Shown piece after piece: positions 1 to 64,000 of a stretch of DNA of 64,000 bases (positions are counted from its first letter, which is position 1; each line of letters starts with the position of its first letter). The position numbers and the translations under genes were made by a program. Below the pieces are notes generated by a model, which did no database searches, was not told the DNA's origin, and saw only the letters and a list, made by a program, of their open reading frames with translations. The stretch comes from a virus: UHGV virus genome UHGV-0371537. The stretch is one strand, 5' to 3'.

Positions 1-841
1 ACCGGGATACGGGCTTGCAAGATCGGGTTGGTCACAACTCTGATGGCTCTGAACGTTCTTTTCACTAGTCATCCACAACTGATATTCGGATATCCAGAAC
101 CATCAGAGTTGCAGCCATGCTACAACCCGCATCTGGGTGAGGTTAAGGTGATCGACCCCAGACACTTGCCTGTTTCGCCAGGCCAAACGGTTTAGCGTCG
201 GGTGCCTCCCGATGCCATTATCATGGCGAATAATGGCGTTGACTTACCCTCAGGTGTTTCTTTGCCACTCAACCCTTGCGCTTAGCAGGATTCACCAAAC
301 AACCCGCACTTCAGTGTCTTCGTCACACTTCGGCACTTGTCCTCTACGCTCGGACCAAACGAGGCTGGCCGACAGAAACATAACACCACTCATCACTAGA
401 GCGAGGATGTGGTTGATAGCCACGATGCTATGCTTTGTCGAAGAGTGATCACACTTGTCAGGATGATCACTGTTTTGCAGTACCTGCCGCAAAGTGGAGT
501 CCTCTGAACTTCAATGACCCCTCATCTTGTACTATCGCCGCCGGGAACGTTCACATTGTGAATCAACCCTTGGGTTAAGTTCAACGTCCAGAGGACTCTA
601 CTTTGCGTTGTGGGGGCAAACCCCCACACGGCTACTTCTTTAACAGGGATTGCTAGCCCTGGGGATTCCACTGTTTAAGGCTTTATCCCATAACGCCTGA
701 GGCGTGTTTTAACTTATTGAAGCTTGCATAACTGCAAACTGATGTGGCTATGGGACACATCTGGGAGGACACTCCGTGGATTCATTTTACAGCATCCCGT
801 ATAGCGGATACCGACCTCGATCAAGTGCCCTCTCAGATGTC

Positions 842-880
842 GGCGGGAGCTTATTAATCACACCCTCCCGCCTATTTTTA
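842..880 (+). terminator. terminator-like hairpin in the ORF-poor region
   Basis: GGCGGGAG (842-849) pairs with CTCCCGCC (865-872), followed by TATTTTT. Confidence 0.35.
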
Positions 881-1752
881 GTGCGCCGAATTTTGTTATG
901 AGGAGTCGGAAGACCTCACTGGTTTATAGGCTATTACGCCGCCGCCAGAAATTCATCAGAGTTTGCATTTATCTTTGTGGTCTGTTTCTTAAAACCCGCA
1001 AAGCCGCAAGCAACGAGAACGAAAACCTGTTTGAGCACAAGACGCCATGTCCTGGGATCACATCGAAGTGTTTGTCTAGTGCCCAAACAGCTTTTCGTTC
1101 AGTGGGTTAACTATACTCTGCAACCCGTTATTGACAAAACCTTAAATTATTTCGCGGTGGTCGGAGTCTAACCGACAGCTGGTTGAGCGCAGAGTCCTAG
1201 GAGAAGGTGCTAACCCGACCATCACCAGCAAGCTTCGCACCGGAAGCCTTTCCTCGTCTGCCTATGTTCACACGCAGTCCGTGTGTACACCGCGATATAA
1301 TCTACCGGAACTTACGCATCCAGCCTCGCCTGTTGGTGCTCCTTCGAATCCGGGAAGATCAGCAGGAACTATGAATCAAGTTAATTCAACCAACAGGAAC
1401 CTTTGTGTTGCCCTTTGACGCAACATTATGAACCCTCTATGAAGACTCATAATGTTGTCGGCGTGATGGAGATTAGCGCCCCCCGACCTCCCCTATGTGT
1501 TGGTGTCGACTTGCCAACGGGGTGCTCTCTATTTCTGAGCTAATCACGCTACAACAGGGAGTTTCGTTCTCCGACGGTCAGTGCGTCCACTAACACCATG
1601 CAAGGTGGATGTCACGCCTCTATTCACAACGGTGTCCTGAGACTGGACTTTCCTGGTTTCTGGCCCCAACCATACTTCCACCGCGCTATTCGCCTCACGT
1701 TTAATACTTTACTGCAGTCCAGCTAATTTGAAAAGTCCTCTCCTCTTTGAGC

Positions 1753-1899
1753 TACACTGCCCACAGCAGTGCGGACGAACCTTCACTCAAAACCGGATGC
1801 GCCGAAGTGGGCGACTGTTCACCGGACTGATCGGGTAGACCCAGGAGAGTAAAGGTAATCCCGATCAGGAGGATGAGGAGCAACATCATGTAAAACATA
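1753..1899 (-). CDS. possible small hydrophobic membrane peptide (48 aa)
   Basis: ATG at fwd 1897-1899 with GGAGG-like SD about 7 nt upstream; hydrophobic N-terminus MFYMMLLLILLIGITFTLLGL; below ORF-track cutoff; 57 nt downstream of the 189-aa minus-strand gene. Confidence 0.25.
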
Positions 1900-1955
1900 G
1901 TGTTCCCTCCCTTCCATGCAACTAACTTTACTGCAATTATTTATTGAATAAAGCG

Positions 1956-2525
1956 TTATTTTACCACTTTTAACTTCACATCGCGCTCGAGCAGATACAC
2001 ATACTCATGGGCGGCTTCACGCGACATATAATGGGTAGATGGGGTGCTGTGTTTGTTCAGCGTCTCTTTTAATACAACGCGCTCAGCCCAACCATTAATA
2101 GATGTACCATAGAAGCCGATGATGGCTGCAAAATAAATGTTGCTAGTTTCAGGCTCCAGGATATAGTTCACCGTGAAGCACACCTCTGAGCGAACACCGG
2201 ATGGCCTGATGCCGATGCGTGAAGATGGCATGTCTTGTTCAACACATAAATGGCGGAAGCGGTCGCGACGAGCTTGTGATGACTCCATGAGTTCGCTGCG
2301 CAGATACGTGTCGTCAATATTGAAAGAGAAGGTGTTGGCACCTTTCAAATCAGATTTCGCCAAATCAATGGCCGAAGGAATAATTCGGCGGAAATTAATT
2401 TCTTTCTTGGTCAGGCGTAAAACTTCCGACGTGATCATTTTAAAATCGATGTCGTTTACTTTCTTCCCTTCATATTTTTCTAACAAAGGGATGATGTGTT
2501 TTAATACAGCAGTGTTGATATGCAT
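1956..2525 (-). CDS. hypothetical protein (189 aa)
   Basis: Only long ORF in the first 2.8 kb; divergent from the gp6-like gene; no motif recognised. Confidence 0.5.
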   Translation of the reverse strand: MHINTAVLKHIIPLLEKYEGKKVNDIDFKMITSEVLRLTKKEINFRRIIPSAIDLAKSDLKGANTFSFNIDDTYLRSELMESSQARRDRFRHLCVEQDMPSSRIGIRPSGVRSEVCFTVNYILEPETSNIYFAAIIGFYGTSINGWAERVVLKETLNKHSTPSTHYMSREAAHEYVYLLERDVKLKVVK

Positions 2526-2680
2526 GAGAGGTTCCTTAATATACGGTTGATTGACCGGACTATTATATTGGTGAAGGTGTTATTGAATTAAAGGCCAACA
2601 AAACAGGAGCGCGGTTTATTAATAGGCAGAAACTACTTTTCTACACCACTTACAAACTGTATCGTATCGCTGTGCCCTTT

Positions 2681-2773
2681 GAGTTGTGAGTGTTAACGAA
2701 CAACGAAAAGCAGCCTCCATGGCTGTGGAATGGGACTGCCTGTCAAGGCGGTGTTACGAGCGAAGCGAGTAGG
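2681..2773 (+). repeat. bipartite conserved intergenic element, copy A (upstream of gp6-like gene)
   Basis: GAGTTGTGAGTGTTAACGAACAACGA (2681-2706) and GAGCGAAGCGAGTAGG (2758-2773) recur at 46405-46459 with one mismatch each. Confidence 0.55.
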
Positions 2774-2824
2774 TTAACTCTATTCGAATAATATAACGCG
2801 CGAGGAAGATCCATTCCCGTCCGG

Positions 2825-2831
2825 CTAAATA
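2825..2831 (+). promoter_or_regulatory. late-promoter-like CTAAATA motif upstream of the gp6-like gene
   Basis: CTAAATA about 45 nt upstream of ATG 2872; same heptamer recurs before other structural genes. Confidence 0.4.
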
Positions 2832-2871
2832 TCTTCAACACCATATTCAAGATCAGGTGATGGAGATTAAC

Positions 2872-4650
2872 ATGGCCACACAAACAGTTCCCTCACTCGA
2901 TGTCAGAACATACGAGTTCCTTCTTAAGAAGCGAATGAAAGCAGACCCGACCTTCAAAGACTATGATTTTGAAGGTTCCGGCCTCAGTGCCATCATTCGC
3001 CTCTTGGCCTCGGATGCCAATGCCGTCGGGTTCATGCAGAACATGCTGAATGGCGAAAGCCATCTTCACTCTGCCCAACAGCGTTCCAACGTCGGTCTTG
3101 CGGCGGGGTTCCTTTCATACACCCCTGACAACTACAAGGCTGCGTTCCTGTATGCCAACGTAACAGTCACACCGTATGATCCAACAACTGCCCCTGAAAC
3201 GATCGTAATCGATCGACGTGCGATGTTTATTGGTGCAAAGGATGGCAAGTCATACAACTTCACTGTCGAAGCCCCGGCGAGTGCTACTTTGGTGGATGGG
3301 TCTTACAAGTTTGAAAACCTGAAACTGATCCAGGGCAACTGGCTGTACAAGTCATATGATGTCGAAGGAAGTGCGATCTCGTCTTATGTGATCCCTTCTT
3401 CAACTGTAGACATCAATCATATGGTGGTACAGGTGGCGGCTTCGGATACAGCCGATGAGACCAGCACGTACTCTCGTTATGTCAGCCCATTTGACCTGAG
3501 TCAATATGCTCAGCTCTACTTTGTGGAACTTGGCCTGGATGGGATGTACACCTTCGAATTTGGAGATGGGTACATCTGCAAACGTGTGGAAGATGGGAAC
3601 GTCATATATCTACAGTACCTGGAAACGTCTGGCGAAGATGGCAACGACATCACCTCTTTGTCTTCAGCTTCTTCCATCGGTGGATTCAACCTCGTGGATG
3701 TTGAACTGGTGTCCGAGCGTTCTTCCGGTGGTGCGCCACCAGAAAGTATCGAAGACACGAAACGCCTTGCTCCTCTGGCCTACCAGGCCGAGGGCGCGGC
3801 TGTAGCTGAGATGGATTACGCTGTTCTAACAGAACGCTTGTTCTCCAATGTGTCACGCGCCAAAGCATATGGCGGAGATACGCTCTCTCCTCCCGACTCC
3901 GGCTATGTCTACATTGCTGTCATCCCTACTACTGGTGAGTCACTTTCGGACGCGGAGAAGGCAGATATCGTGGCGACGTTAGATAAGTACAACGTTGGCA
4001 CCATCACACCAAAGATCGTCAACGCCGACATCACGTATATCGACGTGACAACAACGGTGTTCTGGGATTCAACATCTACAGCATACAACGAAGAGCAATT
4101 GAAAACCGTTGTTGTAAACGGGGTGCAAAACTGGGGCGCATCTAATCTTGAAGGGTTCGAAGAGTTGTTCGACAAAGAGCAACTGCAAGAAGCCATCACC
4201 AAGATGGATCGTTCTATCGCTTCCAACATCGCTTCGGTGAAATACAAACGTCACTTTAAACCAGATTACGGCGTTCTGGATAGTTTCACTTTCGATTTCG
4301 ACAGATCTATCGCTTCTGGTTCGGTGCGCATCAGTGGGTTTAAACCTCTTCCGGCTGAAGTTGATTTCACGTACTACATACGAGACGTCAATGGTGTGTT
4401 GAATATGTACAAGGTGAGCACCGCCGACACGACGAAAGAATATCTTGTACAGGCTGTGGGTACTGTAGACTATGTGAATGGTGTTGTGGAATTACAGCAG
4501 ATCACAGTTTCGAATTACAACGCCGAAGGAGTAACGATTGTGGTGTCTCCTGATGGACTGAACCAGAACCTACAGGCTGTGCAGAACCAGGTGCTCCGCA
4601 TCGGTGCAGTAACTGTCCTGCCGGAGGTGCGCTATGTCCAAAGATCTTAA
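2872..4650 (+). CDS. gp6: baseplate wedge protein, T4 gp6-like
   Basis: N-terminal DYDFEGSGLSAIIRLLA matches the T4 gp6 DYDFEGS region; track ORF begins at GTG 2857, ATG 2872 has GGAG SD 6 nt upstream; CTAAATA late-promoter motif at 2825. Confidence 0.75.
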   Translation: MATQTVPSLDVRTYEFLLKKRMKADPTFKDYDFEGSGLSAIIRLLASDANAVGFMQNMLNGESHLHSAQQRSNVGLAAGFLSYTPDNYKAAFLYANVTVTPYDPTTAPETIVIDRRAMFIGAKDGKSYNFTVEAPASATLVDGSYKFENLKLIQGNWLYKSYDVEGSAISSYVIPSSTVDINHMVVQVAASDTADETSTYSRYVSPFDLSQYAQLYFVELGLDGMYTFEFGDGYICKRVEDGNVIYLQYLETSGEDGNDITSLSSASSIGGFNLVDVELVSERSSGGAPPESIEDTKRLAPLAYQAEGAAVAEMDYAVLTERLFSNVSRAKAYGGDTLSPPDSGYVYIAVIPTTGESLSDAEKADIVATLDKYNVGTITPKIVNADITYIDVTTTVFWDSTSTAYNEEQLKTVVVNGVQNWGASNLEGFEELFDKEQLQEAITKMDRSIASNIASVKYKRHFKPDYGVLDSFTFDFDRSIASGSVRISGFKPLPAEVDFTYYIRDVNGVLNMYKVSTADTTKEYLVQAVGTVDYVNGVVELQQITVSNYNAEGVTIVVSPDGLNQNLQAVQNQVLRIGAVTVLPEVRYVQRS

Positions 4651-5488
4651 TAACGGCCACAACGGGGTAAAGTATGAGACTCCGTTGTTCTACCAGAACG
4701 AGTTCCCGGCGTTCATTGAGTTCATGGACACTTTCTTCAATTGGTTGTACCGCCAGCAGGGGTTCACTGAAGAAGAGATCTTGTCTTATCTTGCGGAGCC
4801 AGATGCTTGGGTGAACCCGAACACCGAAGATTCACCCCTTGAGCAGCTGATTGATATCAAGAAACGAAAGACTCCGGGAACCGAAGCCAAGGATTTCTTG
4901 GAAGACAAGTTCCTGACCCGCACGTTTGAAAACATGATGGCGCTTGATGCAGAAGAACTCTTGGACGCAGATGGTCGACCGCTCATATCTATGGAAGATA
5001 AGAATGAACGTATCGATGATTGGTATAGCGACTTCGGTTTCCAGAGAACGGTTGACAAGAACTTCCTTGAATTCGGACACTTTGTACCAGTGGGTTCAGA
5101 TTCACTTGTGACATCTGATGGAGACACGTTTTCTGTTTTCGTGGCCGGGGTTCGACGCCGAACCCTGGACCATGTTCGTTGGTTGAAGTTGCTGAAACAT
5201 ATCTACCGTATTCGTGGGACGAAGAAAGCTATCGAACTGTTCTTCTGGATTTACTTTGGATGTCCTGTGTCTGTATACTATCCAAAGGAAGAGATCGGCG
5301 GCCTGGATGATAACTTTGAATGTGATGGCGCAACCGGGATGCGTGATGACTATTACTATGATGAATTCACTTATGTGATAAGAGTTCCTGGCGACGTATC
5401 TGATTTTGAAGGCGTATTTGAACGCGTCTTCCGTCAGCATTTCCATCCTGCTGGGTTTACCGTATTCCTGGAAAGTTCAAGGAGTTAA
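4634..5488 (+). CDS. hypothetical virion/baseplate-associated protein (284 aa)
   Basis: ORF overlapping the gp6-like stop with GGAGGTG SD; position inside the baseplate module. Confidence 0.5.
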   Translation: MSKDLNNGHNGVKYETPLFYQNEFPAFIEFMDTFFNWLYRQQGFTEEEILSYLAEPDAWVNPNTEDSPLEQLIDIKKRKTPGTEAKDFLEDKFLTRTFENMMALDAEELLDADGRPLISMEDKNERIDDWYSDFGFQRTVDKNFLEFGHFVPVGSDSLVTSDGDTFSVFVAGVRRRTLDHVRWLKLLKHIYRIRGTKKAIELFFWIYFGCPVSVYYPKEEIGGLDDNFECDGATGMRDDYYYDEFTYVIRVPGDVSDFEGVFERVFRQHFHPAGFTVFLESSRS

Positions 5489-5490
5489 AA

Positions 5491-6702
5491 ATGGCCGATT
5501 TCCTGAGTCAATATACAGGTCAGCAGATTGATGCAATACTTGGTTCTGTTGACGACAAAGTAAGTAAGAATGATGTTATCAACGATTTCGCCGTTGATGA
5601 CCCGTTGTTTCCTCCGTCAGCTCATTTGACATATGAGCTGAAGCGTTCTGTGGATAATATCTACGACATACTGGAAAACAAAGTGATCCGCACCGACGGT
5701 GGTGAACAAACTATCAACGGGCGGAAGACTTTTGCCGCAGAAATCCGAGCCAATGCTGGTGTCAGTATCCCTACGGGGAAGAAACTTACCATCACAGATG
5801 AGCCAGTTGATTCCACTGATGGCGTCAATCTGTCTATGCTGCGCAAGCACGGCGTGAGTGAAGACACTGCCGGGGTTAACTCTGGTCTGAAAATCGAGTT
5901 GTTACCTGGTGGCTACAACAAACTCACTTTCGATGGCACAAATCTGGCCACTTACTCTGGTACTGGTGTGCCAACTACCATGTTACTGGTGAGTGGAACC
6001 GACACTGTCAAGTACGACACATCTGCGTTTGTGACTTCTATCTTCAATGATACGCGTTTCAACGCTTATCTGAAGGTTGTTGATTATGATGCCGATATGT
6101 TGGATATCCAGTCTCAGTTCAACACTGTCAACACCACTCTGGCTGCGAAGGTCAACACGTCGACTTACAACTCCAAGATGTCTAGCCTGGACACCAGTAT
6201 ACTGGATCTGACGAACAACAAAGTGAACGTCAGTACGTATAACACGAAGATGGCGGCGTTGGACAGTTCCATCAGTGGCATTCAGAGTGATATCGGCACG
6301 ATCAATACCACGTTGTCTGGAAAGGTCAACACATCGACCTACAACGCCAAAATGACAAGCCTGGACGCCGACATTGCTGCCCGTGTGAAGATCGGGAAGA
6401 CCAACCCAAGCGGTATCACTGTCTCTGCTTCTGGGAACTCTGCGTTGCCCGACTTCGATTTGGTGAACCTTTGCCAGGTGTTGATCAGTGCACAATGGGG
6501 TACAGGCAACGTCGTGGATACGTACCGCGTGACGATCACCCGTGACGGGACTATCAAGTCTGAGCTGTTGGTACAGAAGTCCACTTCCGGTACGGTGACA
6601 TTCGCGGGTTCTGTAGTGTCTTCAAAACTTCGTTTGACGATAACAAATGCGAACACGACGACTGCTTGCTCCGTTGACTACAATCTAGTCGCTTCTTTCT
6701 AA
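5491..6702 (+). CDS. fibre-like structural protein with three tandem ~30-aa repeats
   Basis: Repeats of the form NT.NTTL..KVNTSTYN.KM..LD..I between aa ~204-298 (nt ~6100-6390); Ser/Thr/Asn-rich; sits in the tail-fibre module. Confidence 0.6.
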   Translation: MADFLSQYTGQQIDAILGSVDDKVSKNDVINDFAVDDPLFPPSAHLTYELKRSVDNIYDILENKVIRTDGGEQTINGRKTFAAEIRANAGVSIPTGKKLTITDEPVDSTDGVNLSMLRKHGVSEDTAGVNSGLKIELLPGGYNKLTFDGTNLATYSGTGVPTTMLLVSGTDTVKYDTSAFVTSIFNDTRFNAYLKVVDYDADMLDIQSQFNTVNTTLAAKVNTSTYNSKMSSLDTSILDLTNNKVNVSTYNTKMAALDSSISGIQSDIGTINTTLSGKVNTSTYNAKMTSLDADIAARVKIGKTNPSGITVSASGNSALPDFDLVNLCQVLISAQWGTGNVVDTYRVTITRDGTIKSELLVQKSTSGTVTFAGSVVSSKLRLTITNANTTTACSVDYNLVASF

Positions 6703-6710
6703 AGTGAAAA

Positions 6711-6751
6711 CTAAATACCCCTAGATGAAACGAACACATTTAGGGGTATTT
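6711..6751 (+). promoter_or_regulatory. late-promoter-like CTAAATA plus 11-bp hairpin covering the SD region
   Basis: CTAAATACCCCTA (6711-6723) pairs with TAGGGGTATTT (6741-6751); ATG 6755 follows 3 nt later. Confidence 0.5.
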
Positions 6752-6754
6752 GAA

Positions 6755-9736
6755 ATGGCTAATAAACCAACACAGCCTGTTTTCCCTCTCGGTCTGGCGG
6801 CTGAAGAGCAGTCTACTTTGGCTGGTGTCCTCAACACGGGTACGATTGAGCATGGACCAGATGCTGTCCTGACTTTACCAGAGGGTAATGCCAGCGCAGG
6901 ACTCCCGTCTTCCGTTCGCTACAATGCCGACTCCGACGAATTTGAGGGCTTCTATGAAAATGGTGGATGGTTGCCGCTGGGTGGCGGTGGTATCCGCTGG
7001 GAAGTCCTTCCGCATGCCTCTACGGCAACGCTCACTGAAGGGCGAGGCTATCTCATTAATAATACCACAGGGGCATCTACAGTGGTTCTCCCTTCCCCTA
7101 CGCGTATTGGGGATTCCGTTACTATTTGTGATGCTTATGGGAAATTTGCCACTTACCCATTGACCGTGTCTCCTTCTGGAAATAATTTGTATGGCTCCAC
7201 TGAAGACATGGCTATAACAACTGATAACGTATCAGCAACGTTCACTTGGTCTGGACCTGAACAAGGTTGGATTATTACATCCGGCGTCGGTCTTGGCCAA
7301 GGTCGTGTCTACAGTCGTGAAATCTTTACAAAAATTTTGGCGTCTGAAACAAGTTCTGTCGCTCTCAATACTCCACCAACAATTGTGGACGTGTATGCTG
7401 ACGGAAAACGTCTTGCGGAATCCAAATATTCACTAGATGGGAATGTAATCACTTTCAGTCCTTCTTTGCCAGCCAACACAGAACTTCAGGTGATTGAATA
7501 TACTCCTATTCAATTGGGTAATGTCAGTGGTTCTGGTTCTTCTACGATTACCTGGGTCTATAATGGGGGTTCAGCGATTGGTGGTGAAACCGAAATCACG
7601 TTGGACGTCGTTGTTGATGATGTTCCGGCCATTGATATAAACGGAAGTCGCCAGTATAAAAATCTGGGATTCACATTCGATCCATTAACCAGTAAAATCA
7701 CTCTTGCGCAAGAACTGGAACCAGAGGATGAAGTTGTTGTAATTATCAATGGAACACCAAACATCTATAATCAAATTGATTATACTTTGCGGGAAGTTGC
7801 TCGAGCAACCAATGTTAAAGATACAGAGGTCGTTTATTTTAGTGTTGGTGCTGCGTTAAGTGGGTATAAAGTTATTTATGACAAGGAGACGCAAAGGGCT
7901 TATCCCTTGCCTGCTGATATTGTCCCTGGTACTACTGCTGTCAGTCTTAGTTCTTCCGCTATACTTGTGCATTCTGCTGGTAGTGTTGATCTGGGCGCAT
8001 TAGCTGTATCTCGTGAAGAATATGTTACATTGTCTGGGACATTTGATTCTGGTGCTGTCATCAATGTTAAAAATGAATTACTCACCCATACTGATGGAAA
8101 GTATCGTTGGGATGGTACACTTCCTAAAACCGTTGCTCCTGGCTCAACTCTTATGACAACAGGCGGCGTTGGTGTTGGCGCATGGATTAGTGTTGGTGAT
8201 GCTTCATTGAAGTCAGAATTGGCTAAACCTACAGGAGCAGGTTTTTCAGGTTTTGATAAGTCAATTGATTACGAAACTGGTACTGTTGGCAATGCGCTTA
8301 AGAAAATTATAAATGTCAACCCGGATATGTATCCATCATTACAGGATGCGATTGATGCTGCGGCAGCTTTAACAGGTTTAGAACATGCACCAAGTAGTGC
8401 TGCTAACCATCCTGACTGGCTACAACCTAACACTGTAAGCAAAGTTATCAGGCTGAATGGGAAGAAATATCCTATCAGTACGACACTACACATTCACGGA
8501 GATGTTAGCATTGATGCTGGTTTCGGTGGGGTGTACCTCACCGATGACTTCGTTGCAGACTCCTCTGGCTATGCTGTTAAATGCGATAAAGGGACGGGTA
8601 ATCAATACGCTGGGCATATCAGCAACTTATTAATTGATGCCCGTGCAAAAACTGTTAATGGGTTTAAGATATCCGATGGCTATGCTAACAAGTTAGAAGG
8701 CATTTACGTAGCCAACGTTGATGGTCATGGCATCCATATTGCTGGCGGTATGGGTGTGCACCTATTGAAGTTTTATGCTGTTGGTGTATTAAAACCAACT
8801 AATCCGCTCAGCACAGCCCACATTGTTGAAGGTAGCGATCATCAGGTTAGCATGGGTGAAGGTCGTTATTTCCGATTTGGTACCTGGGTTCGTGGTGGTG
8901 GTAATAACAGAATTGGTAAGGTGCACAACTGGGGCATGTATGACGATACAGTCACCGACCAGAACTCAAGGATGAAATGCTGCTTTGTTGTACAGAACTC
9001 AATAAACAATTCCTTCAATCAATGTTTTGCAGATTCTCCATCAAAATGGGACTACACGAAAGCTAATTTAGATCCTGTAGATGGTTATATTAACGGCGGG
9101 ATTGGTTTTTTTATTGATGGTGGAGCCACCGGTAATACGTTCTCTCAATGCCAGACGTTTGTGAATATGAATGCGTTTAATGACGCAGGGTTATCTGCAT
9201 ATGCGGCATCACTAATGCCATTCGCCGTTGGCAGTATCAATTGCTCATTCATTGAGTGTGAAAACTCAAACTCACCAGCATGGGTGGCAAGACTGATAAC
9301 TCATATTTACTCTGTGGATCAGGCATTTACTAACATACTCGCAGCTAAGAATTTTGTTGGTATAGAGTATGATATGGTTTGCAATGGTACAATTTTCAGG
9401 AAAAATGTTGGAGTTCCTGTATTGGTAAGAAATTCAAAGTTCGAGACGCCAACAGCAAGTTATGCGCCTAACTTTTCAGACGCATCTTACATCGCAGCTA
9501 CAGTTACAGGAGATGTAACAATAACACCAGCAGTATTAACAAATACACTAATTGGTTATGTTGAGGTTCTTTTGGCTGTCTATTCAACAACATCTAAAAC
9601 AATAACATTTGGTGCAAATGTTATATTAGCAAGTAGTACCCCATCTTTGACAGCAGCTGGAACACAAGTTTTTAGGTTGTCAACAACTGATGGAGGAACG
9701 ACTTGGTTCTGTAAGTTCGAGAGTGCTTACCCGTAA
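6755..9736 (+). CDS. tailspike protein, long form with N-terminal extension (TSP4-like)
   Basis: Internal anchor domain (aa ~350-510) paralogous to the N-termini of the 9839 and 15080 genes (VSREEYVTL, VKNELLTHT, KYRWDG); track start ATG 6725 lies in a hairpin loop, ATG 6755 follows the CTAAATA motif and hairpin. Confidence 0.8.
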   Translation: MANKPTQPVFPLGLAAEEQSTLAGVLNTGTIEHGPDAVLTLPEGNASAGLPSSVRYNADSDEFEGFYENGGWLPLGGGGIRWEVLPHASTATLTEGRGYLINNTTGASTVVLPSPTRIGDSVTICDAYGKFATYPLTVSPSGNNLYGSTEDMAITTDNVSATFTWSGPEQGWIITSGVGLGQGRVYSREIFTKILASETSSVALNTPPTIVDVYADGKRLAESKYSLDGNVITFSPSLPANTELQVIEYTPIQLGNVSGSGSSTITWVYNGGSAIGGETEITLDVVVDDVPAIDINGSRQYKNLGFTFDPLTSKITLAQELEPEDEVVVIINGTPNIYNQIDYTLREVARATNVKDTEVVYFSVGAALSGYKVIYDKETQRAYPLPADIVPGTTAVSLSSSAILVHSAGSVDLGALAVSREEYVTLSGTFDSGAVINVKNELLTHTDGKYRWDGTLPKTVAPGSTLMTTGGVGVGAWISVGDASLKSELAKPTGAGFSGFDKSIDYETGTVGNALKKIINVNPDMYPSLQDAIDAAAALTGLEHAPSSAANHPDWLQPNTVSKVIRLNGKKYPISTTLHIHGDVSIDAGFGGVYLTDDFVADSSGYAVKCDKGTGNQYAGHISNLLIDARAKTVNGFKISDGYANKLEGIYVANVDGHGIHIAGGMGVHLLKFYAVGVLKPTNPLSTAHIVEGSDHQVSMGEGRYFRFGTWVRGGGNNRIGKVHNWGMYDDTVTDQNSRMKCCFVVQNSINNSFNQCFADSPSKWDYTKANLDPVDGYINGGIGFFIDGGATGNTFSQCQTFVNMNAFNDAGLSAYAASLMPFAVGSINCSFIECENSNSPAWVARLITHIYSVDQAFTNILAAKNFVGIEYDMVCNGTIFRKNVGVPVLVRNSKFETPTASYAPNFSDASYIAATVTGDVTITPAVLTNTLIGYVEVLLAVYSTTSKTITFGANVILASSTPSLTAAGTQVFRLSTTDGGTTWFCKFESAYP

Positions 9737-9740
9737 AACT

Positions 9741-9766
9741 AACCCCCTCTTCGGCAGGGTTCTTGT
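9741..9766 (+). terminator. degenerate copy of the AACCCCGCTTCGGCGGGGTT terminator
   Basis: AACCCCCTCTTCGGCAGGGTT immediately after the tailspike stop at 9736. Confidence 0.35.
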
Positions 9767-9798
9767 TATACCTTTGTTCATAAATTTATTAGTTCAGC

Positions 9799-9834
9799 CT
9801 AAATACCCCATATTGGTCATCCTTTATGGGGTAT
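9799..9834 (+). promoter_or_regulatory. late-promoter-like CTAAATA plus 9-bp hairpin covering the SD region
   Basis: ATACCCCAT (9803-9811) pairs with ATGGGGTAT (9826-9834); ATG 9839. Confidence 0.5.
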
Positions 9835-9838
9835 TATC

Positions 9839-11788
9839 ATGATTTCTCAATTCAATCAACCACGCGGCTCCACTTCCATAGAAGTTAACAAACAATCTAT
9901 CGCTCGAAATTTCGGTGTCAAAGAAGACGAAGTCGTTTATTTCACTGCTGGTATTGATCTCAGTGGATTTAAAGTAATTTATAATGAGTCTACCCAACGG
10001 GCTTATTCTCTTCCTTCAGGTATTGTTTCAGGAACGACTGCTGTTAGTCTTAGTGCTAACGCTGTTCTTATGCACTCAGCTGGTTCTATAGACCTCGGAG
10101 AATTAGCCGTATCTCGTGAAGAATACGTTACATTGCCTGGGTCATTCACCTCGGGTGCTACGCTTAATGTTAAAAATGAATTGCTTACCCATACAACAGG
10201 CAAGTATCGCTGGGACGGGGAATTTCCTAAAACCGTTTCTGCAGGTTCTACCCCTGAATCTGCTGGTGGTGTTGGTCCTAGTGCGTGGGTTAGTGTTGGT
10301 GTTGCTTCTTTAAGAGCAGACCTGGAAAAACCAACAGGGGCAGGATTGATTGGATTTGGCTGTTCTCCATATATAAATAGAAATATTGGAGATGTTCTCC
10401 AGGATATACCAACGAACAAATATTTTGGTGCAAAGTGTGATGGCGTAACTGATGATACTGTAGCTAACCAAACTGCACTTGATTGGTCTGCTGACAATAA
10501 AAGAGATGTTATTTTTGTTGGAAAAAGCTGCATAACAAGCAGACTTGTACACAATTCAGGCTCCAGGGTAACACATCTTGGAGAGATCAAACCTCGTGAT
10601 TTTTCTGATGATGTTGTTATTGAGGTAAAGGACGATGCGTGGCGTGATCCTTACAATGATGGAATAACAGCAATCGATACTGGCGATAGAGTTCATATTG
10701 ATGGTCTATGTATTGCCCCTGACTCTGTAATAGATGCTGTTGGTATTCTTGGCACTGATGGAGTGGATCCGATCATATCAAGATTAAGAACATTCAACAT
10801 GAGAAGGGGAGGAATTAAGATTGTTAAGGGGTATGGATGGAACATATCAAACATTTCAATCATTGCACCTTTTGATCAAAATAACTCTCATGATTATGCA
10901 GGAATTAGGCATGAAACGTCAGATTCATTTTATTCTAGCGTTATAGTTTCAGGATATACTACTGGACTTGATATGCCTGGAAATGCTAATCAAGTATCAA
11001 AGGCCCACTGCTGGGGAATGTCATTACCAGATAGAACCACTCGTAATATGTTATTCGGCCTTAAAATGAGCGGTAGTGGTAATAACGTAGTGCAATTCTA
11101 TTCTGATTCTCCTAAAAAAATTGATAAAACACAAGCTGCAAGCATTACAAATGGTGGGATTGGCTATGTAATTTCTGGTTTTAACAACACATTTTTATCA
11201 CCTAGGAACCTATCTCATCAGGATTGTGGCTTGAAATATGGTAAGGTTTTTCTGATATCTGGTTCTGAGAATACCTTTATTAGCCCCTTAATAGGTGATT
11301 ATGACTACATTGAAGATGATGGATTTTTCACATTTACAGATTCGGCAAGCCCGCTAAACAACTATGTTTATGGTGGCAACATGCAATCTACATATTTGTA
11401 CCCAATTGCAAGTGGTAGCTATAAACCAACTGTAAACATCCCATGCACATACAGCTCTCAAATATATAACCATAATATCATTCAGAAAAATGTTATGGGA
11501 AGAGTTGTTATTACATGCAATATTACAAGTAATTCATCCGACGATCCATTCTATATACAACTGCCACCTTATCTATCAGCTGTATCTGGGATGGCAAGTG
11601 GATCAATAATTAACAACCTTACATCGTCAGTAAGAGCTGATAGCAACCTTTTTGCAGTCGAACCTTATGTTTCAAATGGTAAAATCTACTTCCGTAGATT
11701 ATTTAGATCTGGAGCTGCTGATGATATAAAGCAAAATATGCTTAACACAGGTAATGCTTTCTTTGATATATCAATAAATGCAAGATAA
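9839..11788 (+). CDS. tailspike protein, short form (TSP3-like)
   Basis: N-terminal anchor domain shared with the other three tailspike genes; 649 aa. Confidence 0.8.
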   Translation: MISQFNQPRGSTSIEVNKQSIARNFGVKEDEVVYFTAGIDLSGFKVIYNESTQRAYSLPSGIVSGTTAVSLSANAVLMHSAGSIDLGELAVSREEYVTLPGSFTSGATLNVKNELLTHTTGKYRWDGEFPKTVSAGSTPESAGGVGPSAWVSVGVASLRADLEKPTGAGLIGFGCSPYINRNIGDVLQDIPTNKYFGAKCDGVTDDTVANQTALDWSADNKRDVIFVGKSCITSRLVHNSGSRVTHLGEIKPRDFSDDVVIEVKDDAWRDPYNDGITAIDTGDRVHIDGLCIAPDSVIDAVGILGTDGVDPIISRLRTFNMRRGGIKIVKGYGWNISNISIIAPFDQNNSHDYAGIRHETSDSFYSSVIVSGYTTGLDMPGNANQVSKAHCWGMSLPDRTTRNMLFGLKMSGSGNNVVQFYSDSPKKIDKTQAASITNGGIGYVISGFNNTFLSPRNLSHQDCGLKYGKVFLISGSENTFISPLIGDYDYIEDDGFFTFTDSASPLNNYVYGGNMQSTYLYPIASGSYKPTVNIPCTYSSQIYNHNIIQKNVMGRVVITCNITSNSSDDPFYIQLPPYLSAVSGMASGSIINNLTSSVRADSNLFAVEPYVSNGKIYFRRLFRSGAADDIKQNMLNTGNAFFDISINAR

Positions 11789-11791
11789 ATA

Positions 11792-11822
11792 AGTAGAGCA
11801 GCAACATGATTGCTGCTCTACT
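11792..11822 (+). terminator. perfect 12-bp hairpin after the tailspike stop
   Basis: AGTAGAGCAGCA pairs with TGCTGCTCTACT around a 7-nt loop; weak T-tract. Confidence 0.4.
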
Positions 11823-11834
11823 TTCTCATACAAC

Positions 11835-11978
11835 CTAATTGAAGTTAGTGGGTATATTACAGGAGGTAAAATATTCTTTAGAAGGTTATTCAGAAGCGGC
11901 TCTCCTGTTGATGTTCAGATAACAGATCTGATAACAGGTTATGCATCAATAGACTTGAGCTTTACTTGCCAGCTATAA
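11835..11978 (+). pseudogene. vestigial C-terminal fragment of a tailspike gene
   Basis: Translates to EVSGYITGGKIFFRRLFRSGSPVDVQITDLITGYASIDLSFTCQL*, homologous to the last ~45 aa of the 9839-11788 tailspike (core GKI(F/Y)FRRLFRSG 11 of 12 identical) but divergent at DNA level; no start codon. Confidence 0.6.
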
Positions 11979-11983
11979 ACAAA

Positions 11984-12010
11984 AACCCCGCTTCGGCGGG
12001 GTTAGTTTTA
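11984..12010 (+). terminator. rho-independent terminator (AACCCCGC-TTCG-GCGGGGTT)
   Basis: 8-bp GC-rich stem with TTCG loop followed by T-rich tail. Confidence 0.7.
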
Positions 12011-12278
12011 TCATCAGAATGGTATTGAATCACTGTTGGTAATAGTAGGCTCATTGCCTCTTGGTTGGTTTGGATGCTGTTCAGTATAACCGGTTCCAAC
12101 CAAACCAATGAGGCAGTGGGTAAGGGGGGTTTTTGTTGTACCCCAAACAATTCATTAGGTAGACTGTTTTAGTCAATTACGACTTAACTAACCTGAGAAA
12201 ATCCCTATGGGAAATGAACCAGATAACGTAACTCTAGCCAGACTCGAAGAGAGACTGAGAAACATTTTCGAAAACCAA

Positions 12279-12305
12279 AACCCCGCTTCGGCGGGGTTCT
12301 TATTA
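12279..12305 (+). terminator. rho-independent terminator, second exact copy
   Basis: Identical 20-mer AACCCCGCTTCGGCGGGGTT followed by CTTATTAT. Confidence 0.7.
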
Positions 12306-12336
12306 TATCCATGTTCATAAATTTTATTAGTTCAGG

Positions 12337-12373
12337 CTAAATACCCCATATTGGCAAATCCTCTATGGGGTAT
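12337..12373 (+). promoter_or_regulatory. late-promoter-like CTAAATA plus 9-bp hairpin covering the SD region
   Basis: ATACCCCAT (12341-12349) pairs with ATGGGGTAT (12365-12373); ATG 12380. Confidence 0.5.
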
Positions 12374-12379
12374 CTTCAA

Positions 12380-15022
12380 ATGACCAGAAACGTCGAGAGC
12401 ATCTTTGGAGCGGTCGTAACAGCTCCGCACCAGATTCCATACACTTACACAGCAACGGGCGGAGAGAAGTTTATCTCCCTCCCGTTCTATCCTGTTACGG
12501 GCTTCATCACCATCAATGGGGGTGTTCAGGTTCCGACAGACAATTTCGAAATCGATGGTAACACTGTCAACCTGGGTCGAGCACTTGAGACCGGGGATGT
12601 TGTGTATTGCTTGTTTGACAAGATCCTGTCTCCAGAAGATTATGAAAACGGGATCCGCATCTACAAGTTCCAGACCGTTGGTAACGAGACCTCATTCACC
12701 CCAGACTTCACGACATATGGTGTGCAGTCTCTGTATGTTGACGGGAAGTTCCAGGTGCCGGACGTCAACTACACGTATTCCCCAACCAATGGTGTCGTTA
12801 ATTTCCTGACTGGATCTCCGGCGGCTGGTGTTTGGGTTGTTGCAGAAATGTCTGTGAAGCAGCCAAACATTTCCCCTCTCTTCGATAGAACAATTCAAGA
12901 AGTGGCCAGATCTGCGAAAGTTAAGGACTCGGATGTTGTTATCGCTGTATCCGGTGCTTCACTTTCTTCCAAGAAAGTCATCTTTGATAAAACTGCGCAA
13001 AGATGGTACTCGCTGTCAACCGGGTTGACTTCCACGGTGGTCAGTTTGGTTGATGGAATCCTCACTCACTCTTCAGGTACTGTTGATTTAGGTGCGCTGG
13101 CGGTTACTCGTGGCGAATATTTCACCATGTCTGAAACCTTCACAACCGGGTTCACAATCAGAGTGAAGAATGAGATCGTCAGCGACGGAACATATCTTTA
13201 TCGCTGGGCTGGTAGTTTGCCAAAAGTTGTTTCCGCTGGAACAACCGTGGACAACACCGGGGGTGTGAGTGCGAGTGCCTGGGTGAGATCAGATCAAAGA
13301 ACCATCAGCACCGTCAAGAGACAACTACAGCAATCCTACACGATGGCAGAATTAGTGGCCAAAACTGACATACAGTTGGGCGACTCTTTCCTTTGCTCGG
13401 ACAGGGCATATGGTGTTTATGACGTCGTTTCTTCGGTGGCTTACCCACCAAATGGTTATTCGAACGTAGTCAGCACAGTGAACTCCGGTTTGGTGTTCAG
13501 ACTGCGTGTGGTTGCTAACACAATCGATTTGGAGCAAATTGGTGGTAAGCCTCTCATCTGGGGAACCCAAGAAATCGACTGTAAACAGGCGTTGCAGGAA
13601 GCTTTCTATCTCTTGCTCGACTCCGAGAGCGCGACGGTTGATCTGAAGTCCAACAAATGGTTGCTGTCATCTTATGTGTTCAACGACGTCAAACAGCGCC
13701 GGAAAATTGTTGGTAACAACGCCATTATCTATGGGATGCCAGATGACGGTGTGACCAACTATGATTACCTGGTGAGTACTGCATGGAACTACCAAGACAT
13801 CGAAGGTGTTACGTTCGACTGTCAGTGGAACCCTCGTTATGCATGCTGTCTCCGTATCACTCATGGGTACGGACGATACGATGGCCTGACGATTCGTAAA
13901 GCTCGTTGCGCCATTCAGGTTGGTAAGAGCGAGGAAAGCCGGGTCAGCCTCAGCGAATTCATGTTCACACAACTTCGCACTGAAGAATGTGCGAAAGTCG
14001 CAATTGTTCACGGGCTTTATTCTGTGCTTAACATCAGCGATTCCATCGTGGCTTGCGGCGAGGGCGCTTTCTGGAAAACATATGACTGTACCGGGTTCAC
14101 CATCTATGGTGGTCGCGTATTCCTGATGAAATGTGGGGGCAACAGCAACGTCATCAACTTAGACAACCCTTATGTCTATTGCGCAAATACCACGGTTGCA
14201 GGCGCTCCATATATCGGTTCGTTCAACGCAGTGCAGTGCGACTTTGAATTCAGGACTCGCTTCTGCATCGTGAACGATACGACGACAGTTTATCAAGATT
14301 ACAACCAAGCAGTTGTTCTTGATTCTTGCCGAATTGGTGTATTCGCCAGCCTGGACTCTCGTGCGTTGAATTTCTTTGAAAGTAACGTCGGATACCGTGG
14401 GCAGCTCCGGATTAAGAACACAGATCTTCTGTTCGACACCACCGTGTCTCTGCCGCCGATCAAAGCTGGTGGGCATACCATCGTGGATATTGATTATGAT
14501 TCGATCTACATTCCTAACTTCAGGGGTCCAAAGATGGTCAGCTTCGCTGGTTATCCTCCGGTTCTTCCAGTCGGGATTGTGTTCCAGAACAACGTTGGGG
14601 CTGACACTCCTCTTTCTGGTAACCAGTTTGTGAACTTTTCTAACCCGATCATTGGCTTGGATTCTGATTCCTCTCTGCTTAGCAGCAACTGGAACTCGTC
14701 CACCAAGAAATTCGAATTGCCTCCTGGTGGCTTGAGTGATGTTACCGTCACTGTACGTCTGACATTGAAAGATCCTGCCACCGCCCCGGTGACAGCGTTG
14801 GTGGAATACAACAACGGCACAGCGATTGGACTTGCATTCGGGACAATCCCGGTTGGATCCAAAGATCTTTTGATCACTGGCAGGATCCGGGATCTTCGAG
14901 ATACAGCCCAGATATATTGTATCACGAGTTCTACAGCGGCGTACACCCTCAGCAATACCGGGGCATATGACTCTACTATGACAATTGAGGCCAGCATTCG
15001 GCCTCCGAAGACTAAAAGTTAA
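12380..15022 (+). CDS. tailspike protein, long form (TSP2-like)
   Basis: Internal anchor domain (VTRGEYFTM, VKNEIVSDGTYLYRW); track start ATG 12365 lies in the 3-prime arm of the promoter-proximal hairpin, ATG 12380 is in frame 15 nt downstream. Confidence 0.75.
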   Translation: MTRNVESIFGAVVTAPHQIPYTYTATGGEKFISLPFYPVTGFITINGGVQVPTDNFEIDGNTVNLGRALETGDVVYCLFDKILSPEDYENGIRIYKFQTVGNETSFTPDFTTYGVQSLYVDGKFQVPDVNYTYSPTNGVVNFLTGSPAAGVWVVAEMSVKQPNISPLFDRTIQEVARSAKVKDSDVVIAVSGASLSSKKVIFDKTAQRWYSLSTGLTSTVVSLVDGILTHSSGTVDLGALAVTRGEYFTMSETFTTGFTIRVKNEIVSDGTYLYRWAGSLPKVVSAGTTVDNTGGVSASAWVRSDQRTISTVKRQLQQSYTMAELVAKTDIQLGDSFLCSDRAYGVYDVVSSVAYPPNGYSNVVSTVNSGLVFRLRVVANTIDLEQIGGKPLIWGTQEIDCKQALQEAFYLLLDSESATVDLKSNKWLLSSYVFNDVKQRRKIVGNNAIIYGMPDDGVTNYDYLVSTAWNYQDIEGVTFDCQWNPRYACCLRITHGYGRYDGLTIRKARCAIQVGKSEESRVSLSEFMFTQLRTEECAKVAIVHGLYSVLNISDSIVACGEGAFWKTYDCTGFTIYGGRVFLMKCGGNSNVINLDNPYVYCANTTVAGAPYIGSFNAVQCDFEFRTRFCIVNDTTTVYQDYNQAVVLDSCRIGVFASLDSRALNFFESNVGYRGQLRIKNTDLLFDTTVSLPPIKAGGHTIVDIDYDSIYIPNFRGPKMVSFAGYPPVLPVGIVFQNNVGADTPLSGNQFVNFSNPIIGLDSDSSLLSSNWNSSTKKFELPPGGLSDVTVTVRLTLKDPATAPVTALVEYNNGTAIGLAFGTIPVGSKDLLITGRIRDLRDTAQIYCITSSTAAYTLSNTGAYDSTMTIEASIRPPKTKS

Positions 15023-15030
15023 TTAACACA

Positions 15031-15050
15031 AGCCCTCTTCGGAGGGCTTT
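15031..15050 (+). terminator. rho-independent terminator between tailspike genes
   Basis: AGCCCTC-TTCG-GAGGGCT followed by TTTAACAT. Confidence 0.6.
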
Positions 15051-15079
15051 AACATGACTAAAACAACAGGAGATTCGTT

Positions 15080-17347
15080 ATGAATCCGCAATTTTCACAG
15101 CCGAAAGGCGCTGTCTCCAAAGAGACAAACAAAGACTCTATTGCACGCAAATTCGGTTGCAAGAAGTCTGAGGTTCTGTATGCCAAGACGGGCGCTGCCC
15201 TGACCGGTTACAAGGTGATCTATGATAAGGTCACTCAGCGCTCCTATGCTCTGCCTTCTAACCTGCCCGCTGGCGCTACCATCACCAGCTTGGCAGATGG
15301 TGTTCTTGTACATTCTGGCGGCACTGTAGACCTCGGAGCACTCGCTGTACTTCGGGAAGAGTTCGTAACTCTGGTTGAGAATTTCACTTCCGGGTTTACG
15401 ATTCGGGTCAAGAATGAAGTCGTGAGTGATGGAACGTACCTGTATCGTTGGGGTGGTTCGTTACCAAAGACCGTCAATGCTTCATCAACTGTTGCTGGGA
15501 CGGGTGGGATTTCTCCTAGTGCTTGGGTGGGCGTGGGAAACACTTCATTTTTGGGTGTTGACGGCGCAACATTAGTGGGGTATCAAAACCCTCGTTCAAC
15601 TGTGAACGAAACAATAAAATCCGCTCTTGATAAAATAAACATGAAAGTTATCTTTGCGGCGGATTGGGGTGTTAAAACTGATTCGTCTGATAACCAGGAT
15701 TCTTTGTGGTCCTTGGGTCAATATCTCTCTGCGTCTACGGAACCGCTGTACGTTGTATTTCCTAGGGGGATAAGTTTGGTCGGGTCACAGCAGTTTGCCG
15801 GGGCGTCTTCGCAAGGATATTCTTATCGACCCAACTATTTACGCCGCTCATGGGCGGACTTGTCCGCCGCTGGTTGGTTTTCCATCAGTGAGACTAATCA
15901 AAAGATCGTCTTAGACATGACCGGGTGGACTTTAAAACTGAACTCTGGATTCAAGCTCGGTTCATTTGATCCGATAACCGGAAATCCCGCACCCGATTCT
16001 CCATCAGAAGATTTAAATTTTATGGCGTCTTCTGGGTATATGATTAAGCTGTATCTCGCACCAAATGTGGAAATTTTGAATGGAACCACTGATGGTAACT
16101 TAACAGGTGCTATTTGGGGTGGTACTTATGGTCCAGCAGGGTATCAAGTCCCAGCATACAATATGTGGATTAATCAATCTGAAGGCGTTTACATATCTCG
16201 GCATACTTTTAAAAACTCTGCCGTTGACGGATTGTATCTTCAAGCCACAGGGAATAGAAATTTCCTAGACATTATCCCCAAAACCATTATCGACAACTGC
16301 ATCATAACAGACTGCGGTCGTAATTGTTATTCTCTCACTGGGGCTGCAAATGTTGAGATGAGAAACATCATTATAACCCGATCGGGTTCAAAGGCCAATG
16401 GCATTTCTACGCACGCAAGTGATCCGCAAGCAGGGGTGGACATTGAAGCGGAAGGTGGCAACCCATATAACATAACCTTCATTAATCCTAAGATCGTTGA
16501 TTGTGCTAAGAACGCTCTTATGACCGTGTCGGTGCCAGGAACTGTCAACGATGTGACTGTAGATGGAGGGGTTATTCACAGTTATTCAGAATTGGGCGCT
16601 GTGTTTAATTCAGGAAACTCTCGTAACATTAAATTCAAAAACGCCACTATAATTGGTGGGGTAATTGATTCTAAAAGCCCTGCAGAAATGGGTTTGGAAT
16701 GTTATTCATTCGAAAACTGCACGTTTGCAAACAGATATGGTAACACCTATGCAATGAATTATCTACTTTCTTTCCGAGTTAGTAAATTTGTTGGTAATAC
16801 CATTGATTTTAATATCCCCACCACTGGGGTAACAGCTCCGACCATCGTTATCAATGATCAAGATGGGGTTGCTAACGGTTACTCGTTAGAACGCTGTAAA
16901 CAGAATCGTATTATCCTGACCGGAAATGCTGCTAATATCACCTATGCCAACGGATTGGGGGGATTTAACTTTTTCCGCAATGCTGAAGTGTTTGTTGAAG
17001 CAGGGGGCATGACGGGAACAACGAAGATGTTGGTAGACACATGTTCTGCAGCGCCTGGAGGCATGCTTACAAATTCTGCTAACTTCAACTTTGGTGTCAC
17101 CATGACTAAAGATACAAGTCGGAATTTATGGTATGCTGCTAAACAATCTTATGTGGGTAGCGTACTGACAGCGGCTCCCACGGCGGCAGGCTCCCAGAAT
17201 GGAAGCCTGGATTTAGGGAGCGTGAATGGAAGATTTCGGACTGGATATTTCGATTCTGGGGTGATTGTCAGGGACGGAGTAACTGGTACGCATTATAGAG
17301 TGCGAGTTACCAGCGGTTCTCTGAATATTGTGGCGGATGAAAATTAA
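15080..17347 (+). CDS. tailspike protein, short form (TSP1-like)
   Basis: N-terminal anchor domain (VLREEFVTL, VKNEVVSDGTYLYRW); AGGAG SD; terminator upstream at 15031. Confidence 0.8.
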   Translation: MNPQFSQPKGAVSKETNKDSIARKFGCKKSEVLYAKTGAALTGYKVIYDKVTQRSYALPSNLPAGATITSLADGVLVHSGGTVDLGALAVLREEFVTLVENFTSGFTIRVKNEVVSDGTYLYRWGGSLPKTVNASSTVAGTGGISPSAWVGVGNTSFLGVDGATLVGYQNPRSTVNETIKSALDKINMKVIFAADWGVKTDSSDNQDSLWSLGQYLSASTEPLYVVFPRGISLVGSQQFAGASSQGYSYRPNYLRRSWADLSAAGWFSISETNQKIVLDMTGWTLKLNSGFKLGSFDPITGNPAPDSPSEDLNFMASSGYMIKLYLAPNVEILNGTTDGNLTGAIWGGTYGPAGYQVPAYNMWINQSEGVYISRHTFKNSAVDGLYLQATGNRNFLDIIPKTIIDNCIITDCGRNCYSLTGAANVEMRNIIITRSGSKANGISTHASDPQAGVDIEAEGGNPYNITFINPKIVDCAKNALMTVSVPGTVNDVTVDGGVIHSYSELGAVFNSGNSRNIKFKNATIIGGVIDSKSPAEMGLECYSFENCTFANRYGNTYAMNYLLSFRVSKFVGNTIDFNIPTTGVTAPTIVINDQDGVANGYSLERCKQNRIILTGNAANITYANGLGGFNFFRNAEVFVEAGGMTGTTKMLVDTCSAAPGGMLTNSANFNFGVTMTKDTSRNLWYAAKQSYVGSVLTAAPTAAGSQNGSLDLGSVNGRFRTGYFDSGVIVRDGVTGTHYRVRVTSGSLNIVADEN

Positions 17348-17393
17348 ATGTGCTTAAGTTTTAGTTTAAGCTGATACCGTGACAACTGTAATA

Positions 17394-17424
17394 AAGCCCC
17401 TGAGTATGAGGGGCTTATTTCTTT
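17394..17424 (+). terminator. rho-independent terminator after the last tailspike gene
   Basis: AAGCCCC...GGGGCTT followed by ATTTCTTT. Confidence 0.65.
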
Positions 17425-17446
17425 CTAATCCTCGGTTGGCTGTATA

Positions 17447-17453
17447 CTAAATA
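17447..17453 (+). promoter_or_regulatory. late-promoter-like CTAAATA motif upstream of the 1612-aa gene
   Basis: CTAAATA 35 nt upstream of ATG 17488, downstream of terminator 17394-17424. Confidence 0.4.
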
Positions 17454-17487
17454 TCTCTATAATGACACCTATCGATGGAGCATCAAA

Positions 17488-20400
17488 ATGCAAGAAATGA
17501 ATCTAAACCGTCGCCCATACTGGGATGACTGGAACCCTGAGAAGCGTTTTTCGCGCATCTTATTCCGTCCGGCTCCGATCAAAGTACAGACGCGCGAACT
17601 GAACCAGATGCAGACCATCTTCCAGGATCAGCTGGAGAAACTCGGGAATCATCTGTTCAAAGATGGCTCAATGGTTATCCCCGGTGGCCTGACGATCACC
17701 AACACAGCCGTATCGATGAAGTTCACTCTGGCTGGTGGCACTGAATTCACCGACCTTGAGAACATCGCAGAACTGTATGTTCTGGGTAAAGACAACAACG
17801 CCAAGGCGCGCGTACTGTCCCTGGAGCGCTATGTTTCGGAACCAGACACGATGTATGCCATCCTGGAGATGACAGAGAGCGGTTCATCTGACGGCTTTGG
17901 TGTCGGAGACAATCTGTACTTCAACACGTACGACGTGAACGATAACTTCATCCGTATCGGTTATGGCGTTGCTGCGACTGTCGGCGGTTCTATTGTCGCA
18001 CGTATGACCAAAGGCGTTTACTTCGTCCGTGGCATGTTCCTGGACGTTGAGCCAGCGACTCTGATCGTCGACAACGCATCCAACTCTACTTCACACCGTG
18101 TGGGGTTCAAAGTAACAGAGACCATCGTTACTGAAGTAGAAGACGAAAGTCTGTTCTCAAATGCTCAGGGGACTCCGAACTCTAAAGCCCCCGGCGCGCA
18201 CCGCTTCCGCGTGGATCTGGTGCTGTCTCGCTTCGGTTATGACGAAGAAGTGTCCGACTTCGTTGAACTGGCGAAAGTCAAAGACGGGCGCATTCAGTCC
18301 ATGGTGACCCAGTCCACTTACAACATCCTCGAAGACAGTATGGCTCAGCGCACCTATGAGACCAACGGGGATTACAACGTCTCCACTCATCAGATCGACC
18401 TGCGCGAACACCTGAAAGAGAACAACAACGGCGGCGTTTACACTCCGGGCGAAGGTGGTGATGCAAGCAAATTCGTGGCTGTCATGAAGCCGGGGATCTC
18501 CTATGTTCGTGGTCGTCGTATCGAGAACCTGGGCGAAGAACTGGTCACCATTGACAAGGCGCGGGACACCGATATCCTGAACAACAACCCTGTGGCTGTG
18601 GCGACGGGCAATTACCTCGTGTCCAAGAACTCCAAAGGGGTTCCAGTTATCTCTCGCACGATCCGTTACAAGTTCCTGAACGCCTCAAGCGCGACTCAGG
18701 CCACAGCACTGCTGATTTCAGCGGAGCGCTCTGGCGCCGAATTCCGTCTGTACATGCGTGATCTGGTTGTGACCGGAGATATGGGTACTGTCACCAAAGT
18801 TGCATACGAAGAAAGCGGTACAACAATGTTCTCTTGCGACCTGGAATCTAACCAGTTCAGCCAGAGTTCGGCGATTGACCTGATCTTCCCTCTGCCTGTG
18901 TTTGGGGTGAAGACCCTGGCACCTACTGGCACCATCGATATCAACTACACTGTCCTGCGTTCTAACAAAATCACGTTGAACGCTGCTGGTGCTGGCTCCA
19001 TCTCTGCTCCTTTGGGTTACAGCTTCAGCCCCGAATTCTCTCTGTATTCGGCGGCGAAGGCAGATGGAACTGCGGCTCAGTTCGATATCTCCTCCGGCCT
19101 GTCCCTGACGGGTACGCCAGTGGGTTCCGCTCTGCAGATCTCGCTGGGTGCTGGCTATGCCAACCAGTCCATCAACCTTCTGGCTCTGATGGTGCGCACC
19201 ACAGCAACGATCAAGACCAAGACTGCCACTGAAGTTACCGAGACTGTGACGTTCACGGCTGCGACCAGTGTGCAGCTTGGGAACCATGATGGGTACAAGC
19301 TGATCAGCGTGAAGAACGCAAGTGGTGCTGACGTCACTTCTAACTTCACTCTGGATGGTGGTCAGCGTGATGCTGCGTACTATCGTTCTAACCTGTTATC
19401 GGGCACTGGAGCCATTTCAGGGACGTTCACGGTGGTGTATCAGTATTTCGCTCACAGCTCTGGTGATTTCTTCACAGCGGATTCCTATTCCTCCATCGAT
19501 TACCCAGACATCCCGAACTATGTTTCATCCAGTTCCGGTACTGTGTATGGTCTGGCCGACAGCCTGGACTTCCGTCCTAAGATCACCGGCGGCGCTTCCG
19601 ACACCGACATGGTTCGCCCGAACACTGCTATCGTTCTGGATGCAGAGTATTATCTTCCGCGCATCGATGCTGTGTATCTGGCCGACAACGGCGTGTTCAA
19701 CGTTGCGCGTGGTGTGAGTTCCAACAACCTGGCTTCGCCTGCGATCCCAGACAACGGCATGCGTCTGTACGAATTGATGATCCCACCTTACACAGCGAAC
19801 ATCGACGACATTCAGATTCGTACCATCGACAACCGCCGTTACACGATGCGCGACATCGGTAAACTGGAGACCCGCATCTCCAACGTTGAGTATTACACCT
19901 CACTGTCTCAGCTGGAATCTTCAGCGATGACTCAGCAGGTGTTCGACCCAATTACTGGCAACCCGCGCTTCAAAAACGGCATCGCCGCTGATCCGTTCAA
20001 AGACTTCCGTCTGATTGACGACCTGTCTGCAGACTGGGTGGGTTCAATTGATACTGACAATGGACGCCTGCGCCCGTTTGTCCAGCAGAACGCGATTGAC
20101 CTGACGCCAGTCGGCTGGAACAATGTCCAGGACGGCATGGTCGTGTGTAACTACACCCGCGAGATCTCTGTACGCCAGGATTATGCGACCACGACTATCA
20201 ACGTGAACCCGTATGCAGTGTTCAACTGGGAAGGTTTCCTGAAACTCAACCCAACTACCGACTACTGGTTCGAGAACTACTATGTTGCTCCACGTGTGAT
20301 CAACGAAACGATCAACACACGCGGCGCGATCAAAGAAGGTTCTGTGTATGGCACATGGCGTACTGTGTCAGTGTCTGAACGTGTGTGGGAACCGCATGGT

Positions 20401-22326
20401 GCAGGCGGCGTTTGGTGGGGCTACCGCTACCGCACGACTGTGTCTACTCGTGACGTCACCACGTACACATACACCGACAAGACGACCACTACCCTGACTG
20501 GTGAGCAGATCGTTGAAACGCAGGTTATCCCTTACATGCGTAAGACGAACATCAACTTCGAAGCCACAGGCCTCCGCCCGTTTACTCGTGTGTATCCGTT
20601 CTTCTCTGGGCGTGATGTCAGTCCGTACTGTACTCCAAATGGCGGGACACTGGGCGGCGCGTTGAATACTGATGCCAACGGTAACATCAAAGGCGTGTTC
20701 GCGGTTCCTCAGAACGAGACTATCAAGTTTAACACGGGTGACAACGTCTTCCGTCTGACTGACAGCCCTGTGGACAGCAAGTCTGCTGATGATACCCTGA
20801 CCAATGCCGAGGCTGTTCATAAGTCCTTCGGTAAGAAACAGGGCATCCAGAAGACTTATGTCAACACTCGCGTCCTGGGATACACTGCGACCAAGTCTAC
20901 GGAAAACAAAACAGAGACGGTTGAAGTCGCGAAGTGGAAAGACCCAATTGCTCAATCCTTCATGGTTGCCACCAACATCGGAGGCGAATACATCGAAGGA
21001 ATTGAGGTGTTCTTCTCTACCAAGTCTCGCGATATTCCAATCACTCTGGAAATCCGTGAGATGAGCAATGGTCTACCAGCGACGACTGTGGTCACTCGTA
21101 AGACTTTGAATCCATCAGAAGTTTCCATCTCCACGGACTCTTCTGTGCCGACGATGTTCAAGTTTGATTACCCTGTGTATCTGCAGGCTCAGACTGAGTT
21201 CGCGATTGTTCTCCTGGCCAACACTCAGGACTACAACGCATACATCGCAGAGATGGGCAAAAAGAACTTACTGTCTAATGAGTTCATCGCCAAGCAGCCG
21301 TACACTGGTGTGTTCTTCACATCTTCCAACGGTACGACCTGGACTCCGAACCAGACTGCGGATATGAAGTTCCGTGTGTATCGCTGCAACTTCAGTGCTG
21401 GCGACAACATCGTAACATTTGATGCCAAAGTCGGTCCAAAAACTCGCCCTCTGGGTCTGAACGCTGTGAATTGCGTAAGTGGTTCTTCAACAGTTACAGT
21501 GTACGCTCCGGGTCATGGTTTGACAGCGGGTGAAAATGTAACGTTGTCCGGTCTGACTGGCGGCTGTGGGTTCACCCCAGAGCAGCTGAACATCCAGCAT
21601 ACTGTGACTGATGCGACTTTCACGACTTTCAAAGTTGTCCTCAGCTCGAATGCGGATTCCAACGGACAGATCGGCGGCGAAGCTGCTTCGTTCCTGGGTA
21701 ACTACCTGGTCGATATGTTCTATGCAAGTGTCACCAACTCAGCTCTGGAAGGTTCTGTGTTGAAACTGGAATACCGCTACCGAGATGCGACCTCCAACTC
21801 ATTCTCTGATTGGGCTGAGTTCGAATCCGATACGGACGCCCCATTACCGACGGAAGGTATCTACCGCCAGGTGGGCGACTTCCAGGTGCGGGCAACCATG
21901 ACGCGCAACGAAAGCAACGTGTACACGGCTCCGATGATCGATGGTGATGACTTCACTATCATCTTCAACACCTACGGTGTGGATCCGTTTGAAGACGTGT
22001 TCAGCTACGTGACCAAGGATATCGGCTTCGATAACCCTTGCACAACACTGAAACAGTACTTCGGTGCAATGCTGCCTTCTCAGTCTTCAATGACTGTGCA
22101 GGTCAAACTGTTGCGTGCAGGTCAGGAGATGGATGATGTGGCATGGGAAACTGTGACACCGACATCTCCTCTGGTCAACGACGGCTCTACGTTCTTTGAA
22201 TATGAGTACGACAAGACCGTGGACAGCACCAACCCGTTTGTTGGCCTGAAGATCCGCCTGCTGGTGAGAGGCAACCGTACAGCGCCGCCATCATTCAAAG
22301 ATTTCCGTTTGATTGCTCTGGCATAA
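17488..22326 (+). CDS. large virion structural protein (1612 aa), possible baseplate/fibre component
   Basis: Uninterrupted 4.8-kb ORF after the tailspike cluster with CTAAATA motif at 17447 and GGAG SD; function assigned by context only. Confidence 0.65.
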   Translation: MQEMNLNRRPYWDDWNPEKRFSRILFRPAPIKVQTRELNQMQTIFQDQLEKLGNHLFKDGSMVIPGGLTITNTAVSMKFTLAGGTEFTDLENIAELYVLGKDNNAKARVLSLERYVSEPDTMYAILEMTESGSSDGFGVGDNLYFNTYDVNDNFIRIGYGVAATVGGSIVARMTKGVYFVRGMFLDVEPATLIVDNASNSTSHRVGFKVTETIVTEVEDESLFSNAQGTPNSKAPGAHRFRVDLVLSRFGYDEEVSDFVELAKVKDGRIQSMVTQSTYNILEDSMAQRTYETNGDYNVSTHQIDLREHLKENNNGGVYTPGEGGDASKFVAVMKPGISYVRGRRIENLGEELVTIDKARDTDILNNNPVAVATGNYLVSKNSKGVPVISRTIRYKFLNASSATQATALLISAERSGAEFRLYMRDLVVTGDMGTVTKVAYEESGTTMFSCDLESNQFSQSSAIDLIFPLPVFGVKTLAPTGTIDINYTVLRSNKITLNAAGAGSISAPLGYSFSPEFSLYSAAKADGTAAQFDISSGLSLTGTPVGSALQISLGAGYANQSINLLALMVRTTATIKTKTATEVTETVTFTAATSVQLGNHDGYKLISVKNASGADVTSNFTLDGGQRDAAYYRSNLLSGTGAISGTFTVVYQYFAHSSGDFFTADSYSSIDYPDIPNYVSSSSGTVYGLADSLDFRPKITGGASDTDMVRPNTAIVLDAEYYLPRIDAVYLADNGVFNVARGVSSNNLASPAIPDNGMRLYELMIPPYTANIDDIQIRTIDNRRYTMRDIGKLETRISNVEYYTSLSQLESSAMTQQVFDPITGNPRFKNGIAADPFKDFRLIDDLSADWVGSIDTDNGRLRPFVQQNAIDLTPVGWNNVQDGMVVCNYTREISVRQDYATTTINVNPYAVFNWEGFLKLNPTTDYWFENYYVAPRVINETINTRGAIKEGSVYGTWRTVSVSERVWEPHGAGGVWWGYRYRTTVSTRDVTTYTYTDKTTTTLTGEQIVETQVIPYMRKTNINFEATGLRPFTRVYPFFSGRDVSPYCTPNGGTLGGALNTDANGNIKGVFAVPQNETIKFNTGDNVFRLTDSPVDSKSADDTLTNAEAVHKSFGKKQGIQKTYVNTRVLGYTATKSTENKTETVEVAKWKDPIAQSFMVATNIGGEYIEGIEVFFSTKSRDIPITLEIREMSNGLPATTVVTRKTLNPSEVSISTDSSVPTMFKFDYPVYLQAQTEFAIVLLANTQDYNAYIAEMGKKNLLSNEFIAKQPYTGVFFTSSNGTTWTPNQTADMKFRVYRCNFSAGDNIVTFDAKVGPKTRPLGLNAVNCVSGSSTVTVYAPGHGLTAGENVTLSGLTGGCGFTPEQLNIQHTVTDATFTTFKVVLSSNADSNGQIGGEAASFLGNYLVDMFYASVTNSALEGSVLKLEYRYRDATSNSFSDWAEFESDTDAPLPTEGIYRQVGDFQVRATMTRNESNVYTAPMIDGDDFTIIFNTYGVDPFEDVFSYVTKDIGFDNPCTTLKQYFGAMLPSQSSMTVQVKLLRAGQEMDDVAWETVTPTSPLVNDGSTFFEYEYDKTVDSTNPFVGLKIRLLVRGNRTAPPSFKDFRLIALA

Positions 22327-22377
22327 GTAGTATTACCAAGGCGGGGGCAACCCCGTCCAACAACAGAGGATATTATC

Positions 22378-22629
22378 ATGCGTGGTGTAAAAGTACAGGG
22401 GCATGCATCGATGATGAGAAGTAGCTCTTGCCCTGGGGCTATCATCTGCACAGACAGTGCTGCTGGTTTAGCGGCTCTGAACGCCCGTCGAAATCAGGAA
22501 GAAAAGGACAGAATTATTGCAGCGCAGGCCGCGCAGATCGATCAACTGACGGCGACGGTACAACTCATGGCGGAGCACCTCGGGATTGAAATCCCTACAG
22601 GAGGCCAAGATGTCAACGTCGACGAATAA
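22378..22629 (+). CDS. hypothetical protein (83 aa)
   Basis: ATG with AGAGGA SD; coiled-coil-like C-terminal half. Confidence 0.4.
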   Translation: MRGVKVQGHASMMRSSSCPGAIICTDSAAGLAALNARRNQEEKDRIIAAQAAQIDQLTATVQLMAEHLGIEIPTGGQDVNVDE

Positions 22630-22948
22630 TATCATTGATGTCAAGTCCATCCTGACAGGAGTACTGACGGCGGCGATAGTCTCCGTGGGCTCTGTAGTTT
22701 GGATGATGGGTAAATTTGAAAACCGTCTTGACGTGGTTGAGCGAGATTCCACCAAAGTAGACCAAATTTTGACCAAGGTCAACGACATGAGCGAGAAGAT
22801 CGCTGTGCTGAACACAGACGTCAACTACGTCAAGCAGAATGTTGCTGAGCTAAAACTCAATAGCAGCAGTCTGTCCGACGACGTGCGCACTCTGCGGATC
22901 ACAGTCGCCGATCTCCAGAGCAACAAGGGGAACGTCAATGGCCGTTAA
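22610..22948 (+). CDS. hypothetical membrane-anchored coiled-coil protein (112 aa)
   Basis: ATG 22610 with AGGAGG SD 6 nt upstream (track start is TTG 22586); hydrophobic segment ILTGVLTAAIVSVGSVVWMMG followed by heptad-like sequence. Confidence 0.45.
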   Translation: MSTSTNNIIDVKSILTGVLTAAIVSVGSVVWMMGKFENRLDVVERDSTKVDQILTKVNDMSEKIAVLNTDVNYVKQNVAELKLNSSSLSDDVRTLRITVADLQSNKGNVNGR

Positions 22949-23690
22949 TTCAATCACAGATCGCAAAGGGTTTATGAATTACATCCTCAAGAAATTGGGG
23001 GCACCTGTAATTCAGATTAACCTTGACCCAACACAGGTGTCAGACGCTGTTGACGACGCTCTTCAGAAATTCTGGGAGTACCACCGTGATGGTAGTCAGG
23101 ACGCGTTCTTCGTCCATGTCGTGACTGAAGACACGATCACCAATGGTTACATCGAATTCCCCAAAGATATCGATGACGTCACAGAAGTCATTCCTGGCCC
23201 ACCAATCGAATCTATCGGTAACTGGGCGACACCTCAATGGCAGATGGCTCAGGCCATGTTGGTGCCAAAGTCCGCTCTGGTATCTATCCGCCTGATCGAC
23301 TATGTGTCCATGCAGCAGCGCCTGTCTGACATTACCAGTGTTCTGAACGTGAAGCGCACCTTCGTGTACAAGAAATTCCAGCGCAGACTCTATCCTCAAT
23401 TCGCCCTGACGAAGGACGAGGCTCTGGCGTTCAAATGTTTCCAGAACATCGACCCAGAGGTCGAGGGGAATGAAGAAGCATGGAATGACATGTGGCTGAA
23501 GGCATATGCAACAGCGCTGGTAAAACGTCGCTGGGCTGAAGTACTCAAGAAGGCAAGAGGCATCCGTCTCCCTGGCGGTATTGAGCTGGATGGTGATACT
23601 ATGTTCAGTGAGGCTGAAGCGGAGATCGAGCGTTTAGAGGAAGAACTTCGTACTGGCCAGCAATACCCGATTGACTTCTATATGGGATAA
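22938..23690 (+). CDS. gp13: neck protein, T4 gp13-like
   Basis: N-terminal ILKKLGAPVIQINLDPTQV and C-terminal LPGGIELDGD..EAEIERLEEELR resemble T4 gp13 termini. Confidence 0.8.
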   Translation: MAVNSITDRKGFMNYILKKLGAPVIQINLDPTQVSDAVDDALQKFWEYHRDGSQDAFFVHVVTEDTITNGYIEFPKDIDDVTEVIPGPPIESIGNWATPQWQMAQAMLVPKSALVSIRLIDYVSMQQRLSDITSVLNVKRTFVYKKFQRRLYPQFALTKDEALAFKCFQNIDPEVEGNEEAWNDMWLKAYATALVKRRWAEVLKKARGIRLPGGIELDGDTMFSEAEAEIERLEEELRTGQQYPIDFYMG

Positions 23691-23717
23691 GGAAAGGCGG
23701 GTTCCCCCGCCCTTCTT

Positions 23718-23930
23718 TTAGATTTTCAAATCCAGGTTTCCGTTGCCACTACCACGCAGCAGGCCGTCTTCGGTCTTGTCTTTGGAGTTCCACCACTCGA
23801 TGAAGTCTGTGTCATCCACTTCCTTCACCAGACCGACGATGTCGTAATCACCGCCTCCAATCTTGGCATCCACACAGATGATTCGGACGCGACGACCGCT
23901 GCGAACTTCTTTGATGTCTTCCACTTGCAT
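23718..23930 (-). CDS. hypothetical protein (70 aa)
   Basis: Minus-strand ORF inserted with the T5orf172-like gene between gp13 and gp14. Confidence 0.35.
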   Translation of the reverse strand: MQVEDIKEVRSGRRVRIICVDAKIGGGDYDIVGLVKEVDDTDFIEWWNSKDKTEDGLLRGSGNGNLDLKI

Positions 23931-23959
23931 GAGTTATTCCTCAAAAGAATAAACTTCGA

Positions 23960-24676
23960 CTAAATACCTTCAAACGTATTTCTGATAAATTCGATAATAC
24001 GACTTTCATGTTTAAACCATTCAGTCGCACCGTCAAATCCCTTGTAGTTCATACTAAATGACATTTCATGAGCCTTTCTTTCCAGTTCTAACACGAATTG
24101 TCCATCATTTGACTTAAAAACTTCTAGAACATTGAACTCAAATGGAGTTGATCTTCTTAAAGATTTAAATCTATTATTTGGTGAATTGGACACCCCGATT
24201 TTCATACAGCCTTCTTCGCTGGTCAATATGTACAAATAACCGACTTTAAAAGGATTGTATCCGGAAGTTGCGCAGTAGGGGCACCAACTTTTACCATTCA
24301 CCAAATTACAGTATCTTGACTCCCAACGATGTCCTTCTGAACATTCCATAAGGCAAACTGTCACATTATCTTTATACTTTCCACCAATAAATTCTATGAA
24401 TTTACCACCGTTGGTTTCAGCATGGTCGGTTATTCTCTTTTTAGATTCTTGCTGGGTATTTCTCTTGTTGCCATTACATGTTGGGCACCAACTGCCTTTA
24501 TTGATCAAATTTCCATAAGATGCTGAACTCCATTGATGCCCTTCACCACACTGTAATATACATTTTGTCTGATTAGTGATAAATTTATCACCAACGAATC
24601 CCTGGAACAAACCACCTTTAGATAAGGCATATTTGTGAAGATTTTGAATAGCAGTTTCTTCTGTCAGGATTTTCAT
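23960..24676 (-). CDS. T5orf172 (GIY-YIG superfamily) domain protein with two N-terminal zinc ribbons; homing-endonuclease-like
   Basis: Two repeats C-x4-C..GH.W....C.L.N.KSWCP.C then GYLYIL....MKIGVSN....R..SLRR.....EWF, typical of T5orf172/MUG113; opposite strand between two neck genes. Confidence 0.65.
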   Translation of the reverse strand: MKILTEETAIQNLHKYALSKGGLFQGFVGDKFITNQTKCILQCGEGHQWSSASYGNLINKGSWCPTCNGNKRNTQQESKKRITDHAETNGGKFIEFIGGKYKDNVTVCLMECSEGHRWESRYCNLVNGKSWCPYCATSGYNPFKVGYLYILTSEEGCMKIGVSNSPNNRFKSLRRSTPFEFNVLEVFKSNDGQFVLELERKAHEMSFSMNYKGFDGATEWFKHESRIIEFIRNTFEGI

Positions 24677-24733
24677 ATTATCTAACCTTTAACAATATTC
24701 AACTAAATATATTTAAATCCTGAGGAATAGATC

Positions 24734-25384
24734 ATGGCCACTTCTCGATATTTTAACTACACCAATCACCAAGGCACGCAGAAGCTGATTGAAGATTTGG
24801 TGCAAGAAATGATTCAATTGCGTGGGATAGACATCAAGTATATACCACGTTCCATCGTTGAAAAATTTCCTATCACCAACGATGCCAACCACCGTTTCGA
24901 CCAGGCGTTCGACATCGAAGCGTACATGCAGGATTACCAGGGCTTCAACACCCAGATGTGGGAGAAGTTCGGGGGCATCCAACTGCAGGACGAAGTCACG
25001 TTCTCTATATCTCGCCGTCGATTTTCTGAAGTGATTGGTAACGGCGTTGGCCTGGAGCAACAGCCTCAAGAAGGTGATTTGATCTATCTGCCTCTAGCGA
25101 ACAAGATCTTCAAGGTTAACAACCCGAACAATGATGAAGACTTCATGCAGTTCGGGAAATGGTACACCTATTCTCTACCATGCACGTTGTTCCAGTATGG
25201 CAACGAGAACTTCGACACAGGCATGCCCGAGATTGATGACATCGATAAGCGCTTGTCTATCCTGGATGAGGAAGAGGAACCGGGCGTGTATAAAGATTCG
25301 TCTCTTCAGACAGACAATGCTCAGGCCGATACGTTGGAGCAAGGTCTTGCACCAGACAATCTGAAGATTGATTTTGGAGATTAA
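24734..25384 (+). CDS. gp14: neck protein, T4 gp14-like
   Basis: EGDLIYLP and YTYSLPC motifs as in T4 gp14; synteny gp13-gp14-gp15. Confidence 0.75.
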   Translation: MATSRYFNYTNHQGTQKLIEDLVQEMIQLRGIDIKYIPRSIVEKFPITNDANHRFDQAFDIEAYMQDYQGFNTQMWEKFGGIQLQDEVTFSISRRRFSEVIGNGVGLEQQPQEGDLIYLPLANKIFKVNNPNNDEDFMQFGKWYTYSLPCTLFQYGNENFDTGMPEIDDIDKRLSILDEEEEPGVYKDSSLQTDNAQADTLEQGLAPDNLKIDFGD

Positions 25385-25386
25385 AC

Positions 25387-26082
25387 ATGGCCAGACCATT
25401 TGAAAAATACTTCTACCATAAGTCTCTAGAGAAGTACATCAACCTCTTCGCCACCATCATGTCGGACCTGAAGGTTGACACAGAGCGTGGGCTGATGGAA
25501 GTTCCTCTACATATGGCTATTGGTCGGCGCAACGACCTCAACAGGAATGTTCCGGTCAATATGCTGCCGTTTGCAACGTTCAGTTTTGGGCAATTCGAAC
25601 CCAATAAGAGCGTTACGAAGTCTTTCCACAACCGCCAATCCACCCCAACAGCCGGGGCGAAGCAGCGCATTCCGATCAATATTGATTTCGAGTACAACAT
25701 TCGTTGTAAGAAATTGATCGAAATGCTACAGGTGTTGGAACAGATTTATTCTGTTTACACACCATCTTTGGACTGTGCTATCAAGGACAACGACACACTG
25801 CAGCAAGACCAGAAAATCAAGATCCAGCTGACAGGACACCAAATGTCTGACAACTGGGAAGGGGATGCCAGTGATTCTCCACACGTGGATTGTACGTTCA
25901 CCTTTGTGCTCAGTGGATTCATCTATGGGTATGATTATTGGGTGGATAACGGCGGTGGTGGGGATCCTAATGGGATCAAAGAGATAATTATAGAAATGTC
26001 TAATGATTTGAAAACGCCGTGGTCGGAATTGCCTGAATGGTTCCGCGTCGATAAAGACGGTGTACATCATCCTGGAGATTGA
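25387..26082 (+). CDS. gp15: tail sheath stabiliser/tail completion protein, T4 gp15-like
   Basis: Synteny plus N-terminal resemblance to T4 gp15. Confidence 0.7.
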   Translation: MARPFEKYFYHKSLEKYINLFATIMSDLKVDTERGLMEVPLHMAIGRRNDLNRNVPVNMLPFATFSFGQFEPNKSVTKSFHNRQSTPTAGAKQRIPINIDFEYNIRCKKLIEMLQVLEQIYSVYTPSLDCAIKDNDTLQQDQKIKIQLTGHQMSDNWEGDASDSPHVDCTFTFVLSGFIYGYDYWVDNGGGGDPNGIKEIIIEMSNDLKTPWSELPEWFRVDKDGVHHPGD

Positions 26083-26783
26083 TTATGAGTGCTATGTCAG
26101 AACGCCTGTTAAACACCCTTGGCGCTATCCAGGCGCGGGATGAAGTCGCTCAAGAAGTCATGGAGAAGACCGCGCCTGTGGCTGGAAAAGATTATGATCC
26201 GGATACAGGTGAATGGTTGGGTGAAAGACCTGCAGGGTATGAGCCTGTGGTGTTCCCTCCTTCACTGGATCCAGAAGAGCTGAAGTCAAAGGAATCCAAA
26301 GTTCCAGACTTTGATGACACGGATGCCACCACGGATTACAAACGCATCCGTGATACGACTTATGCGATGCAGGAAGCCACGATGTTCATGATGGGACAGG
26401 CGGCCAAACTCGCAACGACCACAGAAGCGCCTCGGGCGTTCACAGTCTTCAAGGAGTTGGGTGAACTCATGCGCGGCCTGAACAAAGACCTGATGGAGAA
26501 CCAGAAGACCATCAAGGCTGTTACGGGCGACAAAGAGCCTCCTGAAGAGACGACTGTTGAGGTCACGACTTCCCCTGATGGTACAACGACAGTCAACGTT
26601 GGCAAGCAAGCCAGATCTTCTCGTGATTTACTCAAGACTATTGAAGAGGCGCGCAAACGGGCTGAAGAGCGTACTGCGGCCAAAGCTGTAGGTAAAGAAG
26701 AGAAAGCCGAAGATGTGATCGATGTCGAGGCAGAGCCACAGCCGAAGGAAGAAGGTGAAGACAATGGCGTATCAGAAGCGTGA
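26079..26783 (+). CDS. gp16: terminase small subunit, T4 gp16-like
   Basis: Overlaps neighbours by 4 nt at both ends; central region resembles T4 gp16; charged C-terminus. Confidence 0.7.
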   Translation: MIMSAMSERLLNTLGAIQARDEVAQEVMEKTAPVAGKDYDPDTGEWLGERPAGYEPVVFPPSLDPEELKSKESKVPDFDDTDATTDYKRIRDTTYAMQEATMFMMGQAAKLATTTEAPRAFTVFKELGELMRGLNKDLMENQKTIKAVTGDKEPPEETTVEVTTSPDGTTTVNVGKQARSSRDLLKTIEEARKRAEERTAAKAVGKEEKAEDVIDVEAEPQPKEEGEDNGVSEA

Positions 26784-28974
26784 TGTAGAATACGCCCCGC
26801 TCAAGACGGGGTTTAAGACAGAAGACGTCAGACTGCGTATGGACCAAACGTTCATGCGCAAGCCGTCTGTGCGTGCTCCTCGCGTGGAGTTGATGCTAAC
26901 AGATGAGCAGGAATCGGAGTTCGTCGAGTGCGCGATGGATGCCCATTACTTCGCCGCCAACTACTACAAGATCACGACCATCGATAAAGGCTTCATCCTC
27001 TTTGACATGCACGATTACCAGAAGCAGTTGTTCCATGACTTCCAGGACTATCGATTCAATGCGGTCGTCCAGGCTCGTCAGTCTGGGAAATGTGTAAAAG
27101 GTGACACGCTTGTCACAGTTTACGATACTCTCAGCCAAGAAGAGTTCAGCATCACCGTCGAGGAGCTTCACAGCCGCTTCGAGGGACCGAATCATGCTGA
27201 GCCACTGAATGCCTTTGGTAAACACGATAAGTTCGTAGACAGCCGCTTCGGCAAGCGTTATTTTGTTCGCTGTGATAAGGGCTGGGTTCCGGTTATTGCA
27301 GCACACAAGACAAAACAGTATCAGGAATATGTGGTAATCACGACCACAGGTCGACGCATTCACGTCGCTGATGACCACATGTTCTTCAACAGCCACATGA
27401 AGGAAGTATTCGCCAAAGACCTGGAAGCCGGGTCTCTGCTCCAGACTGAAAATGGTTTGGAAGAAGTTGCAGAAGTGTGGCAGACAGGTGAAATGCACCA
27501 TATGTTCGACCTGCAAGTCAAGTCGAGCGATCAACGATATTACACAGGCGGTTTCCTCAGCCACAACACGACCGTCGTGGCAGCGTTCCTGCTCTGGTAT
27601 GCGATGTTCCACTCCGACAAAGAGATCGCAGTACTGGCGAACAAAGAGAAGCAGGCCATTGAAATCCTTGACCGTATCCGCAAGGCTTATCAGGATCTGC
27701 CATTCTTCCTACAACAAGGTTGTGAGAAGTTCGGTTCTACTCTGATCGAGTTCGAAAACGGTTCTAAGATCTATGCATACGCAACATCATCGGACTCCAT
27801 CCGTGGTCGTTCAGTATCACTCCTGTATGTCGACGAAGTAGCGTTCATTGAAAACGACTTTGAGTTCTGGGAGTCTACATTCCCTGCGATTGCATCTGCA
27901 GAGACTTCCCGTTGTATCCTGACCAGTACACCAAAAGGCCAGCGCGGGTTGTTCTACGATATCGTCACCAAGGCGAATCCAGACCACCCACAGTACAACG
28001 ACTTCAAACTCACGGAGGTGCCTTGGTATCGTGTGCCAACATACACCAAGGATCCAAACTGGGAATCCAAACAGAGGGCGAAGCTGGGGGATGCACGTTT
28101 CGATCAGGAATTCGGTATCAAGTTCCGTGGTTCCGTTGGTTCATTGATCCCGGCCAAGTGTCTGGACAAAATGACCTCGAAGCTCTATCTGGAGCCGAAC
28201 GAGTTCACCAAGATCTACCACGAATACGATCCGAAGCGTATCTACATGGGCATCGCAGATACAGGCAAGGGTGTGGAGGGGGATTACTCTGTTCTGACGA
28301 TATTGGACATCACAGACTACCCTCACAAGATTGCGGCCAAGTATCGAAACAACACGATACCGCCAATGATGTATGCATACACTATCGCCGATATGGGCGA
28401 GAAGTATGGCACATGTCCAATGCTGGTAGAAACCAACAACGACGTGGGTGGTCAGGTAATCACAATTCTATATCAGGAAATTGAATACCCAGAAATCATC
28501 TTCACCACAACAGATGCGAAGGGTACTGGTAAACGAATTGGCGGTCGTCGACCTGAACCTGGTATCAACACCAACAAGAAGGTTCGATCAAACGGTTGTG
28601 CTAACCTCAAGGCGCTTATTGAACGTGAAATGTTGGTTATTGATGACCAAGATACAATTGACGAACTCAGTACATTCGTATGGACTGGGACAAGGTATGA
28701 AGCCGATGATGGTTGTCATGACGACTGTGTAATGCCTCTTGTGCTCTATGCATGGGCGGTGAAACAAGAATGGTTTAGTGATCTCACCAACTCCAGCATC
28801 TCGGTTGATATGAGGGGGCGGTTGTCTGCGATGGAAGAATCTCAGATGATGCCTTTCGGCGGGGTTCTTTCAGCTCCCGACCCACACTCTGTCGAGAGCA
28901 TACCGGGCTTTGGTGGAGTCCAGGTTTATGACGAACGTTCCGGTATGACCATGGAAGAATGGCTGAGACGGTGA
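26764..28974 (+). CDS. gp17: terminase large subunit (gp17-like) carrying a mini-intein in the Walker A loop
   Basis: Exteins read VVQARQSGK|TTVVAAFLLWYAMF (Walker A) and resemble T4 gp17 ATPase and nuclease regions; start taken at ATG 26764 (track ATG 26722 also possible). Confidence 0.9.
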   Translation: MAYQKRDVEYAPLKTGFKTEDVRLRMDQTFMRKPSVRAPRVELMLTDEQESEFVECAMDAHYFAANYYKITTIDKGFILFDMHDYQKQLFHDFQDYRFNAVVQARQSGKCVKGDTLVTVYDTLSQEEFSITVEELHSRFEGPNHAEPLNAFGKHDKFVDSRFGKRYFVRCDKGWVPVIAAHKTKQYQEYVVITTTGRRIHVADDHMFFNSHMKEVFAKDLEAGSLLQTENGLEEVAEVWQTGEMHHMFDLQVKSSDQRYYTGGFLSHNTTVVAAFLLWYAMFHSDKEIAVLANKEKQAIEILDRIRKAYQDLPFFLQQGCEKFGSTLIEFENGSKIYAYATSSDSIRGRSVSLLYVDEVAFIENDFEFWESTFPAIASAETSRCILTSTPKGQRGLFYDIVTKANPDHPQYNDFKLTEVPWYRVPTYTKDPNWESKQRAKLGDARFDQEFGIKFRGSVGSLIPAKCLDKMTSKLYLEPNEFTKIYHEYDPKRIYMGIADTGKGVEGDYSVLTILDITDYPHKIAAKYRNNTIPPMMYAYTIADMGEKYGTCPMLVETNNDVGGQVITILYQEIEYPEIIFTTTDAKGTGKRIGGRRPEPGINTNKKVRSNGCANLKALIEREMLVIDDQDTIDELSTFVWTGTRYEADDGCHDDCVMPLVLYAWAVKQEWFSDLTNSSISVDMRGRLSAMEESQMMPFGGVLSAPDPHSVESIPGFGGVQVYDERSGMTMEEWLRR
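27091..27567 (+). mobile_element. mini-intein (159 aa) within the terminase large subunit P-loop
   Basis: Starts Cys (CVKGDTLV), ends HN followed by Thr +1; blocks F/G-like MFDLQVKSSDQRYYTGGFLSHN; splits GK|T of the Walker A; no endonuclease domain. Confidence 0.8.
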
Positions 28975-28977
28975 TCA

Positions 28978-28984
28978 CTAAATA
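28978..28984 (+). promoter_or_regulatory. late-promoter-like CTAAATA motif upstream of the sheath gene
   Basis: CTAAATA 43 nt upstream of ATG 29027. Confidence 0.4.
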
Positions 28985-29026
28985 TCTTTCAAATTGAGCG
29001 AAACTCTACCGAGAAGGAATAAGATT

Positions 29027-30925
29027 ATGGCAACTACAAGCTTCAGCGTTGCGCCGTCCGTACAATGGACGGAGCGTGATGCCACGCTTCAGACGTCTCC
29101 GTCCGTTGTTGTTCAGGGCGCGACTGTCGGTAAATTCCAGTGGGGGGAAGTTGAACTCCCTGTGCTGGTTACTGGTGGTGAGACTGGTCTGGTGAAGAAA
29201 TTCTTCAAACCTAACGATGACACTGCGGTCGACTTCCTGGTCGTGGCGGACTTCCTGTCCTATAGCTCCACAGCATGGGTCACCCGTGTTGTTGGACCTC
29301 TGGCCAAGAACTCTGTTACCAAAGGCCAGACTGCAATCACCATTAAGAACAAGCTGGACTTCGAAATGGCAAGTCCTTCTGCGTCTATTACCTGGACTGG
29401 TCGCTACCCTGGCTCCCTGGGTAACGATGTGGCTGTGAATATCTGTGATTCCGCGTCTTTCCCGACTTGGGAATTCCGCAATAACTTCGCCTATGCACCG
29501 CAGCCGGGTGAGTATCACATCGTTGTTCTGGACAAAGTGGGTCGCATCACCAACTCTTCCGGCGCTGTCGGCCAGGTTGAACGTATTTCTCTGTCTGGTA
29601 CTGCAACCGCTGATGGCAACATCACTGTTGACGGCGTGGCTTACGACTTCCTGACAGGCGACACAGCGGCTGAAATCGCTGCTCAGCTGGGTACTGACCT
29701 GGCGGCGCTGACCAACAAATTCACCAACGTGGTCGCCAAGTCCAACACCGTGACTTTCACTCGCGTTGACATCGGTCCACAGACTGCGGTGGCTGTGTCG
29801 GTTGAAGCCTACAAAGGCATCAGCATCAGCAACGTTGTGACCACTGTTGGTACTTCCGGCTCAATCATCGAGAAGTATGAACTGATGCAGCAGACCCAGG
29901 GTTCTAAGAAATCCGACGGTTCTAACGCATACTTCAAAGATGTGATCAACGACACTTCCAACTGGGTGTATGTCTTCACCGATACCCTGGCTGCTGGCGT
30001 GACTGAGCTGGAAGGTGGTGTGGACGACTACAACGTGAACCGCGTGGCTGCAATTGAAGTTCTGAACAATGCAGAAGCCTATGCTGCTAAACCAGTGTTT
30101 GCCTACTGTGAAGAACTCATCGAGCAGCAGGCCATCATCGACCTGTCTACCGAGCGCAAAGACACCGTGTCCTTCGTTTCTCCACTGCGCGATAACGTTG
30201 TTGGCAATCGTGGCCGTGAAATGGATGATGTTGTTGCCTGGCGTGAAAGCCTGGTGCGCGACTCTTCCTACTTCTTCATGGACGACAACTGGGCGTATGT
30301 GTACGACAAGTACAACGACAAGATGCGTTGGATCCCTGCTTGTGGTGGTACGGCGGGTGTTTGGGCACGCAGTATTGAACTGGCTGGCATCTACAAGTCT
30401 CCAGCGTTCCATAACCGTGGCAAATACAACAACTACAACCGCATGGCGTGGTCTGCGTCTTCTGATGAGCGTGCTGTCCTGTATCGCAACCAGATCAACA
30501 GCATCGTGACCTTCTCCAACGAAGGCATCGTGCTGTACGGGGACAAGACTGGCCTGACTCGTCCATCTGCGTTCGACCGCATCAACGTTCGCGGCCTGTT
30601 CATTATGGCCGAGCAGAACATCGCTGCAATCGCCAAATACTATCTTGGTGAGAACAACGACGAGTTTACTCGCAGCCTGTTCAGCAACGCCGTTCGTCCG
30701 TATCTGCGCCAGCTGACCAACATGGGCGCGATCTACGACGGTATGGTCAAGTGTGATGCTGACAACAACACCGCCGACATCATCGCTGCGAACCAGATGG
30801 TTGCGGGTATCTGGATGAAACCAGAATACAGTATAAATTGGATTTATCTTGATTTCGCCGCCGTTCGACCAGACATGGAGTTCAGCGAGATCGAAACGGG
30901 TGGTGGCATCGTAGCCGCTTCTTAA
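29027..30925 (+). CDS. gp18: tail sheath protein, T4 gp18-like
   Basis: 632-aa ORF from ATG 29027 (track start is TTG 28994) with GAGAAGGAA SD; CTAAATA at 28978; synteny gp17-gp18-gp19. Confidence 0.85.
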   Translation: MATTSFSVAPSVQWTERDATLQTSPSVVVQGATVGKFQWGEVELPVLVTGGETGLVKKFFKPNDDTAVDFLVVADFLSYSSTAWVTRVVGPLAKNSVTKGQTAITIKNKLDFEMASPSASITWTGRYPGSLGNDVAVNICDSASFPTWEFRNNFAYAPQPGEYHIVVLDKVGRITNSSGAVGQVERISLSGTATADGNITVDGVAYDFLTGDTAAEIAAQLGTDLAALTNKFTNVVAKSNTVTFTRVDIGPQTAVAVSVEAYKGISISNVVTTVGTSGSIIEKYELMQQTQGSKKSDGSNAYFKDVINDTSNWVYVFTDTLAAGVTELEGGVDDYNVNRVAAIEVLNNAEAYAAKPVFAYCEELIEQQAIIDLSTERKDTVSFVSPLRDNVVGNRGREMDDVVAWRESLVRDSSYFFMDDNWAYVYDKYNDKMRWIPACGGTAGVWARSIELAGIYKSPAFHNRGKYNNYNRMAWSASSDERAVLYRNQINSIVTFSNEGIVLYGDKTGLTRPSAFDRINVRGLFIMAEQNIAAIAKYYLGENNDEFTRSLFSNAVRPYLRQLTNMGAIYDGMVKCDADNNTADIIAANQMVAGIWMKPEYSINWIYLDFAAVRPDMEFSEIETGGGIVAAS

Positions 30926-30933
30926 TTTTAAAC

Positions 30934-30958
30934 GCCCCCGAAAGGGGGCTAATTCTTT
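30934..30958 (+). terminator. rho-independent terminator after the sheath gene
   Basis: GCCCCC-GAAA-GGGGGC followed by TAATTCTTT. Confidence 0.65.
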
Positions 30959-30966
30959 GGTGATTT

Positions 30967-31272
30967 ATGAAAACATTTTTGGATTTCCTGAACGAAGGCG
31001 CTTTGAAGGGTGATCTTCAGAAAGTCAAGGACGCCACCATCGAGTGGCTAGAAGACCAAGATGTGCGACTGAAGAAGTCGGACGTTCAGAACGGCGTATT
31101 CGGTGACTTCTTCCGCATCACGATTGACGGTGAATTCGAATACACCTACAACGGCAAAGAAATCCGAGTGATGGACGTCAAGAAAGACAAAGACGTCGCC
31201 ACCAAAGCCGCGTCTTCTCGTGAAGCCCAGGGTGAACTGGCCAAGCTGATGAAGAAGTACAGCAAGGTCTAA
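30967..31272 (+). CDS. hypothetical protein (101 aa) inserted between sheath and tube genes
   Basis: ORF preceded by terminator hairpin 30934-30958. Confidence 0.5.
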   Translation: MKTFLDFLNEGALKGDLQKVKDATIEWLEDQDVRLKKSDVQNGVFGDFFRITIDGEFEYTYNGKEIRVMDVKKDKDVATKAASSREAQGELAKLMKKYSKV

Positions 31273-31330
31273 CAATTCCCAACAGCTTGGCTAATTAGAA
31301 TTGTATAACCCTCTATTTGGAGAATCTATA

Positions 31331-31864
31331 ATGGCTACAGTAAACCAATTTCGAGCGGCCATGTCACGTGGGGGCGGCGTGCAGCGTCAGCACCGCTGGC
31401 GTGTGACCGTAAACTTCCCAGCATTTGTTGCGGGTTCGGACACCATTCGTGATGTGTCTCTGTTGGCTGTAACAACCAACACCCCAACTGGTCAGCTTGG
31501 TGAGATCCTTGTCCCATGGGGTGGTCGTGAATTGCCATTCCCTGGAGACCGTCGTTTTGAAGCGCTGCCTATCACCTTCATCAACGTTGTAGAGAACGGT
31601 CCATACAACGCGTTCGAAGTCTGGCAGCAGTACATCAACGGCAGTAACAACAACCGTGCGTCTGCGAACCCGGATGATTACTTCCGCGACGTGGTTATGG
31701 AACTGTTGGATGCCAACGACAATGTCACCAAGACCTGGACTCTGCAGGGCACCTGGCCTCAGAACCTCGGTCAACTCGAACTGGATATGTCCGCAATGGA
31801 CTCATATACTCAGTTTACCGTTGACCTGCGTTATTTCCAGGCCATCTCTGACCGCTCTCTCTAA
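31331..31864 (+). CDS. gp19: tail tube protein, T4 gp19-like
   Basis: C-terminal GTWPQNLGQLELDM...FTVDLRYFQ resembles the T4 gp19 C-terminus; ATG 31331 with GGAG SD (track start TTG 31301). Confidence 0.8.
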   Translation: MATVNQFRAAMSRGGGVQRQHRWRVTVNFPAFVAGSDTIRDVSLLAVTTNTPTGQLGEILVPWGGRELPFPGDRRFEALPITFINVVENGPYNAFEVWQQYINGSNNNRASANPDDYFRDVVMELLDANDNVTKTWTLQGTWPQNLGQLELDMSAMDSYTQFTVDLRYFQAISDRSL

Positions 31865-31931
31865 TGTCCTCTAGTGCTGGGGGAAGTGAATTCCCCCTCA
31901 CTAATTACAAGAAAATGTTGAGGACTTAATC

Positions 31932-33626
31932 ATGGCATTCGGTAATGGTGCATTCGGAAACGGGTTCTTTGGCCTGTTCGGTAGCGGTGGTAAAGTAGAA
32001 GCCCCCGTCGACACCGACAAAATGGTCACGAACCAGGAAGAAAAGTTGCTTTCAAAAGCGACTGTTGTTGCGCTGGACGATGCTCAGGATGGTTCCATCA
32101 TCCTCCAGGGCGGCGCAAATACATTCAATTTCGTAGGCGTTGAAAGCGAACTCCTCAACGTCAAACAGCTGGTCGAAGAGTACCAGAGCATGGCACAACA
32201 GCCTGAGATCCGTAAGGCTGTGGATATCATTGTTAACGACGTCGTCACCTGTGAAGAGGACGAAACTCCCGTATCTATCAACCTGGAAAAGGTAGAGGGC
32301 ATCACAGACGACGTCAAAGAGAAGATCACCGAAGCGTTCAAAGAGATCATGCATCTCTTGGACTTCGACAACACTGCCTACCAAAAGATTCGCAAGTGGT
32401 ATGTCGAAGGTCGTCAGGCTTATCATGTCGTAGTGGACCCGAAGAACAAGAAAGCGGGTATCGCCAAACTCATCATGATGGATTCTCGTTGTATCCGACC
32501 TGTGTATATCGTCCAAAAAGCGATGCGCGACGGTATCGAAGTCATCAATGATGTCAAACTTCAATACTACTACAACCCCAATTACAACCGCAACCAGTTC
32601 ACTGGCCAGTCCGGTACATCTCAGAACTTCCAGCCTTCACAGCAAGAACTGGTGTTTGATGACGAGAGCATCGTGTACCTGGACAGTGGTGAAGAGCCAT
32701 TGGCGAATGGGGTTGTTCCAAGCCTGTTAAACCCGGCTATTCGTCCCCTGAACAACCTCGTCACAACCGAGGATGCAACGGTCATCTACGCCATCACGCG
32801 TGCTCCCGAGAAGCGTGCATTCTATCTCGACGTGGGTACTTTGGGTAAGAAGTCTGCCGAAGAATACATGCAAGCTATGATGGGCAAGTTCAAGAACCGC
32901 CTGGCATATGATCGCATCACAGGTAAAGTCGCAGGCAACACGCATCTGATGGGCATCGCAGAGGATTACTGGCTGCCACGTCGTGAAGGACAGAACGCAA
33001 CCGAGATCTCTAACGTCGGTGGTGGTGATCAGCTTGGCCAGATGGATCACGTGAACTATTTCCGTGAGAAGCTGTATGAAGCCCTGATGATCCCGAAAGG
33101 GCGTCTACAAGAGGAAGGGTCCATCAACATCGGTGGTTCCAACCTGGCTGAGATTACTCAGGAAGAACTGCGCTTCAACAAATTCTGCGCCAGTCTGCGT
33201 CGTCGTTATTCAGGTGGTATATTCCTGGAACTTCTGCGTCGTCAGTTGATTCTGAAGAACATCACAGATCAGGCCGATTGGAACGAGAAGATCAAGCCGT
33301 TCGTCAAGTTCGAATTCACGTCCGACAGTTTCATCCGCGAGCAGCAAGAGAACGAAATCTTGGCACAGCGTATGTCAGCTTTGGGACAGATCGAACCGTA
33401 TATTGGCACCATCTTCTCTATCGATTATGCTCAACGCAATCTGCTGCGTATGTCTGATGAAGACATCAAAGATCAGCAAGAGAAGATCGCAAAAGAGAAG
33501 AAAGAAGGCAAATATCCTGAAGTGCAGGCAGATGAATCCGGCGGCTTTGGCGGCGGGGAAGTCAGCCCACTGAAATTCAGACCTAATGTCATCCCAGCGC
33601 CGACCCCGCCTGGTGGTGAAGAATAA
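31932..33626 (+). CDS. gp20: portal vertex protein, T4 gp20-like
   Basis: 564-aa ORF between tube and prohead core genes; size and synteny. Confidence 0.8.
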   Translation: MAFGNGAFGNGFFGLFGSGGKVEAPVDTDKMVTNQEEKLLSKATVVALDDAQDGSIILQGGANTFNFVGVESELLNVKQLVEEYQSMAQQPEIRKAVDIIVNDVVTCEEDETPVSINLEKVEGITDDVKEKITEAFKEIMHLLDFDNTAYQKIRKWYVEGRQAYHVVVDPKNKKAGIAKLIMMDSRCIRPVYIVQKAMRDGIEVINDVKLQYYYNPNYNRNQFTGQSGTSQNFQPSQQELVFDDESIVYLDSGEEPLANGVVPSLLNPAIRPLNNLVTTEDATVIYAITRAPEKRAFYLDVGTLGKKSAEEYMQAMMGKFKNRLAYDRITGKVAGNTHLMGIAEDYWLPRREGQNATEISNVGGGDQLGQMDHVNYFREKLYEALMIPKGRLQEEGSINIGGSNLAEITQEELRFNKFCASLRRRYSGGIFLELLRRQLILKNITDQADWNEKIKPFVKFEFTSDSFIREQQENEILAQRMSALGQIEPYIGTIFSIDYAQRNLLRMSDEDIKDQQEKIAKEKKEGKYPEVQADESGGFGGGEVSPLKFRPNVIPAPTPPGGEE

Positions 33627-33664
33627 TTCGACTAAGTATAGAAAACATTTTAGAGGATACGAAC

Positions 33665-33835
33665 ATGGCCGCTATCGATCTGGTAAAAGCAATCATCGCT
33701 GGTGACACCGATGCAGCTGTAGCTGAGTGTGAAACTGAACTGTCTGCTCGCGCCCAAGAACTGGTACAGCAGGGCACTGCATATGTCATGAACTCTCTGA
33801 GTCAAGACATGAATCCTGTTGACGACGATCAATAA
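33665..33835 (+). CDS. small acidic prohead core-like protein (56 aa), gp67-like position
   Basis: ATG 33665 to TAA 33833-33835; missing from ORF track (under 60 aa); between portal and gp68-like genes. Confidence 0.4.
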   Translation: MAAIDLVKAIIAGDTDAAVAECETELSARAQELVQQGTAYVMNSLSQDMNPVDDDQ

Positions 33836-33847
33836 GAGGGTGGTATC

Positions 33848-34153
33848 ATGGAAATCGAAGAAATTGCAACGTTCGCTGATTTCCTGGCTTCCCGCATGGA
33901 CGAGCAGAAAGTCATTGACAAGGTGAACGCGAAAGGTAAACGCCGCCGTCGCCTGCAGTGTGCTCCTGGTTTCAAACTGTCTGCAGACGGTTCCCGTTGT
34001 GAGGTTATGGTCGCCAGTGAGCGCCGGACTCGCAAGCTGGGCAACCGCAAGGCAATTCGAGCCAAGAAACGCATGGGTATGGGCTACCAGCGCAAAATTG
34101 AACGTCGTAAGAAGAAAGCGATGAAGTTCCGTCGTATGATGGGGCTGAGTTAA
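33848..34153 (+). CDS. basic prohead core-like protein, gp68-like position
   Basis: Highly basic C-terminus (KRRRR, RRKKKAMKFRR); synteny. Confidence 0.5.
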   Translation: MEIEEIATFADFLASRMDEQKVIDKVNAKGKRRRRLQCAPGFKLSADGSRCEVMVASERRTRKLGNRKAIRAKKRMGMGYQRKIERRKKKAMKFRRMMGLS

Positions 34154-34160
34154 GGAGCGA

Positions 34161-34829
34161 ATGATGAAACTGTTGCGTGAGATCACTGCGATAGGGAAAG
34201 ACCTTCAGATTGGTGAAGCGGCCACGGCGACTGGCGGTAAAGCCATGTACATCGAAGGTCCATTCGTGATGTGTAACCAGGTGAACCGTAATCGTCGCAA
34301 CTACGATCTCCAGAAAGTGGGTATCCCTGCCGTGGAAGCATATGACAGGGAGTACATCCAGGATCGTCGCGCAATCGGTGAACTCAAACATCCGGATTAT
34401 CCTTTCCCTGATATTGAACATGCTGCACTCAAAACCGAATCTTTGCGCTGGGAAGGCACCAACGCTATCGGTCGAGCGCGGATCTTAAATACACCGAAAG
34501 GCCAGATCATTCGTGCTCTGGCTGAAGCAGACTTCAACCTGGCCGTGTCTACACGCGGTCTTGGTGAGACCAAGTCGGTAGACGGTTACGATGACGTCCA
34601 ACCTGGCTTTATGCTCACTGCTGTTGATGCAGTCGACCGTCCTTCTGGACAAGTTTGTTATGTAAAGGCTGTGAGCGAATCTGTTGAATGGCAGCTTGAT
34701 GAATCTTCAGGAATCTGGGTTCCTAAAGACATCAAAGGGCAAGTGGTCGATTCATTGGTGAAAACCAATATTCAGTTCGAAGACGACTTCCTGCGCCGCC
34801 TCGATATCGCATTGAGACATCTGGGCTGA
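34161..34829 (+). CDS. gp21: prohead protease, T4 gp21-like
   Basis: 222-aa ORF immediately upstream of scaffold and capsid genes; size and synteny. Confidence 0.75.
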   Translation: MMKLLREITAIGKDLQIGEAATATGGKAMYIEGPFVMCNQVNRNRRNYDLQKVGIPAVEAYDREYIQDRRAIGELKHPDYPFPDIEHAALKTESLRWEGTNAIGRARILNTPKGQIIRALAEADFNLAVSTRGLGETKSVDGYDDVQPGFMLTAVDAVDRPSGQVCYVKAVSESVEWQLDESSGIWVPKDIKGQVVDSLVKTNIQFEDDFLRRLDIALRHLG

Positions 34830-34840
34830 ATTCAGCCTCA

Positions 34841-34847
34841 CTAAATA
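34841..34847 (+). promoter_or_regulatory. late-promoter-like CTAAATA motif upstream of the scaffold gene
   Basis: CTAAATA 28 nt upstream of ATG 34875. Confidence 0.4.
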
Positions 34848-34874
34848 CTGAAAATCGTTCAGAAGGAAACAATC

Positions 34875-35747
34875 ATGAAACCTGAATTGCAAAAACTGTT
34901 TGAGGGCGTTAACGGCCTCAGCACCGACTTCCTGGATAAAGTGTCTGGCCTGCTGGAATCTAAAGTAGAAGCTGCTCGCCTGACTGCTATCCAAGAAACC
35001 GAAAACGCTGCCAACATTGAGCGTCTGCGTCTTGTTGAAGCTCACCAGTCTGAAATTGCTCAGCTGAAAGAGTCTCACATCCAAGAGCTGGCCATCAAAG
35101 TCGACGGCTTCCTGAACGCCGTTGTAGAAGAGTGGGCTAACAAGAACGCTCCTGCTATCGACGCTCAGATCAAACGTGAAGCGGCTGAAAATCTGCTGAC
35201 TGGTCTGACTGGCGTTCTGAAAGAAGCTGGTATCAACTTCGCTACCGACGAAAACGGCCAGATCGCTGCGCTGACTGCTCGCCTGACCGAAGCTGAACGC
35301 CGTGCGGCTGAAGCTGAAGCAGAAAACCGTCAGATCAAAGAAGCGGCCAATGCGACTCTGCGCGACTCTGTTGTTGCCCGTATCTGTGAAGGTATGGTAG
35401 ACACCAAGAAAGCCACCGTCGTCGGCCTGCTGGAAGCGGTTCAGTTCACCACCGAAAGCGAATTCGCTTCTCGTGTTCAGACCTTCCGTAATCTGGTAGA
35501 AGGTAAGTCTGCCAAGAAAGAAGGTGACGACAACGACGATGACGACTTCAAAGACAAAGTCGGCGGCAAAGACGGCGACGATGACAACAAAGAGTCGAAA
35601 GACAAAGTCGACGAGAGCAAGAAATCCAAGAAAGAAGGCGACGACGACAACGACGACGATGAAGATGATGAAGCTGGTAAAGAGCTGAAAGAATCTATCC
35701 GTCGTCAGCGCGAATTGTATCGTGCGAAGTACAACGTCAACGGCTAA
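34875..35747 (+). CDS. gp22: prohead scaffold protein, T4 gp22-like
   Basis: Alpha-helical, Ala/Glu-rich with an acidic DDDDEDDE tail; CTAAATA at 34841. Confidence 0.75.
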   Translation: MKPELQKLFEGVNGLSTDFLDKVSGLLESKVEAARLTAIQETENAANIERLRLVEAHQSEIAQLKESHIQELAIKVDGFLNAVVEEWANKNAPAIDAQIKREAAENLLTGLTGVLKEAGINFATDENGQIAALTARLTEAERRAAEAEAENRQIKEAANATLRDSVVARICEGMVDTKKATVVGLLEAVQFTTESEFASRVQTFRNLVEGKSAKKEGDDNDDDDFKDKVGGKDGDDDNKESKDKVDESKKSKKEGDDDNDDDEDDEAGKELKESIRRQRELYRAKYNVNG

Positions 35748-35760
35748 TTTTAGCAGCCAC

Positions 35761-35786
35761 AGCCCTCGAAAGGGGGCTTGATTTTG
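35761..35786 (+). terminator. terminator-like hairpin after the scaffold gene
   Basis: AGCCCTC-GAAA-GGGGGCT followed by TGATTTTG. Confidence 0.55.
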
Positions 35787-35838
35787 AACTACTAAGTAAT
35801 TTCAACTTAACTGAATATCAATGTAAGGAATGAGCATC

Positions 35839-37161
35839 ATGGCTAAGAAACTTGTAACCGAAGAAATGCGCAAAGAGTGGCTGCCTGTTCTTCAAAAAGA
35901 ATCTGAACAGATCCAGCCTCTGTCTGCCGAAAACGTCGCTGTCCGTCTCCTGGAAAACCAGGCTGAGTGGAACGCCAAAAACCTGGGTGAATCCGAAGCC
36001 CCTGGCTCTCTGAACAACACTGTCGGTAAATGGCAGCCAGTTCTGATTGACATGGCTAAACGTCTGGCTCCGATCAACATCGCGATGGACTTCTTCGGCG
36101 TTCAGCCGCTGTCTGGTCCTGACGGTCAGATCTTCGCACTGCGTGCTCGCCAGGGCGTTGCAGATAGTTCCAACACCGCGCAGTCTCGTAAAGAACTGTT
36201 CATGCAGGAAGCTGATTCCGGCTACTCTGGTGACGGTACTGTACAGGCTGGCGACCCATCTGGCTTTACCCAGGCTGAAATCGAAGGTTCCGGCGCTGGT
36301 ACAACCACCATCGGTAAAGGTATGCCAAGCACCGACGCTGAACTGCTGGGTACTACCACCAACCCATGGGCGCGTGTTGGTATCACCGTGCAGAAAGCTA
36401 CCGTGACTGCGAAGTCTCGCGGCCTGTACGCTGACTACAGCCATGAGCTGCGCCAGGACATGATGGCGATTCACGGCGAAGACGTGGACAGCATCCTGTC
36501 TGACGTGATGGTCACTGAAATTCAGGCGGAAATGAACCGTGAGTTTATCCGCACCATGAACTTCAGCGCAGTACGCTTCAAAAAATTCGGCGCAAACGGC
36601 ATCGTGGACATCTCCACCGATATCTCCGGTCGTTGGGCTCTGGAAAAATGGAAGTACATGACTTTCATGCTGGAAGTTGAAGCGAACGGTATCGCCGTTG
36701 ACACCCGTCGTGGTAAAGGGAACCGTGTTCTGTGTTCTCCGAACGTAGCATCTGCCCTGGCGATGTCCGGCATGCTGGATTACGCTCCGGCGCTGCAGGA
36801 AAACACCAAGCTGGCGATCGACCCAACTGGCCAGACCTTCGCTGGTGTTCTGTCTAACGGCATGCGCGTTTACATCGACCCGTATGCAGTAGCAGAGTAC
36901 ATCACCCTGGCATACAAAGGCGCGACCGCGCTGGATGCTGGTATCTTCTTCGCGCCGTATGTGCCGCTGGAAATGTACCGCACCCAGGGTGAAACCACCT
37001 TCAGCCCACGTATGGCGTTCAAGACCCGCTACGGGATTTGTGCTAACCCATTCGTTCAGATCCCAGCGAACCAGGATCCACAGGTCTATGTGACTGCGGA
37101 TGGTATCGCCCAGGACAGCAACCCTTACTTCCGTAAAGGGTTAATAAAAGGCCTGTTTTAA
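35839..37161 (+). CDS. gp23: major capsid protein, T4 gp23-like
   Basis: GVQPLSGPDGQIFALRA, KTRYGICANPF and C-terminal YFRKG resemble T4 gp23; ATG 35839 preferred over 35830 on SD spacing. Confidence 0.9.
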   Translation: MAKKLVTEEMRKEWLPVLQKESEQIQPLSAENVAVRLLENQAEWNAKNLGESEAPGSLNNTVGKWQPVLIDMAKRLAPINIAMDFFGVQPLSGPDGQIFALRARQGVADSSNTAQSRKELFMQEADSGYSGDGTVQAGDPSGFTQAEIEGSGAGTTTIGKGMPSTDAELLGTTTNPWARVGITVQKATVTAKSRGLYADYSHELRQDMMAIHGEDVDSILSDVMVTEIQAEMNREFIRTMNFSAVRFKKFGANGIVDISTDISGRWALEKWKYMTFMLEVEANGIAVDTRRGKGNRVLCSPNVASALAMSGMLDYAPALQENTKLAIDPTGQTFAGVLSNGMRVYIDPYAVAEYITLAYKGATALDAGIFFAPYVPLEMYRTQGETTFSPRMAFKTRYGICANPFVQIPANQDPQVYVTADGIAQDSNPYFRKGLIKGLF

Positions 37162-37190
37162 TAATTAAAACAATGGCTTACGTCCTAACA

Positions 37191-37220
37191 AACCCCGCTT
37201 CGGCGGGGTTTTTGTTTGTT
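37191..37220 (+). terminator. rho-independent terminator after the major capsid gene, third exact copy
   Basis: AACCCCGCTTCGGCGGGGTT followed by TTTGTTTGTT. Confidence 0.75.
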
Positions 37221-37268
37221 CATAATACCAAACAGGTTATACTAGATACCATACGAAGGAGAACAATT

Positions 37269-38741
37269 ATGTATCAGGTAATCTGTAGTGTCTGTCATGA
37301 ACAGTTCAAAGCATCCAGGAAAGATAAGAAATTTTGTTCAGATGGTTGTAAAACGTTTTCTAGCAACACATTGAAAAATCTATCACCGGAATTTGTTGCT
37401 GATGCGACGTGCCTTTCGGATGAAGAATCTTATCGTCAATTTTTCCATAAACACATGTTCACTAAGAACAATAAATTGGATATTCAGAAATGCAAATCTA
37501 ATTTGTTAATGAAGCACATCAGATTGGACCTGTTGATATTTGCCAACGCCCATAACACCCTACAAGATCTGGCCTGTAAAGTCACAGCATGGTTACACAA
37601 TAGAACCGTGAAAATGTGCCCTGTGTGTTCCAAAGAAACCAACTTTTACATCAATGACAAAGATTACAGAACATATTGTTCCGAAGAATGTTATCAGATT
37701 TCTATGTGTAAAGGCGGGGTTGGTCGGAAAGCTATAGAGGCTTCAAATATATCCAAATATGGGAGCTGCTCTACACTACAACTACCTGGTGTGAGGAAGA
37801 AGGCGTTGATAACATTACAAGAACGTTATGGTGTTGACAATCCCATGAAAAACTCGATCATATTGAAACGTGCATTGTTTAACAATGGTTCTGTCAGGAA
37901 TAAGAAATCTTCTTATGAAAAAGAAATATCCGAGTTCCTCACCTCAATAGGAGTTGTGAACAAGGTTTCTAATTACAGTATATTGTCAGGCAAACAATTG
38001 GATATCTACTGCCCGGAACACAAACTTGCAATAGAATTCAATGGGTTGTACTGGCATTCAGAAGTTTTTAAAGAAAAACGGTATCATCTAGAAAAGACTG
38101 AAATGTGTGAATCTCAGGGTATCCAGTTGATCCATATTTGGGAAGACGAATGGGCTGAGAAACAGGATGTGGTCAAATCTCTTCTGAAGGCAAAACTCGG
38201 CATTAAAACGCCTGTCTCATACGCTCGCCAACATAAAGTTGTTTGGGGTAATATAAACGGTGTGAGGGAGTTTCTAGACGCCCATCATATACAAGGTTCC
38301 GTGTCGTCCACCCACCACTTATCGCTAATTGATAAGGCTGGTGTGATACAGGCCGTGATGTTGTTTACCAAAAGGAAAGATGGCCTGGAATTAGTCAGAT
38401 TTGCCTCTAATGATTGCCACGGGGCGTTCAGTAAACTTCTATCGCACTTCAGAAGGAAATTTGTTGGTGTCCCAATCTATTCTTTTGGCGACAGGTGTGT
38501 CGTAAGCAGGCTGTCGAACATTTACCTATCCCACAGGTTCATAGAAGAGGAAGTACAGAAGCCGGATTACAAATATCACAAGCCTGGTACATTTATGCGT
38601 GAGCACAAGTTCGGTTTCAGAAAAGATTCATTTGCTCGGATGGGTTATGACATAGAAGGCAAAACAGAAAGCCAGTTAGCAACCGAAGCCGGGCTGGTCA
38701 GGATTTGGAATTGTGGTCTGATCAAATATACCTTGAACTAA
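37269..38741 (+). CDS. freestanding homing-endonuclease-like protein with zinc fingers and a Vsr-like PD-(D/E)xK domain
   Basis: LAIEFNGLYWHSE matches the Vsr/DUF559 signature; CxxC/CxxxC clusters at the N-terminus; track start 37173 would read through the terminator at 37191. Confidence 0.65.
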   Translation: MYQVICSVCHEQFKASRKDKKFCSDGCKTFSSNTLKNLSPEFVADATCLSDEESYRQFFHKHMFTKNNKLDIQKCKSNLLMKHIRLDLLIFANAHNTLQDLACKVTAWLHNRTVKMCPVCSKETNFYINDKDYRTYCSEECYQISMCKGGVGRKAIEASNISKYGSCSTLQLPGVRKKALITLQERYGVDNPMKNSIILKRALFNNGSVRNKKSSYEKEISEFLTSIGVVNKVSNYSILSGKQLDIYCPEHKLAIEFNGLYWHSEVFKEKRYHLEKTEMCESQGIQLIHIWEDEWAEKQDVVKSLLKAKLGIKTPVSYARQHKVVWGNINGVREFLDAHHIQGSVSSTHHLSLIDKAGVIQAVMLFTKRKDGLELVRFASNDCHGAFSKLLSHFRRKFVGVPIYSFGDRCVVSRLSNIYLSHRFIEEEVQKPDYKYHKPGTFMREHKFGFRKDSFARMGYDIEGKTESQLATEAGLVRIWNCGLIKYTLN

Positions 38742-38804
38742 AAGATCATTTCAATAACGGGGTGAGAGGTATTATTGCCCCGTCTACTATCCGAGGGCTG
38801 TGAC

Positions 38805-39032
38805 ATGTACCTGAAAAAGATTGTGAAGAAGCCGAAAGGCGAAGTGATCGAAGTATGCCTTATTGAGGCTTATGTTGACTCCTGGAACAACGAGCAGCGT
38901 TACTTCATGGTCAACACATTGGTGTATGTCCCAGCCTCTCACCTTAACCGTGATTTCATCACACCCGAGAACATCGTCCGTTGGGAGATTGCAACGCAGT
39001 CCGACACCGACGAACACCCTATTTTGAACTGA
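38805..39032 (+). CDS. hypothetical protein (75 aa)
   Basis: ATG 38805 with GAGGG SD; track start is TTG 38775. Confidence 0.4.
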   Translation: MYLKKIVKKPKGEVIEVCLIEAYVDSWNNEQRYFMVNTLVYVPASHLNRDFITPENIVRWEIATQSDTDEHPILN

Positions 39033-39044
39033 AGGATCTATATC

Positions 39045-39488
39045 ATGTCAAAAGAGAAATACATCTTCATCAGCCCAGCCACGAAGGAGTTCTTTATCTC
39101 CGAAGTGAAAGATCGCGTTGAGAAGTTCCGCTACATGCGCAGCTATGGCCTGGCATCTGGTGAAATCGATTACCAGTCACTGGACAATGATCGCCAAGAT
39201 CTGATTGATGATGGCTGGCGTTTAGTCCCTTCCCCTCAGTATATCCACATCAAGCTGTACTACATGAAGGACAGCGGGAAGTATTACTCTGAAGGCGAAC
39301 TCATCCTCAATCGTGGCGAGGCTGAAGCTGAACCTGCTAAGTCCTGGATGGTCACTATGGATAAAATCCGCTATCTGCTCGACTCAGGCAATTTGCCCGG
39401 TTTGGTTAAAGGTGCCAGGTACGAGGTCTTCGTGACCGGAGAAGGGCATCCAGGTGGTTATCCACATCTGTTCCGCATTAACAACTGA
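39045..39488 (+). CDS. hypothetical protein (147 aa)
   Basis: ORF with upstream purine-rich SD. Confidence 0.5.
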   Translation: MSKEKYIFISPATKEFFISEVKDRVEKFRYMRSYGLASGEIDYQSLDNDRQDLIDDGWRLVPSPQYIHIKLYYMKDSGKYYSEGELILNRGEAEAEPAKSWMVTMDKIRYLLDSGNLPGLVKGARYEVFVTGEGHPGGYPHLFRINN

Positions 39489-39495
39489 GGTCATC

Positions 39496-39732
39496 ATGAG
39501 AATCAAAAAGATCGGCGCAAGTCCGCTCACTGGGACAATCTTCCAGGGCACCTTGAACACCAAAACCAGCATGTGGGTTGGTGAGAAGACCGACGTGACA
39601 GAGGACTGCGTGGCTGCCACGGCTGAACACATGCGACACATCAATAAAGACTACTGCTTCCCAACGACGGATGGTAAGTTCTTGGTGCTGAGCGCCGAGG
39701 TTCACGAGACCCTTCCTGATCGCTTCAAATAA
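39496..39732 (+). CDS. hypothetical protein (78 aa)
   Basis: ATG 39496 with GAGG SD; track start GTG 39454 overlaps the upstream gene. Confidence 0.4.
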   Translation: MRIKKIGASPLTGTIFQGTLNTKTSMWVGEKTDVTEDCVAATAEHMRHINKDYCFPTTDGKFLVLSAEVHETLPDRFK

Positions 39733-39835
39733 ATTTTAAATTTATTCAATAAACGGGGTTTACTTCTTCAATAAACCCCGTATACTTCATTCCATAAGCA
39801 GCACAACACTGACTCTGAAATGAAGGAACTACACC

Positions 39836-40132
39836 ATGAACAATATGCCAACCACCAAAACTGCTCTGGAAATCGATTCTCGCTTTATCGTTGAAGCATG
39901 GGCAAATAGCCAAAATGCGTATGTGTACTCCCTTTATATCGGCGACACCTATATTTCTTGTCTCGGTATCGACGGTTCTGTGAACGAGCACGGCGTGAAC
40001 GAGCGCTATACCAAGAAGCAGGCTATCGCGGATGCTACCAAATTCGCAACCGACATTCTGGATCGCATCAAAGCAGGCAAGCCGTACAAACGCGGTGAAA
40101 AGGGCTATGCCACCCAATTGCTCGGCGCTTGA
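39836..40132 (+). CDS. hypothetical protein (98 aa)
   Basis: ORF in small-gene cluster. Confidence 0.45.
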   Translation: MNNMPTTKTALEIDSRFIVEAWANSQNAYVYSLYIGDTYISCLGIDGSVNEHGVNERYTKKQAIADATKFATDILDRIKAGKPYKRGEKGYATQLLGA

Positions 40133-40201
40133 TTTGTTCTAAATCTTTGAACGGGGTATGTTAACTGCATACCCTTATCCCTACAAATAGAGGACTTTAC
40201 C

Positions 40202-40546
40202 GTGGCAAACGAAACCAAGGCAACGAAATCTGTGGAGATTCCCCACATCGTCAAGTTCGAAAAGCCGAGCGAGCGTAAACCGCGCAAAACTCGCCGCTTG
40301 GTCACCAAGTTGGACCTCCTGAAACAGAAGTTTGGCAACCACAGTGTGTTCACCCGCATTCGTAATGCATTAAAGGAAGGGCGAACCGAGCTGGAGCTAT
40401 ACCGTCCGAACGGTTCGACACGTGCGTATCAGACCACCGACGGCTTGCTGGAACTGATCCGCCTGAGCGGGATGACGATCGAACCTCGTTCGTCAGGCAC
40501 TCCCCTGTGCTCCCTCTATGTCATCGGCAATCTTGGGGCGCTGTAA
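40202..40546 (+). CDS. hypothetical basic protein (114 aa)
   Basis: GTG start with GAGGA SD 6-7 nt upstream. Confidence 0.4.
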   Translation: MANETKATKSVEIPHIVKFEKPSERKPRKTRRLVTKLDLLKQKFGNHSVFTRIRNALKEGRTELELYRPNGSTRAYQTTDGLLELIRLSGMTIEPRSSGTPLCSLYVIGNLGAL

Positions 40547-40551
40547 GTTCT

Positions 40552-40974
40552 ATGAAGAAGTATATCGTTGTCATCACTGGTTCCCGCTCAATTACCGAGC
40601 GGGATAAGGTCTTCGCCAAGCTGGATGAACTCCTCGATCCTCATGAAGTCTACACATTGATCGAGGGTGAGGCCAATGGTGTGGACAAGATTTGTCGCGA
40701 TTGGGCTGAAATCAATTATGTTGATGTCACTCCTATGCCGATCCCATCGGGCTATTATGAAAAATATGGCAAAGGGATGGGCAACAAACGCAATCAGGAC
40801 ATGTTAGACAAGGCATTGGATCTCGCTAGGCAGACTAAGCTGGAGGTGTATCCGATTGCGATGTGGGATGGTTCGTCCACTGGCACCCTGGACATGATAA
40901 ACAGGCTGAAGAAGGCAGGTCTCCCTGTGGATATCACTCTGATGGGTAAACCCAAAACCAAGCGCCTTTTGTAA
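40552..40974 (+). CDS. SLOG/DprA-like Rossmann-fold protein (140 aa)
   Basis: VVITGSRSI...GEANGVDK...W resembles the GSR...G..G.D signature of SLOG/DprA/LOG-type domains; ATG 40552. Confidence 0.4.
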   Translation: MKKYIVVITGSRSITERDKVFAKLDELLDPHEVYTLIEGEANGVDKICRDWAEINYVDVTPMPIPSGYYEKYGKGMGNKRNQDMLDKALDLARQTKLEVYPIAMWDGSSTGTLDMINRLKKAGLPVDITLMGKPKTKRLL

Positions 40975-41186
40975 CCTGTCATAAATAATCTGAGTTCACA
41001 CAGCGGAGATACATCATGTTTGTCGTCAATCTGTTCTGCTATATCTTCACGGCTTACTTCCTTGCAGCAGTAGCGCATGAGACGTATACTGATCTGAAGG
41101 AGGGCGAATACGCCGACTGGAAGGTCTATGCCAAGAAGTTCGCTCGCAAGTTCTGGTCCAACTTCGTTTACAAACTACCCTGATCC

Positions 41187-41217
41187 CTAAATACCCCCAT
41201 CATCCATGGGGGTATTT
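41187..41217 (+). promoter_or_regulatory. late-promoter-like CTAAATA plus perfect 12-bp hairpin
   Basis: AAATACCCCCAT (41189-41200) pairs with ATGGGGGTATTT (41206-41217); ATG 41222. Confidence 0.5.
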
Positions 41218-41221
41218 TCTT

Positions 41222-41950
41222 ATGAACGCACAGATCTATGACGCCCTTGAGCAGGGTAACGCATTTAACAATCCTCTCCCGTCCCTCAGCAGCACGTCAC
41301 AGGGTTTAATCACCAGTGGTAAGGCGACTACAGCTTCACTGGCTAACACAGGCGATACGCAAATCCAGGGCGCTCTGACGGCAGGTGGGCTTACCACAGC
41401 CAAACTGAACGAAGCAACCACTATGTTCAACTCTGCAGGTACGAGCCTCACCACCCTGAACAACTATGGTGACCAGACTGTCAGTGAAGCATATTCTCGG
41501 ATCGGGACTTCTGTTTCTTACAAATCTGGCCTGAAATCCATAGAGCGCGAGCCAACGAATTGTGATCTGATCAACAATGCATTCGGTGTCATTCAGACCC
41601 TTGGACGCCAGTGGATCGGTGCCATGGAGACCGCTCTCAGCACTGTCACGGCAAAAATGACCGAACTAGCCGAATTAGTAGCGCAGGGTGTGAGCGCAGG
41701 CCTGGCAAAGATCCAGGCGCTGGCTGCTGAGGTCACCGGGTACGTCAACACTGCCATAACTCAGGTCTCCCAGATAGCCCAGGATATTACGAGCGGTATC
41801 GCGGCAGAGCTAGCCCACATACAAGACATGGTTAGCAAGTGTCTGAACTTCTCATTTGCTAACGTCCTGTCTGAGTGGGCTAAAGATCTATGTGCTGGTG
41901 GTGTTATCAACAACATCGGTTCAGATAATCTCAAGAGTGCGCTGAAGTAA
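41222..41950 (+). CDS. late-expressed hypothetical protein (242 aa), possibly structural
   Basis: CTAAATA at 41187 followed by a perfect 12-bp hairpin; Ala/Thr/Ser-rich. Confidence 0.55.
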   Translation: MNAQIYDALEQGNAFNNPLPSLSSTSQGLITSGKATTASLANTGDTQIQGALTAGGLTTAKLNEATTMFNSAGTSLTTLNNYGDQTVSEAYSRIGTSVSYKSGLKSIEREPTNCDLINNAFGVIQTLGRQWIGAMETALSTVTAKMTELAELVAQGVSAGLAKIQALAAEVTGYVNTAITQVSQIAQDITSGIAAELAHIQDMVSKCLNFSFANVLSEWAKDLCAGGVINNIGSDNLKSALK

Positions 41951-42592
41951 TCAACGCTCCCTCGCCGGAAGAACTCCCACTGGCTCGATACCATCCAACA
42001 GTAGGGAGTTCACACCCACATTACTCAGTCTAATCCAGATCGTTCCCCCTGGGTTAACTTCAAAGATATTCATCTCATTCCCAACTGCGTCGTTGTTGAC
42101 AAACACACCCTGGGTTGCGATTCGTACTGGTTTATCTGAGTCATTCATGATTTTGAACGTCACGATTATATCCGATGTTGTACCCAGTCGCCCAACCATG
42201 TGTTGCTTCAGCTTGGCGTAGAATGATGGATTAAAAGTGATGATAATGCTGTTGTTCTGAGAGTAATAAATACTTGCTGATAGGTATGGAATCTTCCCTT
42301 CGTCGCCACGCCGCAGGAGGGGAATCGTGGTCTTCCAGTAAGGCTTGAGGGTGCTCGTGTTCTCCTCGAAGCAACCTAAAGGTACGAGCTTCTGGAAGGT
42401 CTGGAACTCTTGCACGATGATGTCCAGAATACCCTTGTTACAAGTGGGAACACTGGCCGACAACGTCACAGGTACGGTGCGTACTTCTGGGTTCCAGAGT
42501 TCGGAAACAGAAATTATTGGCGTGACAAAGATGCGACAGCTCGTGAGTAAGAGCATCGCGCATGCCAACAACAATCTACTGATCCCGCGCAT
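41951..42592 (-). CDS. putative lipoprotein (213 aa)
   Basis: MRGISRLLLACAMLLLTSC gives a signal peptide with LTSC lipobox; convergent with the 41222 gene; start at internal ATG fwd 42590-42592. Confidence 0.5.
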   Translation of the reverse strand: MRGISRLLLACAMLLLTSCRIFVTPIISVSELWNPEVRTVPVTLSASVPTCNKGILDIIVQEFQTFQKLVPLGCFEENTSTLKPYWKTTIPLLRRGDEGKIPYLSASIYYSQNNSIIITFNPSFYAKLKQHMVGRLGTTSDIIVTFKIMNDSDKPVRIATQGVFVNNDAVGNEMNIFEVNPGGTIWIRLSNVGVNSLLLDGIEPVGVLPARER

Positions 42593-42630
42593 CAGGGTCA
42601 CAAAATATCTCCACAGCAAAAGGTGCTATT

Positions 42631-43131
42631 ATGTCCGACGTACAATTCAAGAACGAAAACCCTAATTTTGCGGCGTCCGATAAGTGGCGTTTATCTATCG
42701 GAGACCTTGTACTCGTGTCCCGCAACATCCATGACTTCAGCATCCCTGGCTTGTATTCCGAGGGTATCGATGGTCCATCACCCGGTGACGTTCTCGTTTC
42801 CATATCTTCAGAACGTATCACATATGACCCCGTCGTATTTACTTTCGTAATCGATGAGGACTGGAAAACTTGGTTGGCGTTACACAACTGGATCCGCTCA
42901 AACGTCAAGCTGGACCAGCCTGTGAGCAAAGACATCACAATTGACTTGCTGGACAACCTCAATCGCCCCATCGGGCTGACTTTGGTGTTACAAGAATCAC
43001 GCCCAACTGCTCTTGACAACGTGTTGGTAGACGTGGATGCTGCTGTGCCTCAGCTGGTGTCGACTGTGACGTTCAAATTCCAGGAGATGGTGCCGACTCT
43101 TGTGAGCCGTGAGATAGATTCTAATCCGTGA
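42631..43131 (+). CDS. hypothetical protein (166 aa)
   Basis: ORF upstream of the UvsY-like gene. Confidence 0.5.
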   Translation: MSDVQFKNENPNFAASDKWRLSIGDLVLVSRNIHDFSIPGLYSEGIDGPSPGDVLVSISSERITYDPVVFTFVIDEDWKTWLALHNWIRSNVKLDQPVSKDITIDLLDNLNRPIGLTLVLQESRPTALDNVLVDVDAAVPQLVSTVTFKFQEMVPTLVSREIDSNP

Positions 43132-43173
43132 TGCGCGGTATAATTTTATGACATTGACAAGCTGGGATATTTT

Positions 43174-43626
43174 ATGAAAGAACAACTACAGACAATGGCA
43201 ACCGAGGATATCATGGACGAACTGGAGCCGCTGATAACAGTGGACCCAGAAGACATGAACCTTGACCAGATATCATTGAAGATTGGGCGCTCATGGATGG
43301 CCGTGCAGCGCCATTATCTGCGTGAAGGGCGTTATCTGGAATTCCTCAATGGACGCTTCCGGCAGATTGATCTTTACCTGCGCCGCTACTATGCAGGGGA
43401 GTTGCCACCGAATATCTATGCAGAACGCCCCCTGAAGGTTCGCCCCCTGAAGTCCGACCTGGACACATGGGTGAAAGCCGACGAAGACTATGTAGAATTG
43501 TCCGTTCTGCTACAAGAGCAGAAGGCAAAGGTCAAGTTTATTGAGACTTGTTTGGATCGTTTGAACAAGCTCGGCTACGAAGTGAAGAACGCCATAGATT
43601 GGCGTAAATACATGGATGGTTCATGA
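43174..43626 (+). CDS. uvsY: recombination mediator, T4 UvsY-like
   Basis: LYLRRYYAGE and C-terminal region resemble T4 UvsY; same module as the UvsW-like helicase. Confidence 0.55.
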   Translation: MKEQLQTMATEDIMDELEPLITVDPEDMNLDQISLKIGRSWMAVQRHYLREGRYLEFLNGRFRQIDLYLRRYYAGELPPNIYAERPLKVRPLKSDLDTWVKADEDYVELSVLLQEQKAKVKFIETCLDRLNKLGYEVKNAIDWRKYMDGS

Positions 43627-44372
43627 TGGCATCTCTCCAGGCTCTCAGAAAGCTGAACGACTTCGAAAATCGTCACTACACATTCCAGCAGTATGAACTC
43701 CCATACAAAGAACTGGAGTGTGTGACGACGGAGAATGGTCGACATTATGTGTCTCCGACTGGCGTCAAACTCACGTCTGTCACAACGATGCTGGGTCGAA
43801 CCGGAGACCATGAATGGCTCGAAGCCTGGAGGGAGAAGTTGGGCGCAGAGGCCGCCGATCTTGAGACCATGCGTTGTGCGGAACGTGGGGAGAAGCTGCA
43901 TCTTGCGTGTGAATTGTATTTGAAGAACCGCCCAATGAAAGAAGTGCTCGAGGCGGCTGGTGAATACATGTTCATGTTCAAGCAACTCTTCCCATACCTG
44001 AACAAGATGACCAAGATCTATGCTCAGGAGATTCCATTATATAGCGAAGTCCTTGGCCTCGCTGGGCGCGTAGACCTCATCGGGGTGTATGAGGGCAAAC
44101 CAGCCATAATCGACTTCAAGACCTCCAATGTAATGAAGACTCGGGGTATGATTGAGGACTACAGCATCCAGCTGTGTCTATACTCAGTCATGTTCCAACA
44201 GATGTTCGGCGTGAAGATCACCCGGTTGATAAACGTCATCGCCAACGAATCCTCTTTGAACCCAACTATCATCGAGTTCCATCGTGATGACATCCTGAGC
44301 AAGATGTTTGAGCGTGTCCGCCTGTACCATCGCATGGATAAAGAACAGAACGGAGTCTGGGCGAACCACTAA
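43623..44372 (+). CDS. PD-(D/E)xK nuclease-like protein (249 aa)
   Basis: GRVDLIGVYEGKPAIIDFKTS fits a D...(D/E).K core; sits between UvsY-like and UvsW-like genes. Confidence 0.45.
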   Translation: MMASLQALRKLNDFENRHYTFQQYELPYKELECVTTENGRHYVSPTGVKLTSVTTMLGRTGDHEWLEAWREKLGAEAADLETMRCAERGEKLHLACELYLKNRPMKEVLEAAGEYMFMFKQLFPYLNKMTKIYAQEIPLYSEVLGLAGRVDLIGVYEGKPAIIDFKTSNVMKTRGMIEDYSIQLCLYSVMFQQMFGVKITRLINVIANESSLNPTIIEFHRDDILSKMFERVRLYHRMDKEQNGVWANH

Positions 44373-44375
44373 ATA
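44369..44375 (+). promoter_or_regulatory. late-promoter-like CTAAATA motif upstream of the UvsW-like gene
   Basis: CTAAATACCCCAT inside the 3-prime end of the upstream gene, 26 nt before ATG 44401. Confidence 0.4.
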
Positions 44376-44400
44376 CCCCATATATCTTGGGAGATTTTGT

Positions 44401-45909
44401 ATGGCAGACGTTCAGATTGTTAAGGTTAACGAAGTCCGCATGCGTTGCATCGCAGATCTTTCTATCAGGGAAGAGCTGAACGATTACTTCAAATTCGAAG
44501 ACCCCAATTACACACCAAATCCATTCTCGAAATGGGATGGAATCGTTCGCCTTTTCACCAAGTCGTCCGGCCTCATCGATATCGGTCTCCTGTTCGAGGT
44601 TTTTAAATTCTGTAAGCATCACGGATACACAGTTGAATTGGACCCGGCGCTGAAGTACATACAGGACATCCCTGATGAAGAGATCTATGAATTCATCAAC
44701 AGCCTACACGCCAAAGTACGTACAGAAAATCATGAGTACATCGATGCGATCACCCGTGATTACCAGTTCGACACGATAGCCAAGGCGATGCGTCAAACCA
44801 GATGCGTCTGCGAACTGGCTACGAGTGCCGGGAAGTCCTTTGTTCTGTATGTCATGGCGCGGTACTACAGGCAACGCAGAGAAGCCCTAGAAAGCAATCT
44901 GAGGACGCTTATCGTGGTGCCGTCAATCCACCTGGTTACACAGCTGTACGACAACTTCGAAGAATACTCCCACGGCACTGACTGGAAGCCAGTTGTCCAC
45001 ACTCAGCTGATCTTTGAGGGGGCAACCAAGAACATCACCAAGCCGATTGTCATCAGTACCTGGCAGGGCATACAAGACCAACCGAAGGAGTGGTTCCACC
45101 AGTTTGGCGACATCGTTGTGGATGAAGTACATACATCCAAGTCCGAGAAGCTGTCCTACATCCTCAACAATTGTATCTACGCCGACCAGCGTCTGGGCGT
45201 GACGGGTACGCTGGCAAACACCAAAGTCGCTGGGCTTCAGGTGGTGGCTCACTTCGGCACTTATCACAAGATCATCACGGCTCGCGACCTTATCAATCTT
45301 GGGTACGCCACTGACATCAAGGTCAAGATGATCGAGCTGAAGCACACCATCGCTGACGCAATGACTCTTGACGGGGAGTACAGCAAGGAAATTGAATATC
45401 TTATCACCCATCAGTCGCGAAACGAAGTGATTGCGAAGATGGCGCTGAACCTCAAGGGGAATGTTGCTGTTATGTTCGAGCGTATTGACGCCCACATGAT
45501 GGTAGTGTATGAGATGCTGAGCGCAGTAAAGCCAAACGTGTTTGTCATCAACGGTGAAGTGAAGATCGAAGATCGTCGACGCATTCAGAAAGCGATGGAA
45601 GATGGCGAGGATATCACGTTGCTGGCTTCTTACGGGACAATGCAGCAGGGTGTTTCAATCAAGAAGTTGCATCACCTGGTACTGGCCCACCCGAGCAAGT
45701 CATATATCCGTGTCATACAGACATTGGGTCGTCTGATGCGTCAGCACTCCTCTAAGGATGTGGCATGGATCTGGGACTTAGTCGACAATGCGTCGTATAA
45801 AGGATCCCAGAACCACGCTGTGAGGCATTCGCAAGAGCGATACAAGTTCTATCTGTCTGAGCGCCACCCAGTAGAATTCATGAAAGTGGCGCTCGGTAAT
45901 CACGATTGA
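44401..45909 (+). CDS. uvsW: DNA/RNA helicase, T4 UvsW-like
   Basis: Walker A LATSAGKS, DEVH box, TWQGIQDQPKEWFHQFG and KKLHHLVLAH resemble T4 UvsW; 502 aa from ATG 44401 (track start 44308). Confidence 0.85.
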   Translation: MADVQIVKVNEVRMRCIADLSIREELNDYFKFEDPNYTPNPFSKWDGIVRLFTKSSGLIDIGLLFEVFKFCKHHGYTVELDPALKYIQDIPDEEIYEFINSLHAKVRTENHEYIDAITRDYQFDTIAKAMRQTRCVCELATSAGKSFVLYVMARYYRQRREALESNLRTLIVVPSIHLVTQLYDNFEEYSHGTDWKPVVHTQLIFEGATKNITKPIVISTWQGIQDQPKEWFHQFGDIVVDEVHTSKSEKLSYILNNCIYADQRLGVTGTLANTKVAGLQVVAHFGTYHKIITARDLINLGYATDIKVKMIELKHTIADAMTLDGEYSKEIEYLITHQSRNEVIAKMALNLKGNVAVMFERIDAHMMVVYEMLSAVKPNVFVINGEVKIEDRRRIQKAMEDGEDITLLASYGTMQQGVSIKKLHHLVLAHPSKSYIRVIQTLGRLMRQHSSKDVAWIWDLVDNASYKGSQNHAVRHSQERYKFYLSERHPVEFMKVALGNHD

Positions 45910-46277
45910 TCTTGGTTCACATAGGCGGGGGTTGCCTCGCCTTCTTCACCCGCTGCGCCGAACAATTTGTCCAAAGAAGCCAGGCACTGAGAATTCAGAT
46001 GTTCACTAATCGTGTCTTTCAACGTTCGTTCGCTGTCTAATTTGAACGGCAACACCTTCGCTTCAATGCCGTTTTCAAAGGTGACAACGCCGATGTACAG
46101 ACCAACTTTCATGCCTGTCATCAAGCCAAGAGGCACAAAGCGCGGCTCCGATGGTAAGTTCTTGTCTGACGCCAGCTGTGCCAGATAAACTGGAGTTCCG
46201 GTAACAAACTCTCCTGCGGTGAGGATGGCATCTGGCTTGCTGCATCCCACTGCGTACAATCCTACAAACTGTTTCAT
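45900..46277 (-). CDS. hypothetical protein (125 aa)
   Basis: Minus-strand ORF divergent from the sliding clamp gene. Confidence 0.45.
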   Translation of the reverse strand: MKQFVGLYAVGCSKPDAILTAGEFVTGTPVYLAQLASDKNLPSEPRFVPLGLMTGMKVGLYIGVVTFENGIEAKVLPFKLDSERTLKDTISEHLNSQCLASLDKLFGAAGEEGEATPAYVNQDQS

Positions 46278-46404
46278 ATATTACTCTCGTGTGTTGGTTA
46301 ACCTGACATACATATTATTTCGCGCCCATGTTTAGACCAAATTAAATTATTTTGCTGTTGAATAAAAACTGCTTTCTTGTTGAACAACTGGCGTGGTATT
46401 ATAC

Positions 46405-46459
46405 GAGTTGTGAGTGTTAACGAGCAACGAGTATTTGTTTTATGAGCGAAGCGAATAGG
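46405..46459 (+). repeat. bipartite conserved intergenic element, copy B (upstream of sliding clamp gene)
   Basis: GAGTTGTGAGTGTTAACGAGCAACGA (46405-46430) and GAGCGAAGCGAATAGG (46444-46459); spacer 13 nt here versus 51 nt in copy A. Confidence 0.55.
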
Positions 46460-46620
46460 ATTAATAAAGGTTGTTATCTTTAATAAATTCCATAAATGCC
46501 GAAGGCATTTATTAATAACGCGTAGCGGCAAATCACCACTTGTTCTATAAGCACAACACAGCGATACTAGATTGCGTCAAACATGACTTGAACCCCACTA
46601 TATTTTGAGGATACATACAA

Positions 46621-47289
46621 ATGCAAGAGATCACTCTCTCCGAACGTACACTTCAGTTGCTGGCCAACTTTGAGACCATCAACCCTTCTATCGTTCTGAC
46701 ACCGGGTAAAATGCTGCGCAGCATCAACGATTCTTCTACTGTGATTGCCGTGGCGCAGATCGAAGAAGACTTCCCGTTTGAGTTCCCTATCCTGGACCTG
46801 ACAAAGCTCCTGGCCATCCAGCGCCTGCCTTCCTTCAAAGGCGGTAAAGCCGAATTCCATCAGGACTACATCCTGCTGAAAGGTGAAAGCTCTCAGTTGC
46901 AGTTCTGGCGCTCTGCGAAGGAACTCACTGTTGTCCCGGCTGACACCATCGAACTGCCGTCTGTCGACTTCGAAGCGATCATCACTCCAGAAAAGATGAA
47001 AGAACTGACCCGCGCCTGTTCTACCCTCGGCCACAAGACCGTGCGCCTGGTTGCTCAGGGTGGCAAAACTCGCTTGGTTGCAACTACCACTACCCTGGAC
47101 AACTCTAACAACTACACCGTTGAGCTGGGTGAAACTGCTCTGCCGGACTTCGTCATGCCGCTGGACGTTGCCAACCTGAAGATGATCGAAGGCAACTATA
47201 CTCTGCGCGCCTGTGCAGAACTGCAGATGGTCAACTTCCAGTCCTCCGACGCGACGATCAATTACTTCGTCGGCGCACAGATTGAGTAA
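46621..47289 (+). CDS. gp45: sliding clamp, T4 gp45-like
   Basis: N-terminal LQLLANFETINPSIVL resembles T4 gp45; precedes the clamp loader. Confidence 0.8.
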   Translation: MQEITLSERTLQLLANFETINPSIVLTPGKMLRSINDSSTVIAVAQIEEDFPFEFPILDLTKLLAIQRLPSFKGGKAEFHQDYILLKGESSQLQFWRSAKELTVVPADTIELPSVDFEAIITPEKMKELTRACSTLGHKTVRLVAQGGKTRLVATTTTLDNSNNYTVELGETALPDFVMPLDVANLKMIEGNYTLRACAELQMVNFQSSDATINYFVGAQIE

Positions 47290-47368
47290 TCAATCTCCAG
47301 CCTGATGCTATAATGTGTGGGCGGGGGTTTCCCGCCCATTTGAAATGATTCTTCTACAAGAGGCTGAA

Positions 47369-48025
47369 ATGAGGAATCAACCGTTTGTATATCATTTGTT
47401 AGGAAAGGATGGTTCTTTCTATTTTGGTTCTAGAACGAAATTGGGTGCGCATCCTTTACAATTGTTCACTTCGTATTTCACTTCTTCACAAACGGTCAAG
47501 GAAATCATATCTAAGAAAGGTTCTGATTTCTTTGATGTGATATTTGTAGAATTGTTCGACTCTCCAGAAGATGCATATTGGAGAGAGCAGCAGTTGATTA
47601 GTGAGAACATTGATCACCCAAAATGTTTAAACAAATCATTTCAACCACTGGGTTGTGGTATCGCCAACGGTAGGTCAGCGGGACCCAAACATCACCGAGT
47701 TGGTGTCTCGAGTTGGTTGAAGGGTAAGTCTGGGAATCTTCATCCCATGCACGGAAGAACTGGTAAAAGCCACCCCGCCGCAGGAATAAAACCCTGGGAC
47801 ACCGGGGCTGCGCTGCTACACAACACCAGACCGATGTGGTTAAAGGCTGGGGTAGTGTATGATCACTGGGTTTCTACTGGTGATGGGTGCCATAGAATTG
47901 CCCGTTTGTTCTCTATCAAAGAGAACACCGCAACGAGTATGTTAAACAAATTCAAAGAGGGCTGGAACCCGTATGATGACGACGCTTGGGTTCTGTTCTG
48001 TAAACTATATCATGGAAATACATAA
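47369..48025 (+). CDS. GIY-YIG homing endonuclease (Seg-like)
   Basis: FVYHLLGKDGSFYFGSRT is a GIY-YIG core; NUMOD-like HPMHGRTGKSHP; ATG 47369 with GAGG SD; inserted between clamp and clamp-loader genes. Confidence 0.7.
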   Translation: MRNQPFVYHLLGKDGSFYFGSRTKLGAHPLQLFTSYFTSSQTVKEIISKKGSDFFDVIFVELFDSPEDAYWREQQLISENIDHPKCLNKSFQPLGCGIANGRSAGPKHHRVGVSSWLKGKSGNLHPMHGRTGKSHPAAGIKPWDTGAALLHNTRPMWLKAGVVYDHWVSTGDGCHRIARLFSIKENTATSMLNKFKEGWNPYDDDAWVLFCKLYHGNT

Positions 48026-49014
48026 TGTCTAATATCACGATTGTAAAAGACCAGTACGCTTGGGAGAACCGTTTCCGCCCTGACAACCTTGATGAGATTA
48101 TCATCCCTCAAGACGTCCGTGCTAAAATCCATGGCTACATTACCAGTGGCAACGGTAACATTCCTTCCATGCTGTTTTACTCCCCTCAGCCTGGTACTGG
48201 TAAAACCACCTCTGCCCTGGCTGTGTGCAACGAGATCGGTTGTAAACAACCCCTGATGATCAACGCATCCCTGGACAACAGCATTGATGTTATCCGTGAT
48301 CGCGTGATTCAATACTCTACTGGCGTGAGTGTATTCGGCGGTCGCAAAGTCGTTATCCTCGACGAAGTGGAGCGCCTGTCTATGGCGGCGCAAGAATCCC
48401 TGAAGGGTATTGTAGAGAAGGTCTCCAAGAACTGCTCGTTCATCCTGACCACCAACGCCAAGCAACGCGTGAACGAACCTTTGCGATCTCGTTGCCGTGA
48501 AATCGACTTCATCTGGAACGAGCAGGAAGCACTGGAAGTTCAGAACAAGTTCTGTTTGCGTTGCGTTGAAATCCTCCGCGCCGAAGGTGTTGAGTTCGTT
48601 CCCCAGGTTCTGGCTGCTATCGTTAAGCGCCATTTCCCCGATAATCGCCGCATTATGGGCACCCTGCAGGATAACGTCACCACCTATGGCAAGATTGACG
48701 AACGCGCCCTGGCTGTCTTGAAAGCGGCTGACCTTGGTACTCTGGTCGGCATGCTGAAAGCCAATGACTGGGCTGGTATGAAGCAGTGGGTGACTGACAA
48801 CCAGAACTACATCACAGAAGACTTCTATTCTCGCTTCTTCCAGTTCTGTGTACCGCAAGACAAAGAGAAGCCGATGATGGTTCAGAACGAGTCCATCCCA
48901 GACCTGGTCTGCGTCTGCGGCCAGTCACAAATCGAACATCGTCAGGTGGGTGATGTGTGGCTTCACGCCGTTTATTTCCTGACCAACGTCATGCTCAACA
49001 TTAAGTGGAAGTGA
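48025..49014 (+). CDS. gp44: clamp loader large subunit, T4 gp44-like
   Basis: Walker A SPQPGTGKTT, VVILDEVE Walker B and SRC motif resemble T4 gp44. Confidence 0.9.
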   Translation: MSNITIVKDQYAWENRFRPDNLDEIIIPQDVRAKIHGYITSGNGNIPSMLFYSPQPGTGKTTSALAVCNEIGCKQPLMINASLDNSIDVIRDRVIQYSTGVSVFGGRKVVILDEVERLSMAAQESLKGIVEKVSKNCSFILTTNAKQRVNEPLRSRCREIDFIWNEQEALEVQNKFCLRCVEILRAEGVEFVPQVLAAIVKRHFPDNRRIMGTLQDNVTTYGKIDERALAVLKAADLGTLVGMLKANDWAGMKQWVTDNQNYITEDFYSRFFQFCVPQDKEKPMMVQNESIPDLVCVCGQSQIEHRQVGDVWLHAVYFLTNVMLNIKWK

Positions 49015-49018
49015 TACT

Positions 49019-49441
49019 ATGGCCGCCCCTGGATTGTTCGATTATCTGTCTGCTCTGAACAGCAGCAAAGAGAACCTTCTGCAAACCGATGATCCGGAAG
49101 TGCAGAAGGGCTTCGACCCGTTCATGACGCGGCGTGGTCTCGCCCAGAGCAAAGACACTCTGGTGTTTGCGCAGCAGATGAATAAGCTGCATGCCACCAC
49201 TCCATGGATGCAATGGTCATACGCCTTTCATTCCATTCCAGCGCGTAAGCGTTATGACAAATGGTCTAAGAAAGGCGCTGTCGACCCTGATGTGAAGATG
49301 CTATCCGAGTATTTCTACATCAGCATGGAGAAGGCATCCGAGTACGTCCGTTTCTTGCCGCAGGAAGTCCTGGCTGAGATACGCGAAAAGATGGGACGTA
49401 CTGAGCTAAACGCCAAAGCGAAACCGCGCAAGGCTAAGTAG
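49019..49441 (+). CDS. clamp loader small subunit, gp62-like (by synteny)
   Basis: Position between gp44-like and regA-like genes; weak similarity only. Confidence 0.5.
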   Translation: MAAPGLFDYLSALNSSKENLLQTDDPEVQKGFDPFMTRRGLAQSKDTLVFAQQMNKLHATTPWMQWSYAFHSIPARKRYDKWSKKGAVDPDVKMLSEYFYISMEKASEYVRFLPQEVLAEIREKMGRTELNAKAKPRKAK

Positions 49442-49471
49442 TTCAAACTATTGCAAAAGGGGAAATAAGTC

Positions 49472-49936
49472 ATGGCGCGTAATACGCTGGACATATTGAA
49501 CATCTCAGCCGTCAACGATGAGGCCAGCATCGTTGATTGTATGGTTGAGGTTCAATTGAACCAAGATCGGCCAGGGATCTTCCTGGGGATCAAGGAAACA
49601 CTGAGCCGAATTGGGGTAAACACGCGCCAAGAGCCGAATACTCTGTACCAGACTTGTCATATCCTTCACAAGTATGGCAAGTATTATATCGTTCACTTCA
49701 AGCATCTGTTTATGCTGGATGGCCATTACAACGGCTTCAACCGTGAGGACATCCTGCGAATGAACCGCATCATCAAACTGCTTGAGCAGTGGAACATGGT
49801 GAAGGTCATTCACCCGGAACAGATCACCGAGGCCGCCGATATGTCACGCATCAAAGTGGTCAAACACGATCAGGTTCCCGAATGGAAACTGGTCCCAAAA
49901 TACATTATCCGGCCTACAAAGGCCAAAAGCGAATAA
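49472..49936 (+). CDS. regA: translational repressor RegA-like
   Basis: ETLSRIGVNTRQEPNTLYQTCHILHKYGKYYIVHFKHLFMLDG and EWKLVPKYII resemble T4 RegA. Confidence 0.8.
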   Translation: MARNTLDILNISAVNDEASIVDCMVEVQLNQDRPGIFLGIKETLSRIGVNTRQEPNTLYQTCHILHKYGKYYIVHFKHLFMLDGHYNGFNREDILRMNRIIKLLEQWNMVKVIHPEQITEAADMSRIKVVKHDQVPEWKLVPKYIIRPTKAKSE

Positions 49937-49952
49937 CTGGAGTCGCTAAATC

Positions 49953-50825
49953 ATGACAACTACATTTTCTAAGAACGTGAATCTGAATCTGGCTTTCGGT
50001 AATGCAAAGGGTGATGTGACGTCGCCCAATTTTGACAAGATCCGCAATCAGGCGAAACTGGTGCTGGAAGAAACCCGTGAACTGCTGGAAGCGGCGTATT
50101 TCGACCACGAGGTGAAAATTGAGTTCACTGCATCTCCGCGAGTCCTGAAAGAACCTGCTGTTGCCGACATCAAAGGCATTATGCGCCAGATTCTGGACGC
50201 TCAGGGCGACATCACAACAGTCAATGACGGCGTGGCTCACATTGCTGGTTTCGACGGCGATGAGTGCCTACAGCGCGTTTATGCTTCCAACATGAGCAAG
50301 TTCGTCCGCAATGCAGCTGAAGTTGTTCCGGCGCTGGAGTATTACTACAACAAAGGCTTCCCGCGTGAAAGCCTGCGCATCGAAGGTGAATTTCCACAGG
50401 CGTGCATCAAAGTGGTGGATACCATCACAATCGACGGCAAAGAGTATCCAGCAGGTAAGTTCCTGAAGAACATGGCGACATTCAAAGAGCCTGACTTCTC
50501 TGATATGCTGACTGCTGAGCCTAAGCGCCAGATCACAGAAATCATCTTGACGGGCACAGCCACTCCAGGCCAGCTTGGCTCAAATGAACATGCTGGTGTC
50601 GCTTTCGCTCCATTCGACTTCGTGGACGAGATCGTAGAATATTCCAAGATGGGCTTCCAGGCGTATTCAGGCGAAGCGATTGAGAGCTACATTCCTGTGT
50701 TTGTTTTTAATGAAGACAACTTCCCAACCCTGCCGATGATCTGGGGTGAATGGAAAGCCAACGTGCGCATTTACGTGGCTAGCCCAGTGCAGTCTTCAAT
50801 CACCCAGCTGACCCGTATCGATTAA
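49953..50825 (+). CDS. hypothetical protein (290 aa), possible MazG-like N-terminal domain
   Basis: LVLEETRELLEAA resembles the EE..E motif of all-alpha NTP pyrophosphohydrolases; weak. Confidence 0.4.
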   Translation: MTTTFSKNVNLNLAFGNAKGDVTSPNFDKIRNQAKLVLEETRELLEAAYFDHEVKIEFTASPRVLKEPAVADIKGIMRQILDAQGDITTVNDGVAHIAGFDGDECLQRVYASNMSKFVRNAAEVVPALEYYYNKGFPRESLRIEGEFPQACIKVVDTITIDGKEYPAGKFLKNMATFKEPDFSDMLTAEPKRQITEIILTGTATPGQLGSNEHAGVAFAPFDFVDEIVEYSKMGFQAYSGEAIESYIPVFVFNEDNFPTLPMIWGEWKANVRIYVASPVQSSITQLTRID

Positions 50826-50893
50826 GATATCCGGTTATTCACTAAACAACAGAGGCTATAATGGCCTCTGTTTTCGTATTCTAAGAGGATACC

Positions 50894-52093
50894 ATGAAAG
50901 ATAAAGCCCTGGACGTCCCGTACTGCGGTGTCCGCGAAGAAAAGATAAAGTCGGCCAAACCGGTTCTCAGTCCGACCCATACCCGCCTGTCTTATGACTG
51001 GATGAGCGAGCGCTATAAGATCCACGTTCGAAAGGACGTCCAGCGTCTTCCTGCTCCTTGGACGAATAATCCTATACTACGGCAGGTCAAGTTCTGTAAC
51101 GTCCGGAGAGAGCACGACAGGCAGTCTCTTAACCTGATCAACAACATCGTCAACAACGATGCTCTGGGTATGGCAGACAAGATGTTTAACTGCGTGCTGT
51201 TCCGCATGTTCAACCTCTGGGATCCGATCCAGGCTATCGGCGGCGCGATGACGATCAAAGAATTCGCCAAGATTAATCTTGACGCAACCCGTGAACGACT
51301 TCAGAAGTTCGAGGCTGACGGTGGTAAGGTATTCACCAATGCCTTCAACACAGGCGGCCTGAAGCAATGCCTGGCTTTCCCTGAGATGGTTGTCAACCAC
51401 AAGGAGCAGCTCTTCGGTGGGATGATGGTGAAAGTGTATCGCGTTGGCCAGGGTATTGTGGACGAGATGGACTACAAGGTCGCCAAGAAGCTGGTCGAAG
51501 AGAATCCTGGTGAATATACCATCGAGGGATGGGAACCGTACATGCCAATGCGTGTCATCCGTTCCCTGAAGGCATTCGTCAACAAGTATCCAAATTACTT
51601 CCATGACCTGCTGCGCCTTGGTACTCCTCTGGAAGTATACCAGCGCATGTACGACGACATCGAAGGGCTTGGTCCATTCCTGGCTTATCAGATCTGGGTG
51701 GACTTCACGTACATTCCTGAGTATCCGTTTAGTGAGAACCACTTCACGGTTGCTGGACCAGGCTGTCGTGCAGGCATCGACCTGATGTTCCTGAACAAAG
51801 ACGGTATGACCCACGAAGAATGCATCTTCTGGTTACGGGACAACCAGGACGCAGTGTATTCCCAATATGGATATGTTCGTGAGCAATTCTGGTCTGCGGA
51901 AGAGCCTTGGGATCAGTGTATGAATGTTCAACAATTAGAAAACCACTTTTGTGAATTGTCGAAATATACCCGTTGTGTAGAGGCTTTACAGCAAGGTAAA
52001 AAACCGCGCGGGAAGGTTGGATACGATGGGGAAGGACAACCTAAAGCGGCGACATCTGGTTCTAAAAACCTACTAAATTTATTTAAAAAGTAA
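50894..52093 (+). CDS. hypothetical protein (399 aa)
   Basis: Long ORF; no motif recognised by eye. Confidence 0.5.
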   Translation: MKDKALDVPYCGVREEKIKSAKPVLSPTHTRLSYDWMSERYKIHVRKDVQRLPAPWTNNPILRQVKFCNVRREHDRQSLNLINNIVNNDALGMADKMFNCVLFRMFNLWDPIQAIGGAMTIKEFAKINLDATRERLQKFEADGGKVFTNAFNTGGLKQCLAFPEMVVNHKEQLFGGMMVKVYRVGQGIVDEMDYKVAKKLVEENPGEYTIEGWEPYMPMRVIRSLKAFVNKYPNYFHDLLRLGTPLEVYQRMYDDIEGLGPFLAYQIWVDFTYIPEYPFSENHFTVAGPGCRAGIDLMFLNKDGMTHEECIFWLRDNQDAVYSQYGYVREQFWSAEEPWDQCMNVQQLENHFCELSKYTRCVEALQQGKKPRGKVGYDGEGQPKAATSGSKNLLNLFKK

Positions 52094-52152
52094 CTTACTT
52101 TGTGAGTTAAGAAAGTATATTATAACAGGAACTTTCATTTGGAGTTCCTGTT

Positions 52153-53082
52153 ATGTTTTACGAATTATTGATTTCTAAAGGCGGTAAACCGCATTTTATC
52201 AAGAAGTATTTGAGGATGGTTCAATCTTTCAAATATTCTGATAGTGACTACACTGAATTACACCACATCCTTCCCAAGAGCATGTTCCCTGAATATTCTA
52301 AAGATAAGATAAATTTGGTTCGATTAACAGGCAGACAACATTATCTTGTCCATGTATGCTTGGCCTTGGCTTTCCCAAACACGAGAATGGTGTATGCTGT
52401 TGTAGCTATGAGAAAGGGAGGAAGAAGAAATAAATCAGGTATTCGGTTTAATTCTCATTTGTATGAAAGTTTCAGAATTAAATTCAGCGAACAACTATCT
52501 TTACAATGGAAAGGGGTTTCTCGGTTTGTGGGTAAAGACAACCCAATGTATGGGAGAAGAGGAAAGAATAATCCCCAATATGGGTATAAGAGAACTCCAG
52601 AGCAAGTCAAGAAAATTACCAAAGGATTGATGAAAATCCATGAAAGGATGGCTTCTGATCCGGAATATAAAAGAGAAGTTTTAGAGCAGCGTCGTACCAA
52701 TACGGATTTAAAGCAATTTTCTGAGCGTTCCCGCCAAGCAAAACTCGGTGAACTCAATCCTAATTATGGGAAGGACTTAACCAACTCTTTCACACCGGAA
52801 CAACGCGCCAAACAGAAAGAAAACGCTCAGAAAGGCATGTTGGCTAAGATGCCTTGGGAGAAGGGTAAATGGAACCCCGACAATGACGTATATTGGGAGA
52901 AAGCTGATCAATTCCTTGAAGCCCTGAATACGATGAAACGTTCAGAAGCCCTCTTGTTCGTGTATGGAACAAAAGATCTGAAGGCGTTTAATGCCACCAG
53001 TGGGATAATCGAACGTTTCAATAAAGGCTGGGAACCATTAAAATGCGTAAAATGGTTAAAAAGATATAAGGGTGAAAAATGA
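52153..53082 (+). CDS. HNH homing endonuclease
   Basis: ELHHILPKSMFPEYSKDKINLVRLTGRQHYLVH is an HNH core; repeated NP.YG(R/K) NUMOD-like motifs. Confidence 0.7.
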   Translation: MFYELLISKGGKPHFIKKYLRMVQSFKYSDSDYTELHHILPKSMFPEYSKDKINLVRLTGRQHYLVHVCLALAFPNTRMVYAVVAMRKGGRRNKSGIRFNSHLYESFRIKFSEQLSLQWKGVSRFVGKDNPMYGRRGKNNPQYGYKRTPEQVKKITKGLMKIHERMASDPEYKREVLEQRRTNTDLKQFSERSRQAKLGELNPNYGKDLTNSFTPEQRAKQKENAQKGMLAKMPWEKGKWNPDNDVYWEKADQFLEALNTMKRSEALLFVYGTKDLKAFNATSGIIERFNKGWEPLKCVKWLKRYKGEK

Positions 53083-53303
53083 GCTGGAAATTGTTCAAAC
53101 TGTGTAAAGCGACTGATGAGTTTCTTCTGAAAGCCCGTATGGAAGGACGTCTCGTGTACACTCCTTACCCAGGCACTATTCGGTTTTGTAGTACGTTGAG
53201 GAAACAGAAATCAGTTTCTGGGCCAAGACGTTTGTTGATGCAGGGGATGCTGGCATACAACTCCGGTGATACTCGGCCTTGTGACGGTGGTAAGATCGTC
53301 TGA
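53079..53303 (+). CDS. hypothetical protein (74 aa)
   Basis: Short ORF overlapping the HNH gene stop. Confidence 0.3.
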   Translation: MSWKLFKLCKATDEFLLKARMEGRLVYTPYPGTIRFCSTLRKQKSVSGPRRLLMQGMLAYNSGDTRPCDGGKIV

Positions 53304-53422
53304 ATAAAGATTCCCTTTACTTCATTCTTCAATAACTTTTTTCAACGTATTATTGACCTCACTTAAACGAAGCGCCCTGGCAAACGGGGCGCACATTTGA
53401 ACTGAAACAGGAAGACTACATC

Positions 53423-55441
53423 ATGTCAGAATTTAAGCCCTTCGCAGTAGCTGTTAACAACAACGTGCTGGCCATGTCAGCAACTGGTCTGTTCATGACC
53501 AACATCGATAAAGATGCTCTGTGGGATCTGTATCTGTCTTCTTTCCCTGCTGGCACCAACCCGCTCTACCGTGAGCGTACCGAGCACGACTGCACCTGCT
53601 GCAAACAATTCATCCGTAATATCGGTGGTGTGGTTACCATCGACACTGACCTGAACGTGATCTCTATCTGGGATAACATTCAGCTGGGCAACGAATACGA
53701 CGTTGTCGCTGCGGCGCTGTCTGCGTATGTCAAGCAACACGCAATCGTCGACGTGTACTTCAACGATACCAAGAAAGTCGGTGTTGAGTCGAATCACGAA
53801 ATGAAAGACGGTAATGTCCGCACCTACAACCACTTCCACACCGACCTGCTGCCCAGCTATGTTCTGCGGGCTGATGCCATCGCTTCTAAGAAGGGTGAAA
53901 TCCGTCAGGCGATTGAAGTGTTTGAGCGCGGCCTGCGTGAACTGTCTCTGGAATCGGCTGAAATCGTTCTGGAATTGATCGACCAGAATTCTCTGTATCG
54001 CGGTGAAGAGCACAAGGCGGCAGTGCAGGCGTTCGTGGTGAACAAGACCCTGTACGAACAGACTGCAGAAGAGAAACGCGCTCTGTGGGCTTGGCGCACT
54101 GGCTATCATGCGAACGGTCATACCCCTCACGGCATTCGTAATACCGTGATTGGCTCTCTGTTGGTAGACCTCAACGAAGGCCGCGACCTGGAAACCGCCG
54201 TCAAGTCTTTCGAAGCCAAAGTAGCTCCGACGAACTACAAGCGCCCAACCGCGCTGGTAACTAAGTCGATGATCGAAAATGCGCAGAAAGAAGTTGAAGC
54301 GCTGGGTCTGACCGATTCACTGGGTCGCCGTTATGCCGTGTATGACGATCTGACCATCAACAACGTTCTGTTTGCCGACCTGGCAGCACAGAAGAAGATG
54401 GACCCGTTTGCTCAGCTGGCGTCTGAAGTGAAGACTCCGACCAAGTCCCTGGACAAGGTTGAAGAGATCACCATCGACGACTTCCTGGCGAACGTGCTGC
54501 CGAAAGCGCACTCAATGGAAGTGCTGGTTGAGAACTCTCACACTGGCAACCTGATGTCCCTGATCGCTCCGGCTACGGCAGGTGCTCCTAACCTGTTCAA
54601 GTGGAACAACGGCTTCAGCTGGTCATACAACGGTGAAGTGGCCGACTCCATCAAAGAGCGCGTGAAGACAGCAGGTGGCAACGTTGACGGTTTCCTCCGT
54701 GTGTCGCTGGCGTGGCATAACAACGACGACCTGGATCTGAGCCTGAACGATCCTTTACACAATCATGTGTATTACCACAACCGTCGCTCAGCAACTGGCG
54801 CAACCCTGGATATCGACATGAACGGTATGGACGGCATTGACCCGAATCGCCGCCCGGTGGAGAACATCTTCTTCAGCGATGAGCGCAAGCTGCGTAATGG
54901 TCTGTACGAGTTCTATGTCACTAACTTCAGCCAGCGTGAAACCTGTGATATGGGCTTCGAAATCGAAGTCGAATACAAAGGCCAGACCAAGCGTTTTTCG
55001 CATCCTGGCCTGAAGCACAAAGATCGCACTCTGGCTGTTGTGATTGATGTCCGCGCCGGACAGGTGGTAGACATCCGCTCTACTCTGAAAGACGATGCTC
55101 GTTCTCAGGAAATCTGGGGCATCAAGACCTCGGTCTTCCAGAAGGTACAGCTGGTTCTGAACTCACCAAACCATTGGGACGGCGAGCAGACGGGCAACAA
55201 GCACGTGTTCTTCATCCTGGAAGGTTGTGCTAACCCTGTCGGCACTCGTGGCTTCTATAACGAATATCTGAAGCCGGAACTGGATAAACACCGTAAGGTT
55301 TTTGAAATGTTAGGTAGTAAGATGAAAGTACAGCCAAGCACTGAGCAGCTGTCCGGTCTGGGCTTCTCTACCACCCAACGCAACCACGTGTTCGTGAAGG
55401 TGAGCGGCTCGTTCAACCGCACTGTAAAAGTTGTGTTCTAA
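53423..55441 (+). CDS. hypothetical protein (672 aa), unknown function
   Basis: Uninterrupted 2-kb ORF; no Walker, HxGH or other motif recognised. Confidence 0.55.
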   Translation: MSEFKPFAVAVNNNVLAMSATGLFMTNIDKDALWDLYLSSFPAGTNPLYRERTEHDCTCCKQFIRNIGGVVTIDTDLNVISIWDNIQLGNEYDVVAAALSAYVKQHAIVDVYFNDTKKVGVESNHEMKDGNVRTYNHFHTDLLPSYVLRADAIASKKGEIRQAIEVFERGLRELSLESAEIVLELIDQNSLYRGEEHKAAVQAFVVNKTLYEQTAEEKRALWAWRTGYHANGHTPHGIRNTVIGSLLVDLNEGRDLETAVKSFEAKVAPTNYKRPTALVTKSMIENAQKEVEALGLTDSLGRRYAVYDDLTINNVLFADLAAQKKMDPFAQLASEVKTPTKSLDKVEEITIDDFLANVLPKAHSMEVLVENSHTGNLMSLIAPATAGAPNLFKWNNGFSWSYNGEVADSIKERVKTAGGNVDGFLRVSLAWHNNDDLDLSLNDPLHNHVYYHNRRSATGATLDIDMNGMDGIDPNRRPVENIFFSDERKLRNGLYEFYVTNFSQRETCDMGFEIEVEYKGQTKRFSHPGLKHKDRTLAVVIDVRAGQVVDIRSTLKDDARSQEIWGIKTSVFQKVQLVLNSPNHWDGEQTGNKHVFFILEGCANPVGTRGFYNEYLKPELDKHRKVFEMLGSKMKVQPSTEQLSGLGFSTTQRNHVFVKVSGSFNRTVKVVF

Positions 55442-55484
55442 ACCCTTTTGAAACTGTAACCCATTTATCATTGAGGAAAGTAAA

Positions 55485-55856
55485 ATGTTCGATAAAGCAA
55501 CCCGTCTGAAACTGCGCTTCGAGTCCAACAAAGGTCTGCTGTCTGTTGAGCAGGTTTGGGACCTGAGCCTGACCGCCCTGAACGAAATGGCCAAAGGTCT
55601 GAGCCGTCAGGTGAAGGCAGCGGAAACCGATGAAGAAGATTTCATCGGCACCAAAAGCGCCGTTGACTCCGAACTGCAGCTGCGCTTCGACGTTGTCAAG
55701 CACATTATCGGCGTTAAGCTGAAAGAGCGTGACGACAGCAAAGACGCGGCACAGCGTAAGGCGGACAACCAGGTTATTATGGAGCTGATCCAGCGTAAGA
55801 AACAGCAGGAGCTGGAAGGCAAATCTGTTGAAGAACTGGAAGCGCTGCTGAAATAA
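55485..55856 (+). CDS. hypothetical protein (123 aa)
   Basis: ORF with charged helical C-terminus. Confidence 0.45.
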   Translation: MFDKATRLKLRFESNKGLLSVEQVWDLSLTALNEMAKGLSRQVKAAETDEEDFIGTKSAVDSELQLRFDVVKHIIGVKLKERDDSKDAAQRKADNQVIMELIQRKKQQELEGKSVEELEALLK

Positions 55857-55921
55857 CCCTGTTGGCTCCGGCCTGAGCAACCCCGCCTTGTGCGGGGTTT
55901 CTTTTATCTGAGGAAACCGTT

Positions 55922-56716
55922 ATGACAACCATCAATCGTAATGAACCCAAAGGTGTTGAGCTGAAGGGTAAATCTGTTCGCGAAGGTCTGAAGCTGTCTC
56001 CAGACCTCCTGAAGTCCCACATTGCTGAAGTCATCTATGAAGACCGTGAAGTCGGCGGTCATCGTGTCATCACCTGCCACTTCAAGATGGATAATGGATT
56101 TATCGTCTGGGGCAAGAATAGCTCTACTTCCATCGACCCTGCCAACTTTGATGAAGAGTTGGGTAAGAAGCTGGCCTATGACAAGACCTTCTCTCAGTTG
56201 TGGGAACTGGAAGCCTACCGCGCCGTTGTGGAGAAGCAGATGTTGGAGGTGGCTACCGCCGATGCGAAGATAGACATCTTCCAGTACATCTCCGAAAGGG
56301 GGAAGATAAATCAGATGGCTGGTATGGAATTCTTGCAAGGCCACGGTCAGTCTTTCGTGTTCCGACATCCACGAGACCCAAGCCGGGGTTTCTGTGCTGA
56401 ATTTATTCAGACTGACAACGAACGCCACAACGAACAATTCAATGGTAAATCCCGAGAGAAGGTTGAAACCTATCTGCGTTCGTTCATGCACCCGGATGAA
56501 TTGTATTCTGAACTCGTTGTCCGTCTGGCAAAGACATGCATGGCGGCTTACAAGGGTGGGATCTACTTCAATGCCACCACTTGGGATAAGATGAGCGCCG
56601 AAGAACAGAAAGACTGCTGTGAAGGCATCAGGCGGCTCTTGCTGGCTCCGGCGGATTATATCCCAACTGATCAGAAGGACGCGCTGTTCAAGGCCATCGT
56701 CGATTCCTACAAATAA
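55922..56716 (+). CDS. hypothetical protein (264 aa)
   Basis: ORF immediately upstream of the Prs-like/Nampt-like operon; followed by terminator 56747-56776. Confidence 0.5.
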   Translation: MTTINRNEPKGVELKGKSVREGLKLSPDLLKSHIAEVIYEDREVGGHRVITCHFKMDNGFIVWGKNSSTSIDPANFDEELGKKLAYDKTFSQLWELEAYRAVVEKQMLEVATADAKIDIFQYISERGKINQMAGMEFLQGHGQSFVFRHPRDPSRGFCAEFIQTDNERHNEQFNGKSREKVETYLRSFMHPDELYSELVVRLAKTCMAAYKGGIYFNATTWDKMSAEEQKDCCEGIRRLLLAPADYIPTDQKDALFKAIVDSYK

Positions 56717-56746
56717 CTGAATCAGCAAACTCCTTCAATAACAATG

Positions 56747-56776
56747 ACGCCCAGTATATTTGCTGGGCGTTTCAAT
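56747..56776 (+). terminator. terminator-like hairpin upstream of the Prs-like/Nampt-like operon
   Basis: ACGCCCAG pairs with CTGGGCGT around an 8-nt loop, followed by TTCAATTTGT. Confidence 0.5.
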
Positions 56777-56789
56777 TTGTGCATCACAG

Positions 56790-56795
56790 TATAAT
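56790..56795 (+). promoter_or_regulatory. candidate sigma70-type -10 element (TATAAT) for the Prs-like/Nampt-like operon
   Basis: TATAAT 31 nt upstream of ATG 56827 and just after terminator 56747-56776; -35 region (GTTTCA) is imperfect. Confidence 0.3.
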
Positions 56796-56826
56796 ACGAC
56801 TGTACAATACACCATGAGGCTACATT

Positions 56827-57681
56827 ATGTTTCGTTTGAAATTGAACGACCAAGATGTGTTCTATAAGCACTTCACCTTCCCAGGTGGTGAGGAACATAT
56901 CAAGATCCAAAAGGCTGGAATCCCTATCGGCCACGTCCAGAACGTGGTGATTGATGCTCACATCAAATCCTCTGCTGACTTCGTTGAGCTGGCACTGCTG
57001 GTTAACGCTGTTCGTGGCCTGGGTAACGTGGACCGTCTGACGGCATTCCATGCATATATCCCGTACTTCCCATATGCGCGTCAGGATCGTCATTGTGACT
57101 TTGGTGAGCCTCTGTCCGTGAAGTGGGCGGCTGAGTTCATCAACAGCATGAACTTTGACCGCGTGGCGATCAAAGACCCTCATAGCCATGTCGTGTCTTC
57201 TCTGATCAACAACGTCCATGTGGTCCCGCAAGATTACATCGTGCGTCAATATCTGGGCTGGTTCATTCGCGGCAACAATGCTGTGCTGGTAGCCCCTGAC
57301 GGCGGCGCGGCGAAGAAGACCGAAGCCCTCAGCCTGTCATTGGACGGCGTTCCTGTTGTCTACGGACACAAGAACCGTGACACCAAGACTGGTGAGATCA
57401 TTGGGGTGAGTATTACAAACCCTGAACTGATCAAAGACCGCTATCTGGTTGTGGTTGATGATATCTGCGACGGTGGGCGCACGTTTGTTGAGCTGGGCAA
57501 AGAGCTTCAGAAGCACGAGCCTAAGCACATGACGCTCTTCGTCACCCATGGCATCTTCAGCAAAGGTCTCTCTGTTTTCGACGGGATCTATGATGCTGTG
57601 TATGCCGACACTGTCTGGTGGGAGAACATCACCGCCGACGGTCTTCCTTTCAAAACTGAAAATACAGGACGTGTAAAATGA
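56827..57681 (+). CDS. ribose-phosphate pyrophosphokinase (Prs) family protein; candidate ADPR-pyrophosphate synthetase (Adps-like)
   Basis: YARQDR motif and phosphoribosyl-pyrophosphate binding loop VVVDDICDGGRT; 284 aa; 4-nt overlap with the downstream Nampt-like gene. Confidence 0.8.
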   Translation: MFRLKLNDQDVFYKHFTFPGGEEHIKIQKAGIPIGHVQNVVIDAHIKSSADFVELALLVNAVRGLGNVDRLTAFHAYIPYFPYARQDRHCDFGEPLSVKWAAEFINSMNFDRVAIKDPHSHVVSSLINNVHVVPQDYIVRQYLGWFIRGNNAVLVAPDGGAAKKTEALSLSLDGVPVVYGHKNRDTKTGEIIGVSITNPELIKDRYLVVVDDICDGGRTFVELGKELQKHEPKHMTLFVTHGIFSKGLSVFDGIYDAVYADTVWWENITADGLPFKTENTGRVK

Positions 57682-59342
57682 GCATGCGCCACTTAGATCC
57701 GATCCATGCAATCGACTTCTACAAATCAGGGCACATCTATCAGTTCCCTGAAGGCAGCGAGCTGGTGTTCTCCAACGGAACTCCGCGCTCCAACAAACTG
57801 TTCAACTCTCACCTGCCGAAGAACGGCGTGGTGGTCTGGGGCATCCAGGGCTTCATGACTTGGTTCCATGAACTGTTTGACGAAGCATTCTTCCAGCGCC
57901 CGAAGGCCAAGGTGTTGAAGAAGTATGCCCGTCGCATGAACAAAGTCCTGGGTCCAGGTCGTGTTGGTACAGAGCATATTGAAGCCCTGCATGACCTCGG
58001 CTACCTGCCTATCGAAGTCCGTGCGCTGCCCGAAGGCACCATGTGTCCGTATGGCGTTCCGGTGTATGTGATGTTCAACACCTTGCCGGAGTTCTACTGG
58101 CTGACCAACTATCTGGAGACTGTGTTCAGCTCTGAGATCTGGAAGCCGATGACGAACGCCACCATCGCCCTGCATTACAAGGCACTGATGGTGAAAGCCG
58201 CTATCGCTACAGGTGTGTCGCCGGACCATTGGTTCATCGACTACCAAGGCCACGACTTCTCCTTCCGTGGCATGAGCGGGTGGCATGACGCGGCGTCTTC
58301 CGGTTCCGGCCATTTGGTATTCTTCAAAGGCACCGATACCAACCCTGCCCTGGACTTCGTAGAAGAGTATTATGGCGCAGACATCGACGAAGACTATGTC
58401 GTTGCTGGTTCTGTTGCGGCTACCGAACACGCCGTGATGTGTATGGGCACGAAGGATGGTGAATTCGAAACCTTCCGCCGCCTGGTGCAGGACGTGTATC
58501 CTGATGGCATCGTCAGTATCGTATCTGATGCATGGGATTACTGGCAGGTCATCGACGACTATCTCCCTCGCCTGAAAGACATTATCATGGCGCGTAACGG
58601 TAAAGTCGTGATCCGCCCCGACTCGGGCGACCCAGTACACATCGTTGGCGGCTACCGCATCGAGGGGTTCAAAGACCGCGCCACGCTGAACATCAGCGGC
58701 GTGTCTAGCAGCACCGAAGTCATTCACATCGAAGAGACGAACACCTATCACCTGATCACAGGCGAAGGCACGATCAATTCTCTGATGGCAGACGACCGTA
58801 ATATCATCAGCCGTTCTGAAGCAGTCGGCTCTATCCAGCGCCTGTGGGAGATCTTTGGCGGTACTCAAACTGAGACTGGTCACTTCCTTTTGGATGATCA
58901 CATCGGTCTGATCTACGGCGACTCCATCACCCTGGCACGTGAAGACCAGATCTTTAGCCGTCTGGCTGGCCGGAACTTCGCTTCCATCAACGTGGTGTTC
59001 GGTATCGGTTCCTACACCTACCAGATGAACACCCGTGACAGTACTGGCACGGCAGTGAAAGCCACGGCTGGTAAAGTGAACGGCGAATTCCGTGAGATCT
59101 TCAAAGAGCCGAAGACCGACAAAGGCGGGACTAAAAAGTCTGCACGTGGTTTCCTTAAAGTCATTAAAGACTCTCAGGGTAAACTAGTGTTGGTTGACGG
59201 TATCACCTTTGATCAGGTACAAGACGCCGACAACCAGCACCAACTGGTGTATCGTGATGGTAAGTTCTTCAACACTCAGACTCTGGAAGATGCGCGTGTT
59301 CGTGCTGCTCCTCTGGTGGCGGAACTGGCCTCACAAATCTGA
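57678..59342 (+). CDS. nicotinamide phosphoribosyltransferase (Nampt/NadV) family protein; candidate nicotinamide ADPR transferase (Namat-like)
   Basis: GHDFSFRGMSG and surrounding region resemble Nampt family; 554 aa; coupled to the Prs-like gene. Confidence 0.8.
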   Translation: MSMRHLDPIHAIDFYKSGHIYQFPEGSELVFSNGTPRSNKLFNSHLPKNGVVVWGIQGFMTWFHELFDEAFFQRPKAKVLKKYARRMNKVLGPGRVGTEHIEALHDLGYLPIEVRALPEGTMCPYGVPVYVMFNTLPEFYWLTNYLETVFSSEIWKPMTNATIALHYKALMVKAAIATGVSPDHWFIDYQGHDFSFRGMSGWHDAASSGSGHLVFFKGTDTNPALDFVEEYYGADIDEDYVVAGSVAATEHAVMCMGTKDGEFETFRRLVQDVYPDGIVSIVSDAWDYWQVIDDYLPRLKDIIMARNGKVVIRPDSGDPVHIVGGYRIEGFKDRATLNISGVSSSTEVIHIEETNTYHLITGEGTINSLMADDRNIISRSEAVGSIQRLWEIFGGTQTETGHFLLDDHIGLIYGDSITLAREDQIFSRLAGRNFASINVVFGIGSYTYQMNTRDSTGTAVKATAGKVNGEFREIFKEPKTDKGGTKKSARGFLKVIKDSQGKLVLVDGITFDQVQDADNQHQLVYRDGKFFNTQTLEDARVRAAPLVAELASQI

Positions 59343-59349
59343 TAACCGA

Positions 59350-59371
59350 AGGGGAGGCAACTCCCCTGTTT
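59350..59371 (+). terminator. terminator-like hairpin after the Nampt-like gene
   Basis: AGGGGAG-GCAA-CTCCCCT followed by GTTT. Confidence 0.5.
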
Positions 59372-59383
59372 CGAGGTCGAGGA

Positions 59384-59554
59384 ATGTCCAAACCATTCAA
59401 AAATGCGGGTGTCGACAACCTCGACCGCCGCTTTAGCCCATCGGAAACGCTGATGAGTCAGATTGAACTCAATCGCGATTTCCTGGAACATATGCTGGTC
59501 AAGCCGGAAGGTGAGGCCGAAGACAACCCTGAAGAAGGCAATAACGATGATTGA
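59384..59554 (+). CDS. small acidic protein (56 aa)
   Basis: ATG 59384 after terminator hairpin; stop overlaps the start of the vWA gene; below ORF-track cutoff. Confidence 0.3.
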   Translation: MSKPFKNAGVDNLDRRFSPSETLMSQIELNRDFLEHMLVKPEGEAEDNPEEGNNDD

Positions 59555-61808
59555 ATCCCTGGAGTTTAAGAATGCGGTTTCGACTGTTGCTCCGTCCAAC
59601 CATGTAATCGTTGTGGACATCTCTTATTCGATGTACCGTGCGCTCCCTGAAGTCCGTAAGCACCTGAAGGAGAACCTGCCTTCCCTGGTGAAACCGGAAG
59701 ACACTGTGAGCCTCCTATACTTCTCATCCCGTGGCGACTTTGGTACTGTGTTCTCTGGTCGCCAGATCAGTGTTGCGTCTGATCTGAGCGAGCTGAACAA
59801 ACTGATTGATCGCTTCCTGCAACCATCCGGCTGTACTGGTTTTGTTGAACCTCTGGGTCTGGCGGTAGATACTGCGCGCAGTCTGAAGAAACCCGGCTAT
59901 GTCAACAACCTGGCATTCATGACCGATGGTTATGACAACTGCTGGCGCTCCAATGAGATCCTGGCCGTTGCCGAAACCTTGCCATTCGTCTTTGATAACA
60001 TCACTTTCATCGAATACGGCTGGTACTGTAACCGCGAACTGCTGGCTCAGATGTCTGAGCGTTCCGGCGCGACTCACGTGTTCGCCGAAGGCCAGACTGA
60101 ATATCAGACTGAGCTGGAAAACGTGTTGAAGTCCTCGGTGCCGAAGGTTCGTGTTGACGTTCCTCTGGTGTACACTCACGCCATTTATGTCGAAAACGGC
60201 GTAGCAACCGTGCTGGCGGTGCAAGCCGAAGCAAGAATGGATTTCCAGATTGGCGATGAGTCCGTAAAACGGAAAGTGATTGAAGTAGGCCACGTGAGCA
60301 TCCCTGAGAGCGTCACGAAGCTGTGGGTTGTCAATCCTAACATGATCGACCAGCTTGATGCGCTGGCGGACATCCAGGCGGCATACGTGCTGGCGTTCTA
60401 CGGCGTACACATCATGGACGCAGACCTGGTGTGGGCTGCACTGAAGAAAACGGGCGACGTTCGCTTCATCAAACAGTACAGCAACTGCTTCACCAAGCAG
60501 GACTACTCCAACATCAAAGTTGATCTGACCCAGGCCATCGTTGATGACCAGCTGCGCGGCGTTGATGGTATCGATTACAATATGGTCCCGGCTGAAGATG
60601 CCACGACCGTGGTTGATGTGCTGACGTACCTGGCCGAAGCTGGCGTGTCTGTTGCCACCAAGCACCCGATGTTCTCCTACAAGAGTATCGGTCGCGGTAC
60701 TGTACAGAAAGCCGACGACACCGAAGACAAACTGGCCGAAGAAATCGCGAACGCCCAGTCCAAAGAAGAGCGCAAAGCCCTGGCTCTCAAGCTGGCCGAG
60801 CACGAAGAGTGGACGCCGTCGTTTGAACCTGCCAATGATCTGGGTGTGGTTCCAATCAGCGACCTGGTCTATAACTCCGAGCGCCCGAACATCAGTGTGC
60901 GGACAGTGCAGCATGGTACTGTTGCAGTTCCTGAGTTCGCGCAGAAGAAGTACGGCCTGCCTGAAGAACTTGACACCTTCCAGTGGCGCAATTACACCAT
61001 CGTCAAAGATGGTATCATCAACGTGAAGACTCTACCGTTTAGACATACCGAATCACCAGTCCGGGGTGCTGAGGTTGTGCAAAAGCTGATCGAGATGGGC
61101 GTTCACGTGTTTGGTGGTCCAGAAGTGTTCATCTTGAACCTGGAAAGCGTACCGCTGGTCAACCGTGCGATGGTCAAGAACATCAGTGCTGCTCAGTTCT
61201 TTGCGGACAATGTCCGCCTGGAAGCCCTGAAAGGCAAGCAGAAGGTGCTGAAGTTCTATCGCGACGCTCTGGTTGGTAAAGGCAATGCCAAAGGTCTGGC
61301 TATTCAGTACGGCGCTGAGGCCGCAGAATACCTGTCTGGTGTTGGCATTCGCGATTACGGCTTCTCGCCGAAGACTGAGACCAAGGAGTCTACCGACTTC
61401 TACATGAGCCGTGAGCTGAACGTTAAGATCGCTGGCGCTTCTTCCCTGCCGAGCATCGCAGCGGTACAGAAGAAGATTGCCGACAAAAAGACTCTCAATG
61501 CGGGTGATATGTTCATCGCCAATGCCCTGAAAGAGTACGATGCATTCGTGAAGTCCCCGGCGATCACTGCCGTGCCTGAAGCCGTACAGAAACAGCTGAT
61601 CGAAAACTGGATCGACGCTGCTGCCAAGGCGGCCATCACTGAAGTCCGCGCTCTGAACAAGACGCTGTCTAAAGTGGTTTATGGTATCGTTGCTGGCCAC
61701 GGCTGGTTCACCGACCTCGACCTGGAAGAGTCCACCATGGAAGTTGAAGTGGATGGCGTGAAGTACAAGGTCACTGCCGAACTGGCAGAGAAAGAGATCA
61801 AAATCTAA
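59547..61808 (+). CDS. von Willebrand factor A (vWA) domain protein (754 aa)
   Basis: MIDAS-like VIVVDISYS (DxSxS) and downstream MTDGYDN near the N-terminus; start taken at ATG 59547 (track start 59463). Confidence 0.6.
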   Translation: MIESLEFKNAVSTVAPSNHVIVVDISYSMYRALPEVRKHLKENLPSLVKPEDTVSLLYFSSRGDFGTVFSGRQISVASDLSELNKLIDRFLQPSGCTGFVEPLGLAVDTARSLKKPGYVNNLAFMTDGYDNCWRSNEILAVAETLPFVFDNITFIEYGWYCNRELLAQMSERSGATHVFAEGQTEYQTELENVLKSSVPKVRVDVPLVYTHAIYVENGVATVLAVQAEARMDFQIGDESVKRKVIEVGHVSIPESVTKLWVVNPNMIDQLDALADIQAAYVLAFYGVHIMDADLVWAALKKTGDVRFIKQYSNCFTKQDYSNIKVDLTQAIVDDQLRGVDGIDYNMVPAEDATTVVDVLTYLAEAGVSVATKHPMFSYKSIGRGTVQKADDTEDKLAEEIANAQSKEERKALALKLAEHEEWTPSFEPANDLGVVPISDLVYNSERPNISVRTVQHGTVAVPEFAQKKYGLPEELDTFQWRNYTIVKDGIINVKTLPFRHTESPVRGAEVVQKLIEMGVHVFGGPEVFILNLESVPLVNRAMVKNISAAQFFADNVRLEALKGKQKVLKFYRDALVGKGNAKGLAIQYGAEAAEYLSGVGIRDYGFSPKTETKESTDFYMSRELNVKIAGASSLPSIAAVQKKIADKKTLNAGDMFIANALKEYDAFVKSPAITAVPEAVQKQLIENWIDAAAKAAITEVRALNKTLSKVVYGIVAGHGWFTDLDLEESTMEVEVDGVKYKVTAELAEKEIKI

Positions 61809-61851
61809 TCCAACAGGCGGGGCAACCCCGCCTTTCTTTGGGAGAAGTAAC

Positions 61852-62175
61852 ATGAGCGGTAAACCAACATATGTTGAGGTAATGCGCCACCTGGCCCGGT
61901 ACGCCACCGATAATCTGAATATGGATCTGTGGCGTGACGATGACAAGCGCAAACTGCTGGATGATGTGGCGGCTCAAAACGAGGATGCCCTGGACAAGCT
62001 GGCTGGCCTCCGCACCAAGAAAGACCTCGGCGGCGACGAACTCGATGCCATAGAAATCGTAATGGATCTCGAAGAAGAGTTTCAGGTCGAAATCGACGAC
62101 GGTTGGCTGGGTAGTAAAGGCGATGACCCGACCATGGGTGAACTCGCTGAACTCGTGGTCGCCCTGCGCAAATAA
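61852..62175 (+). CDS. acyl-carrier-protein-like protein with Glu in place of the phosphopantetheine Ser
   Basis: LGGDELDAIEIVMDLEEEFQVEI parallels ACP [23 protein letters not shown], with DSL replaced by DEL (GAA codon). Confidence 0.5.
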   Translation: MSGKPTYVEVMRHLARYATDNLNMDLWRDDDKRKLLDDVAAQNEDALDKLAGLRTKKDLGGDELDAIEIVMDLEEEFQVEIDDGWLGSKGDDPTMGELAELVVALRK

Positions 62176-62181
62176 CAGAAG

Positions 62182-62210
62182 TCCCCAACAAACGTTGGGG
62201 ATTTTTACTT
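62182..62210 (+). terminator. rho-independent terminator after the ACP-like gene
   Basis: TCCCCAAC-AAAC-GTTGGGGA followed by TTTTTACTTTT. Confidence 0.7.
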
Positions 62211-62297
62211 TTAGGGGTTTACTTCCTCTAAGGAATGTCCTATTATTCAATAACTGGCGAACGATGGGTTCATCAGGTTGAAAGGTAAGATTATATC

Positions 62298-62537
62298 ATG
62301 AAGAACAAAATGGTCGAAACTTCAGTAGAGATTGATCGCAATTGGGGCTTGCTGCGCGCAAAGGGGTTCCGTCGTGTGTATGCGACCAAAGAAGTCTACG
62401 CACAGCGCCGTGACGTTATTATCAGTAAGAAGGGTAAAGAGTGGGTTGCTGAAGAAGTCGATGTTGAGACTGGCGTCGTCGGCAAGATAAAGGCCAAATC
62501 TGCAATTCTCTTCGCTCTTCTGAAGCATATCAGTTAA
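62298..62537 (+). CDS. hypothetical protein (79 aa)
   Basis: ORF after a strong terminator at 62182-62210. Confidence 0.4.
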   Translation: MKNKMVETSVEIDRNWGLLRAKGFRRVYATKEVYAQRRDVIISKKGKEWVAEEVDVETGVVGKIKAKSAILFALLKHIS

Positions 62538-62576
62538 TTCTATAAACCCACGGCGGGGTATGTTTACTCCGCCTAT

Positions 62577-62975
62577 TTGACATCAAGAGACTATATCATG
62601 AAAAAGTTAATCCTCGCTGTTGCTATGCTGGGCGCTTCCTTTGCTGCTGTTTCCGCTCCTACTGTCATCACCGGAGTGTCTACCAACGGCGTTTATGCTT
62701 TCAAGGCGTATGGACAAGACCTCGTCCTGTATAAGAACGGGAAGATGATTGAGCGCTGTGTAGCGGACGGTGTAAACCGTGGGATCGACAATCAGGGCAG
62801 TCCGTTCATTCTGGACTTCTATGCCTGCTCCAACGGGACGAAGACCTTTGGTGTCAAGACCTTCGGCAACGTCGCCGACGGCGGTTGGGGGTTTATGGTT
62901 GAAACCCGCAATCGCCGCCCGGTCACGACTATTGAAGAAGAGTTCTTGATCTCTGTCGGGGGTGGTTCGTTATGA
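62577..62975 (+). CDS. putative secreted/periplasmic protein (132 aa)
   Basis: N-terminal signal peptide MKKLILAVAMLGASFAAVSA. Confidence 0.5.
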   Translation: MTSRDYIMKKLILAVAMLGASFAAVSAPTVITGVSTNGVYAFKAYGQDLVLYKNGKMIERCVADGVNRGIDNQGSPFILDFYACSNGTKTFGVKTFGNVADGGWGFMVETRNRRPVTTIEEEFLISVGGGSL

Positions 62976-63259
62976 AAAAGGACGAAGAACTCGCTCTATT
63001 CTCTATGGTGCGCAGTGAAGTCGAAACAGGTTTCAGGGAGACAGACGCGATTATTGACTTAATGAAAGTCAAAAACGATATCGACAATGAACGGTACAAA
63101 ACAGCGCTCTACGGCCTTCTCGAGTTCATTCTGCGCAAGGCCGATCTTGGTCCTGTCGACACCCTTGATGATCTGACCAAGCTGTTGAACACGGGCGGGG
63201 AAACTTTCGACACCGCTCGTATCCTGATTGACGGTGGACCTGAAGAAGACGAGGTGTGA
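62972..63259 (+). CDS. hypothetical protein (95 aa)
   Basis: ORF overlapping the upstream stop by 4 nt. Confidence 0.4.
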   Translation: MKKDEELALFSMVRSEVETGFRETDAIIDLMKVKNDIDNERYKTALYGLLEFILRKADLGPVDTLDDLTKLLNTGGETFDTARILIDGGPEEDEV

Positions 63260-63380
63260 TATGGACTGGGGAATTATTCTTCAATGTGTTGCTACTTTCG
63301 TCTTGGTGTTCCTGATTGTGTTCTGTTTTGGTTTCAGGATGCGCTAACTAAGGGATAATCCATATCCCGAGGTGAATCTC

Positions 63381-63830
63381 ATGTTCATGTCTTCCTTCAT
63401 AGACTGGTTGAACATTATCAACGGCCTGAGGATTCCTGTTGGAAATCTCGGGCTTTCTCGTTCTTCTATGCCACAGATTGACGATGACAAGCAGCAGGCG
63501 TTCCATGACTACCTGGAGGAACTCGGCATCACTATCGATGCTGGCCAGGTTCCTATCAAATCGCTCCGTCTCACCCAGAACGAAATCAACAAGATGAAGG
63601 TCTGGAAGATCATGAAGAACATTCGAAACAAGAAGCCGATGGGTCGGGTTTGGGTGTCTTCTGACAATTATGTGGTCGACGGCTCCCACCGCTATGTTGC
63701 TGCCCTGAACATGGATGATCGCCAGCGCATCAAGGTCTACAAAGTGGACATGCCAGCGATGGAGTTCGTCAAGGTTGCCAAGCAGTTCAAGGGTGTGAAG
63801 TTCAGAACTGTATCTGATGCCCGATACTAA
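63381..63830 (+). CDS. ParB-like nuclease domain protein
   Basis: VVDGSHRYVAALN resembles the ParB/sulfiredoxin DGhHR motif; ATG 63381 with GAGGTG SD (track start GTG 63372). Confidence 0.45.
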   Translation: MFMSSFIDWLNIINGLRIPVGNLGLSRSSMPQIDDDKQQAFHDYLEELGITIDAGQVPIKSLRLTQNEINKMKVWKIMKNIRNKKPMGRVWVSSDNYVVDGSHRYVAALNMDDRQRIKVYKVDMPAMEFVKVAKQFKGVKFRTVSDARY

Positions 63831-63914
63831 TCTGAATACGATAGTTTATTGAAACCCTTTACTCAACATGGTGAGCCGCCTATCATTTCATCCAATGAAA
63901 TAAGGAGAATCACC

Positions 63915-64000
63915 ATGAAACGTTTAATCCTCGGGGTCGTGCTGGCTGGTCTGGCATTACCCGCCGCCGCCAAGCTGAACTCCACAGGTGACAAACTGTG
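63915..64000 (+). CDS. putative secreted protein, 5-prime partial at window end
   Basis: ATG 63915 with AAGGAG SD; signal-peptide-like MKRLILGVVLAGLALPAAA; truncated by window edge. Confidence 0.4.
   Translation, partial: MKRLILGVVLAGLALPAAAKLNSTGDKL

Follow-up and report, generated by a model that had tools for sequence, protein, structure and literature searches.

The window analysed here is a stretch of 64,000 nucleotides from a virus genome (UHGV-0371537) that is densely coded except at its start, and the question raised by positions 1-1955 is what a gap of this size encodes. The original prediction described these positions as ORF-poor and rich in hairpins, and offered three options for their content: structured non-coding RNA, a locus serving regulation or replication/packaging, or several very small genes in a cluster. 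Judged by its sequence, the source phage is an Agtrevirus-like member of the Ackermannviridae; pSal-SNUABM-02, P46FS4 and Ag3 showed ~92% identity to the window. Positions 1-1955 were flanked by baseplate genes on one side and by a minus-strand tRNA cluster on the other, the tRNA genes adjoining the window on its left (in Ag3, a tRNA-Ser lies ~180 bp past the point matching the window start). An ORF-poor gap between baseplate gp6 and the minus-strand tRNA genes was common to Agtrevirus, Kuttervirus, Taipeivirus and Limestonevirus. Its content across these genera was a mosaic of conserved blocks, with intergenus identities of 87-88% in the blocks versus 70-79% in the flanks.

The ORF list agreed with the predicted four ORFs of 64-78 aa, located at 212-448 (plus strand, 78 aa), 292-492 (minus, 66 aa), 898-1110 (plus, 70 aa) and 977-1171 (plus, 64 aa), and every frame contained stops, as had also been claimed. 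When 21 ORFs of at least 35 aa were checked in distant relatives, none was kept as an ORF save a 48-aa hydrophobic mini-ORF on the minus strand (1898->1752), preceded by a GGAGGG Shine-Dalgarno sequence. This mini-ORF had been placed at 1753-1899, one base away from its actual coordinates of 1752-1898, and is the sole real ORF of the region. Its transmembrane segment was conserved as protein (MFYMMLLLILLIGITFTLLG versus MTIIALLLILIIGMAFTLLG in Taipeivirus). The frame was stop-free in Det7 and dinky, with 88-92% amino acid identity, and Taipeivirus kept the N-terminal transmembrane part, where the changes were conservative and synonymous. It is annotated as orf00219 in Ag3 and as gene 201 in Det7. 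The suggested cluster of very small genes thus held for one gene and failed for the rest.

Positions 1-1955 folded better than shuffled sequence, and the description as ORF-poor and hairpin-rich was confirmed. Averaged over 200-nt windows, the fold-energy z was -2.15 for the minus and -1.81 for the plus strand, compared with -1.0 in neighbouring coding DNA. Energies were consistently lower on the minus strand, which is what G.U pairing there would lead one to expect. The hairpins expected at 609-626 and, with a T-tract, at 693-705 were found in place, as was the inverted repeat at 1461-1549, in which the helix GCGUGAU/AUCACGC encloses more helices. The decisive support for RNA genes is comparative (conserved blocks, covariation and homologues in unrelated phages) and does not come from the folding of a single sequence. 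The Rfam and tRNA scans proposed as a check of the original prediction yielded nothing in the window at curated thresholds (Rfam gathering thresholds, ARAGORN), and the identities of the RNAs were therefore obtained by cross-phage comparison. The comparison of compensatory with codon-like change in relatives, proposed likewise, revealed compensatory helices as well as the protein-level conservation of the mini-ORF. These results support the option of structured non-coding RNA, as several conserved structured minus-strand RNA genes adjoin the tRNA cluster, while nothing was found in favour of a replication or packaging role.

Positions 1-1955 are not decayed or empty DNA. Our preferred explanation, in which we place somewhat more trust than doubt, is that they form a predicted array of minus-strand non-coding RNA genes that extends the tRNA cluster, and that one of these genes specifies a tmRNA-body-like RNA whose tag would be translated in a resume-type event. 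We infer the expression of the array, its RNA ends and its processing from conserved sequence and predicted structure. Host RNA polymerase would start at sigma-70-type promoters, 1137->1110 among them, and cleavage at the long bracketing hairpins, and beyond them at the tRNAs, would probably yield small stable RNAs. The modules so released would include a ~440-nt Ackermannviridae RNA, a relative of the STnc100 sRNA family and the ~185-nt tmRNA-body copy.

The ~440-nt conserved stretch (minus strand, 1745->1300) is specific to Ackermannviridae, is predicted to form multiple helices and includes the 1461-1549 inverted repeat; it contained no ORF and had no Rfam match. Its 22 distinct sequences, every one on contigs of 154-161 kb, shared long invariant runs. 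The RNAalifold consensus (-86.8) had 103 pairs, hardly any of them broken, and compensatory change was seen in 11 of the 103; so little covariation reflects sequences that are too similar. Many G.U pairs were possible on the minus strand only. Downstream on the same strand, a predicted promoter, TTGTCA-N16-TATAGT (1137->1110), is kept in Kuttervirus, Agtrevirus, Taipeivirus and Limestonevirus and is read as driving the tmRNA-like module. That module is framed by two hairpins. The first, at 1027..1090 (minus), has a 12-bp stem (CUGUUUGGGCAC/GUGCUCAAACAG) that brackets ~38 nt and is fully compensatory in Det7 (CUGUUUGAGUCCU/AGGACUCAAACAG). The second, at 758..839 (minus), has a 16-bp stem (CAUCUGAGAGGGCACU/AGUGUCCUCCCAGAUG) that brackets ~50 nt; it was also found in Ag3 and Det7, and other Ackermannviridae had differing bracketed modules at that position. 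A further long hairpin at 488..607 (minus; stem ~21 bp, interior ~63 nt) was a generic long-hairpin match of a miRNA model, obtained on both strands.

The tmRNA-like element occupies ~185 nt on the minus strand (1027->842) and begins with the 5' motif GGUUUUCG. After an A-rich single-stranded stretch, a resume codon GCA (966-964), with AUAAAU just before it, opens a start-less tag frame of 10 codons, GCA AAC and onward, encoding ANSDEFLAAA (966->937). The stops UAA UAG (936->931) lie within the loop of hairpin H5 (948->919), which is followed by pseudoknot A (918->886) and pseudoknot B (885->842), the latter with the conserved loop AUUAAUAA. The GGCGGGAG/CTCCCGCC hairpin with a TATTTTT tail had been noticed in this place from the window alone. 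It is present at 842-872, but its reading as a plus-strand terminator is probably wrong. Read on the minus strand, the hairpin forms stem 2 of a pseudoknot with a loop, GGUGUGAUUAAUAA, that unrelated phages conserve. An intrinsic terminator or cis-regulatory hairpin at 842-880 was rejected, as the stem has no trailing U-run on the RNA (minus) strand.

Copies of the element were gathered by BLAST and with a search pattern fixing TAAATGCAAAC and TGATTAATAA, so that the apparent invariance of those two motifs is inflated; covariation and tag length are unaffected. Of the aligned cells, 94.5% paired, versus 27-44% with the partner strand slid, and 263 compensatory cells were observed versus at most 39 in the slid controls. 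Changes on both sides were found in 17 of the 26 pairs. On four of five measures the observed value exceeded anything seen in 500 shuffles; on the fifth, further pair types, 8 of 500 attained it. An independent ranking by mutual information recovered the same helices. Both sides had changed in all four pairs of the H5 outer stem and in 12 of the 19 pairs of pseudoknots A and B, in which three of four stems were 99-100% paired. The 14-nt loop of pseudoknot B was conserved across phage families (the search pattern fixed 10 of its 14 bases, and the variable bases covary), and it pairs with an upstream CGCACU, with covariation and three pair types at each of two positions. The first third of the element corresponds to the part of tmRNA that holds pseudoknot 1, and there the pairs proposed by mutual information contradicted one another. 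Of 101 distinct contexts, 30 had a strong sigma-70-type promoter ending 7-12 nt ahead of the 5' motif GUUUUC, versus none of 108 control segments, which in those 30 contexts would place the RNA 5' end at the element itself.

All 98 distinct copies had a tag frame of exactly 10 codons followed by a stop, and their tags conformed to A-N-[DES]-x-x-x-[LRK]-x-[AV]-A; 26 chance matches to the search pattern carried random 'tags'. Entropy at codon positions 1, 2 and 3 of the tag was 0.56, 0.45 and 0.95. Single-base neighbours in the tag frame comprised 13-14 synonymous versus 6 non-synonymous changes, synonymous changes making up 23% of the possible ones, and the codons where the H5 stem overlaps the tag are also constrained by RNA structure. 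The remaining five frames gave synonymous to non-synonymous ratios of 2:12 to 8:10 and contained stops. The antisense frames gave 4:16, 8:10 and 2:16, and each was interrupted by stops in the majority of the 98 copies. The 70-aa antisense ORF (898-1110), which is annotated in some records, was set aside as stop-free within Ackermannviridae only. In pSal-SNUABM-02, GCA AAC is replaced by GCU AAU and Ala-Asn is retained. Direct reading showed an in-frame UAG eight codons upstream of the tag in most copies, with no AUG, GUG or UUG between, which indicates that the tag frame is not an ordinary ORF. An alternative ORF from an AUG inside AAAUGCAAAC was discarded, its length ranging over 4-11 codons with no synonymous bias. 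The purifying selection at codon level indicates that the tag is probably translated.

The sequence before the resume codon also resembles that of tmRNA, the tRNA-mRNA hybrid. Pattern-matching copies have AUAAAU before GCA, where the pattern itself fixes the sequence; pSal-SNUABM-02, found independently of the pattern, has AUAAUC before GCU and retains U(-5) and A(-4). These two bases correspond to U85/A86 of E. coli, the main determinant of the frame (PMC2481249). The element further shares with tmRNA (SsrA; RF00023 and the permuted two-piece form) the start-less frame opening GCA AAC, an Ala-rich end of the form L-x-[AV]-A with one or two stops, the placing of those stops in a covarying hairpin loop comparable to helix 5, and pseudoknots 3' of the tag. 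It is limited to phages of Enterobacterales, whose hosts' own tag is ANDENYALAA. Unlike tmRNA, it shows no tRNA-like domain (it lacks the acceptor stem, the T-arm, the G3.U70 pair and the CCA end), is ~185 nt long versus 363 nt, has two pseudoknots after the tag versus three (pseudoknot 1 was not identified), and lies under its own promoter or within phage tRNA clusters. For the copies tested, four of the five Rfam tmRNA-type models with matches hit the tag and pseudoknot part below threshold. The element scored 11-26 bits, against 47 for the gathering score of tmRNA and 47-84 over the models (tmRNA_permuted 26.3, alpha_tmRNA 24.9, RF00023 16.6 and beta_tmRNA 16.3 bits). ARAGORN reported a 'resume consensus' and the tag ANDNVFLAVA followed by two stops on one Felix-like copy. 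Neither the window nor the first seven loci retrieved gave an ARAGORN tmRNA, and over ~125 loci the program made one call, a 'permuted' tmRNA assembled from distant true tRNAs.

The family was widespread. The element was present in 702 of 50,697 phage records, at 74-93% identity and in unannotated DNA, in at least 120 loci of IMG/VR and in 147 of 5,426 complete E. coli genomes; the representative genomes with it numbered seven, every one of Enterobacterales. The phage records spanned five virus families, the verified taxa being Ackermannviridae, Ounavirinae (wV8), Schitoviridae (SP-058), Drexlerviridae (CS01) and Hendrixvirinae (HK633). Where tRNAs lay within 700 nt, as in about 40 of 125 loci, they were always on the strand of the element. 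Records almost never annotate it, Rfam does not contain the family, and no earlier description was found in the literature searched on Ackermannviridae non-coding regions, phage tmRNA, tmRNA-like or mRNA-like-domain RNAs and tag peptides.

All functional tmRNA forms that we know of have both halves, and the reduced forms known to us consist of the tRNA half only. The phage family keeps only the mRNA-and-pseudoknot half; it is common and conserved, has its own promoters, and its tag frame evolves like a translated peptide. Canonical trans-translation requires an alanylated tRNA-like domain, so that the proposed use of the tag is one without an established mechanism. Under the preferred explanation, ribosomes would read the tag frame in a resume-type event like trans-translation, and rescued nascent chains would receive a phage-specified C-terminal tag in place of host ANDENYALAA. 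The tRNA-like function might be supplied by host tmRNA-SmpB, by Ala-tRNA reading GCA in an empty A site, or by a neighbouring tRNA-like module. We put forward only tentatively the stronger form of this proposal, that phages of Enterobacterales encode a tmRNA without its tRNA-like half, a free-standing tag template on which ribosomes that stall in infected cells would take up translation again. Alanine would then come from host tmRNA-SmpB or ordinary Ala-tRNA, or the template would enter an empty mRNA channel directly, and rescued proteins would end in LAAA, LMAA or LAVA, which is not the host degron.

It is also conceivable, if unlikely, that the RNA is never translated and acts as a decoy, titrating something that recognises the tmRNA body (for instance ribosomal protein S1, RNase R, the contacts SmpB makes close to the resume codon, or a host defence system watching tmRNA), by which host trans-translation would be damped or redirected during infection. 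Such a mimic would need no tRNA-like domain, and the features retained in the element (U(-5)/A(-4), stops in the H5 loop and pseudoknots) are contacts of ligands. The reverse truncation has a precedent in mycobacteriophage DS6A, whose reduced tmRNA consists of the tRNA-like domain only; Hudson et al. 2014 (PMC4131195) note that a molecule of this type is a strong inhibitor of tmRNA and may act by titrating SmpB. The decoy model, however, has no need of a frame fixed at 10 codons, and leaves unexplained both the synonymous-biased substitution, including the Ala-Asn codon replacements in pSal-SNUABM-02, and a C-terminus that is invariably [AV]-A. Duplex energies of the element with E. coli ssrA were no better than those of shuffles (z = +1.3, -2.9, -0.3), so that antisense pairing gives the decoy no significant support.

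Improbable on present evidence is a split tmRNA, in which the element would be the coding piece and the acceptor an adjacent co-transcribed tRNA-like module, or a module that stays attached as an unprocessed 3' end. tRNA-like pieces do lie beside many copies: T-arm hairpins occur directly upstream in three loci (L014, L025, L050), SP-058 has GGUUCAACUCC, the same as the T-loop of E. coli tmRNA, ~86 nt upstream of the tag, and in dinky and Taipeivirus the tmRNA-like element is followed by a second one of 125 nt, whose parts are an acceptor-like stem, a T-arm and U-CCA. In lambdoid loci, hairpins with stems of 7 bp and a tail of UCCG come after the element; of 42 stems 38 were perfect, with many compensatory variants. 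Two-piece tmRNAs occur naturally, and the permuted model gave the best of the sub-threshold Rfam scores. However, no one tRNA-like partner is common to all lineages, and the partners were called by neither ARAGORN nor the Rfam tRNA model. The flanking hairpins have no G3.U70 alanine identity pair, a G.U pair lying at 4:69 where present. Those of the Ackermannviridae are stems of 12-16 bp with no free CCA end, the 'CCA' lying inside the stem, and were rejected as acceptor stems ending NCCA. Nor could GUGCUCUU and AAGAGCA be read as a closing helix comparable to tmRNA helix 2: these strands sit in separate hairpins, each with a compensatory stem (L073, L050), and so pair within their own hairpins and not with the coding piece. 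A scan of the window for NCCA acceptor stems gave 10 candidates, a weak excess over the 4.2 +/- 2.2 of shuffles and the 8 found on the plus strand; the candidate at 1545/1471 was not conserved.

It is very improbable that the locus is a graveyard of decayed genes, whether for tRNAs or for proteins, or that it acts in cis as DNA (as an origin, a packaging site or a terminal repeat), and is not a set of functional RNA genes, for although the mosaic content, the tRNA-like fragments, the homing-endonuclease genes inserted here and the GenBank records that begin within the region (dinky, kage, barely and Se_AO1) would fit it, the start points of records vary among phages and thus do not mark a common terminus, origin-type repeats or iterons were not noticed in the course of the other analyses, and the blocks conserved far above their flanks, the tmRNA-like block common to unrelated phage families, the compensatory helix changes and the strand-specific G.U pairs all speak against it.

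Half-molecules of tmRNA can evidently persist elsewhere. In jakobid mitochondria, tmRNA is reported to be reduced to the tRNA-like domain (PMC3590771). This form and that of DS6A are truncated tmRNA relatives in an organelle and a phage. Both retain the tRNA-like half without a tag template, whereas the phage element retains the tag template and pseudoknots. The rnaC and rnaD RNAs of T4 ('species 1 and 2') are similar in being small RNAs that adjoin a tRNA cluster on the same strand, in a cluster with a homing endonuclease. To our knowledge they had no function assigned for decades. They were rejected as homologues: nhmmer, run for the element's 254-column alignment, gave no hit in the T4 tRNA region, and no tag-like frame was seen on reading the two RNAs. 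Unlike the element, rnaC has a T-arm.

Some phages depend on trans-translation. If the tag is used, phages would rewrite the outcome of ribosome rescue and the fate of the rescued protein. If reading of a free-standing template is true, a ribosome would switch templates without a covalent link to a tRNA-like domain, and the accepted requirement would need revisiting. A decoy would represent a new class of phage inhibitor against trans-translation. Either way, more than 700 sequenced phages have an unannotated RNA gene, and the carriers include prophages found in pathogenic E. coli as well as Felix O1-like and Ackermannviridae phages, groups that serve in biocontrol and therapy.

The module nearest to the tRNA genes but one is a diverged relative of STnc100 (RF02076; minus strand, ~339->125), recognised by a match to the Rfam model and by block homology. 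The match in the window (300->190, model positions 30-148) scored 32.9 bits with E = 6.7e-5, below the RF02076 gathering score of 47 bits. Homologous Taipeivirus blocks passed that score over model positions 1-206 (KP6F1 49.7 bits, IME250 48.7 bits), so that the window copy is a diverged relative and not a member by score. It thus resembles the STnc100/PasD prophage sRNAs (bioRxiv 10.64898/2026.05.13.724894; PMC12370729) through these blocks, but sits in a virulent myovirus and not in a temperate phage. A long hairpin at 34..112 (minus), with a 13-bp stem (GCAACUCUGAUGG/CCAUCAGAGUUGU), is the last module ahead of the tRNA genes, and the segment 39->1 was 92% conserved even in LIMEstone1. The 'empty' DNA next to the tRNA clusters of phages, like that which follows lambdoid late promoters, appears to consist of modular RNA-gene arrays. 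The tmRNA-like element of HK633 sits between Q/pR' and the lysis genes, and from lambdoid gene order we take the position of STnc100 in Stx2 phages to be in the late operon, likewise between Q/pR' and the lysis genes. The stx2 operon of these phages is followed by STnc100 at a distance of 75 nt (PMC12370729).

The region (window 1-1955) is best explained as an RNA-gene array, read on the minus strand, that continues a tRNA cluster. Window 1-2600 was matched by 259 phage records in total, with ~92% identity in the Agtrevirus-group phages pSal-SNUABM-02, P46FS4, Ag3 and SKML-39. Gene order was common to Agtrevirus, Kuttervirus, Taipeivirus and Limestonevirus: the baseplate wedge gene gp6 on the plus strand is followed by an ORF of ~190 aa on the minus strand (189 aa, window 1956-2525), a stretch of 1.5-2.7 kb where annotated genes are scarce or absent and, last, a minus-strand tRNA gene cluster, whose nearest tRNA in Ag3 is ~180 bp beyond the left end of the window. 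In each of the Ackermannviridae phages examined, the RNA array was separated from the baseplate genes by the 189-aa ORF, which records list as hypothetical (VOG3125 in dinky). Several Kuttervirus GenBank records open or end within the non-coding region at a different position each time (dinky, which opens at ~270 of the window; kage, ~1096; barely, ~1015; and Se_AO1); these ends may be record opening or assembly breaks, not true genome termini. Low-G+C islands (0.37-0.41 vs a background of ~0.50) at window 9001-12000, 24001-25000, 37001-38000 and 52001-53000 may be mobile genes or recent acquisitions.

Four ORFs of 64-78 aa, several hairpins and a 48-aa hydrophobic frame had been described in the original prediction, and all were found where it placed them. 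Among 21 ORFs of at least 35 aa, gene-like behaviour was seen in the 48-aa ORF only (1898→1752, minus strand), which has a GGAGGG Shine-Dalgarno sequence and a transmembrane segment whose amino-acid conservation extends from Agtrevirus to Taipeivirus. Fold energies were consistently lower on the minus strand than on the plus strand (mean z of -2.15 and -1.81; -1.0 in adjacent coding DNA). Scans of the 64 kb returned zero Rfam families at gathering score and zero tRNAs. The GC hairpins at 693-712 and 609-626 were terminator-like on the plus strand (ACGCCUGAGGCGU and then a U-run), not on the minus strand, and might terminate converging plus-strand transcripts or work bidirectionally. In Ag3 and Det7 the two stems were retained, with changes at loop and wobble positions.

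As shown by a distant BLAST search with the whole region, one segment (~880-1008) was 74-84% identical to unannotated DNA of unrelated phages. It lies in a tmRNA-body-like RNA (the element; 1027→842, minus strand) with a 10-codon tag frame at 966→937, and we are confident that this RNA represents a real, structured and widespread family. A dedicated search located it in 702 of 50,697 phage records. Verified examples were Felixounavirus wV8, where it is inside the tRNA cluster, SP-058 (Schitoviridae), CS01 (Drexlerviridae) and the lambdoid HK633, where Q/pR' and the holin gene flank it. With these loci turned to the orientation of the window, neighbouring genes and tRNAs all fall on the minus strand. 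ARAGORN placed same-strand tRNAs within 700 nt of the element in ~40 of 125 loci. An exact-pattern scan of IMG/VR gave at least 120 loci, and the same scan of one genome per species gave 7 true copies, confined to Enterobacterales, plus 26 matches by chance, whose random-length 'tags' made them usable as a negative control. Megablast detected the element in 147 of 5,426 complete E. coli genomes, every copy being chromosomal and none annotated. The element has no entry in Rfam 15 and no PGAP annotation, GenBank records show just occasional hypothetical ORFs on the wrong strand, and neither a prior description of the element nor its tag peptides were found in the searchable literature. In a 2014 census, phage tmRNAs were limited to mycobacteriophages and Bacillus phage G, plus a tRNA-like-domain-only molecule of DS6A (PMC4131195). 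The closest known category, exemplified by T4 rnaC and rnaD, is that of small stable, functionally uncharacterised RNAs encoded next to phage tRNA genes; the two T4 RNAs are not homologous to the element.

Six helices were specified on an alignment of 98 distinct copies (A2). They include a two-part hairpin with the stop codons in its loop, pseudoknot A (918→886; UGAGG/CCUCA, whose loop CCGA pairs with downstream UCGG) and pseudoknot B (885→842; CGCACU/GGUGUG), which is crossed by the GC-rich stem noticed earlier at 842-872. Paired cells amounted to 94.5%, vs 27-44% when the partner strand was slid by 1-3 columns. Both sides vary in 17 of 26 pairs, and compensatory cells numbered 263 vs at most 39 in the slid controls. 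The observed value was reached by 0 of 500 shuffles on four of five measures and by 8 of 500 for further pair types, and a blind mutual-information ranking recovered the same pairs. The 5' third, GGUUUUCG...GCGACUUUGCGGGUUUUUAGAAACUGACC, was highly conserved.

No tRNA-like domain was found for the element. ARAGORN recognised its resume consensus and tag and called no genuine tmRNA, its sole call being a 'permuted' tmRNA stitched from distant true tRNAs. Only the tag and pseudoknot portions aligned with Rfam tmRNA models (11-26 bits). A strong promoter (TTGACA-N17-TAGATT or TATAGT) ended 7-12 nt ahead of GUUUUC in 30 of 101 distinct contexts vs 0 of 108 control segments. In those 30 contexts the RNA would begin with the element, and a 5' acceptor strand could not lie further upstream. 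In Ackermannviridae, a promoter at 1137→1110 is followed by T0, a hairpin of 12-13 bp with compensatory changes between the window and Det7. One rival reading is a split tmRNA, in which a neighbouring tRNA-like module supplies the other part.

On the minus strand, the conserved core of the element reads ...AAAGAUAAAU GCA AAC UCU GAU GAA UUU CUG GCG GCG GCG UAA UAG... and encodes ANSDEFLAAA and two stops. Other phages encode ANEEMYLAVA, ANDDVVLMAA, ANDNVFLAVA and similar tags, all of which closely resemble ANDENYALAA, the tag of E. coli tmRNA. The frame comprised 10 codons and then a stop in 98 of 98 distinct copies, with entropies of 0.56, 0.45 and 0.95 at codon positions 1, 2 and 3. Sequence pairs differing by one base in the tag gave 13-14 synonymous changes vs 6 non-synonymous ones, with just 23% of possible changes being synonymous. 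The two other sense and three antisense frames gave synonymous to non-synonymous ratios of 2:12 to 8:10 and contained stops in most copies. In pSal-SNUABM-02, the closest relative of the window, the tag reads GCU AAU GAU UCC GAA GUU CUG AUG GCG GCG UAA UAG, with a synonymous change of GCA AAC, which is invariant elsewhere. In most copies a UAG stands in frame eight codons before the tag, with no AUG, GUG or UUG ahead of GCA, and a Shine-Dalgarno sequence is absent, indicating that the tag frame is not an ordinary ORF. Its layout is that of the resume frame of tmRNA, down to U(-5)/A(-4), the equivalents of U85/A86 in E. coli (PMC2481249). The codon-level evidence makes translation of the tag the most likely reading. 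A decoy that mimics the tmRNA body is a rival reading, and decayed genes or a DNA-level locus are considered unlikely.

The window was compared in blocks with seven other Ackermannviridae. Block A (1958→1305) was 73-93% conserved in all except Limestonevirus, and the following segment (1305→1152) differed from phage to phage. Block B (1152→839), which contains the tmRNA-like element, was 87-88% conserved even in Taipeivirus, where its flanks were 70-79%. Block C (838→602) was found in some phages only, its position being occupied by different modules in others, and block D (369→1) was 70% conserved in Taipeivirus and retained short cores even in LIMEstone1. Downstream of the mini-ORF, block A contains a ~440-nt RNA candidate (1745→1300), restricted to Ackermannviridae, with long invariant runs and a consensus fold of 103 pairs, hardly any of them broken, 11 compensatory and many being minus-strand-only G.U pairs. 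Block D homologues in Taipeivirus passed the gathering score of STnc100 (49.7 and 48.7 bits), and the window copy scored 32.9 bits. STnc100 of Stx2 phages lies in what we take, from lambdoid gene order, to be the late operon, where HK633 has the tmRNA-like element. In those Stx2 phages a distance of 75 nt separates the stx2 operon from STnc100, which is downstream of it (PMC12370729).

In lambdoid prophages, the element lies within an array that starts past the terminator downstream of pR', as read in the element flanks of loci L004, L008, L010, L014, L025, L042, L050 and L073. Units built as CAGGU|AAGAGCA-(44-111 nt)-UGCUCUU|UCCG recur along it as separators and have variable interiors, some with a T-arm. 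Perfect 7-bp stems were present in 38 of 42 distinct units, with many compensatory variants (AAGCUGC/GCAGCUU, AAUUGCA/UGCAAUU, AAGGUAA/UUAUCUU and others), and the tail UCCG in 30 of 41. The units look like the acceptor ends of tRNAs and may serve as sites for RNase P. None of the array modules is in Rfam. A second conserved module (GUUGUGGUGAAUGCGCAGGCUGAUGCGC...) follows the tmRNA-like one. The bracketing hairpins of the window, T0 (1090→1027), T1 (839→758), 607→488 and 112→34, are longer than the lambdoid brackets.

SP-058 has a T-arm, UUAGG-UUCAACU-CCUAA, ~86 nt upstream of the tag, whose loop has the same sequence as the T-loop of E. coli tmRNA (GGUUCAACUCC); neither a complete tRNA nor a tmRNA was called at this site. 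In its RefSeq record (NC_021772.1), annotated tRNA coordinates are ~1136 nt off the ARAGORN positions on the same sequence. A tRNA-like sequence of ~125 nt, GCCGUUA...GGGUUCGACUCCC...AAACGGC-U-CCA, occurs in dinky (~670-800, minus strand) and downstream of the tmRNA-like element in KP6F1 and IME250. It has an acceptor-like stem, a T-arm, an encoded CCA and a long insert, is uncalled by ARAGORN, and may represent a tRNA relative that carries an intron or consists of the tRNA-like domain only.

An HNH endonuclease gene was present within the region in pSal-SNUABM-02 and PMBT18 (H22). In both phages (in pSal-SNUABM-02 at L002 5041-5517, equivalent to window ~1015-1027) it is a free-standing homing-endonuclease gene whose insertion site coincides with the 5' edge of the element, and the motif GGUUUUCGUUUUCG is duplicated, one copy on each side of the insertion. 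Homing endonucleases also occur within tRNA or small-RNA clusters in wV8 and T4.

Follow-up and report, generated by a model that had tools for sequence, protein, structure and literature searches.

Enterobacterial phages of the Ackermannviridae carry, at three loci of the genome, a cassette of about 200 bp that is a previously undescribed and strongly conserved non-coding element, most likely a structured RNA. We consider it probable that the cassette is a strand-specific structured nucleic-acid element, selected as such. It was recognized in a stretch of 64,000 nucleotides (64 kb, hereafter the window) from an Agtrevirus-like phage of the Ackermannviridae, which possesses the full T4-type replisome (helicase loader, RNase H, UvsW, gp45/44/62 and gp55/gp33). 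Copy A lies upstream of the gp6 wedge operon and copy B upstream of the gp45 clamp operon; a third paralogous copy (C) is found outside the window, upstream of the gp5-like hub/lysozyme gene. All three copies are oriented in the same sense as the downstream gene (3/3).

The first-pass annotation had described two boxes that recur in the same order and orientation at two intergenic sites of the window. This bipartite repeat is real beyond chance, with the coordinates and identities that were given for it. Box 1, GAGTTGTGAGTGTTAACGA[A/G]CAACGA (2681-2706 and 46405-46430), is identical at 25 of 26 positions, and a search of both strands of the 64 kb with up to three mismatches returns these two matches only, where shuffled sequences give an expectation of 0.00. 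Box 2, GAGCGAAGCGA[G/A]TAGG (2758-2773 and 46444-46459), is identical at 15 of 16 positions; alone it has three matches at up to three mismatches, a count reached in 2 of 100 shuffles, and is not significant, and its significance comes jointly with box 1 in the same order and orientation. The spacers are indeed 51 nt in copy A (2707-2757) and 13 nt in copy B (46431-46443), and at both sites the boxes fall between a minus-strand and a plus-strand gene. The inverted repeat reported for the longer spacer exists as well, and is in fact two hairpins (2710-2726 and 2735-2752), so that the 51 nt are an inserted hairpin pair, SL2 and SL3. The description needed to be widened in two respects. The shared region does not end with the boxes, as it extends to an upstream box, a -10-like hexamer, helix extensions, an AT-rich tract and a CGCG box (Table 1); and to the two loci of the window is added the paralogue upstream of the gp5-like gene.

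Table 1 Features of cassette copies A and B in the window (hairpins as predicted for the plus-strand RNA)
Feature	Position	Strand	Description
Copy A, flanking ORF	1956-2525	-	
Copy A, upstream box	2630-2643	+	AAACTACTTTTCTA; conserved across genera; cassette-specific
Copy A, -10-like hexamer	2660-2665	+	TATCGT; TATCTT, TATGCT or TACAGT in relatives; TAnnnT form and position kept across genera
Copy A, SL1	2677-2710	+	Box 1 plus outer helix CUUU/AAAG
Copy A, SL2	2710-2726	+	GCAGCC[UCCAU]GGCUGU; first half of the spacer; single-sequence folding and RNAalifold
Copy A, possible pseudoknot partner of the SL2 loop (2716-2720)	2730-2734	+	AUGGG; covariation
Copy A, SL3	2735-2752	+	ACUGCCU[GUCA]AGGCGGU; conserved U·G pair; second half of the spacer; single-sequence folding and RNAalifold
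Copy A, SL4	2754-2772	+	UUAC-GA-GC[GAA]GC-GA-GUAG; capped hairpin containing box 2
Copy A, AT-rich tract, then CGCG box	2774-2796, then 2797-2805	+	CGCG box CGCGCGAGG
Late-promoter-like heptamer for gp6	2825-2831	+	CTAAATA; downstream of the element, outside the cassette
Copy A, gp6-like gene	from ATG 2872	+	
Copy B, flanking ORF	45900-46277	-	
Copy B, upstream box	46366-46379	+	AAACTGCTTTCTTG; kept in B copies of Agtrevirus, Limestonevirus, Taipeivirus and Kuttervirus
Copy B, -10-like hexamer	46397-46402	+	TATTAT, preceded by TGG; TATTAT, TACTAT or TAATAT in four genera
Copy B, SL1	46401-46434	+	Box 1 plus outer helix AUAC/GUAU; U·G for U-A at one pair
Copy B, SL4	46440-46458	+	UUAU-GA-GC[GAA]GC-GA-AUAG; box 2
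Copy B, AT-rich tract	46460-46528	+	Contains hairpin 46492-46512 (AUAAAUGCC-GAA-GGCAUUUAU), then ACGCGTAGCGG (46518-46528)
Copy B, gp45 sliding clamp gene	from 46621	+	

Folding models turn each box into a hairpin on the plus strand only, SL1 from box 1 and SL4 from box 2. In copy A, SL1 is predicted by single-sequence folding and by RNAalifold as an outer helix, a tandem G•A, the inner helix GUUGU/ACAAC, a second tandem G•A, the pairs GU/AC and a GUUA loop. SL1 and SL4 have a common cap, Y-GA-G[C/U], a 3-5-nt loop and [G/A]C-GA-R, in which two sheared-type G•A/A•G mismatches (Y-GA-R context) lie below a 2-bp mini-hairpin with its loop of 3-5 nt. The cap pairs of SL1 in copy B are GU/AC or GC/GC, and the outer helix of copy B SL1 in Serratia phage KNP4 reads AUUC/GAAU, a compensatory change. 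SL4 is closed by a C-G pair in copy A and by U-A in the other two copies; within the copy B alignment this pair is U-A in four sequences and C-G in four. Loops vary more freely: that of SL4 occurs as GAA, GUA, AUA, AAC or UUCA, and Kuttervirus has an 18-nt hairpin insertion at its position. The inserted pair shows similar behavior. SL2 in copy C is AUGCC[UCCAU]GGCAU, which amounts to two compensatory pairs, and SL3 exchanges U-A for C-G, C-G for U-A and A-U for G·U while its loop varies in sequence and in length. One SL2 loop position also covaries with the AUGGG just downstream (alignment columns 12-24: A-U in 16, C-G in 7, paired in 23/23), and the two segments may form a pseudoknot, tentatively proposed as its 3-nt linker is short for one. 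Beyond SL4 the order of capped hairpin, AT-rich tract (20-60 nt) and CGCG box does not change among genera in copies A and B, and copy C of KNP4 has it as well. The hairpin inside the tract of copy B is kept in Agtrevirus, Limestonevirus and Kuttervirus (Det7 keeps the stem with another loop) and is absent from Taipeivirus and Miltonvirus; with this loss, and with a terminator-like form on the minus strand only, we rejected it as a conserved intrinsic terminator.

Support for the folds comes from ten or more compensatory changes and from conserved G·U pairs. For SL2-SL4, 95.4% of cells are paired over 23 distinct sequences and six pairs are changed on both sides, compared with 31-51% in slid controls; for SL1, 100% of cells are paired and four pairs are changed on both sides. 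RNAalifold independently recovers the same stems. Folding z-scores against shuffles are -2.3, -2.5 and -4.0 for the plus strand, and +0.5 and -1.6, no better than shuffles, for the minus strand. The U·G pair of SL3 is present in 20 of the 23 sequences, and as conserved G·U pairs become A•C on the other strand, the symmetry is strand-specific. Three further candidates were rejected. The 17-codon micro-ORF MAVEWDCLSRRCYERSE (ATG 2719-2721 in copy A) has CTG (CCCTGG) in Taipeivirus-type copies, 1-nt loop indels that shift its frame and a variable stop. The palindrome GUUAAC of the SL1 loop, a possible kissing site, is lost in Klebsiella phages (GUCAAC) and in MK-13 (GAUAAC). In both paralogues of the Klebsiella phages CCATGG has changed in parallel to CCCTGG; avoidance of a restriction site was discarded as an explanation, as CCATGG is not under-represented in these phages, with 21 sites observed and 15 expected.

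The motif is present in all enterobacterial relatives, in 276 phage records that are all of the Ackermannviridae type; in most of these records copy A is 96-100% identical over 89 nt. The three-copy arrangement is seen in Agtrevirus, Limestonevirus, Kuttervirus, Taipeivirus and Miltonvirus. Between the window and Kuttervirus, SL1-SL3 are 97% identical, against 62-73% for the flanking non-coding DNA and both neighboring genes, with the genes alone at about 65-73%, and the element is the most conserved non-coding sequence seen in this analysis. More distant phages preserve the architecture with other letters: Serratia phage KNP4 and Vibrio phage K493 keep the cap and have the stems wholly replaced (the inner helix of SL1 in KNP4 is GUAGUUC/GAACUGC), and the distant Vibrio relative has one capped hairpin.

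Within a genome the element is not scattered, and its specificity lies in the paired arrangement alone. Twin capped hairpins within 110 nt occur at element loci only, two in the window and three in KNP4 (MK-13 and KNP4 have three element loci each), with 0-0.03 in dinucleotide shuffles. Single caps are no guide to it; a loose regular expression for GA-capped hairpins gives 128 matches, barely above the approximately 90 in shuffles, and a stricter one is not enriched (5 versus 3.0), so a motif common throughout the genome was dismissed. No capped hairpin was present in 70 kb of T4 that include the g45 and g5-g6 regions. Rfam 15 returned no match over the whole window at gathering thresholds, none at 2600-2880 with sensitive filters and E<=10, and none at look-alike hairpins of bacteria. 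Literature searches on Ackermannviridae and Kuttervirus transcription, the family review and the LIMEstone1 genome paper yielded no description of the element, and the literal motif strings matched unrelated primers only.

A regular expression for the upstream box followed 16-17 nt later by TAnnnT, applied to the complete MK-13 and KNP4 genomes, finds element loci only, which are copies A and B of MK-13 and copies A and C of KNP4; copy C of MK-13 has a variant upstream box that was seen by eye. We infer that the TAnnnT hexamer is a promoter. As the module occurs at cassettes alone, it does not define a general promoter class; a consensus scan detected no standard sigma-70 site at the elements, and a MotA-type middle promoter was rejected with no MotA box in the element regions. 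The -10 of T4-type late promoters, TATAAATA-like, is not part of the boxes, and T4 TATAAATA is absent from the element regions. The late-promoter-like signal of this phage is the heptamer CTAAATA, which stands 14-47 nt upstream of many plus-strand structural ORFs in the window; the site orthologous to that before gp6 is annotated as a putative late promoter in LIMEstone1, whose record also has putative promoters beside copy B. Such heptamers are found downstream of copies A and C and none in the copy B region. With a late promoter downstream of it, the element cannot be a late-mRNA leader at copies A and C. The first-pass framing as divergent-promoter regions is only partly right: the late promoters at copies A and C come after the element, and copy C lies between co-oriented genes with no strand switch. 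Copy C is preceded in the same sense by a terminator and by a perfect extended -10 (TGTTATAAT), the latter about 100 nt upstream. Copy B presents a conflict. Its hexamer abuts SL1, so that an RNA initiated at it would be missing the 5' half of a helix that nevertheless covaries. This leaves an RNA start farther upstream or a role of the structure in DNA. The minus strand at this hexamer reads a perfect TATAAT, in overlap with SL1 at its 5' edge. None of the copies has an intrinsic terminator after SL4, and we found no transcriptome or transcript map of Ackermannviridae in the literature.

The best overall explanation, to which we would give somewhat less than an even chance, is that the cassette gives rise to a structured early RNA, either non-coding or a leader, that acts as a docking platform for protein. 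Before late transcription sets in, host RNA polymerase would transcribe the cassette in the same sense as the downstream genes, starting from the cassette's own -10-like hexamer and AAAAC..TTTTC box or, in copy C, alternatively from the extended -10 upstream. The RNA would fold co-transcriptionally, and the two capped hairpins would offer a bipartite platform to a phage or host protein, probably a dimer or a two-domain protein. Once docked, this protein would decide the fate of the early transcript as it enters the AU-rich tract, by elongation, termination, processing or stability. The specific model, in which the platform controls the early transcript, is a tentative one that we judge somewhat less likely than not. 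The terminator and the same-sense extended -10 at copy C count for sense transcription. Against it counts that we infer the start sites, the ends and even transcription itself, that the hexamer of copy B abuts SL1, and that the adjacent ORFs supply no candidate binding protein: the two divergent ORFs adjoining the element, which match nothing in Pfam and fall into PHROG families of unknown function, were rejected as candidates. An early transcript would, moreover, head into late baseplate genes without evident reason. The cap, with its GCGNAGC mini-hairpin and Y-GA-R tandem mismatches, is no less typical of highly stable hairpins in single-stranded DNA, which counts against an RNA, as does the same hairpin architecture in REP-like bacterial repeats.

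Known regulatory RNAs offer partial parallels for such a platform. The HK022 put and lambda nut sites are cis-acting antitermination RNAs in the leaders of early operons; put consists of two stem-loops in about 70 nt downstream of PL and PR and makes RNA polymerase resistant to termination. Compared by layout and not by sequence, put is similar to the cassette, and with both systems the cassette shares two to three copies per genome, in sense, downstream of early-type promoters (putative ones in the cassette) and before different operons, as well as a two-part hairpin element with stems kept by compensatory change. Unlike lambda nut, neither intergenic region contains a boxA (CGCUCUUA or GCUCUUUA) on either strand, the loops are not of the boxB type and no conserved terminator lies downstream. 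With no conserved terminator after the element, an antitermination role has no obvious target. We know of no N-like protein in this phage family, and T4-like phages are not, to our knowledge, known for put/nut-type RNAs. The translational operator of T4 gene 32 is a 5' pseudoknot followed by an unstructured A/U-rich tract, at a single locus, and reaches the ribosome-binding site. The cassette, in a T4-like phage, likewise has a structured 5' module (with a possible pseudoknot in copies A and C) and then an AU-rich tract; it differs in having three loci, none of them at gene 32, and a tract that ends 40-100 nt before the start codon, with a late promoter between in copies A and C.

A DNA-replication role is the foremost alternative, although an unlikely one. 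The cassette would be an origin of the T4 oriF/oriG type or an R-loop cassette, in which the non-coding RNA of a non-late promoter stays hybridized in the AT-rich tract after the hairpins. The R-loop would prime leading-strand synthesis and/or give a primer-template junction for gp45 loading beside the baseplate late promoters, and the hairpins, as RNA or as displaced plus-strand DNA, would set its upstream edge or recruit replication proteins. We give an equally low probability to the stronger form, that the phage has in the three cassettes its dedicated sites of replication initiation and/or clamp loading. A promoter specific to the cassette would produce a structured RNA, and the capped hairpins of this RNA would seed a persistent R-loop in the AT-rich tract; the R-loop would prime early DNA synthesis and, at gp6 and gp5, would also be a fixed loading point for gp45 beside the baseplate late promoters. 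The T4-type replisome is in accord with an origin, as is the constant order of promoter-like module, hairpins, AT-rich tract (reaching about 130 nt in K493) and GC clamp. The cassettes also resemble oriF/oriG, which combine a promoter with an A+T-rich unwinding element, in their multiple loci and in a non-late promoter-like module, exclusive to the cassettes, that is followed by an AT-rich tract; at copies A and C this module is directed toward late genes and has no coding target ahead of the late promoter. By AT content the tract of copy B (about 60 nt) ranks in the top 0.03% of 30-bp windows in the 64 kb, but that of copy A is about 23 bp and ranks in the top 4.5% only. Several T4 origins lie at strand-switch regions (PMC3016281); copy C does not, and opposite copy B there is just one small ORF. 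The annotated T4 oriE lies within gene 5, whose orthologue is the neighbor of copy C, but the oriE primer RNA is antisense to gene 5 and the element is sense. The extreme conservation of the hairpins is not predicted by an origin, since T4 origins have no common sequence motif and R-loop formation at them needs no specific sequence (PMC3016281). Unlike those origins, which share neither sequence nor structured RNA, the cassettes have as their most conserved part a 60-100-nt hairpin module, and its capped hairpins are absent from the 70 kb of T4.

Structure in DNA could also be at work outside replication origins. An improbable reading is that the cassettes are domesticated REP/BIME-like palindromes, with plus-strand hairpins that form in single-stranded or supercoiled DNA and would be the target of an enzyme that acts on DNA, for example a topoisomerase/gyrase, a nuclease or a helicase loader. 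REP/BIME repeats are likewise imperfect hairpins with conserved mismatches and GCGNAGC-type tips, built as mosaic units (here combinations of SL1, SL2-3 and SL4), and GCGNAGC mini-hairpins and Y-GA-R tandem G•A pairs are known for their unusual stability as DNA. Exact matches to the SL1 core (GAGTTGTGAG-N4-8-CGANCAACGA) turn up in metagenomic contigs that are unrelated and in six genome records (four of them alpha-/gammaproteobacterial MAGs), and in about half of the matches the GC...GC cap pairs, left free in the search pattern, are present too. These matches sit in interspersed palindromic repeats of environmental bacteria, some with a 5' GTAG and some with an SL4-like short hairpin (CGAGCGAAGCGAG) on the other arm; the core itself was, however, forced by the search pattern and may reflect convergence if the architecture is common. 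The overlap of the copy B structure with promoter-like signals on both strands is a further point for DNA. REP repeats are dispersed in tens to hundreds of copies and sit at 3' ends of genes, whereas the element has three fixed orthologous loci per genome, upstream of genes. No GTAG precedes the hairpins (the GUAG here is the 3' strand of the SL4 stem) and the MK-13 annotation contains no RAYT-type transposase. Many cap loops depart from GNA (UUU, AAA, AUA, AAC and UUCA occur), and both the conserved G·U (G·T) stem pairs and the covariation of a loop with downstream sequence, which suggests a pseudoknot, point to RNA. That RNA could instead act in trans, as three paralogous early small RNAs with host or phage targets, or by sequestering a host protein, possibly as an anti-defense decoy. 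This we regard as quite improbable. The cassettes are self-contained, with their own promoter-like module upstream of late transcription units, and are very highly conserved across phages of different hosts, but they have no intrinsic terminator after SL4 and no obvious conserved single-stranded seed. Mimicry of the type I-F CRISPR repeat by SL3 was rejected, as the likeness, judged by eye against what we take to be the repeat, is limited to the GC-rich CUGCC stem; the stem position presumably contacted by protein differs and repeat flanks are missing. The two interpretations offered in the first-pass annotation fared differently. A shared leader or small-RNA element fits the plus-strand-only hairpins, the two-sided stem changes, the conserved G·U pairs and the free loops. 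A simple binding site for a regulator in duplex DNA is unsupported, because a classical double-stranded operator would not give a pattern that preserves pairing and lets the loops vary. We hold it very improbable that the cassette is a double-stranded operator or promoter element bound by a phage transcription regulator. Its intergenic position, the promoter-like signals, the putative promoters of LIMEstone1 and the minus-strand TATAAT of copy B speak for one; the compensatory changes that hold intra-strand pairing while loops drift, the G·U pairs that make the symmetry strand-specific, and the exchange of whole stems in KNP4 and K493 with retention of the non-Watson-Crick GA cap speak against it.

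Gene regulation and replication initiation are essentially unstudied in the Ackermannviridae, the ViI-like phages in wide use against Salmonella, E. coli O157, Klebsiella and Dickeya. The element provides a testable fold at three fixed loci, before the clamp operon and two baseplate operons. The capped hairpin, with its tandem G•A and mini-hairpin, is shared with REP-like repeats of bacteria and may be a general structural module. Under either reading, docking platform or R-loop, the element is a candidate for a new family of RNAs in Rfam. Should it prove to be an R-loop origin or a site of clamp loading, the questions of origin definition and of clamp loading for late transcription raised by T4 would become directly testable through a defined motif, and T4-like phages would have their first origin or enhancer motif defined by sequence and structure. 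Should it prove to be an RNA docking platform, it would imply an RNA-binding regulator, not yet known, of the early-to-late switch.

The two boxes that the first-pass annotation had reported as duplicated are indeed each present twice with a single difference between copies. The spacer separating them measures 51 nt in copy A, which precedes the gp6-like gene, and 13 nt in copy B, which precedes the gp45 gene; as described, both copies have a minus-strand ORF on one side and a plus-strand gene on the other. Box 1 has no third match in the window at up to 3 mismatches, and none was found in 100 shuffles. Folding, RNAalifold and a look at related sequences agree on one set of hairpins, confined to the plus strand: box 1 becomes SL1, box 2 becomes SL4, and the hairpins SL2, GCAGCC[UCCAU]GGCUGU, and SL3, ACUGCCU[GUCA]AGGCGGU, fill the copy A spacer. 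From base to tip, SL1 of copy A has CUUU/AAAG as its outer helix and GUUGU/ACAAC as its inner one, with a tandem G•A/A•G above each; GU/AC and a GUUA loop complete it. SL4 is UUAC, a tandem GA, GC[GAA]GC, a tandem GA and GUAG. Their tips share a cap, Y-GA-G[C/U], a 3-5-nt loop and [G/A]C-GA-R.

Positions of the element and of other features (window coordinates unless a record is named)
Feature	Position	Strand	Remark
Box 1, copy A	2681-2706		26 nt
Box 1, copy B	46405-46430		26 nt
Box 2, copy A	2758-2773		16 nt
Box 2, copy B	46444-46459		16 nt
gp6-like wedge subunit gene	ATG at 2872	+	downstream of copy A
gp45 sliding clamp gene	from 46621	+	downstream of copy B
Copy C in phage MK-13	153590-153651	minus	sense of gp5
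GGTATTATAC	46396-46404	both	extended -10 TGGTATTAT on +; perfect TATAAT on -; directly abuts SL1 of copy B
CTAAATA sites	2825, 6711, 9799, 12337, 17447, 24703, 28978, 34841, 41187, 44369	+	putative late -10
Parallel change in SL2 region	2719, 2731		alignment columns 12, 24; loci L016, L023-L025, L029, L037, L039, L041
Homing-endonuclease-like ORF	47315-48025	+	236 aa
Duplicated ~85-nt module	9732-9816; 12269-12354		82-94% identity
300-nt repeat	7813-8112; 9916-10215		74% identity
GAC/GAT-rich imperfect repeats	35521-35679		12-66-nt spacing; within ORF 34875-35747
Phage K493, AT-rich stretch and hairpin	L155 1190-1360
Phage K493, direct repeat	L155 1440-1760
Bacterial SL1-core repeats	L104, L108, L110, L111, L113, L114, L116-L120, L123, L127, L128, L132, L133, L137, L140

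The gp5-like hub/lysozyme gene of MK-13 is preceded by a third copy (C), present as well in pSal-SNUABM-02, LIMEstone1, Kuttervirus and Taipeivirus. Copy A holds SL1-SL4, copy B holds SL1 and SL4, and copy C in most genera holds SL2-SL4 without SL1. In Serratia phage KNP4, a Miltonvirus whose gp6 is 63% identical, each of the three copies consists solely of two capped hairpins about 20 nt apart, so the twin-hairpin form (the bipartite motif of the first reading) is probably ancestral and SL2-3 an insertion. The homology reaches past the hairpins. Upstream is a box, AAAAC(C/T)A(C/T)TTTTC, followed 16-17 nt later by a TAnnnT hexamer, a module for which a pattern search of two complete genomes matched the cassette loci alone; 3' of SL4 runs an AT-rich tract of 20-60 nt, closed off by a CGCG-rich box or, in the majority of C copies, by a GC hairpin. 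A pair of capped hairpins within 110 nt on a single strand is likewise confined to the cassette loci, and shuffling the window never produced one.

By megablast the window belongs to the Ackermannviridae, with Salmonella phage pSal-SNUABM-02 (Agtrevirus) as closest record. A 106-nt copy A query matched 276 phage records, all of Ackermannviridae type, at 96-100% identity over 89 nt in most and about 85% in Klebsiella Taipeivirus. SL1-SL3 are 97% identical to those of a Kuttervirus whose flanking non-coding DNA and both neighbour genes are 62-73% identical, which argues that the element is much more constrained than its surroundings.

Selection on the folds is seen in the alignments. The 23 distinct SL2-SL4 sequences show pairing in 95.4% of cells, with both-sided changes at six pairs, compared with 31-51% paired when partners were slid by 1-3 columns; for SL1 (8 distinct sequences), the figures are 100% and four pairs. 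Independent compensatory events include UUU/AAA to UUC/GAA in SL1 of copy A (copy B has UAC/GUA), AUAC/GUAU to AUUC/GAAU in the copy B outer helix of KNP4, GU/AC to GC/GC in the cap (at least two independent events), CA/UG to AU/AU between SL2 of copies A and C, and, in SL3, exchanges between U-A and C-G in either direction. The lone mismatch in box 2 is itself one of them, a C-G to U-A change of the SL4 closing pair whose compensating C-to-T lies just outside the box. The loops are free to vary (GUUA, GUCA, GAUA and UUU in SL1; GAA, GUA, AUA, AAC and UUCA in SL4), and Kuttervirus carries an 18-nt hairpin in place of the SL4 loop. KNP4 has remodeled the SL1 inner helix to GUAGUUC/GAACUGC while keeping both GA motifs and the cap. 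Vibrio phage K493 (gp6 43% identical) has GGGGU-GA-GC[GAA]GC-GA-ACCCC upstream of gp6, 15 nt after a TATAAT. As G·U pairs are conserved (a U·G in 20 of 23 SL3 sequences, for instance) and the minus strand folds poorly, the structure is strand-specific.

The SL2 loop CCAU is complementary to AUGG 3 nt after the stem. Taipeivirus-type phages have CCCU and AGGG instead, so that the pairing can form in all 23 sequences. A pseudoknot is possible, its 3-nt linker being short for one; a G-to-C change in GGUGUUAC, an alternative partner, covaries too in the A lineage, but several C copies cannot form this second pairing. In the Taipeivirus-type lineage the double change is present in both the A and the C paralogue. 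With paralogue-specific bases between the two sites, a single gene-conversion tract does not account for the pattern, nor does avoidance of CCATGG sites; co-evolution with a shared partner may. A 17-codon ORF starting in the SL2 loop was discarded as a coding gene, not being conserved.

Many plus-strand structural ORFs of the window have CTAAATA 14-47 nt ahead of them; the heptamer probably serves this phage as late-promoter -10 and would be a variant of T4 TATAAATA. The LIMEstone1 record marks the orthologous position before gp6 as a putative late promoter. The putative late site at 2825-2831 and its copy C equivalent, CATAAATA, are both downstream of the hairpins, so neither the gp6 nor the gp5 late mRNA includes the element. 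Ahead of copy C, in the same sense, stand a terminator and an extended -10 with a perfect match, TGTTATAAT; this is the best indication that host polymerase transcribes the cassette in the sense direction. At copy B, GGTATTATAC may be an overlapping divergent promoter pair. The conserved hexamer there (TATTAT, TACTAT or TAATAT) adjoins SL1, so a transcript initiated from it would omit the SL1 5' strand, yet the helix covaries; LIMEstone1 annotates another plus-strand -10 about 90 nt upstream.

Several neighboring features were recorded. The CTAAATA at 44369 precedes a uvsW-like gene. Between gp45 and gp44, which adjoin in MK-13 with no gene between, a 236-aa ORF matches homing-endonuclease PHROG families (best E 5e-16); the clamp/clamp-loader operon has probably gained it as a mobile insertion. 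The duplicated ~85-nt intergenic module comprises a terminator hairpin (CUUCGG loop) together with TTCATAAATTT and CTAAATACCCCATATTGG, and stands ahead of two large genes of tail-spike type. The window also holds a 300-nt repeat. The GAC/GAT-rich run encodes an acidic, low-complexity stretch, its ORF possibly specifying a scaffold-type protein. In K493 the lone capped hairpin is followed by about 130 nt of extremely AT-rich DNA that ends in a perfect GGGUUAC-GAA-GUAACCC hairpin and, further downstream, by two copies of a ~130-nt direct repeat, cctctccttgcctcagagctgttt....

The element has no match in Rfam, contains no boxA, MotA box or TATAAATA, and is not described in the genome papers or review examined. 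In its mode of working it would come closest to put/nut leader RNAs or to an origin made of a promoter plus an unwinding element; the membership criteria tested do not place it in either class. The first-pass annotation had proposed either a regulator binding site or a leader or small-RNA element. As a duplex operator the site is very improbable, since covariation contradicts it. We favor RNA on four grounds: the covariation pattern, the G·U pairs, an orientation that is sense at each of the three loci, and the pseudoknot that may form. Small RNAs acting in trans are a doubtful form of this, as no terminator follows the hairpins.

An R-loop origin or clamp-loading site is unlikely, though it is the strongest of the rival readings: the order of the cassette fits T4 oriF and oriG, which consist of a promoter and an A+T-rich unwinding element (PMC3016281), the phage encodes a full T4-type replisome, and few places in the window are as AT-rich as the tract 3' of copy B. 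Against it, T4 origins have no common motif, the 70 kb of T4 that were examined contain no hairpins of this kind, the copy A tract is short and copy C is away from any strand switch. Distinctly less probable, and only slightly ahead of trans-acting RNAs, are DNA-level REP-like hairpins. An SL1 core search of genome and metagenome collections returned many non-phage matches, about half of which carry the cap pairs, though the pattern did not demand them. They lie in palindromic repeats of the interspersed kind; a 5' GTAG is present in some of these, and in some the other arm bears a hairpin like SL4. The phage, however, has no RAYT-type gene and carries the element at just three fixed loci, and both may have converged on the same compact, stable hairpin.

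REP/BIME-like repeats of environmental bacteria contain the SL1 core exactly, as GAGTTGTGAGC-loop-GCGARCAACGA; among the loci listed, the two genome-collection MAGs (L104, L108) are Alphaproteobacteria. The opposite arm often has a short CGAGCGAAGCGAG-type hairpin, and no Rfam family covers any of these repeats.

For the RNA that we favor, only structure and conservation are observed; transcription, a partner protein and an effect are inferred. Our tentative proposal, held at somewhat below even chances, is a docking platform acting on an early transcript: the twin caps would form a bipartite site for a protein, and the docked protein would act on the early, non-late transcript on entry into the AU-rich tract.

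Follow-up and report, generated by a model that had tools for sequence, protein, structure and literature searches.

At four genes of this phage (ATG 6755, 9839, 12380 and 41222), encoding three tailspikes and one conserved virion protein, a CTAAATA box continues directly into a hairpin that closes over the gene's own Shine-Dalgarno (SD) region. The question raised by these loci is whether the fused unit controls translation, or whether the hairpin terminates transcription, acts in the DNA, is opened by upstream ribosomes or forms fortuitously. We address it over the whole 64,000-nt stretch of DNA analysed (the window), the source phage being of the ViI/LIMEstone type, Ackermannviridae. The arrangement, known from the T4 lysozyme gene, extends here to a phage family new for it, in which its use is much more frequent, and it probably represents a translational gate of the T4 e/soc/49/I-TevI type.

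The CTAAATA box as a putative late promoter

The preliminary description regarded CTAAATA as a late-promoter motif, and a count against chance agrees with this: the window contains 12 copies, compared to 3.96 ± 2.05 in shuffled sequences (maximum 9; 0/100 shuffles reach 12). Eleven of the 12 are on the + (coding) strand, and all but the one at 23960 have a start codon 24-42 nt downstream, the genes behind the boxes being baseplate, tailspike, sheath, scaffold and other virion genes. The sequence TAAATACCCC occurs exactly five times, at 6712, 9800, 12338, 41188 and 44370. An A/T-rich, TATAAATA-like box lacking a -35 element and over-represented just upstream of late genes is expected of a T4-type (gp55-dependent) late promoter, and CTAAATA agrees with this in count and placement. 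Downstream of it, pyrimidines occupy +1 to +4 and an A-rich stretch covers +5 to +8, which fits a late start site about 5-7 nt after the box; in LIMEstone1, 19-23 of the 28 boxes have a pyrimidine at each of positions +1 to +4. In T4, a distance of about one helical turn separates the box from the late start site downstream (PMC2988020).

Late promoters with this box have been predicted in relatives. Adriaenssens et al. are said to have described a 'CTAAATAcCcc' motif in ViI-like phages (Arch Virol, 2012). In the LIMEstone1 record, the positions orthologous to 2825, 6711, 28978, 34841, 40981, 41187 and 44369 bear the label 'putative late promoter', and late promoters have been predicted for the ViI-like phages phiSboM-AG3 (PMC3121705) and LIMEstone1 (PMC3296691). 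The promoter papers on these phages give the same box at the same positions, with promoters and terminators listed separately, and a text search of the AG3, LIMEstone1 and CBA120 papers found no description of a box fused to a ribosome-binding site (RBS) hairpin. Literature searches with the motif string returned irrelevant matches only, and no start-site or transcriptome study, transcript 5' ends, timing or translation data for Ackermannviridae were found in the literature searched. Regarding the late transcription machinery, a gp45 clamp homologue is encoded inside the window (46621-47289, phrog_223), and no gp55 or gp33 homologue was detected among 17 window ORFs scanned against PHROGs; by synteny with LIMEstone1, where gp55 and gp33 are annotated as ORF091 and ORF053, the window stops before the gp55 region.

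Hairpins over the Shine-Dalgarno regions

The four hairpins that the preliminary description had pointed out are confirmed by folding, with stability of -16 to -21 kcal/mol and z-scores of -2.8 to -7.2 (energies refer to the box-to-ATG segment, z-scores to slightly longer folded segments). Its measures required correction, as the stems comprise 10-16 bp rather than 9-12 bp and end 2-6 nt rather than 3-6 nt before the start codon, and at 6711 the tract reads CCCCTA/TAGGGG instead of the proposed CCCCAT/ATGGGG. The 5' arm consists of the C-tract and the 3-6 box bases preceding it, beginning 1-4 nt inside the box at all sites, and the 3' arm is the GGGG(G)-TAT SD region, with the G-tracts located 7-9 nt before the ATG, the correct SD spacing. 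That the GGGG tract is buried in the stem, as had been claimed, is borne out by an SD unpaired probability of 0.00-0.17 in the folded read-through form. On RNA with upstream sequence, the SD and/or the AUG folds into a stable local helix at the four sites and at a fifth gene, encoding a gp6-like baseplate protein. The helix takes part of its 5' strand from the putative late box, so that RNA from the predicted start site would lack this strand.

All units are on the + strand, their boxes having been located by motif scan. For tailspike A (box 6711-6717), whose box-to-ATG unit is invariant in 14 related genomes, the hairpin at 6712-6752 has 16 bp (arms 6712-6727 and 6737-6752, loop of 9 nt, -21.0 kcal/mol, z -7.2) and includes the SD-like GGGG tract 6743-6746. 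Tailspike B (box 9799-9805, also present in related genomes) has an 11-bp hairpin at 9802-9835 (arms 9802-9812 and 9825-9835, -19.6 kcal/mol, z -5.1) with GGGG at 9828-9831 and an additional 2-bp GG/CC mini-stem (9815-16/9821-22). Such a mini-stem recurs in the 10-bp hairpin of tailspike C at 12341-12373 (box 12337-12343, likewise found in related genomes; arms 12341-12350 and 12364-12373, -16.3 kcal/mol, z -2.8; GGGG at 12367-12370), where an in-frame ATG at 12365 falls within the 3' arm. The fourth unit precedes a conserved 242-aa protein, whose LIMEstone1 orthologue ORF129 is annotated as a confirmed structural protein; here the box (41187-41193) leads into a 12-bp hairpin at 41189-41217 (arms 41189-41200 and 41206-41217, loop of 5 nt, -17.2 kcal/mol, z -3.5) with GGGGG at 41208-41212 followed by UCUU, conserved in 20 genomes.

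The preliminary description counted the gp6-like, 1612-aa and UvsW-like genes among those with a hairpin-free box. This does not apply to the gp6-like gene (ATG 2872), which provides a fifth instance at 2823-2877 on the + strand (box 2825-2831, z -3.4), with helices 2831-2837/2861-2867 over the SD GGAG (2862-2865), 2839-2842/2856-2859, and 2823-2827/2873-2877 over part of the AUG. In this leader AUCUUCAaCACC pairs with GGUGaUGGAGAU and GGCUA with UGGCC including the AUG, so the arm sequences differ from those of the four main hairpins. Distant gp6 homologues (31-43% identity) have gp6 packed against the preceding gene with no promoter and are uninformative for the box-hairpin unit. The claim holds for the 1612-aa structural gene (box 17447-17453, + strand), where folding yields no significant hairpin, as is also the case for the boxes at 24703, 28978 and 34841 and the ATAAATA at 40981. 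The latter was considered as an instance for its opening-energy difference of 9.9 and rejected, since the local fold there has no statistical support (z +1.0 and +1.6). At the UvsW-like gene (ATG 44401), the CTAAATACCCC box (44369-44375, + strand) has a C-tract and a CCCA/UGGG stem of only 4-5 bp (z -0.6, ddG 4.1), and is therefore a weak or degenerate instance.

Proposed mechanism and comparison to T4

We propose that the unit operates as follows. A gp55-type late promoter (NTAAATA plus pyrimidine tract) is fused to a hairpin in which the 3' part of the box and the pyrimidine tract would form the 5' arm, and the gene's own SD region plus UAU the 3' arm. RNA started upstream, i.e. early, middle or late-operon read-through, would contain both arms and fold, hiding the RBS. 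RNA from the late promoter, starting about 5-7 nt after the box, would lack the 5' arm and be translated; judged from the T4 start geometry and the pyrimidine/A-rich pattern after the box, it would begin no earlier than the end of the C-tract. The computed cost of opening the initiation region is 9.5-14.2 kcal/mol lower in the late form than in the read-through form at the four sites, and the drop is about 0-4 kcal/mol at most hairpin-free boxes. The late-promoter role of CTAAATA, the start position, the read-through RNA and its silencing by the hairpin are presumed rather than observed components of the gate.

The T4 gene e leader (tTATAAATACCTTCTATAAATACTTAGGAGGTATTATG; stem AAUACCUUCU/AGGAGGUAUU), fetched and folded here, has the same geometry as the window units. 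In it, the 3' part of the late box and the pyrimidine tract together form the 5' arm (AAUACCUUCU), the SD and UAU form the 3' arm (AGGAGGUAUU), the stem extends as far as the AUG and the late start site lies inside or after the 5' arm. McPheeters et al. reportedly found, in 1986, the late promoters of gene e embedded in an RBS-sequestering hairpin. The mechanism is documented in section 29 of PMC3014915, according to which early or middle read-through RNA of T4 soc, gene 49 and I-TevI likewise has the SD or AUG in a paired state, while RNA from the late promoter next to the RBS leaves it free (Gott et al. 1988; Gibb & Edgell 2010, via PMC3014915). For the parallel to e and soc drawn in the preliminary description, all sequence-level predictions hold, namely geometry, the sequence pattern at the presumed start site, the computed opening energy and arm-SD covariation.

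Individual genes have direct T4 counterparts. The LIMEstone1 endolysin corresponds to e, and the Ackermannviridae endolysin leader (TTAAATACCTTCGCA..TGCGGAGGTATTT) is a near sequence look-alike of it; I-LimII, an intron ORF inside the LIMEstone1 DNA polymerase gene with a box and hairpin over AAGGAG, is the counterpart of I-TevI; and the 41222 gene resembles soc in being a virion protein gene that follows small same-strand ORFs with a sigma-70-like promoter. The systems differ in the box (C/T/A-TAAATA here, TATAAATA in T4), in the arms (C-tract/G-tract with a GGGG SD in most window cases, CCUUC/GGAGG in T4 e) and in the number of promoters per unit, which is one here, the loop of T4 e containing a second box. 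They also differ in the genes served: the units here belong to late clusters and precede genes for tailspikes, a baseplate protein and a virion protein, while T4 e is a lysis gene in an early region. Finally, such hairpins are a handful of exceptions in T4, while they are unusually pervasive here: the same script found only gene e among 21 TATAAATA sites in T4, where the set-level test is not significant (1217/10,000), as opposed to a strong cognate hairpin at about one third of the boxes, 4-5 out of 13 for the window and 9 out of 28 for LIMEstone1.

Upstream transcription and termination

The upstream context differs between sites. Before 41187, a sigma-70-like promoter (TTTACT-16-TATACT, 39759-39786, + strand) lies upstream of four small same-strand ORFs running into the site; the orthologous LIMEstone1 position is annotated as a putative early promoter, and the scan found no terminator-like site between promoter and box. 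At 6711, the upstream late operon stops 8 nt before the box with no terminator there, and gp6 (2825) has no same-strand gene upstream. The 9799 and 12337 units are each preceded, at about 40 nt, by a terminator-type hairpin. The one at 12279-12298 (+ strand), detected by the terminator scan 39 nt upstream of box 12337, consists of AACCCCGCTTCGGCGGGGTT with a T-rich tail; it has an identical copy at 11984-12003, and the copy before 9799, at about 9741-9761, is decayed. Because of these hairpins there may be little read-through RNA to silence at 9799 and 12337. As judged from gene order and predicted signals, 41187 is the one site with an evident early-versus-late logic. The three tailspike sites lie behind late genes in a purely late cluster, and the RNA silenced there would be late rather than early read-through. 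A possible sigma-70 promoter, judged by eye in the GTTCATAAATTTATTAGTTCAG segment that is conserved before tailspikes B and C, was rejected for its poor spacing (18-19 nt) and 4/6 hexamer matches.

Alternatively, the hairpins themselves could primarily serve the upstream gene, as intrinsic terminators or 3'-end stabilisers, and overlap the next promoter and RBS by chance, making insulation transcriptional instead of translational. We consider this unlikely, although UAUUUUCUU directly follows the 41187 stem, Kuttervirus-type orthologues of this site have a terminator-looking CCCCCAaaauUGGGGGUAUUUUUAUG, the LIMEstone1 endolysin site ends in the same GGUAUUUUCUUAUG tail, and the LIMEstone1 record puts terminators beside the ORF129 and endolysin sites. 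The coordinates of these annotated features fall on the coding-sequence start and off the hairpins, and they were consequently discarded as evidence. The terminator scan called none of the four hairpins (0/4), while it called the UUCG hairpins at 11984, 12279, 17394, 30934, 35761 and 37190. A Rho-independent terminator would combine a G+C-rich stem and a loop of 3-8 nt with a U-run immediately behind it. Of the four hairpins only 41187 carries a U-rich tail (6/8), the loops of the other three measure 9-13 nt and their G-tracts are followed by just 4 T within 8 nt, and the tails of other instances read UAUGGUCAUG, UAUAAUCAUG or UUAACAUG. Moreover, the 9799 and 12337 units already have their dedicated terminators upstream, and the observed fit of the arms to the SD type of the following gene would serve no purpose in a terminator.

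Conservation among relatives

The box-to-ATG units are almost invariant in 10 to about 20 related genomes, both arms remaining unchanged while the identity of flanking coding sequence falls to 52-65%. This near-invariance of orthologous units makes RNAalifold-type covariation uninformative and covariation support thin. The changes observed in orthologues of the four units, the endolysin site and gp6 are of wobble type, plus a few two-sided ones at the endolysin and gp6 sites. At the ORF129 site a C to U change yields a G.U pair; at the endolysin site three pairs are Watson-Crick in some sequences and wobble in others (98.7% of cells paired); and in gp6 orthologues U-A has become G.U and G-C has become A-U, with both sides changed each time. 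From these substitutions, the variation appears to be of a kind tolerated by sense-strand RNA. The loop sequences are conserved too, which hints at a further sequence-specific constraint.

Conservation of this extent, loops included, would also be compatible with an element acting in the DNA, i.e. a homology anchor or recombination junction for swaps of tailspike modules (together with the conserved N-terminus), or a protein-binding palindrome, with RNA pairing being incidental. In line with this, related genomes share the tailspike B and C units identically from box to ATG but lose homology on the upstream side precisely at the box, with at least 4-6 unrelated contexts, and a cassette of roughly 110 nt is duplicated before 9839 and 12380. 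However, a break at the box is expected anyway, as the upstream genes end in variable receptor-binding domains, and the architecture is shared by the non-mosaic genes ORF129, gp6, endolysin and intron endonuclease. The arm spacing of 5 to 13 nt is unsuited to a dimeric DNA-binding site, and the G.U pairs of the orthologues are acceptable in sense RNA, whereas a DNA cruciform would be mismatched at these positions. Such a role in place of RNA pairing is therefore very unlikely.

Translational coupling, in which the 5' arm on polycistronic RNA is melted by ribosomes finishing the upstream ORF and the downstream RBS is thereby exposed, is more improbable still. The spacing would permit it at 6711 and at 41187, where the stop codon of a 55-aa ORF precedes the box by 3 nt and the 5' arm by 5 nt. 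The upstream stop is, however, about 60 nt away at 9799 and 550 nt at 12337, gp6 has no gene from which ribosomes could arrive, the gap at the LIMEstone1 endolysin is about 25 nt, and the fusion of arm and promoter is left unexplained.

Matching of the 5' arm to the cognate SD

A gate in which the 5' arm masks the RBS is further supported by the fit between the two. Across independent sites the arm sequences co-vary with SD type, and LIMEstone1 repeats the design with other arms fitting each gene's own SD, for instance in I-LimII (CTAAATACTCTTTA..AAGGAGTAT), ORF191 (ATAAATATCCTCGC..GTGAGGATAT) and ORF173 (CTAAATACCCCATAC..GTGTGGGGTAT). In a permutation test of duplex energy, pairing the 17 box-adjacent nt with their own RBS or those of other genes, the cognate value in the window is -9.19 and the non-cognate -5.52 ± 0.82, and in LIMEstone1 the values are -8.73 and -5.27 ± 0.47, with 0/10,000 permutations as good in either genome.

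The pyrimidine tract is general in these promoters and inherently anti-SD, so short complementarities at other boxes, such as the 5-6 bp pairings without statistical support at 17447, 28978 and 44369, may be by-products. To extend this to the hairpins, as an unavoidable and functionless pairing of pyrimidine tract and purine-rich SD, is disfavoured and hardly credible, since the 10-16 bp stems exceed CCCC/GGGG into site-specific UA/UA, AUA/UAU, CAU/AUG and UAGAUG/CAUUUA, cognate pairing is better in all permutations, and the arms are invariant amid diverged coding sequence.

Implications for tailspike modules and annotation

Arbiol et al. reportedly proposed, in 2010, that PeSL (promoter-early stem-loop) cassettes of T4-type phages mediate modular shuffling. 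The window units similarly combine a repeated intergenic stem-loop and promoter in a cassette flanking exchangeable genes, and the order upstream of tailspikes B and C (UUCG terminator, late box, RBS hairpin), with homology breaking at the edge, is PeSL-like; PeSLs, unlike the window units, have early sigma-70 promoters and no RBS mask. It is conceivable, and we suggest it tentatively, that the promoter-in-hairpin unit of Ackermannviridae is a general insulating cassette (an optional UUCG terminator, the late box, the RBS mask and a conserved N-terminal anchor) instead of an occasional fix for late genes in early regions as in T4. Each tailspike, virion or lysis gene would then be translatable only from its own replication-coupled promoter, and receptor-binding modules could be swapped without disturbing expression, the cassette edge being the recombination boundary.

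If the gate works as in T4, translation of tailspike, baseplate, endolysin and intron-endonuclease genes in ViI/CBA120/LIMEstone-type phages would be tied to their own late promoter and not to the mere presence of mRNA. ViI-type phages are widely used in biocontrol and tailspike engineering, where keeping or losing the 40-nt unit should alter expression. Being short, invariant and numerous, the units would also offer a clean system for the frequency of promoter-embedded RBS masks outside T-even phages. Annotation is affected as well: ORF callers choose in-frame ATGs within the hairpins (6725 and 12365), and records of related genomes label nearby sequence as terminators.

Putative late-promoter boxes embedded in predicted ribosome-binding-site hairpins

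The arrangement reported in the preliminary description, in which the putative late-promoter motif CTAAATA runs into a hairpin that would mask the Shine-Dalgarno (SD) region, is confirmed at all four genes named there and extends to a fifth, the gp6-like gene. The motif occurs 12 times in the window versus 3.96 +/- 2.05 times in shuffles, none of which reached 12. Eleven copies lie on the + strand and, save the one at 23960, all of these lie 24-42 nt 5' of a start codon whose SD is plausible; TAAATACCCC is found exactly five times.

The hairpins fold as had been proposed, with small corrections only. At the box at 6711, upstream of tailspike A (ATG 6755), a 16-bp stem UAAAUACCCCUAGAUG/CAUUUAGGGGUAUUUG is formed (-21.0 kcal/mol, z -7.2). 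The boxes of tailspikes B (9799, ATG 9839) and C (12337, ATG 12380) are followed by 11 bp plus a GG/CC mini-stem (-19.6 kcal/mol, z -5.1) and by 10 bp plus a mini-stem (-16.3 kcal/mol, z -2.8), respectively, and that of the conserved 242-aa protein (41187, ATG 41222) by 12 bp with a 5-nt loop (-17.2 kcal/mol, z -3.5). The start of the 5' arm invariably falls in the (A)AAUA of the box, and the G-tract and UAU(UU) make up the 3' arm; 7-9 nt separate the G-tract from the AUG. The CCCC tract assigned to these boxes is present at 6711, but reads CCCCTA there rather than CCCCAT. The gp6-like gene (box 2825, ATG 2872), previously listed as hairpin-free, proved to share this architecture, built from different sequences: a GGAG SD is covered by the pairing of AUCUUCAaCACC with GGUGaUGGAGAU, and a GGCUA/UGGCC pairing covers part of the AUG (unit z -3.4).

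Megablast places the window in the Ackermannviridae, among ViI/CBA120/LIMEstone-like phages, with 87-89% identity in the structural block to Salmonella phage pSal-SNUABM-02, Escherichia phage YX22, Shigella phage ChubbyThor and Dickeya phage LIMEstone1, and a mosaic tailspike region with at most 95.7% identity to Salmonella phage vB_CECAV_050 across 63% of the query. A PHROG scan identified the baseplate wedge subunit (gp6-like, 2872-4650), four tailspike proteins (6755-9736, 9839-11788, 12380-15022 and 15080-17347), the conserved protein phrog_2114 (41222-41950), whose LIMEstone1 orthologue ORF129 is annotated as a confirmed structural protein, the gp45 sliding clamp (46621-47289) and a RegA-like translational repressor (49472-49936). 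Mechanical ORF calls for tailspikes A and C begin at in-frame ATGs within the hairpins (6725..9736 and 12365..15022), and taking these as starts risks wrongly annotated N-termini; judged from conservation and SD spacing, the true starts are 6755 and 12380.

Predicted pairing is specific to each gene and conserved in relatives

In 28 LIMEstone1 and 13 window candidate late promoters, pyrimidines predominate in the first four positions past the box (+1 to +4), and an A-rich stretch follows at +5 to +8. A short anti-SD-like tract is thus a general property of these promoters, which explains why 17447, 28978 and 44369 show weak pairings of 5-6 bp that lack significance. For every combination of sites, we computed the duplex energy of the 17-nt segment at and after the box with the 22 nt ahead of the start codon. 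Cognate pairs averaged -9.19 kcal/mol in the window, versus -5.52 +/- 0.82 for permuted pairings, and -8.73 versus -5.27 +/- 0.47 in LIMEstone1, and in both phages the observed value was reached in none of 10,000 permutations. The script put the 12380 start at the in-frame ATG 12365, hence the window test is conservative.

For each of the four units, 10-20 orthologous loci were retrieved from IMG/VR. The box-to-ATG sequence is almost invariant among them, with flanking coding sequence down to 52-86% protein identity, and classical covariation is therefore uninformative. The few changes comprise loop bases, a C to U exchange giving a G.U pair in the most distant genome pair, and one GGGGC variant.

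We also assembled the whole LIMEstone1 genome (HE600015) and scanned every box. The design recurs with differing arms that match each gene's own SD: at the endolysin gene ORF070 (TTAAATACCTTCGCAttcatTGCGGAGGTATTTTCTTATG, -22.9 kcal/mol; 54283, -), at I-LimII, an intron-encoded endonuclease in the DNA polymerase gene (CTAAATACTCTTTA..AAGGAGTAT; 139324, +), at ORF191, a 55-aa membrane protein (ATAAATATCCTCGC..GTGAGGATAT; 147904, +), and at the structural protein ORF173 (CTAAATACCCCATAC..GTGTGGGGTAT; 135157, +), all outside the span of the window, as well as at gp6, with arms as in the 2825 unit. This matching between sites is the strongest evidence for selection on SD pairing. Among endolysin orthologues, three pairs alternate between C-G, U.G and G.U, with 98.7% of cells still paired. 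At gp6, one clade has AUCUCC/GGAGAU, with an outer-helix change from G-C to A-U, and a more distant clade has AGCUCUAA/UUGGAGUU, with U-A to G.U and both sides changed. The G.U pairs fit a structure in the sense-strand RNA, and not a DNA cruciform or antisense RNA. About 25-35 nt 5' of the gp6 box lies a CGCGCGAG-type motif (aacgcgcgaggaag, 2790-2810), which is kept in all three sequence clades, the surrounding non-coding sequence being different.

Proposed mechanism and comparison with T4

The T4 late box lies about one helical turn 5' of the start site (Geiduschek and Kassavetis, PMC2988020). With a start 5-7 nt past the box, late 5' UTRs would begin at the purine closing the C-tract, that of the 41222 gene being AUCAUCCAUGGGGGUAUUUUCUUAUG, and would lack the 5' arm. 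At the four sites, opening of -16..+3 has a computed cost of 17-23 kcal/mol, which drops to 6-9 kcal/mol in the late form (difference 9.5-14.2); the difference is 5.1 at gp6 and about 0-4 at other boxes, 40981 aside. The latter, an ATAAATA site, was rejected as an instance despite its large computed difference.

The sections of Uzan and Miller on T4 e, soc, 49 and I-TevI describe sequestration of the SD and/or AUG on early/middle read-through RNA, with an effect of about 100-fold for gene e (PMC3014915). We folded the gene e leader (tTATAAATACCTTCTATAAATACTTAGGAGGTATTATG; stem AAUACCUUCU/AGGAGGUAUU, -14.9 kcal/mol, z -4.2), and the suggested parallel is supported: its geometry is identical to that of the window units, with the 3' part of the box and a pyrimidine tract paired with the SD and UAU, and the Ackermannviridae endolysin leader is almost a look-alike in sequence. 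As far as sequence analysis reaches, the data thus support a promoter-embedded mask of the ribosome-binding site (RBS) of the T4 e/soc/I-TevI type in a different phage family. Applied to the assembled T4 genome (KJ477686.1), the same script returned 21 exact TATAAATA sites adjoining start codons. Among these, gene e alone displays box-adjacent/RBS complementarity (-13.1), and no significance was reached when the permutation test was applied to the whole set (1217/10,000). Strong cognate hairpins are found at 9/28 LIMEstone1 and 4/13 window sites (five with the correct 12380 start). The arrangement is exceptional in T4 and habitual in the Ackermannviridae phages compared. The sequence after the box is A/T-rich in T4 late promoters, and the pyrimidine/C-tract is distinctive of Ackermannviridae promoters.

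The accompanying proposal, that early read-through RNA is silent and late RNA active, is evident at 41187 and not at the tailspike sites. The 41187 box is preceded by four small same-strand ORFs (39836-41183) and a sigma-70-like promoter (39759-39786), the LIMEstone1 counterpart of which is annotated as a putative early promoter, and no terminator-like site occurs between this promoter and the box, a context that fits the logic of T4 soc. The 6711 box lies 8 nt after the gp6-gp7-ORF161-like late operon, which ends without a terminator; RNA started at the 2825 promoter would therefore be expected to read across this box and to keep the complete hairpin. Terminator-type UUCG hairpins are located about 40 nt upstream of 9799 and 12337, the copy before 9799 being decayed; in several relatives there is no terminator and the upstream tailspike gene ends just before the box. 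For gp6, no source of upstream same-strand RNA was identified. The same early/late logic likely also applies to the endolysin and the intron endonuclease in relatives. At the tailspikes, the gate would rather separate own-promoter RNA from read-through late RNA.

As for other roles, the hairpins of 41187 and the endolysin gene, which are followed by UAUUUUCUU tails, could plausibly serve as terminators in addition; the remaining sites do not fit this role. The whole cassette may also act at the DNA level, in recombination or insulation. A translational coupling device fails, as the distances at 9799, 12337 and gp6 do not suit it.

The proposed RBS-mask units are notable for their pervasiveness and extreme conservation. 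A 2012 report is said to give the motif 'CTAAATAcCcc' for the ViI-like phage group; we found no prior description of the box/RBS-hairpin fusion in the ViI-like phage papers searched.

Repeats and additional boxes

A direct repeat cassette of roughly 110 nt lies 5' of tailspikes B and C (9737-9838 and 12270-12379), in the order terminator hairpin, TTCTTRTTATA, GTTCATAAATTT(T)ATTAGTTCAG, CTAAATA box and RBS hairpin. In related genomes, homology upstream of these two units stops exactly at the box, with several unrelated contexts beyond. The spacer between both genes (11789-12379, 590 nt) is without a long ORF and holds identical copies of the UUCG-tetraloop hairpin AACCCCGCTTCGGCGGGGTT at 11984-12003 and 12279-12298; the same hairpin (AAACCCCGCTTCGGCGGGGTTT) directly follows the 443-aa capsid-like gene (37190-37211), and a decayed copy is present at about 9741-9761. 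No CTAAATA box precedes the fourth tailspike gene (ATG 15080). The stretch ahead of it (15023-15079) holds a UUCG hairpin (15030-15049), and its SD, AGGAG, is unmasked; the gene is therefore probably expressed by read-through of the tailspike C transcript.

The antisense CTAAATA at 23960-23966 shares its CTA with the stop codon (TAG) of the minus-strand gene 23960..24676, and no + strand ORF of at least 60 aa lies behind it. As its LIMEstone1 equivalent (record 112806, minus strand) comprises a box, a hairpin AUACCUUCA/UGAGGGUAU and an ATG, it may stand for a small ORF that has escaped annotation or for late transcription in antisense. At 24703-24716, two back-to-back boxes form the palindrome CTAAATATATTTAA, with CTAAATA on the + strand serving ATG 24734 and TTAAATA on the - strand serving a 238-aa minus-strand gene; late promoters are annotated on both strands at the LIMEstone1 equivalent.
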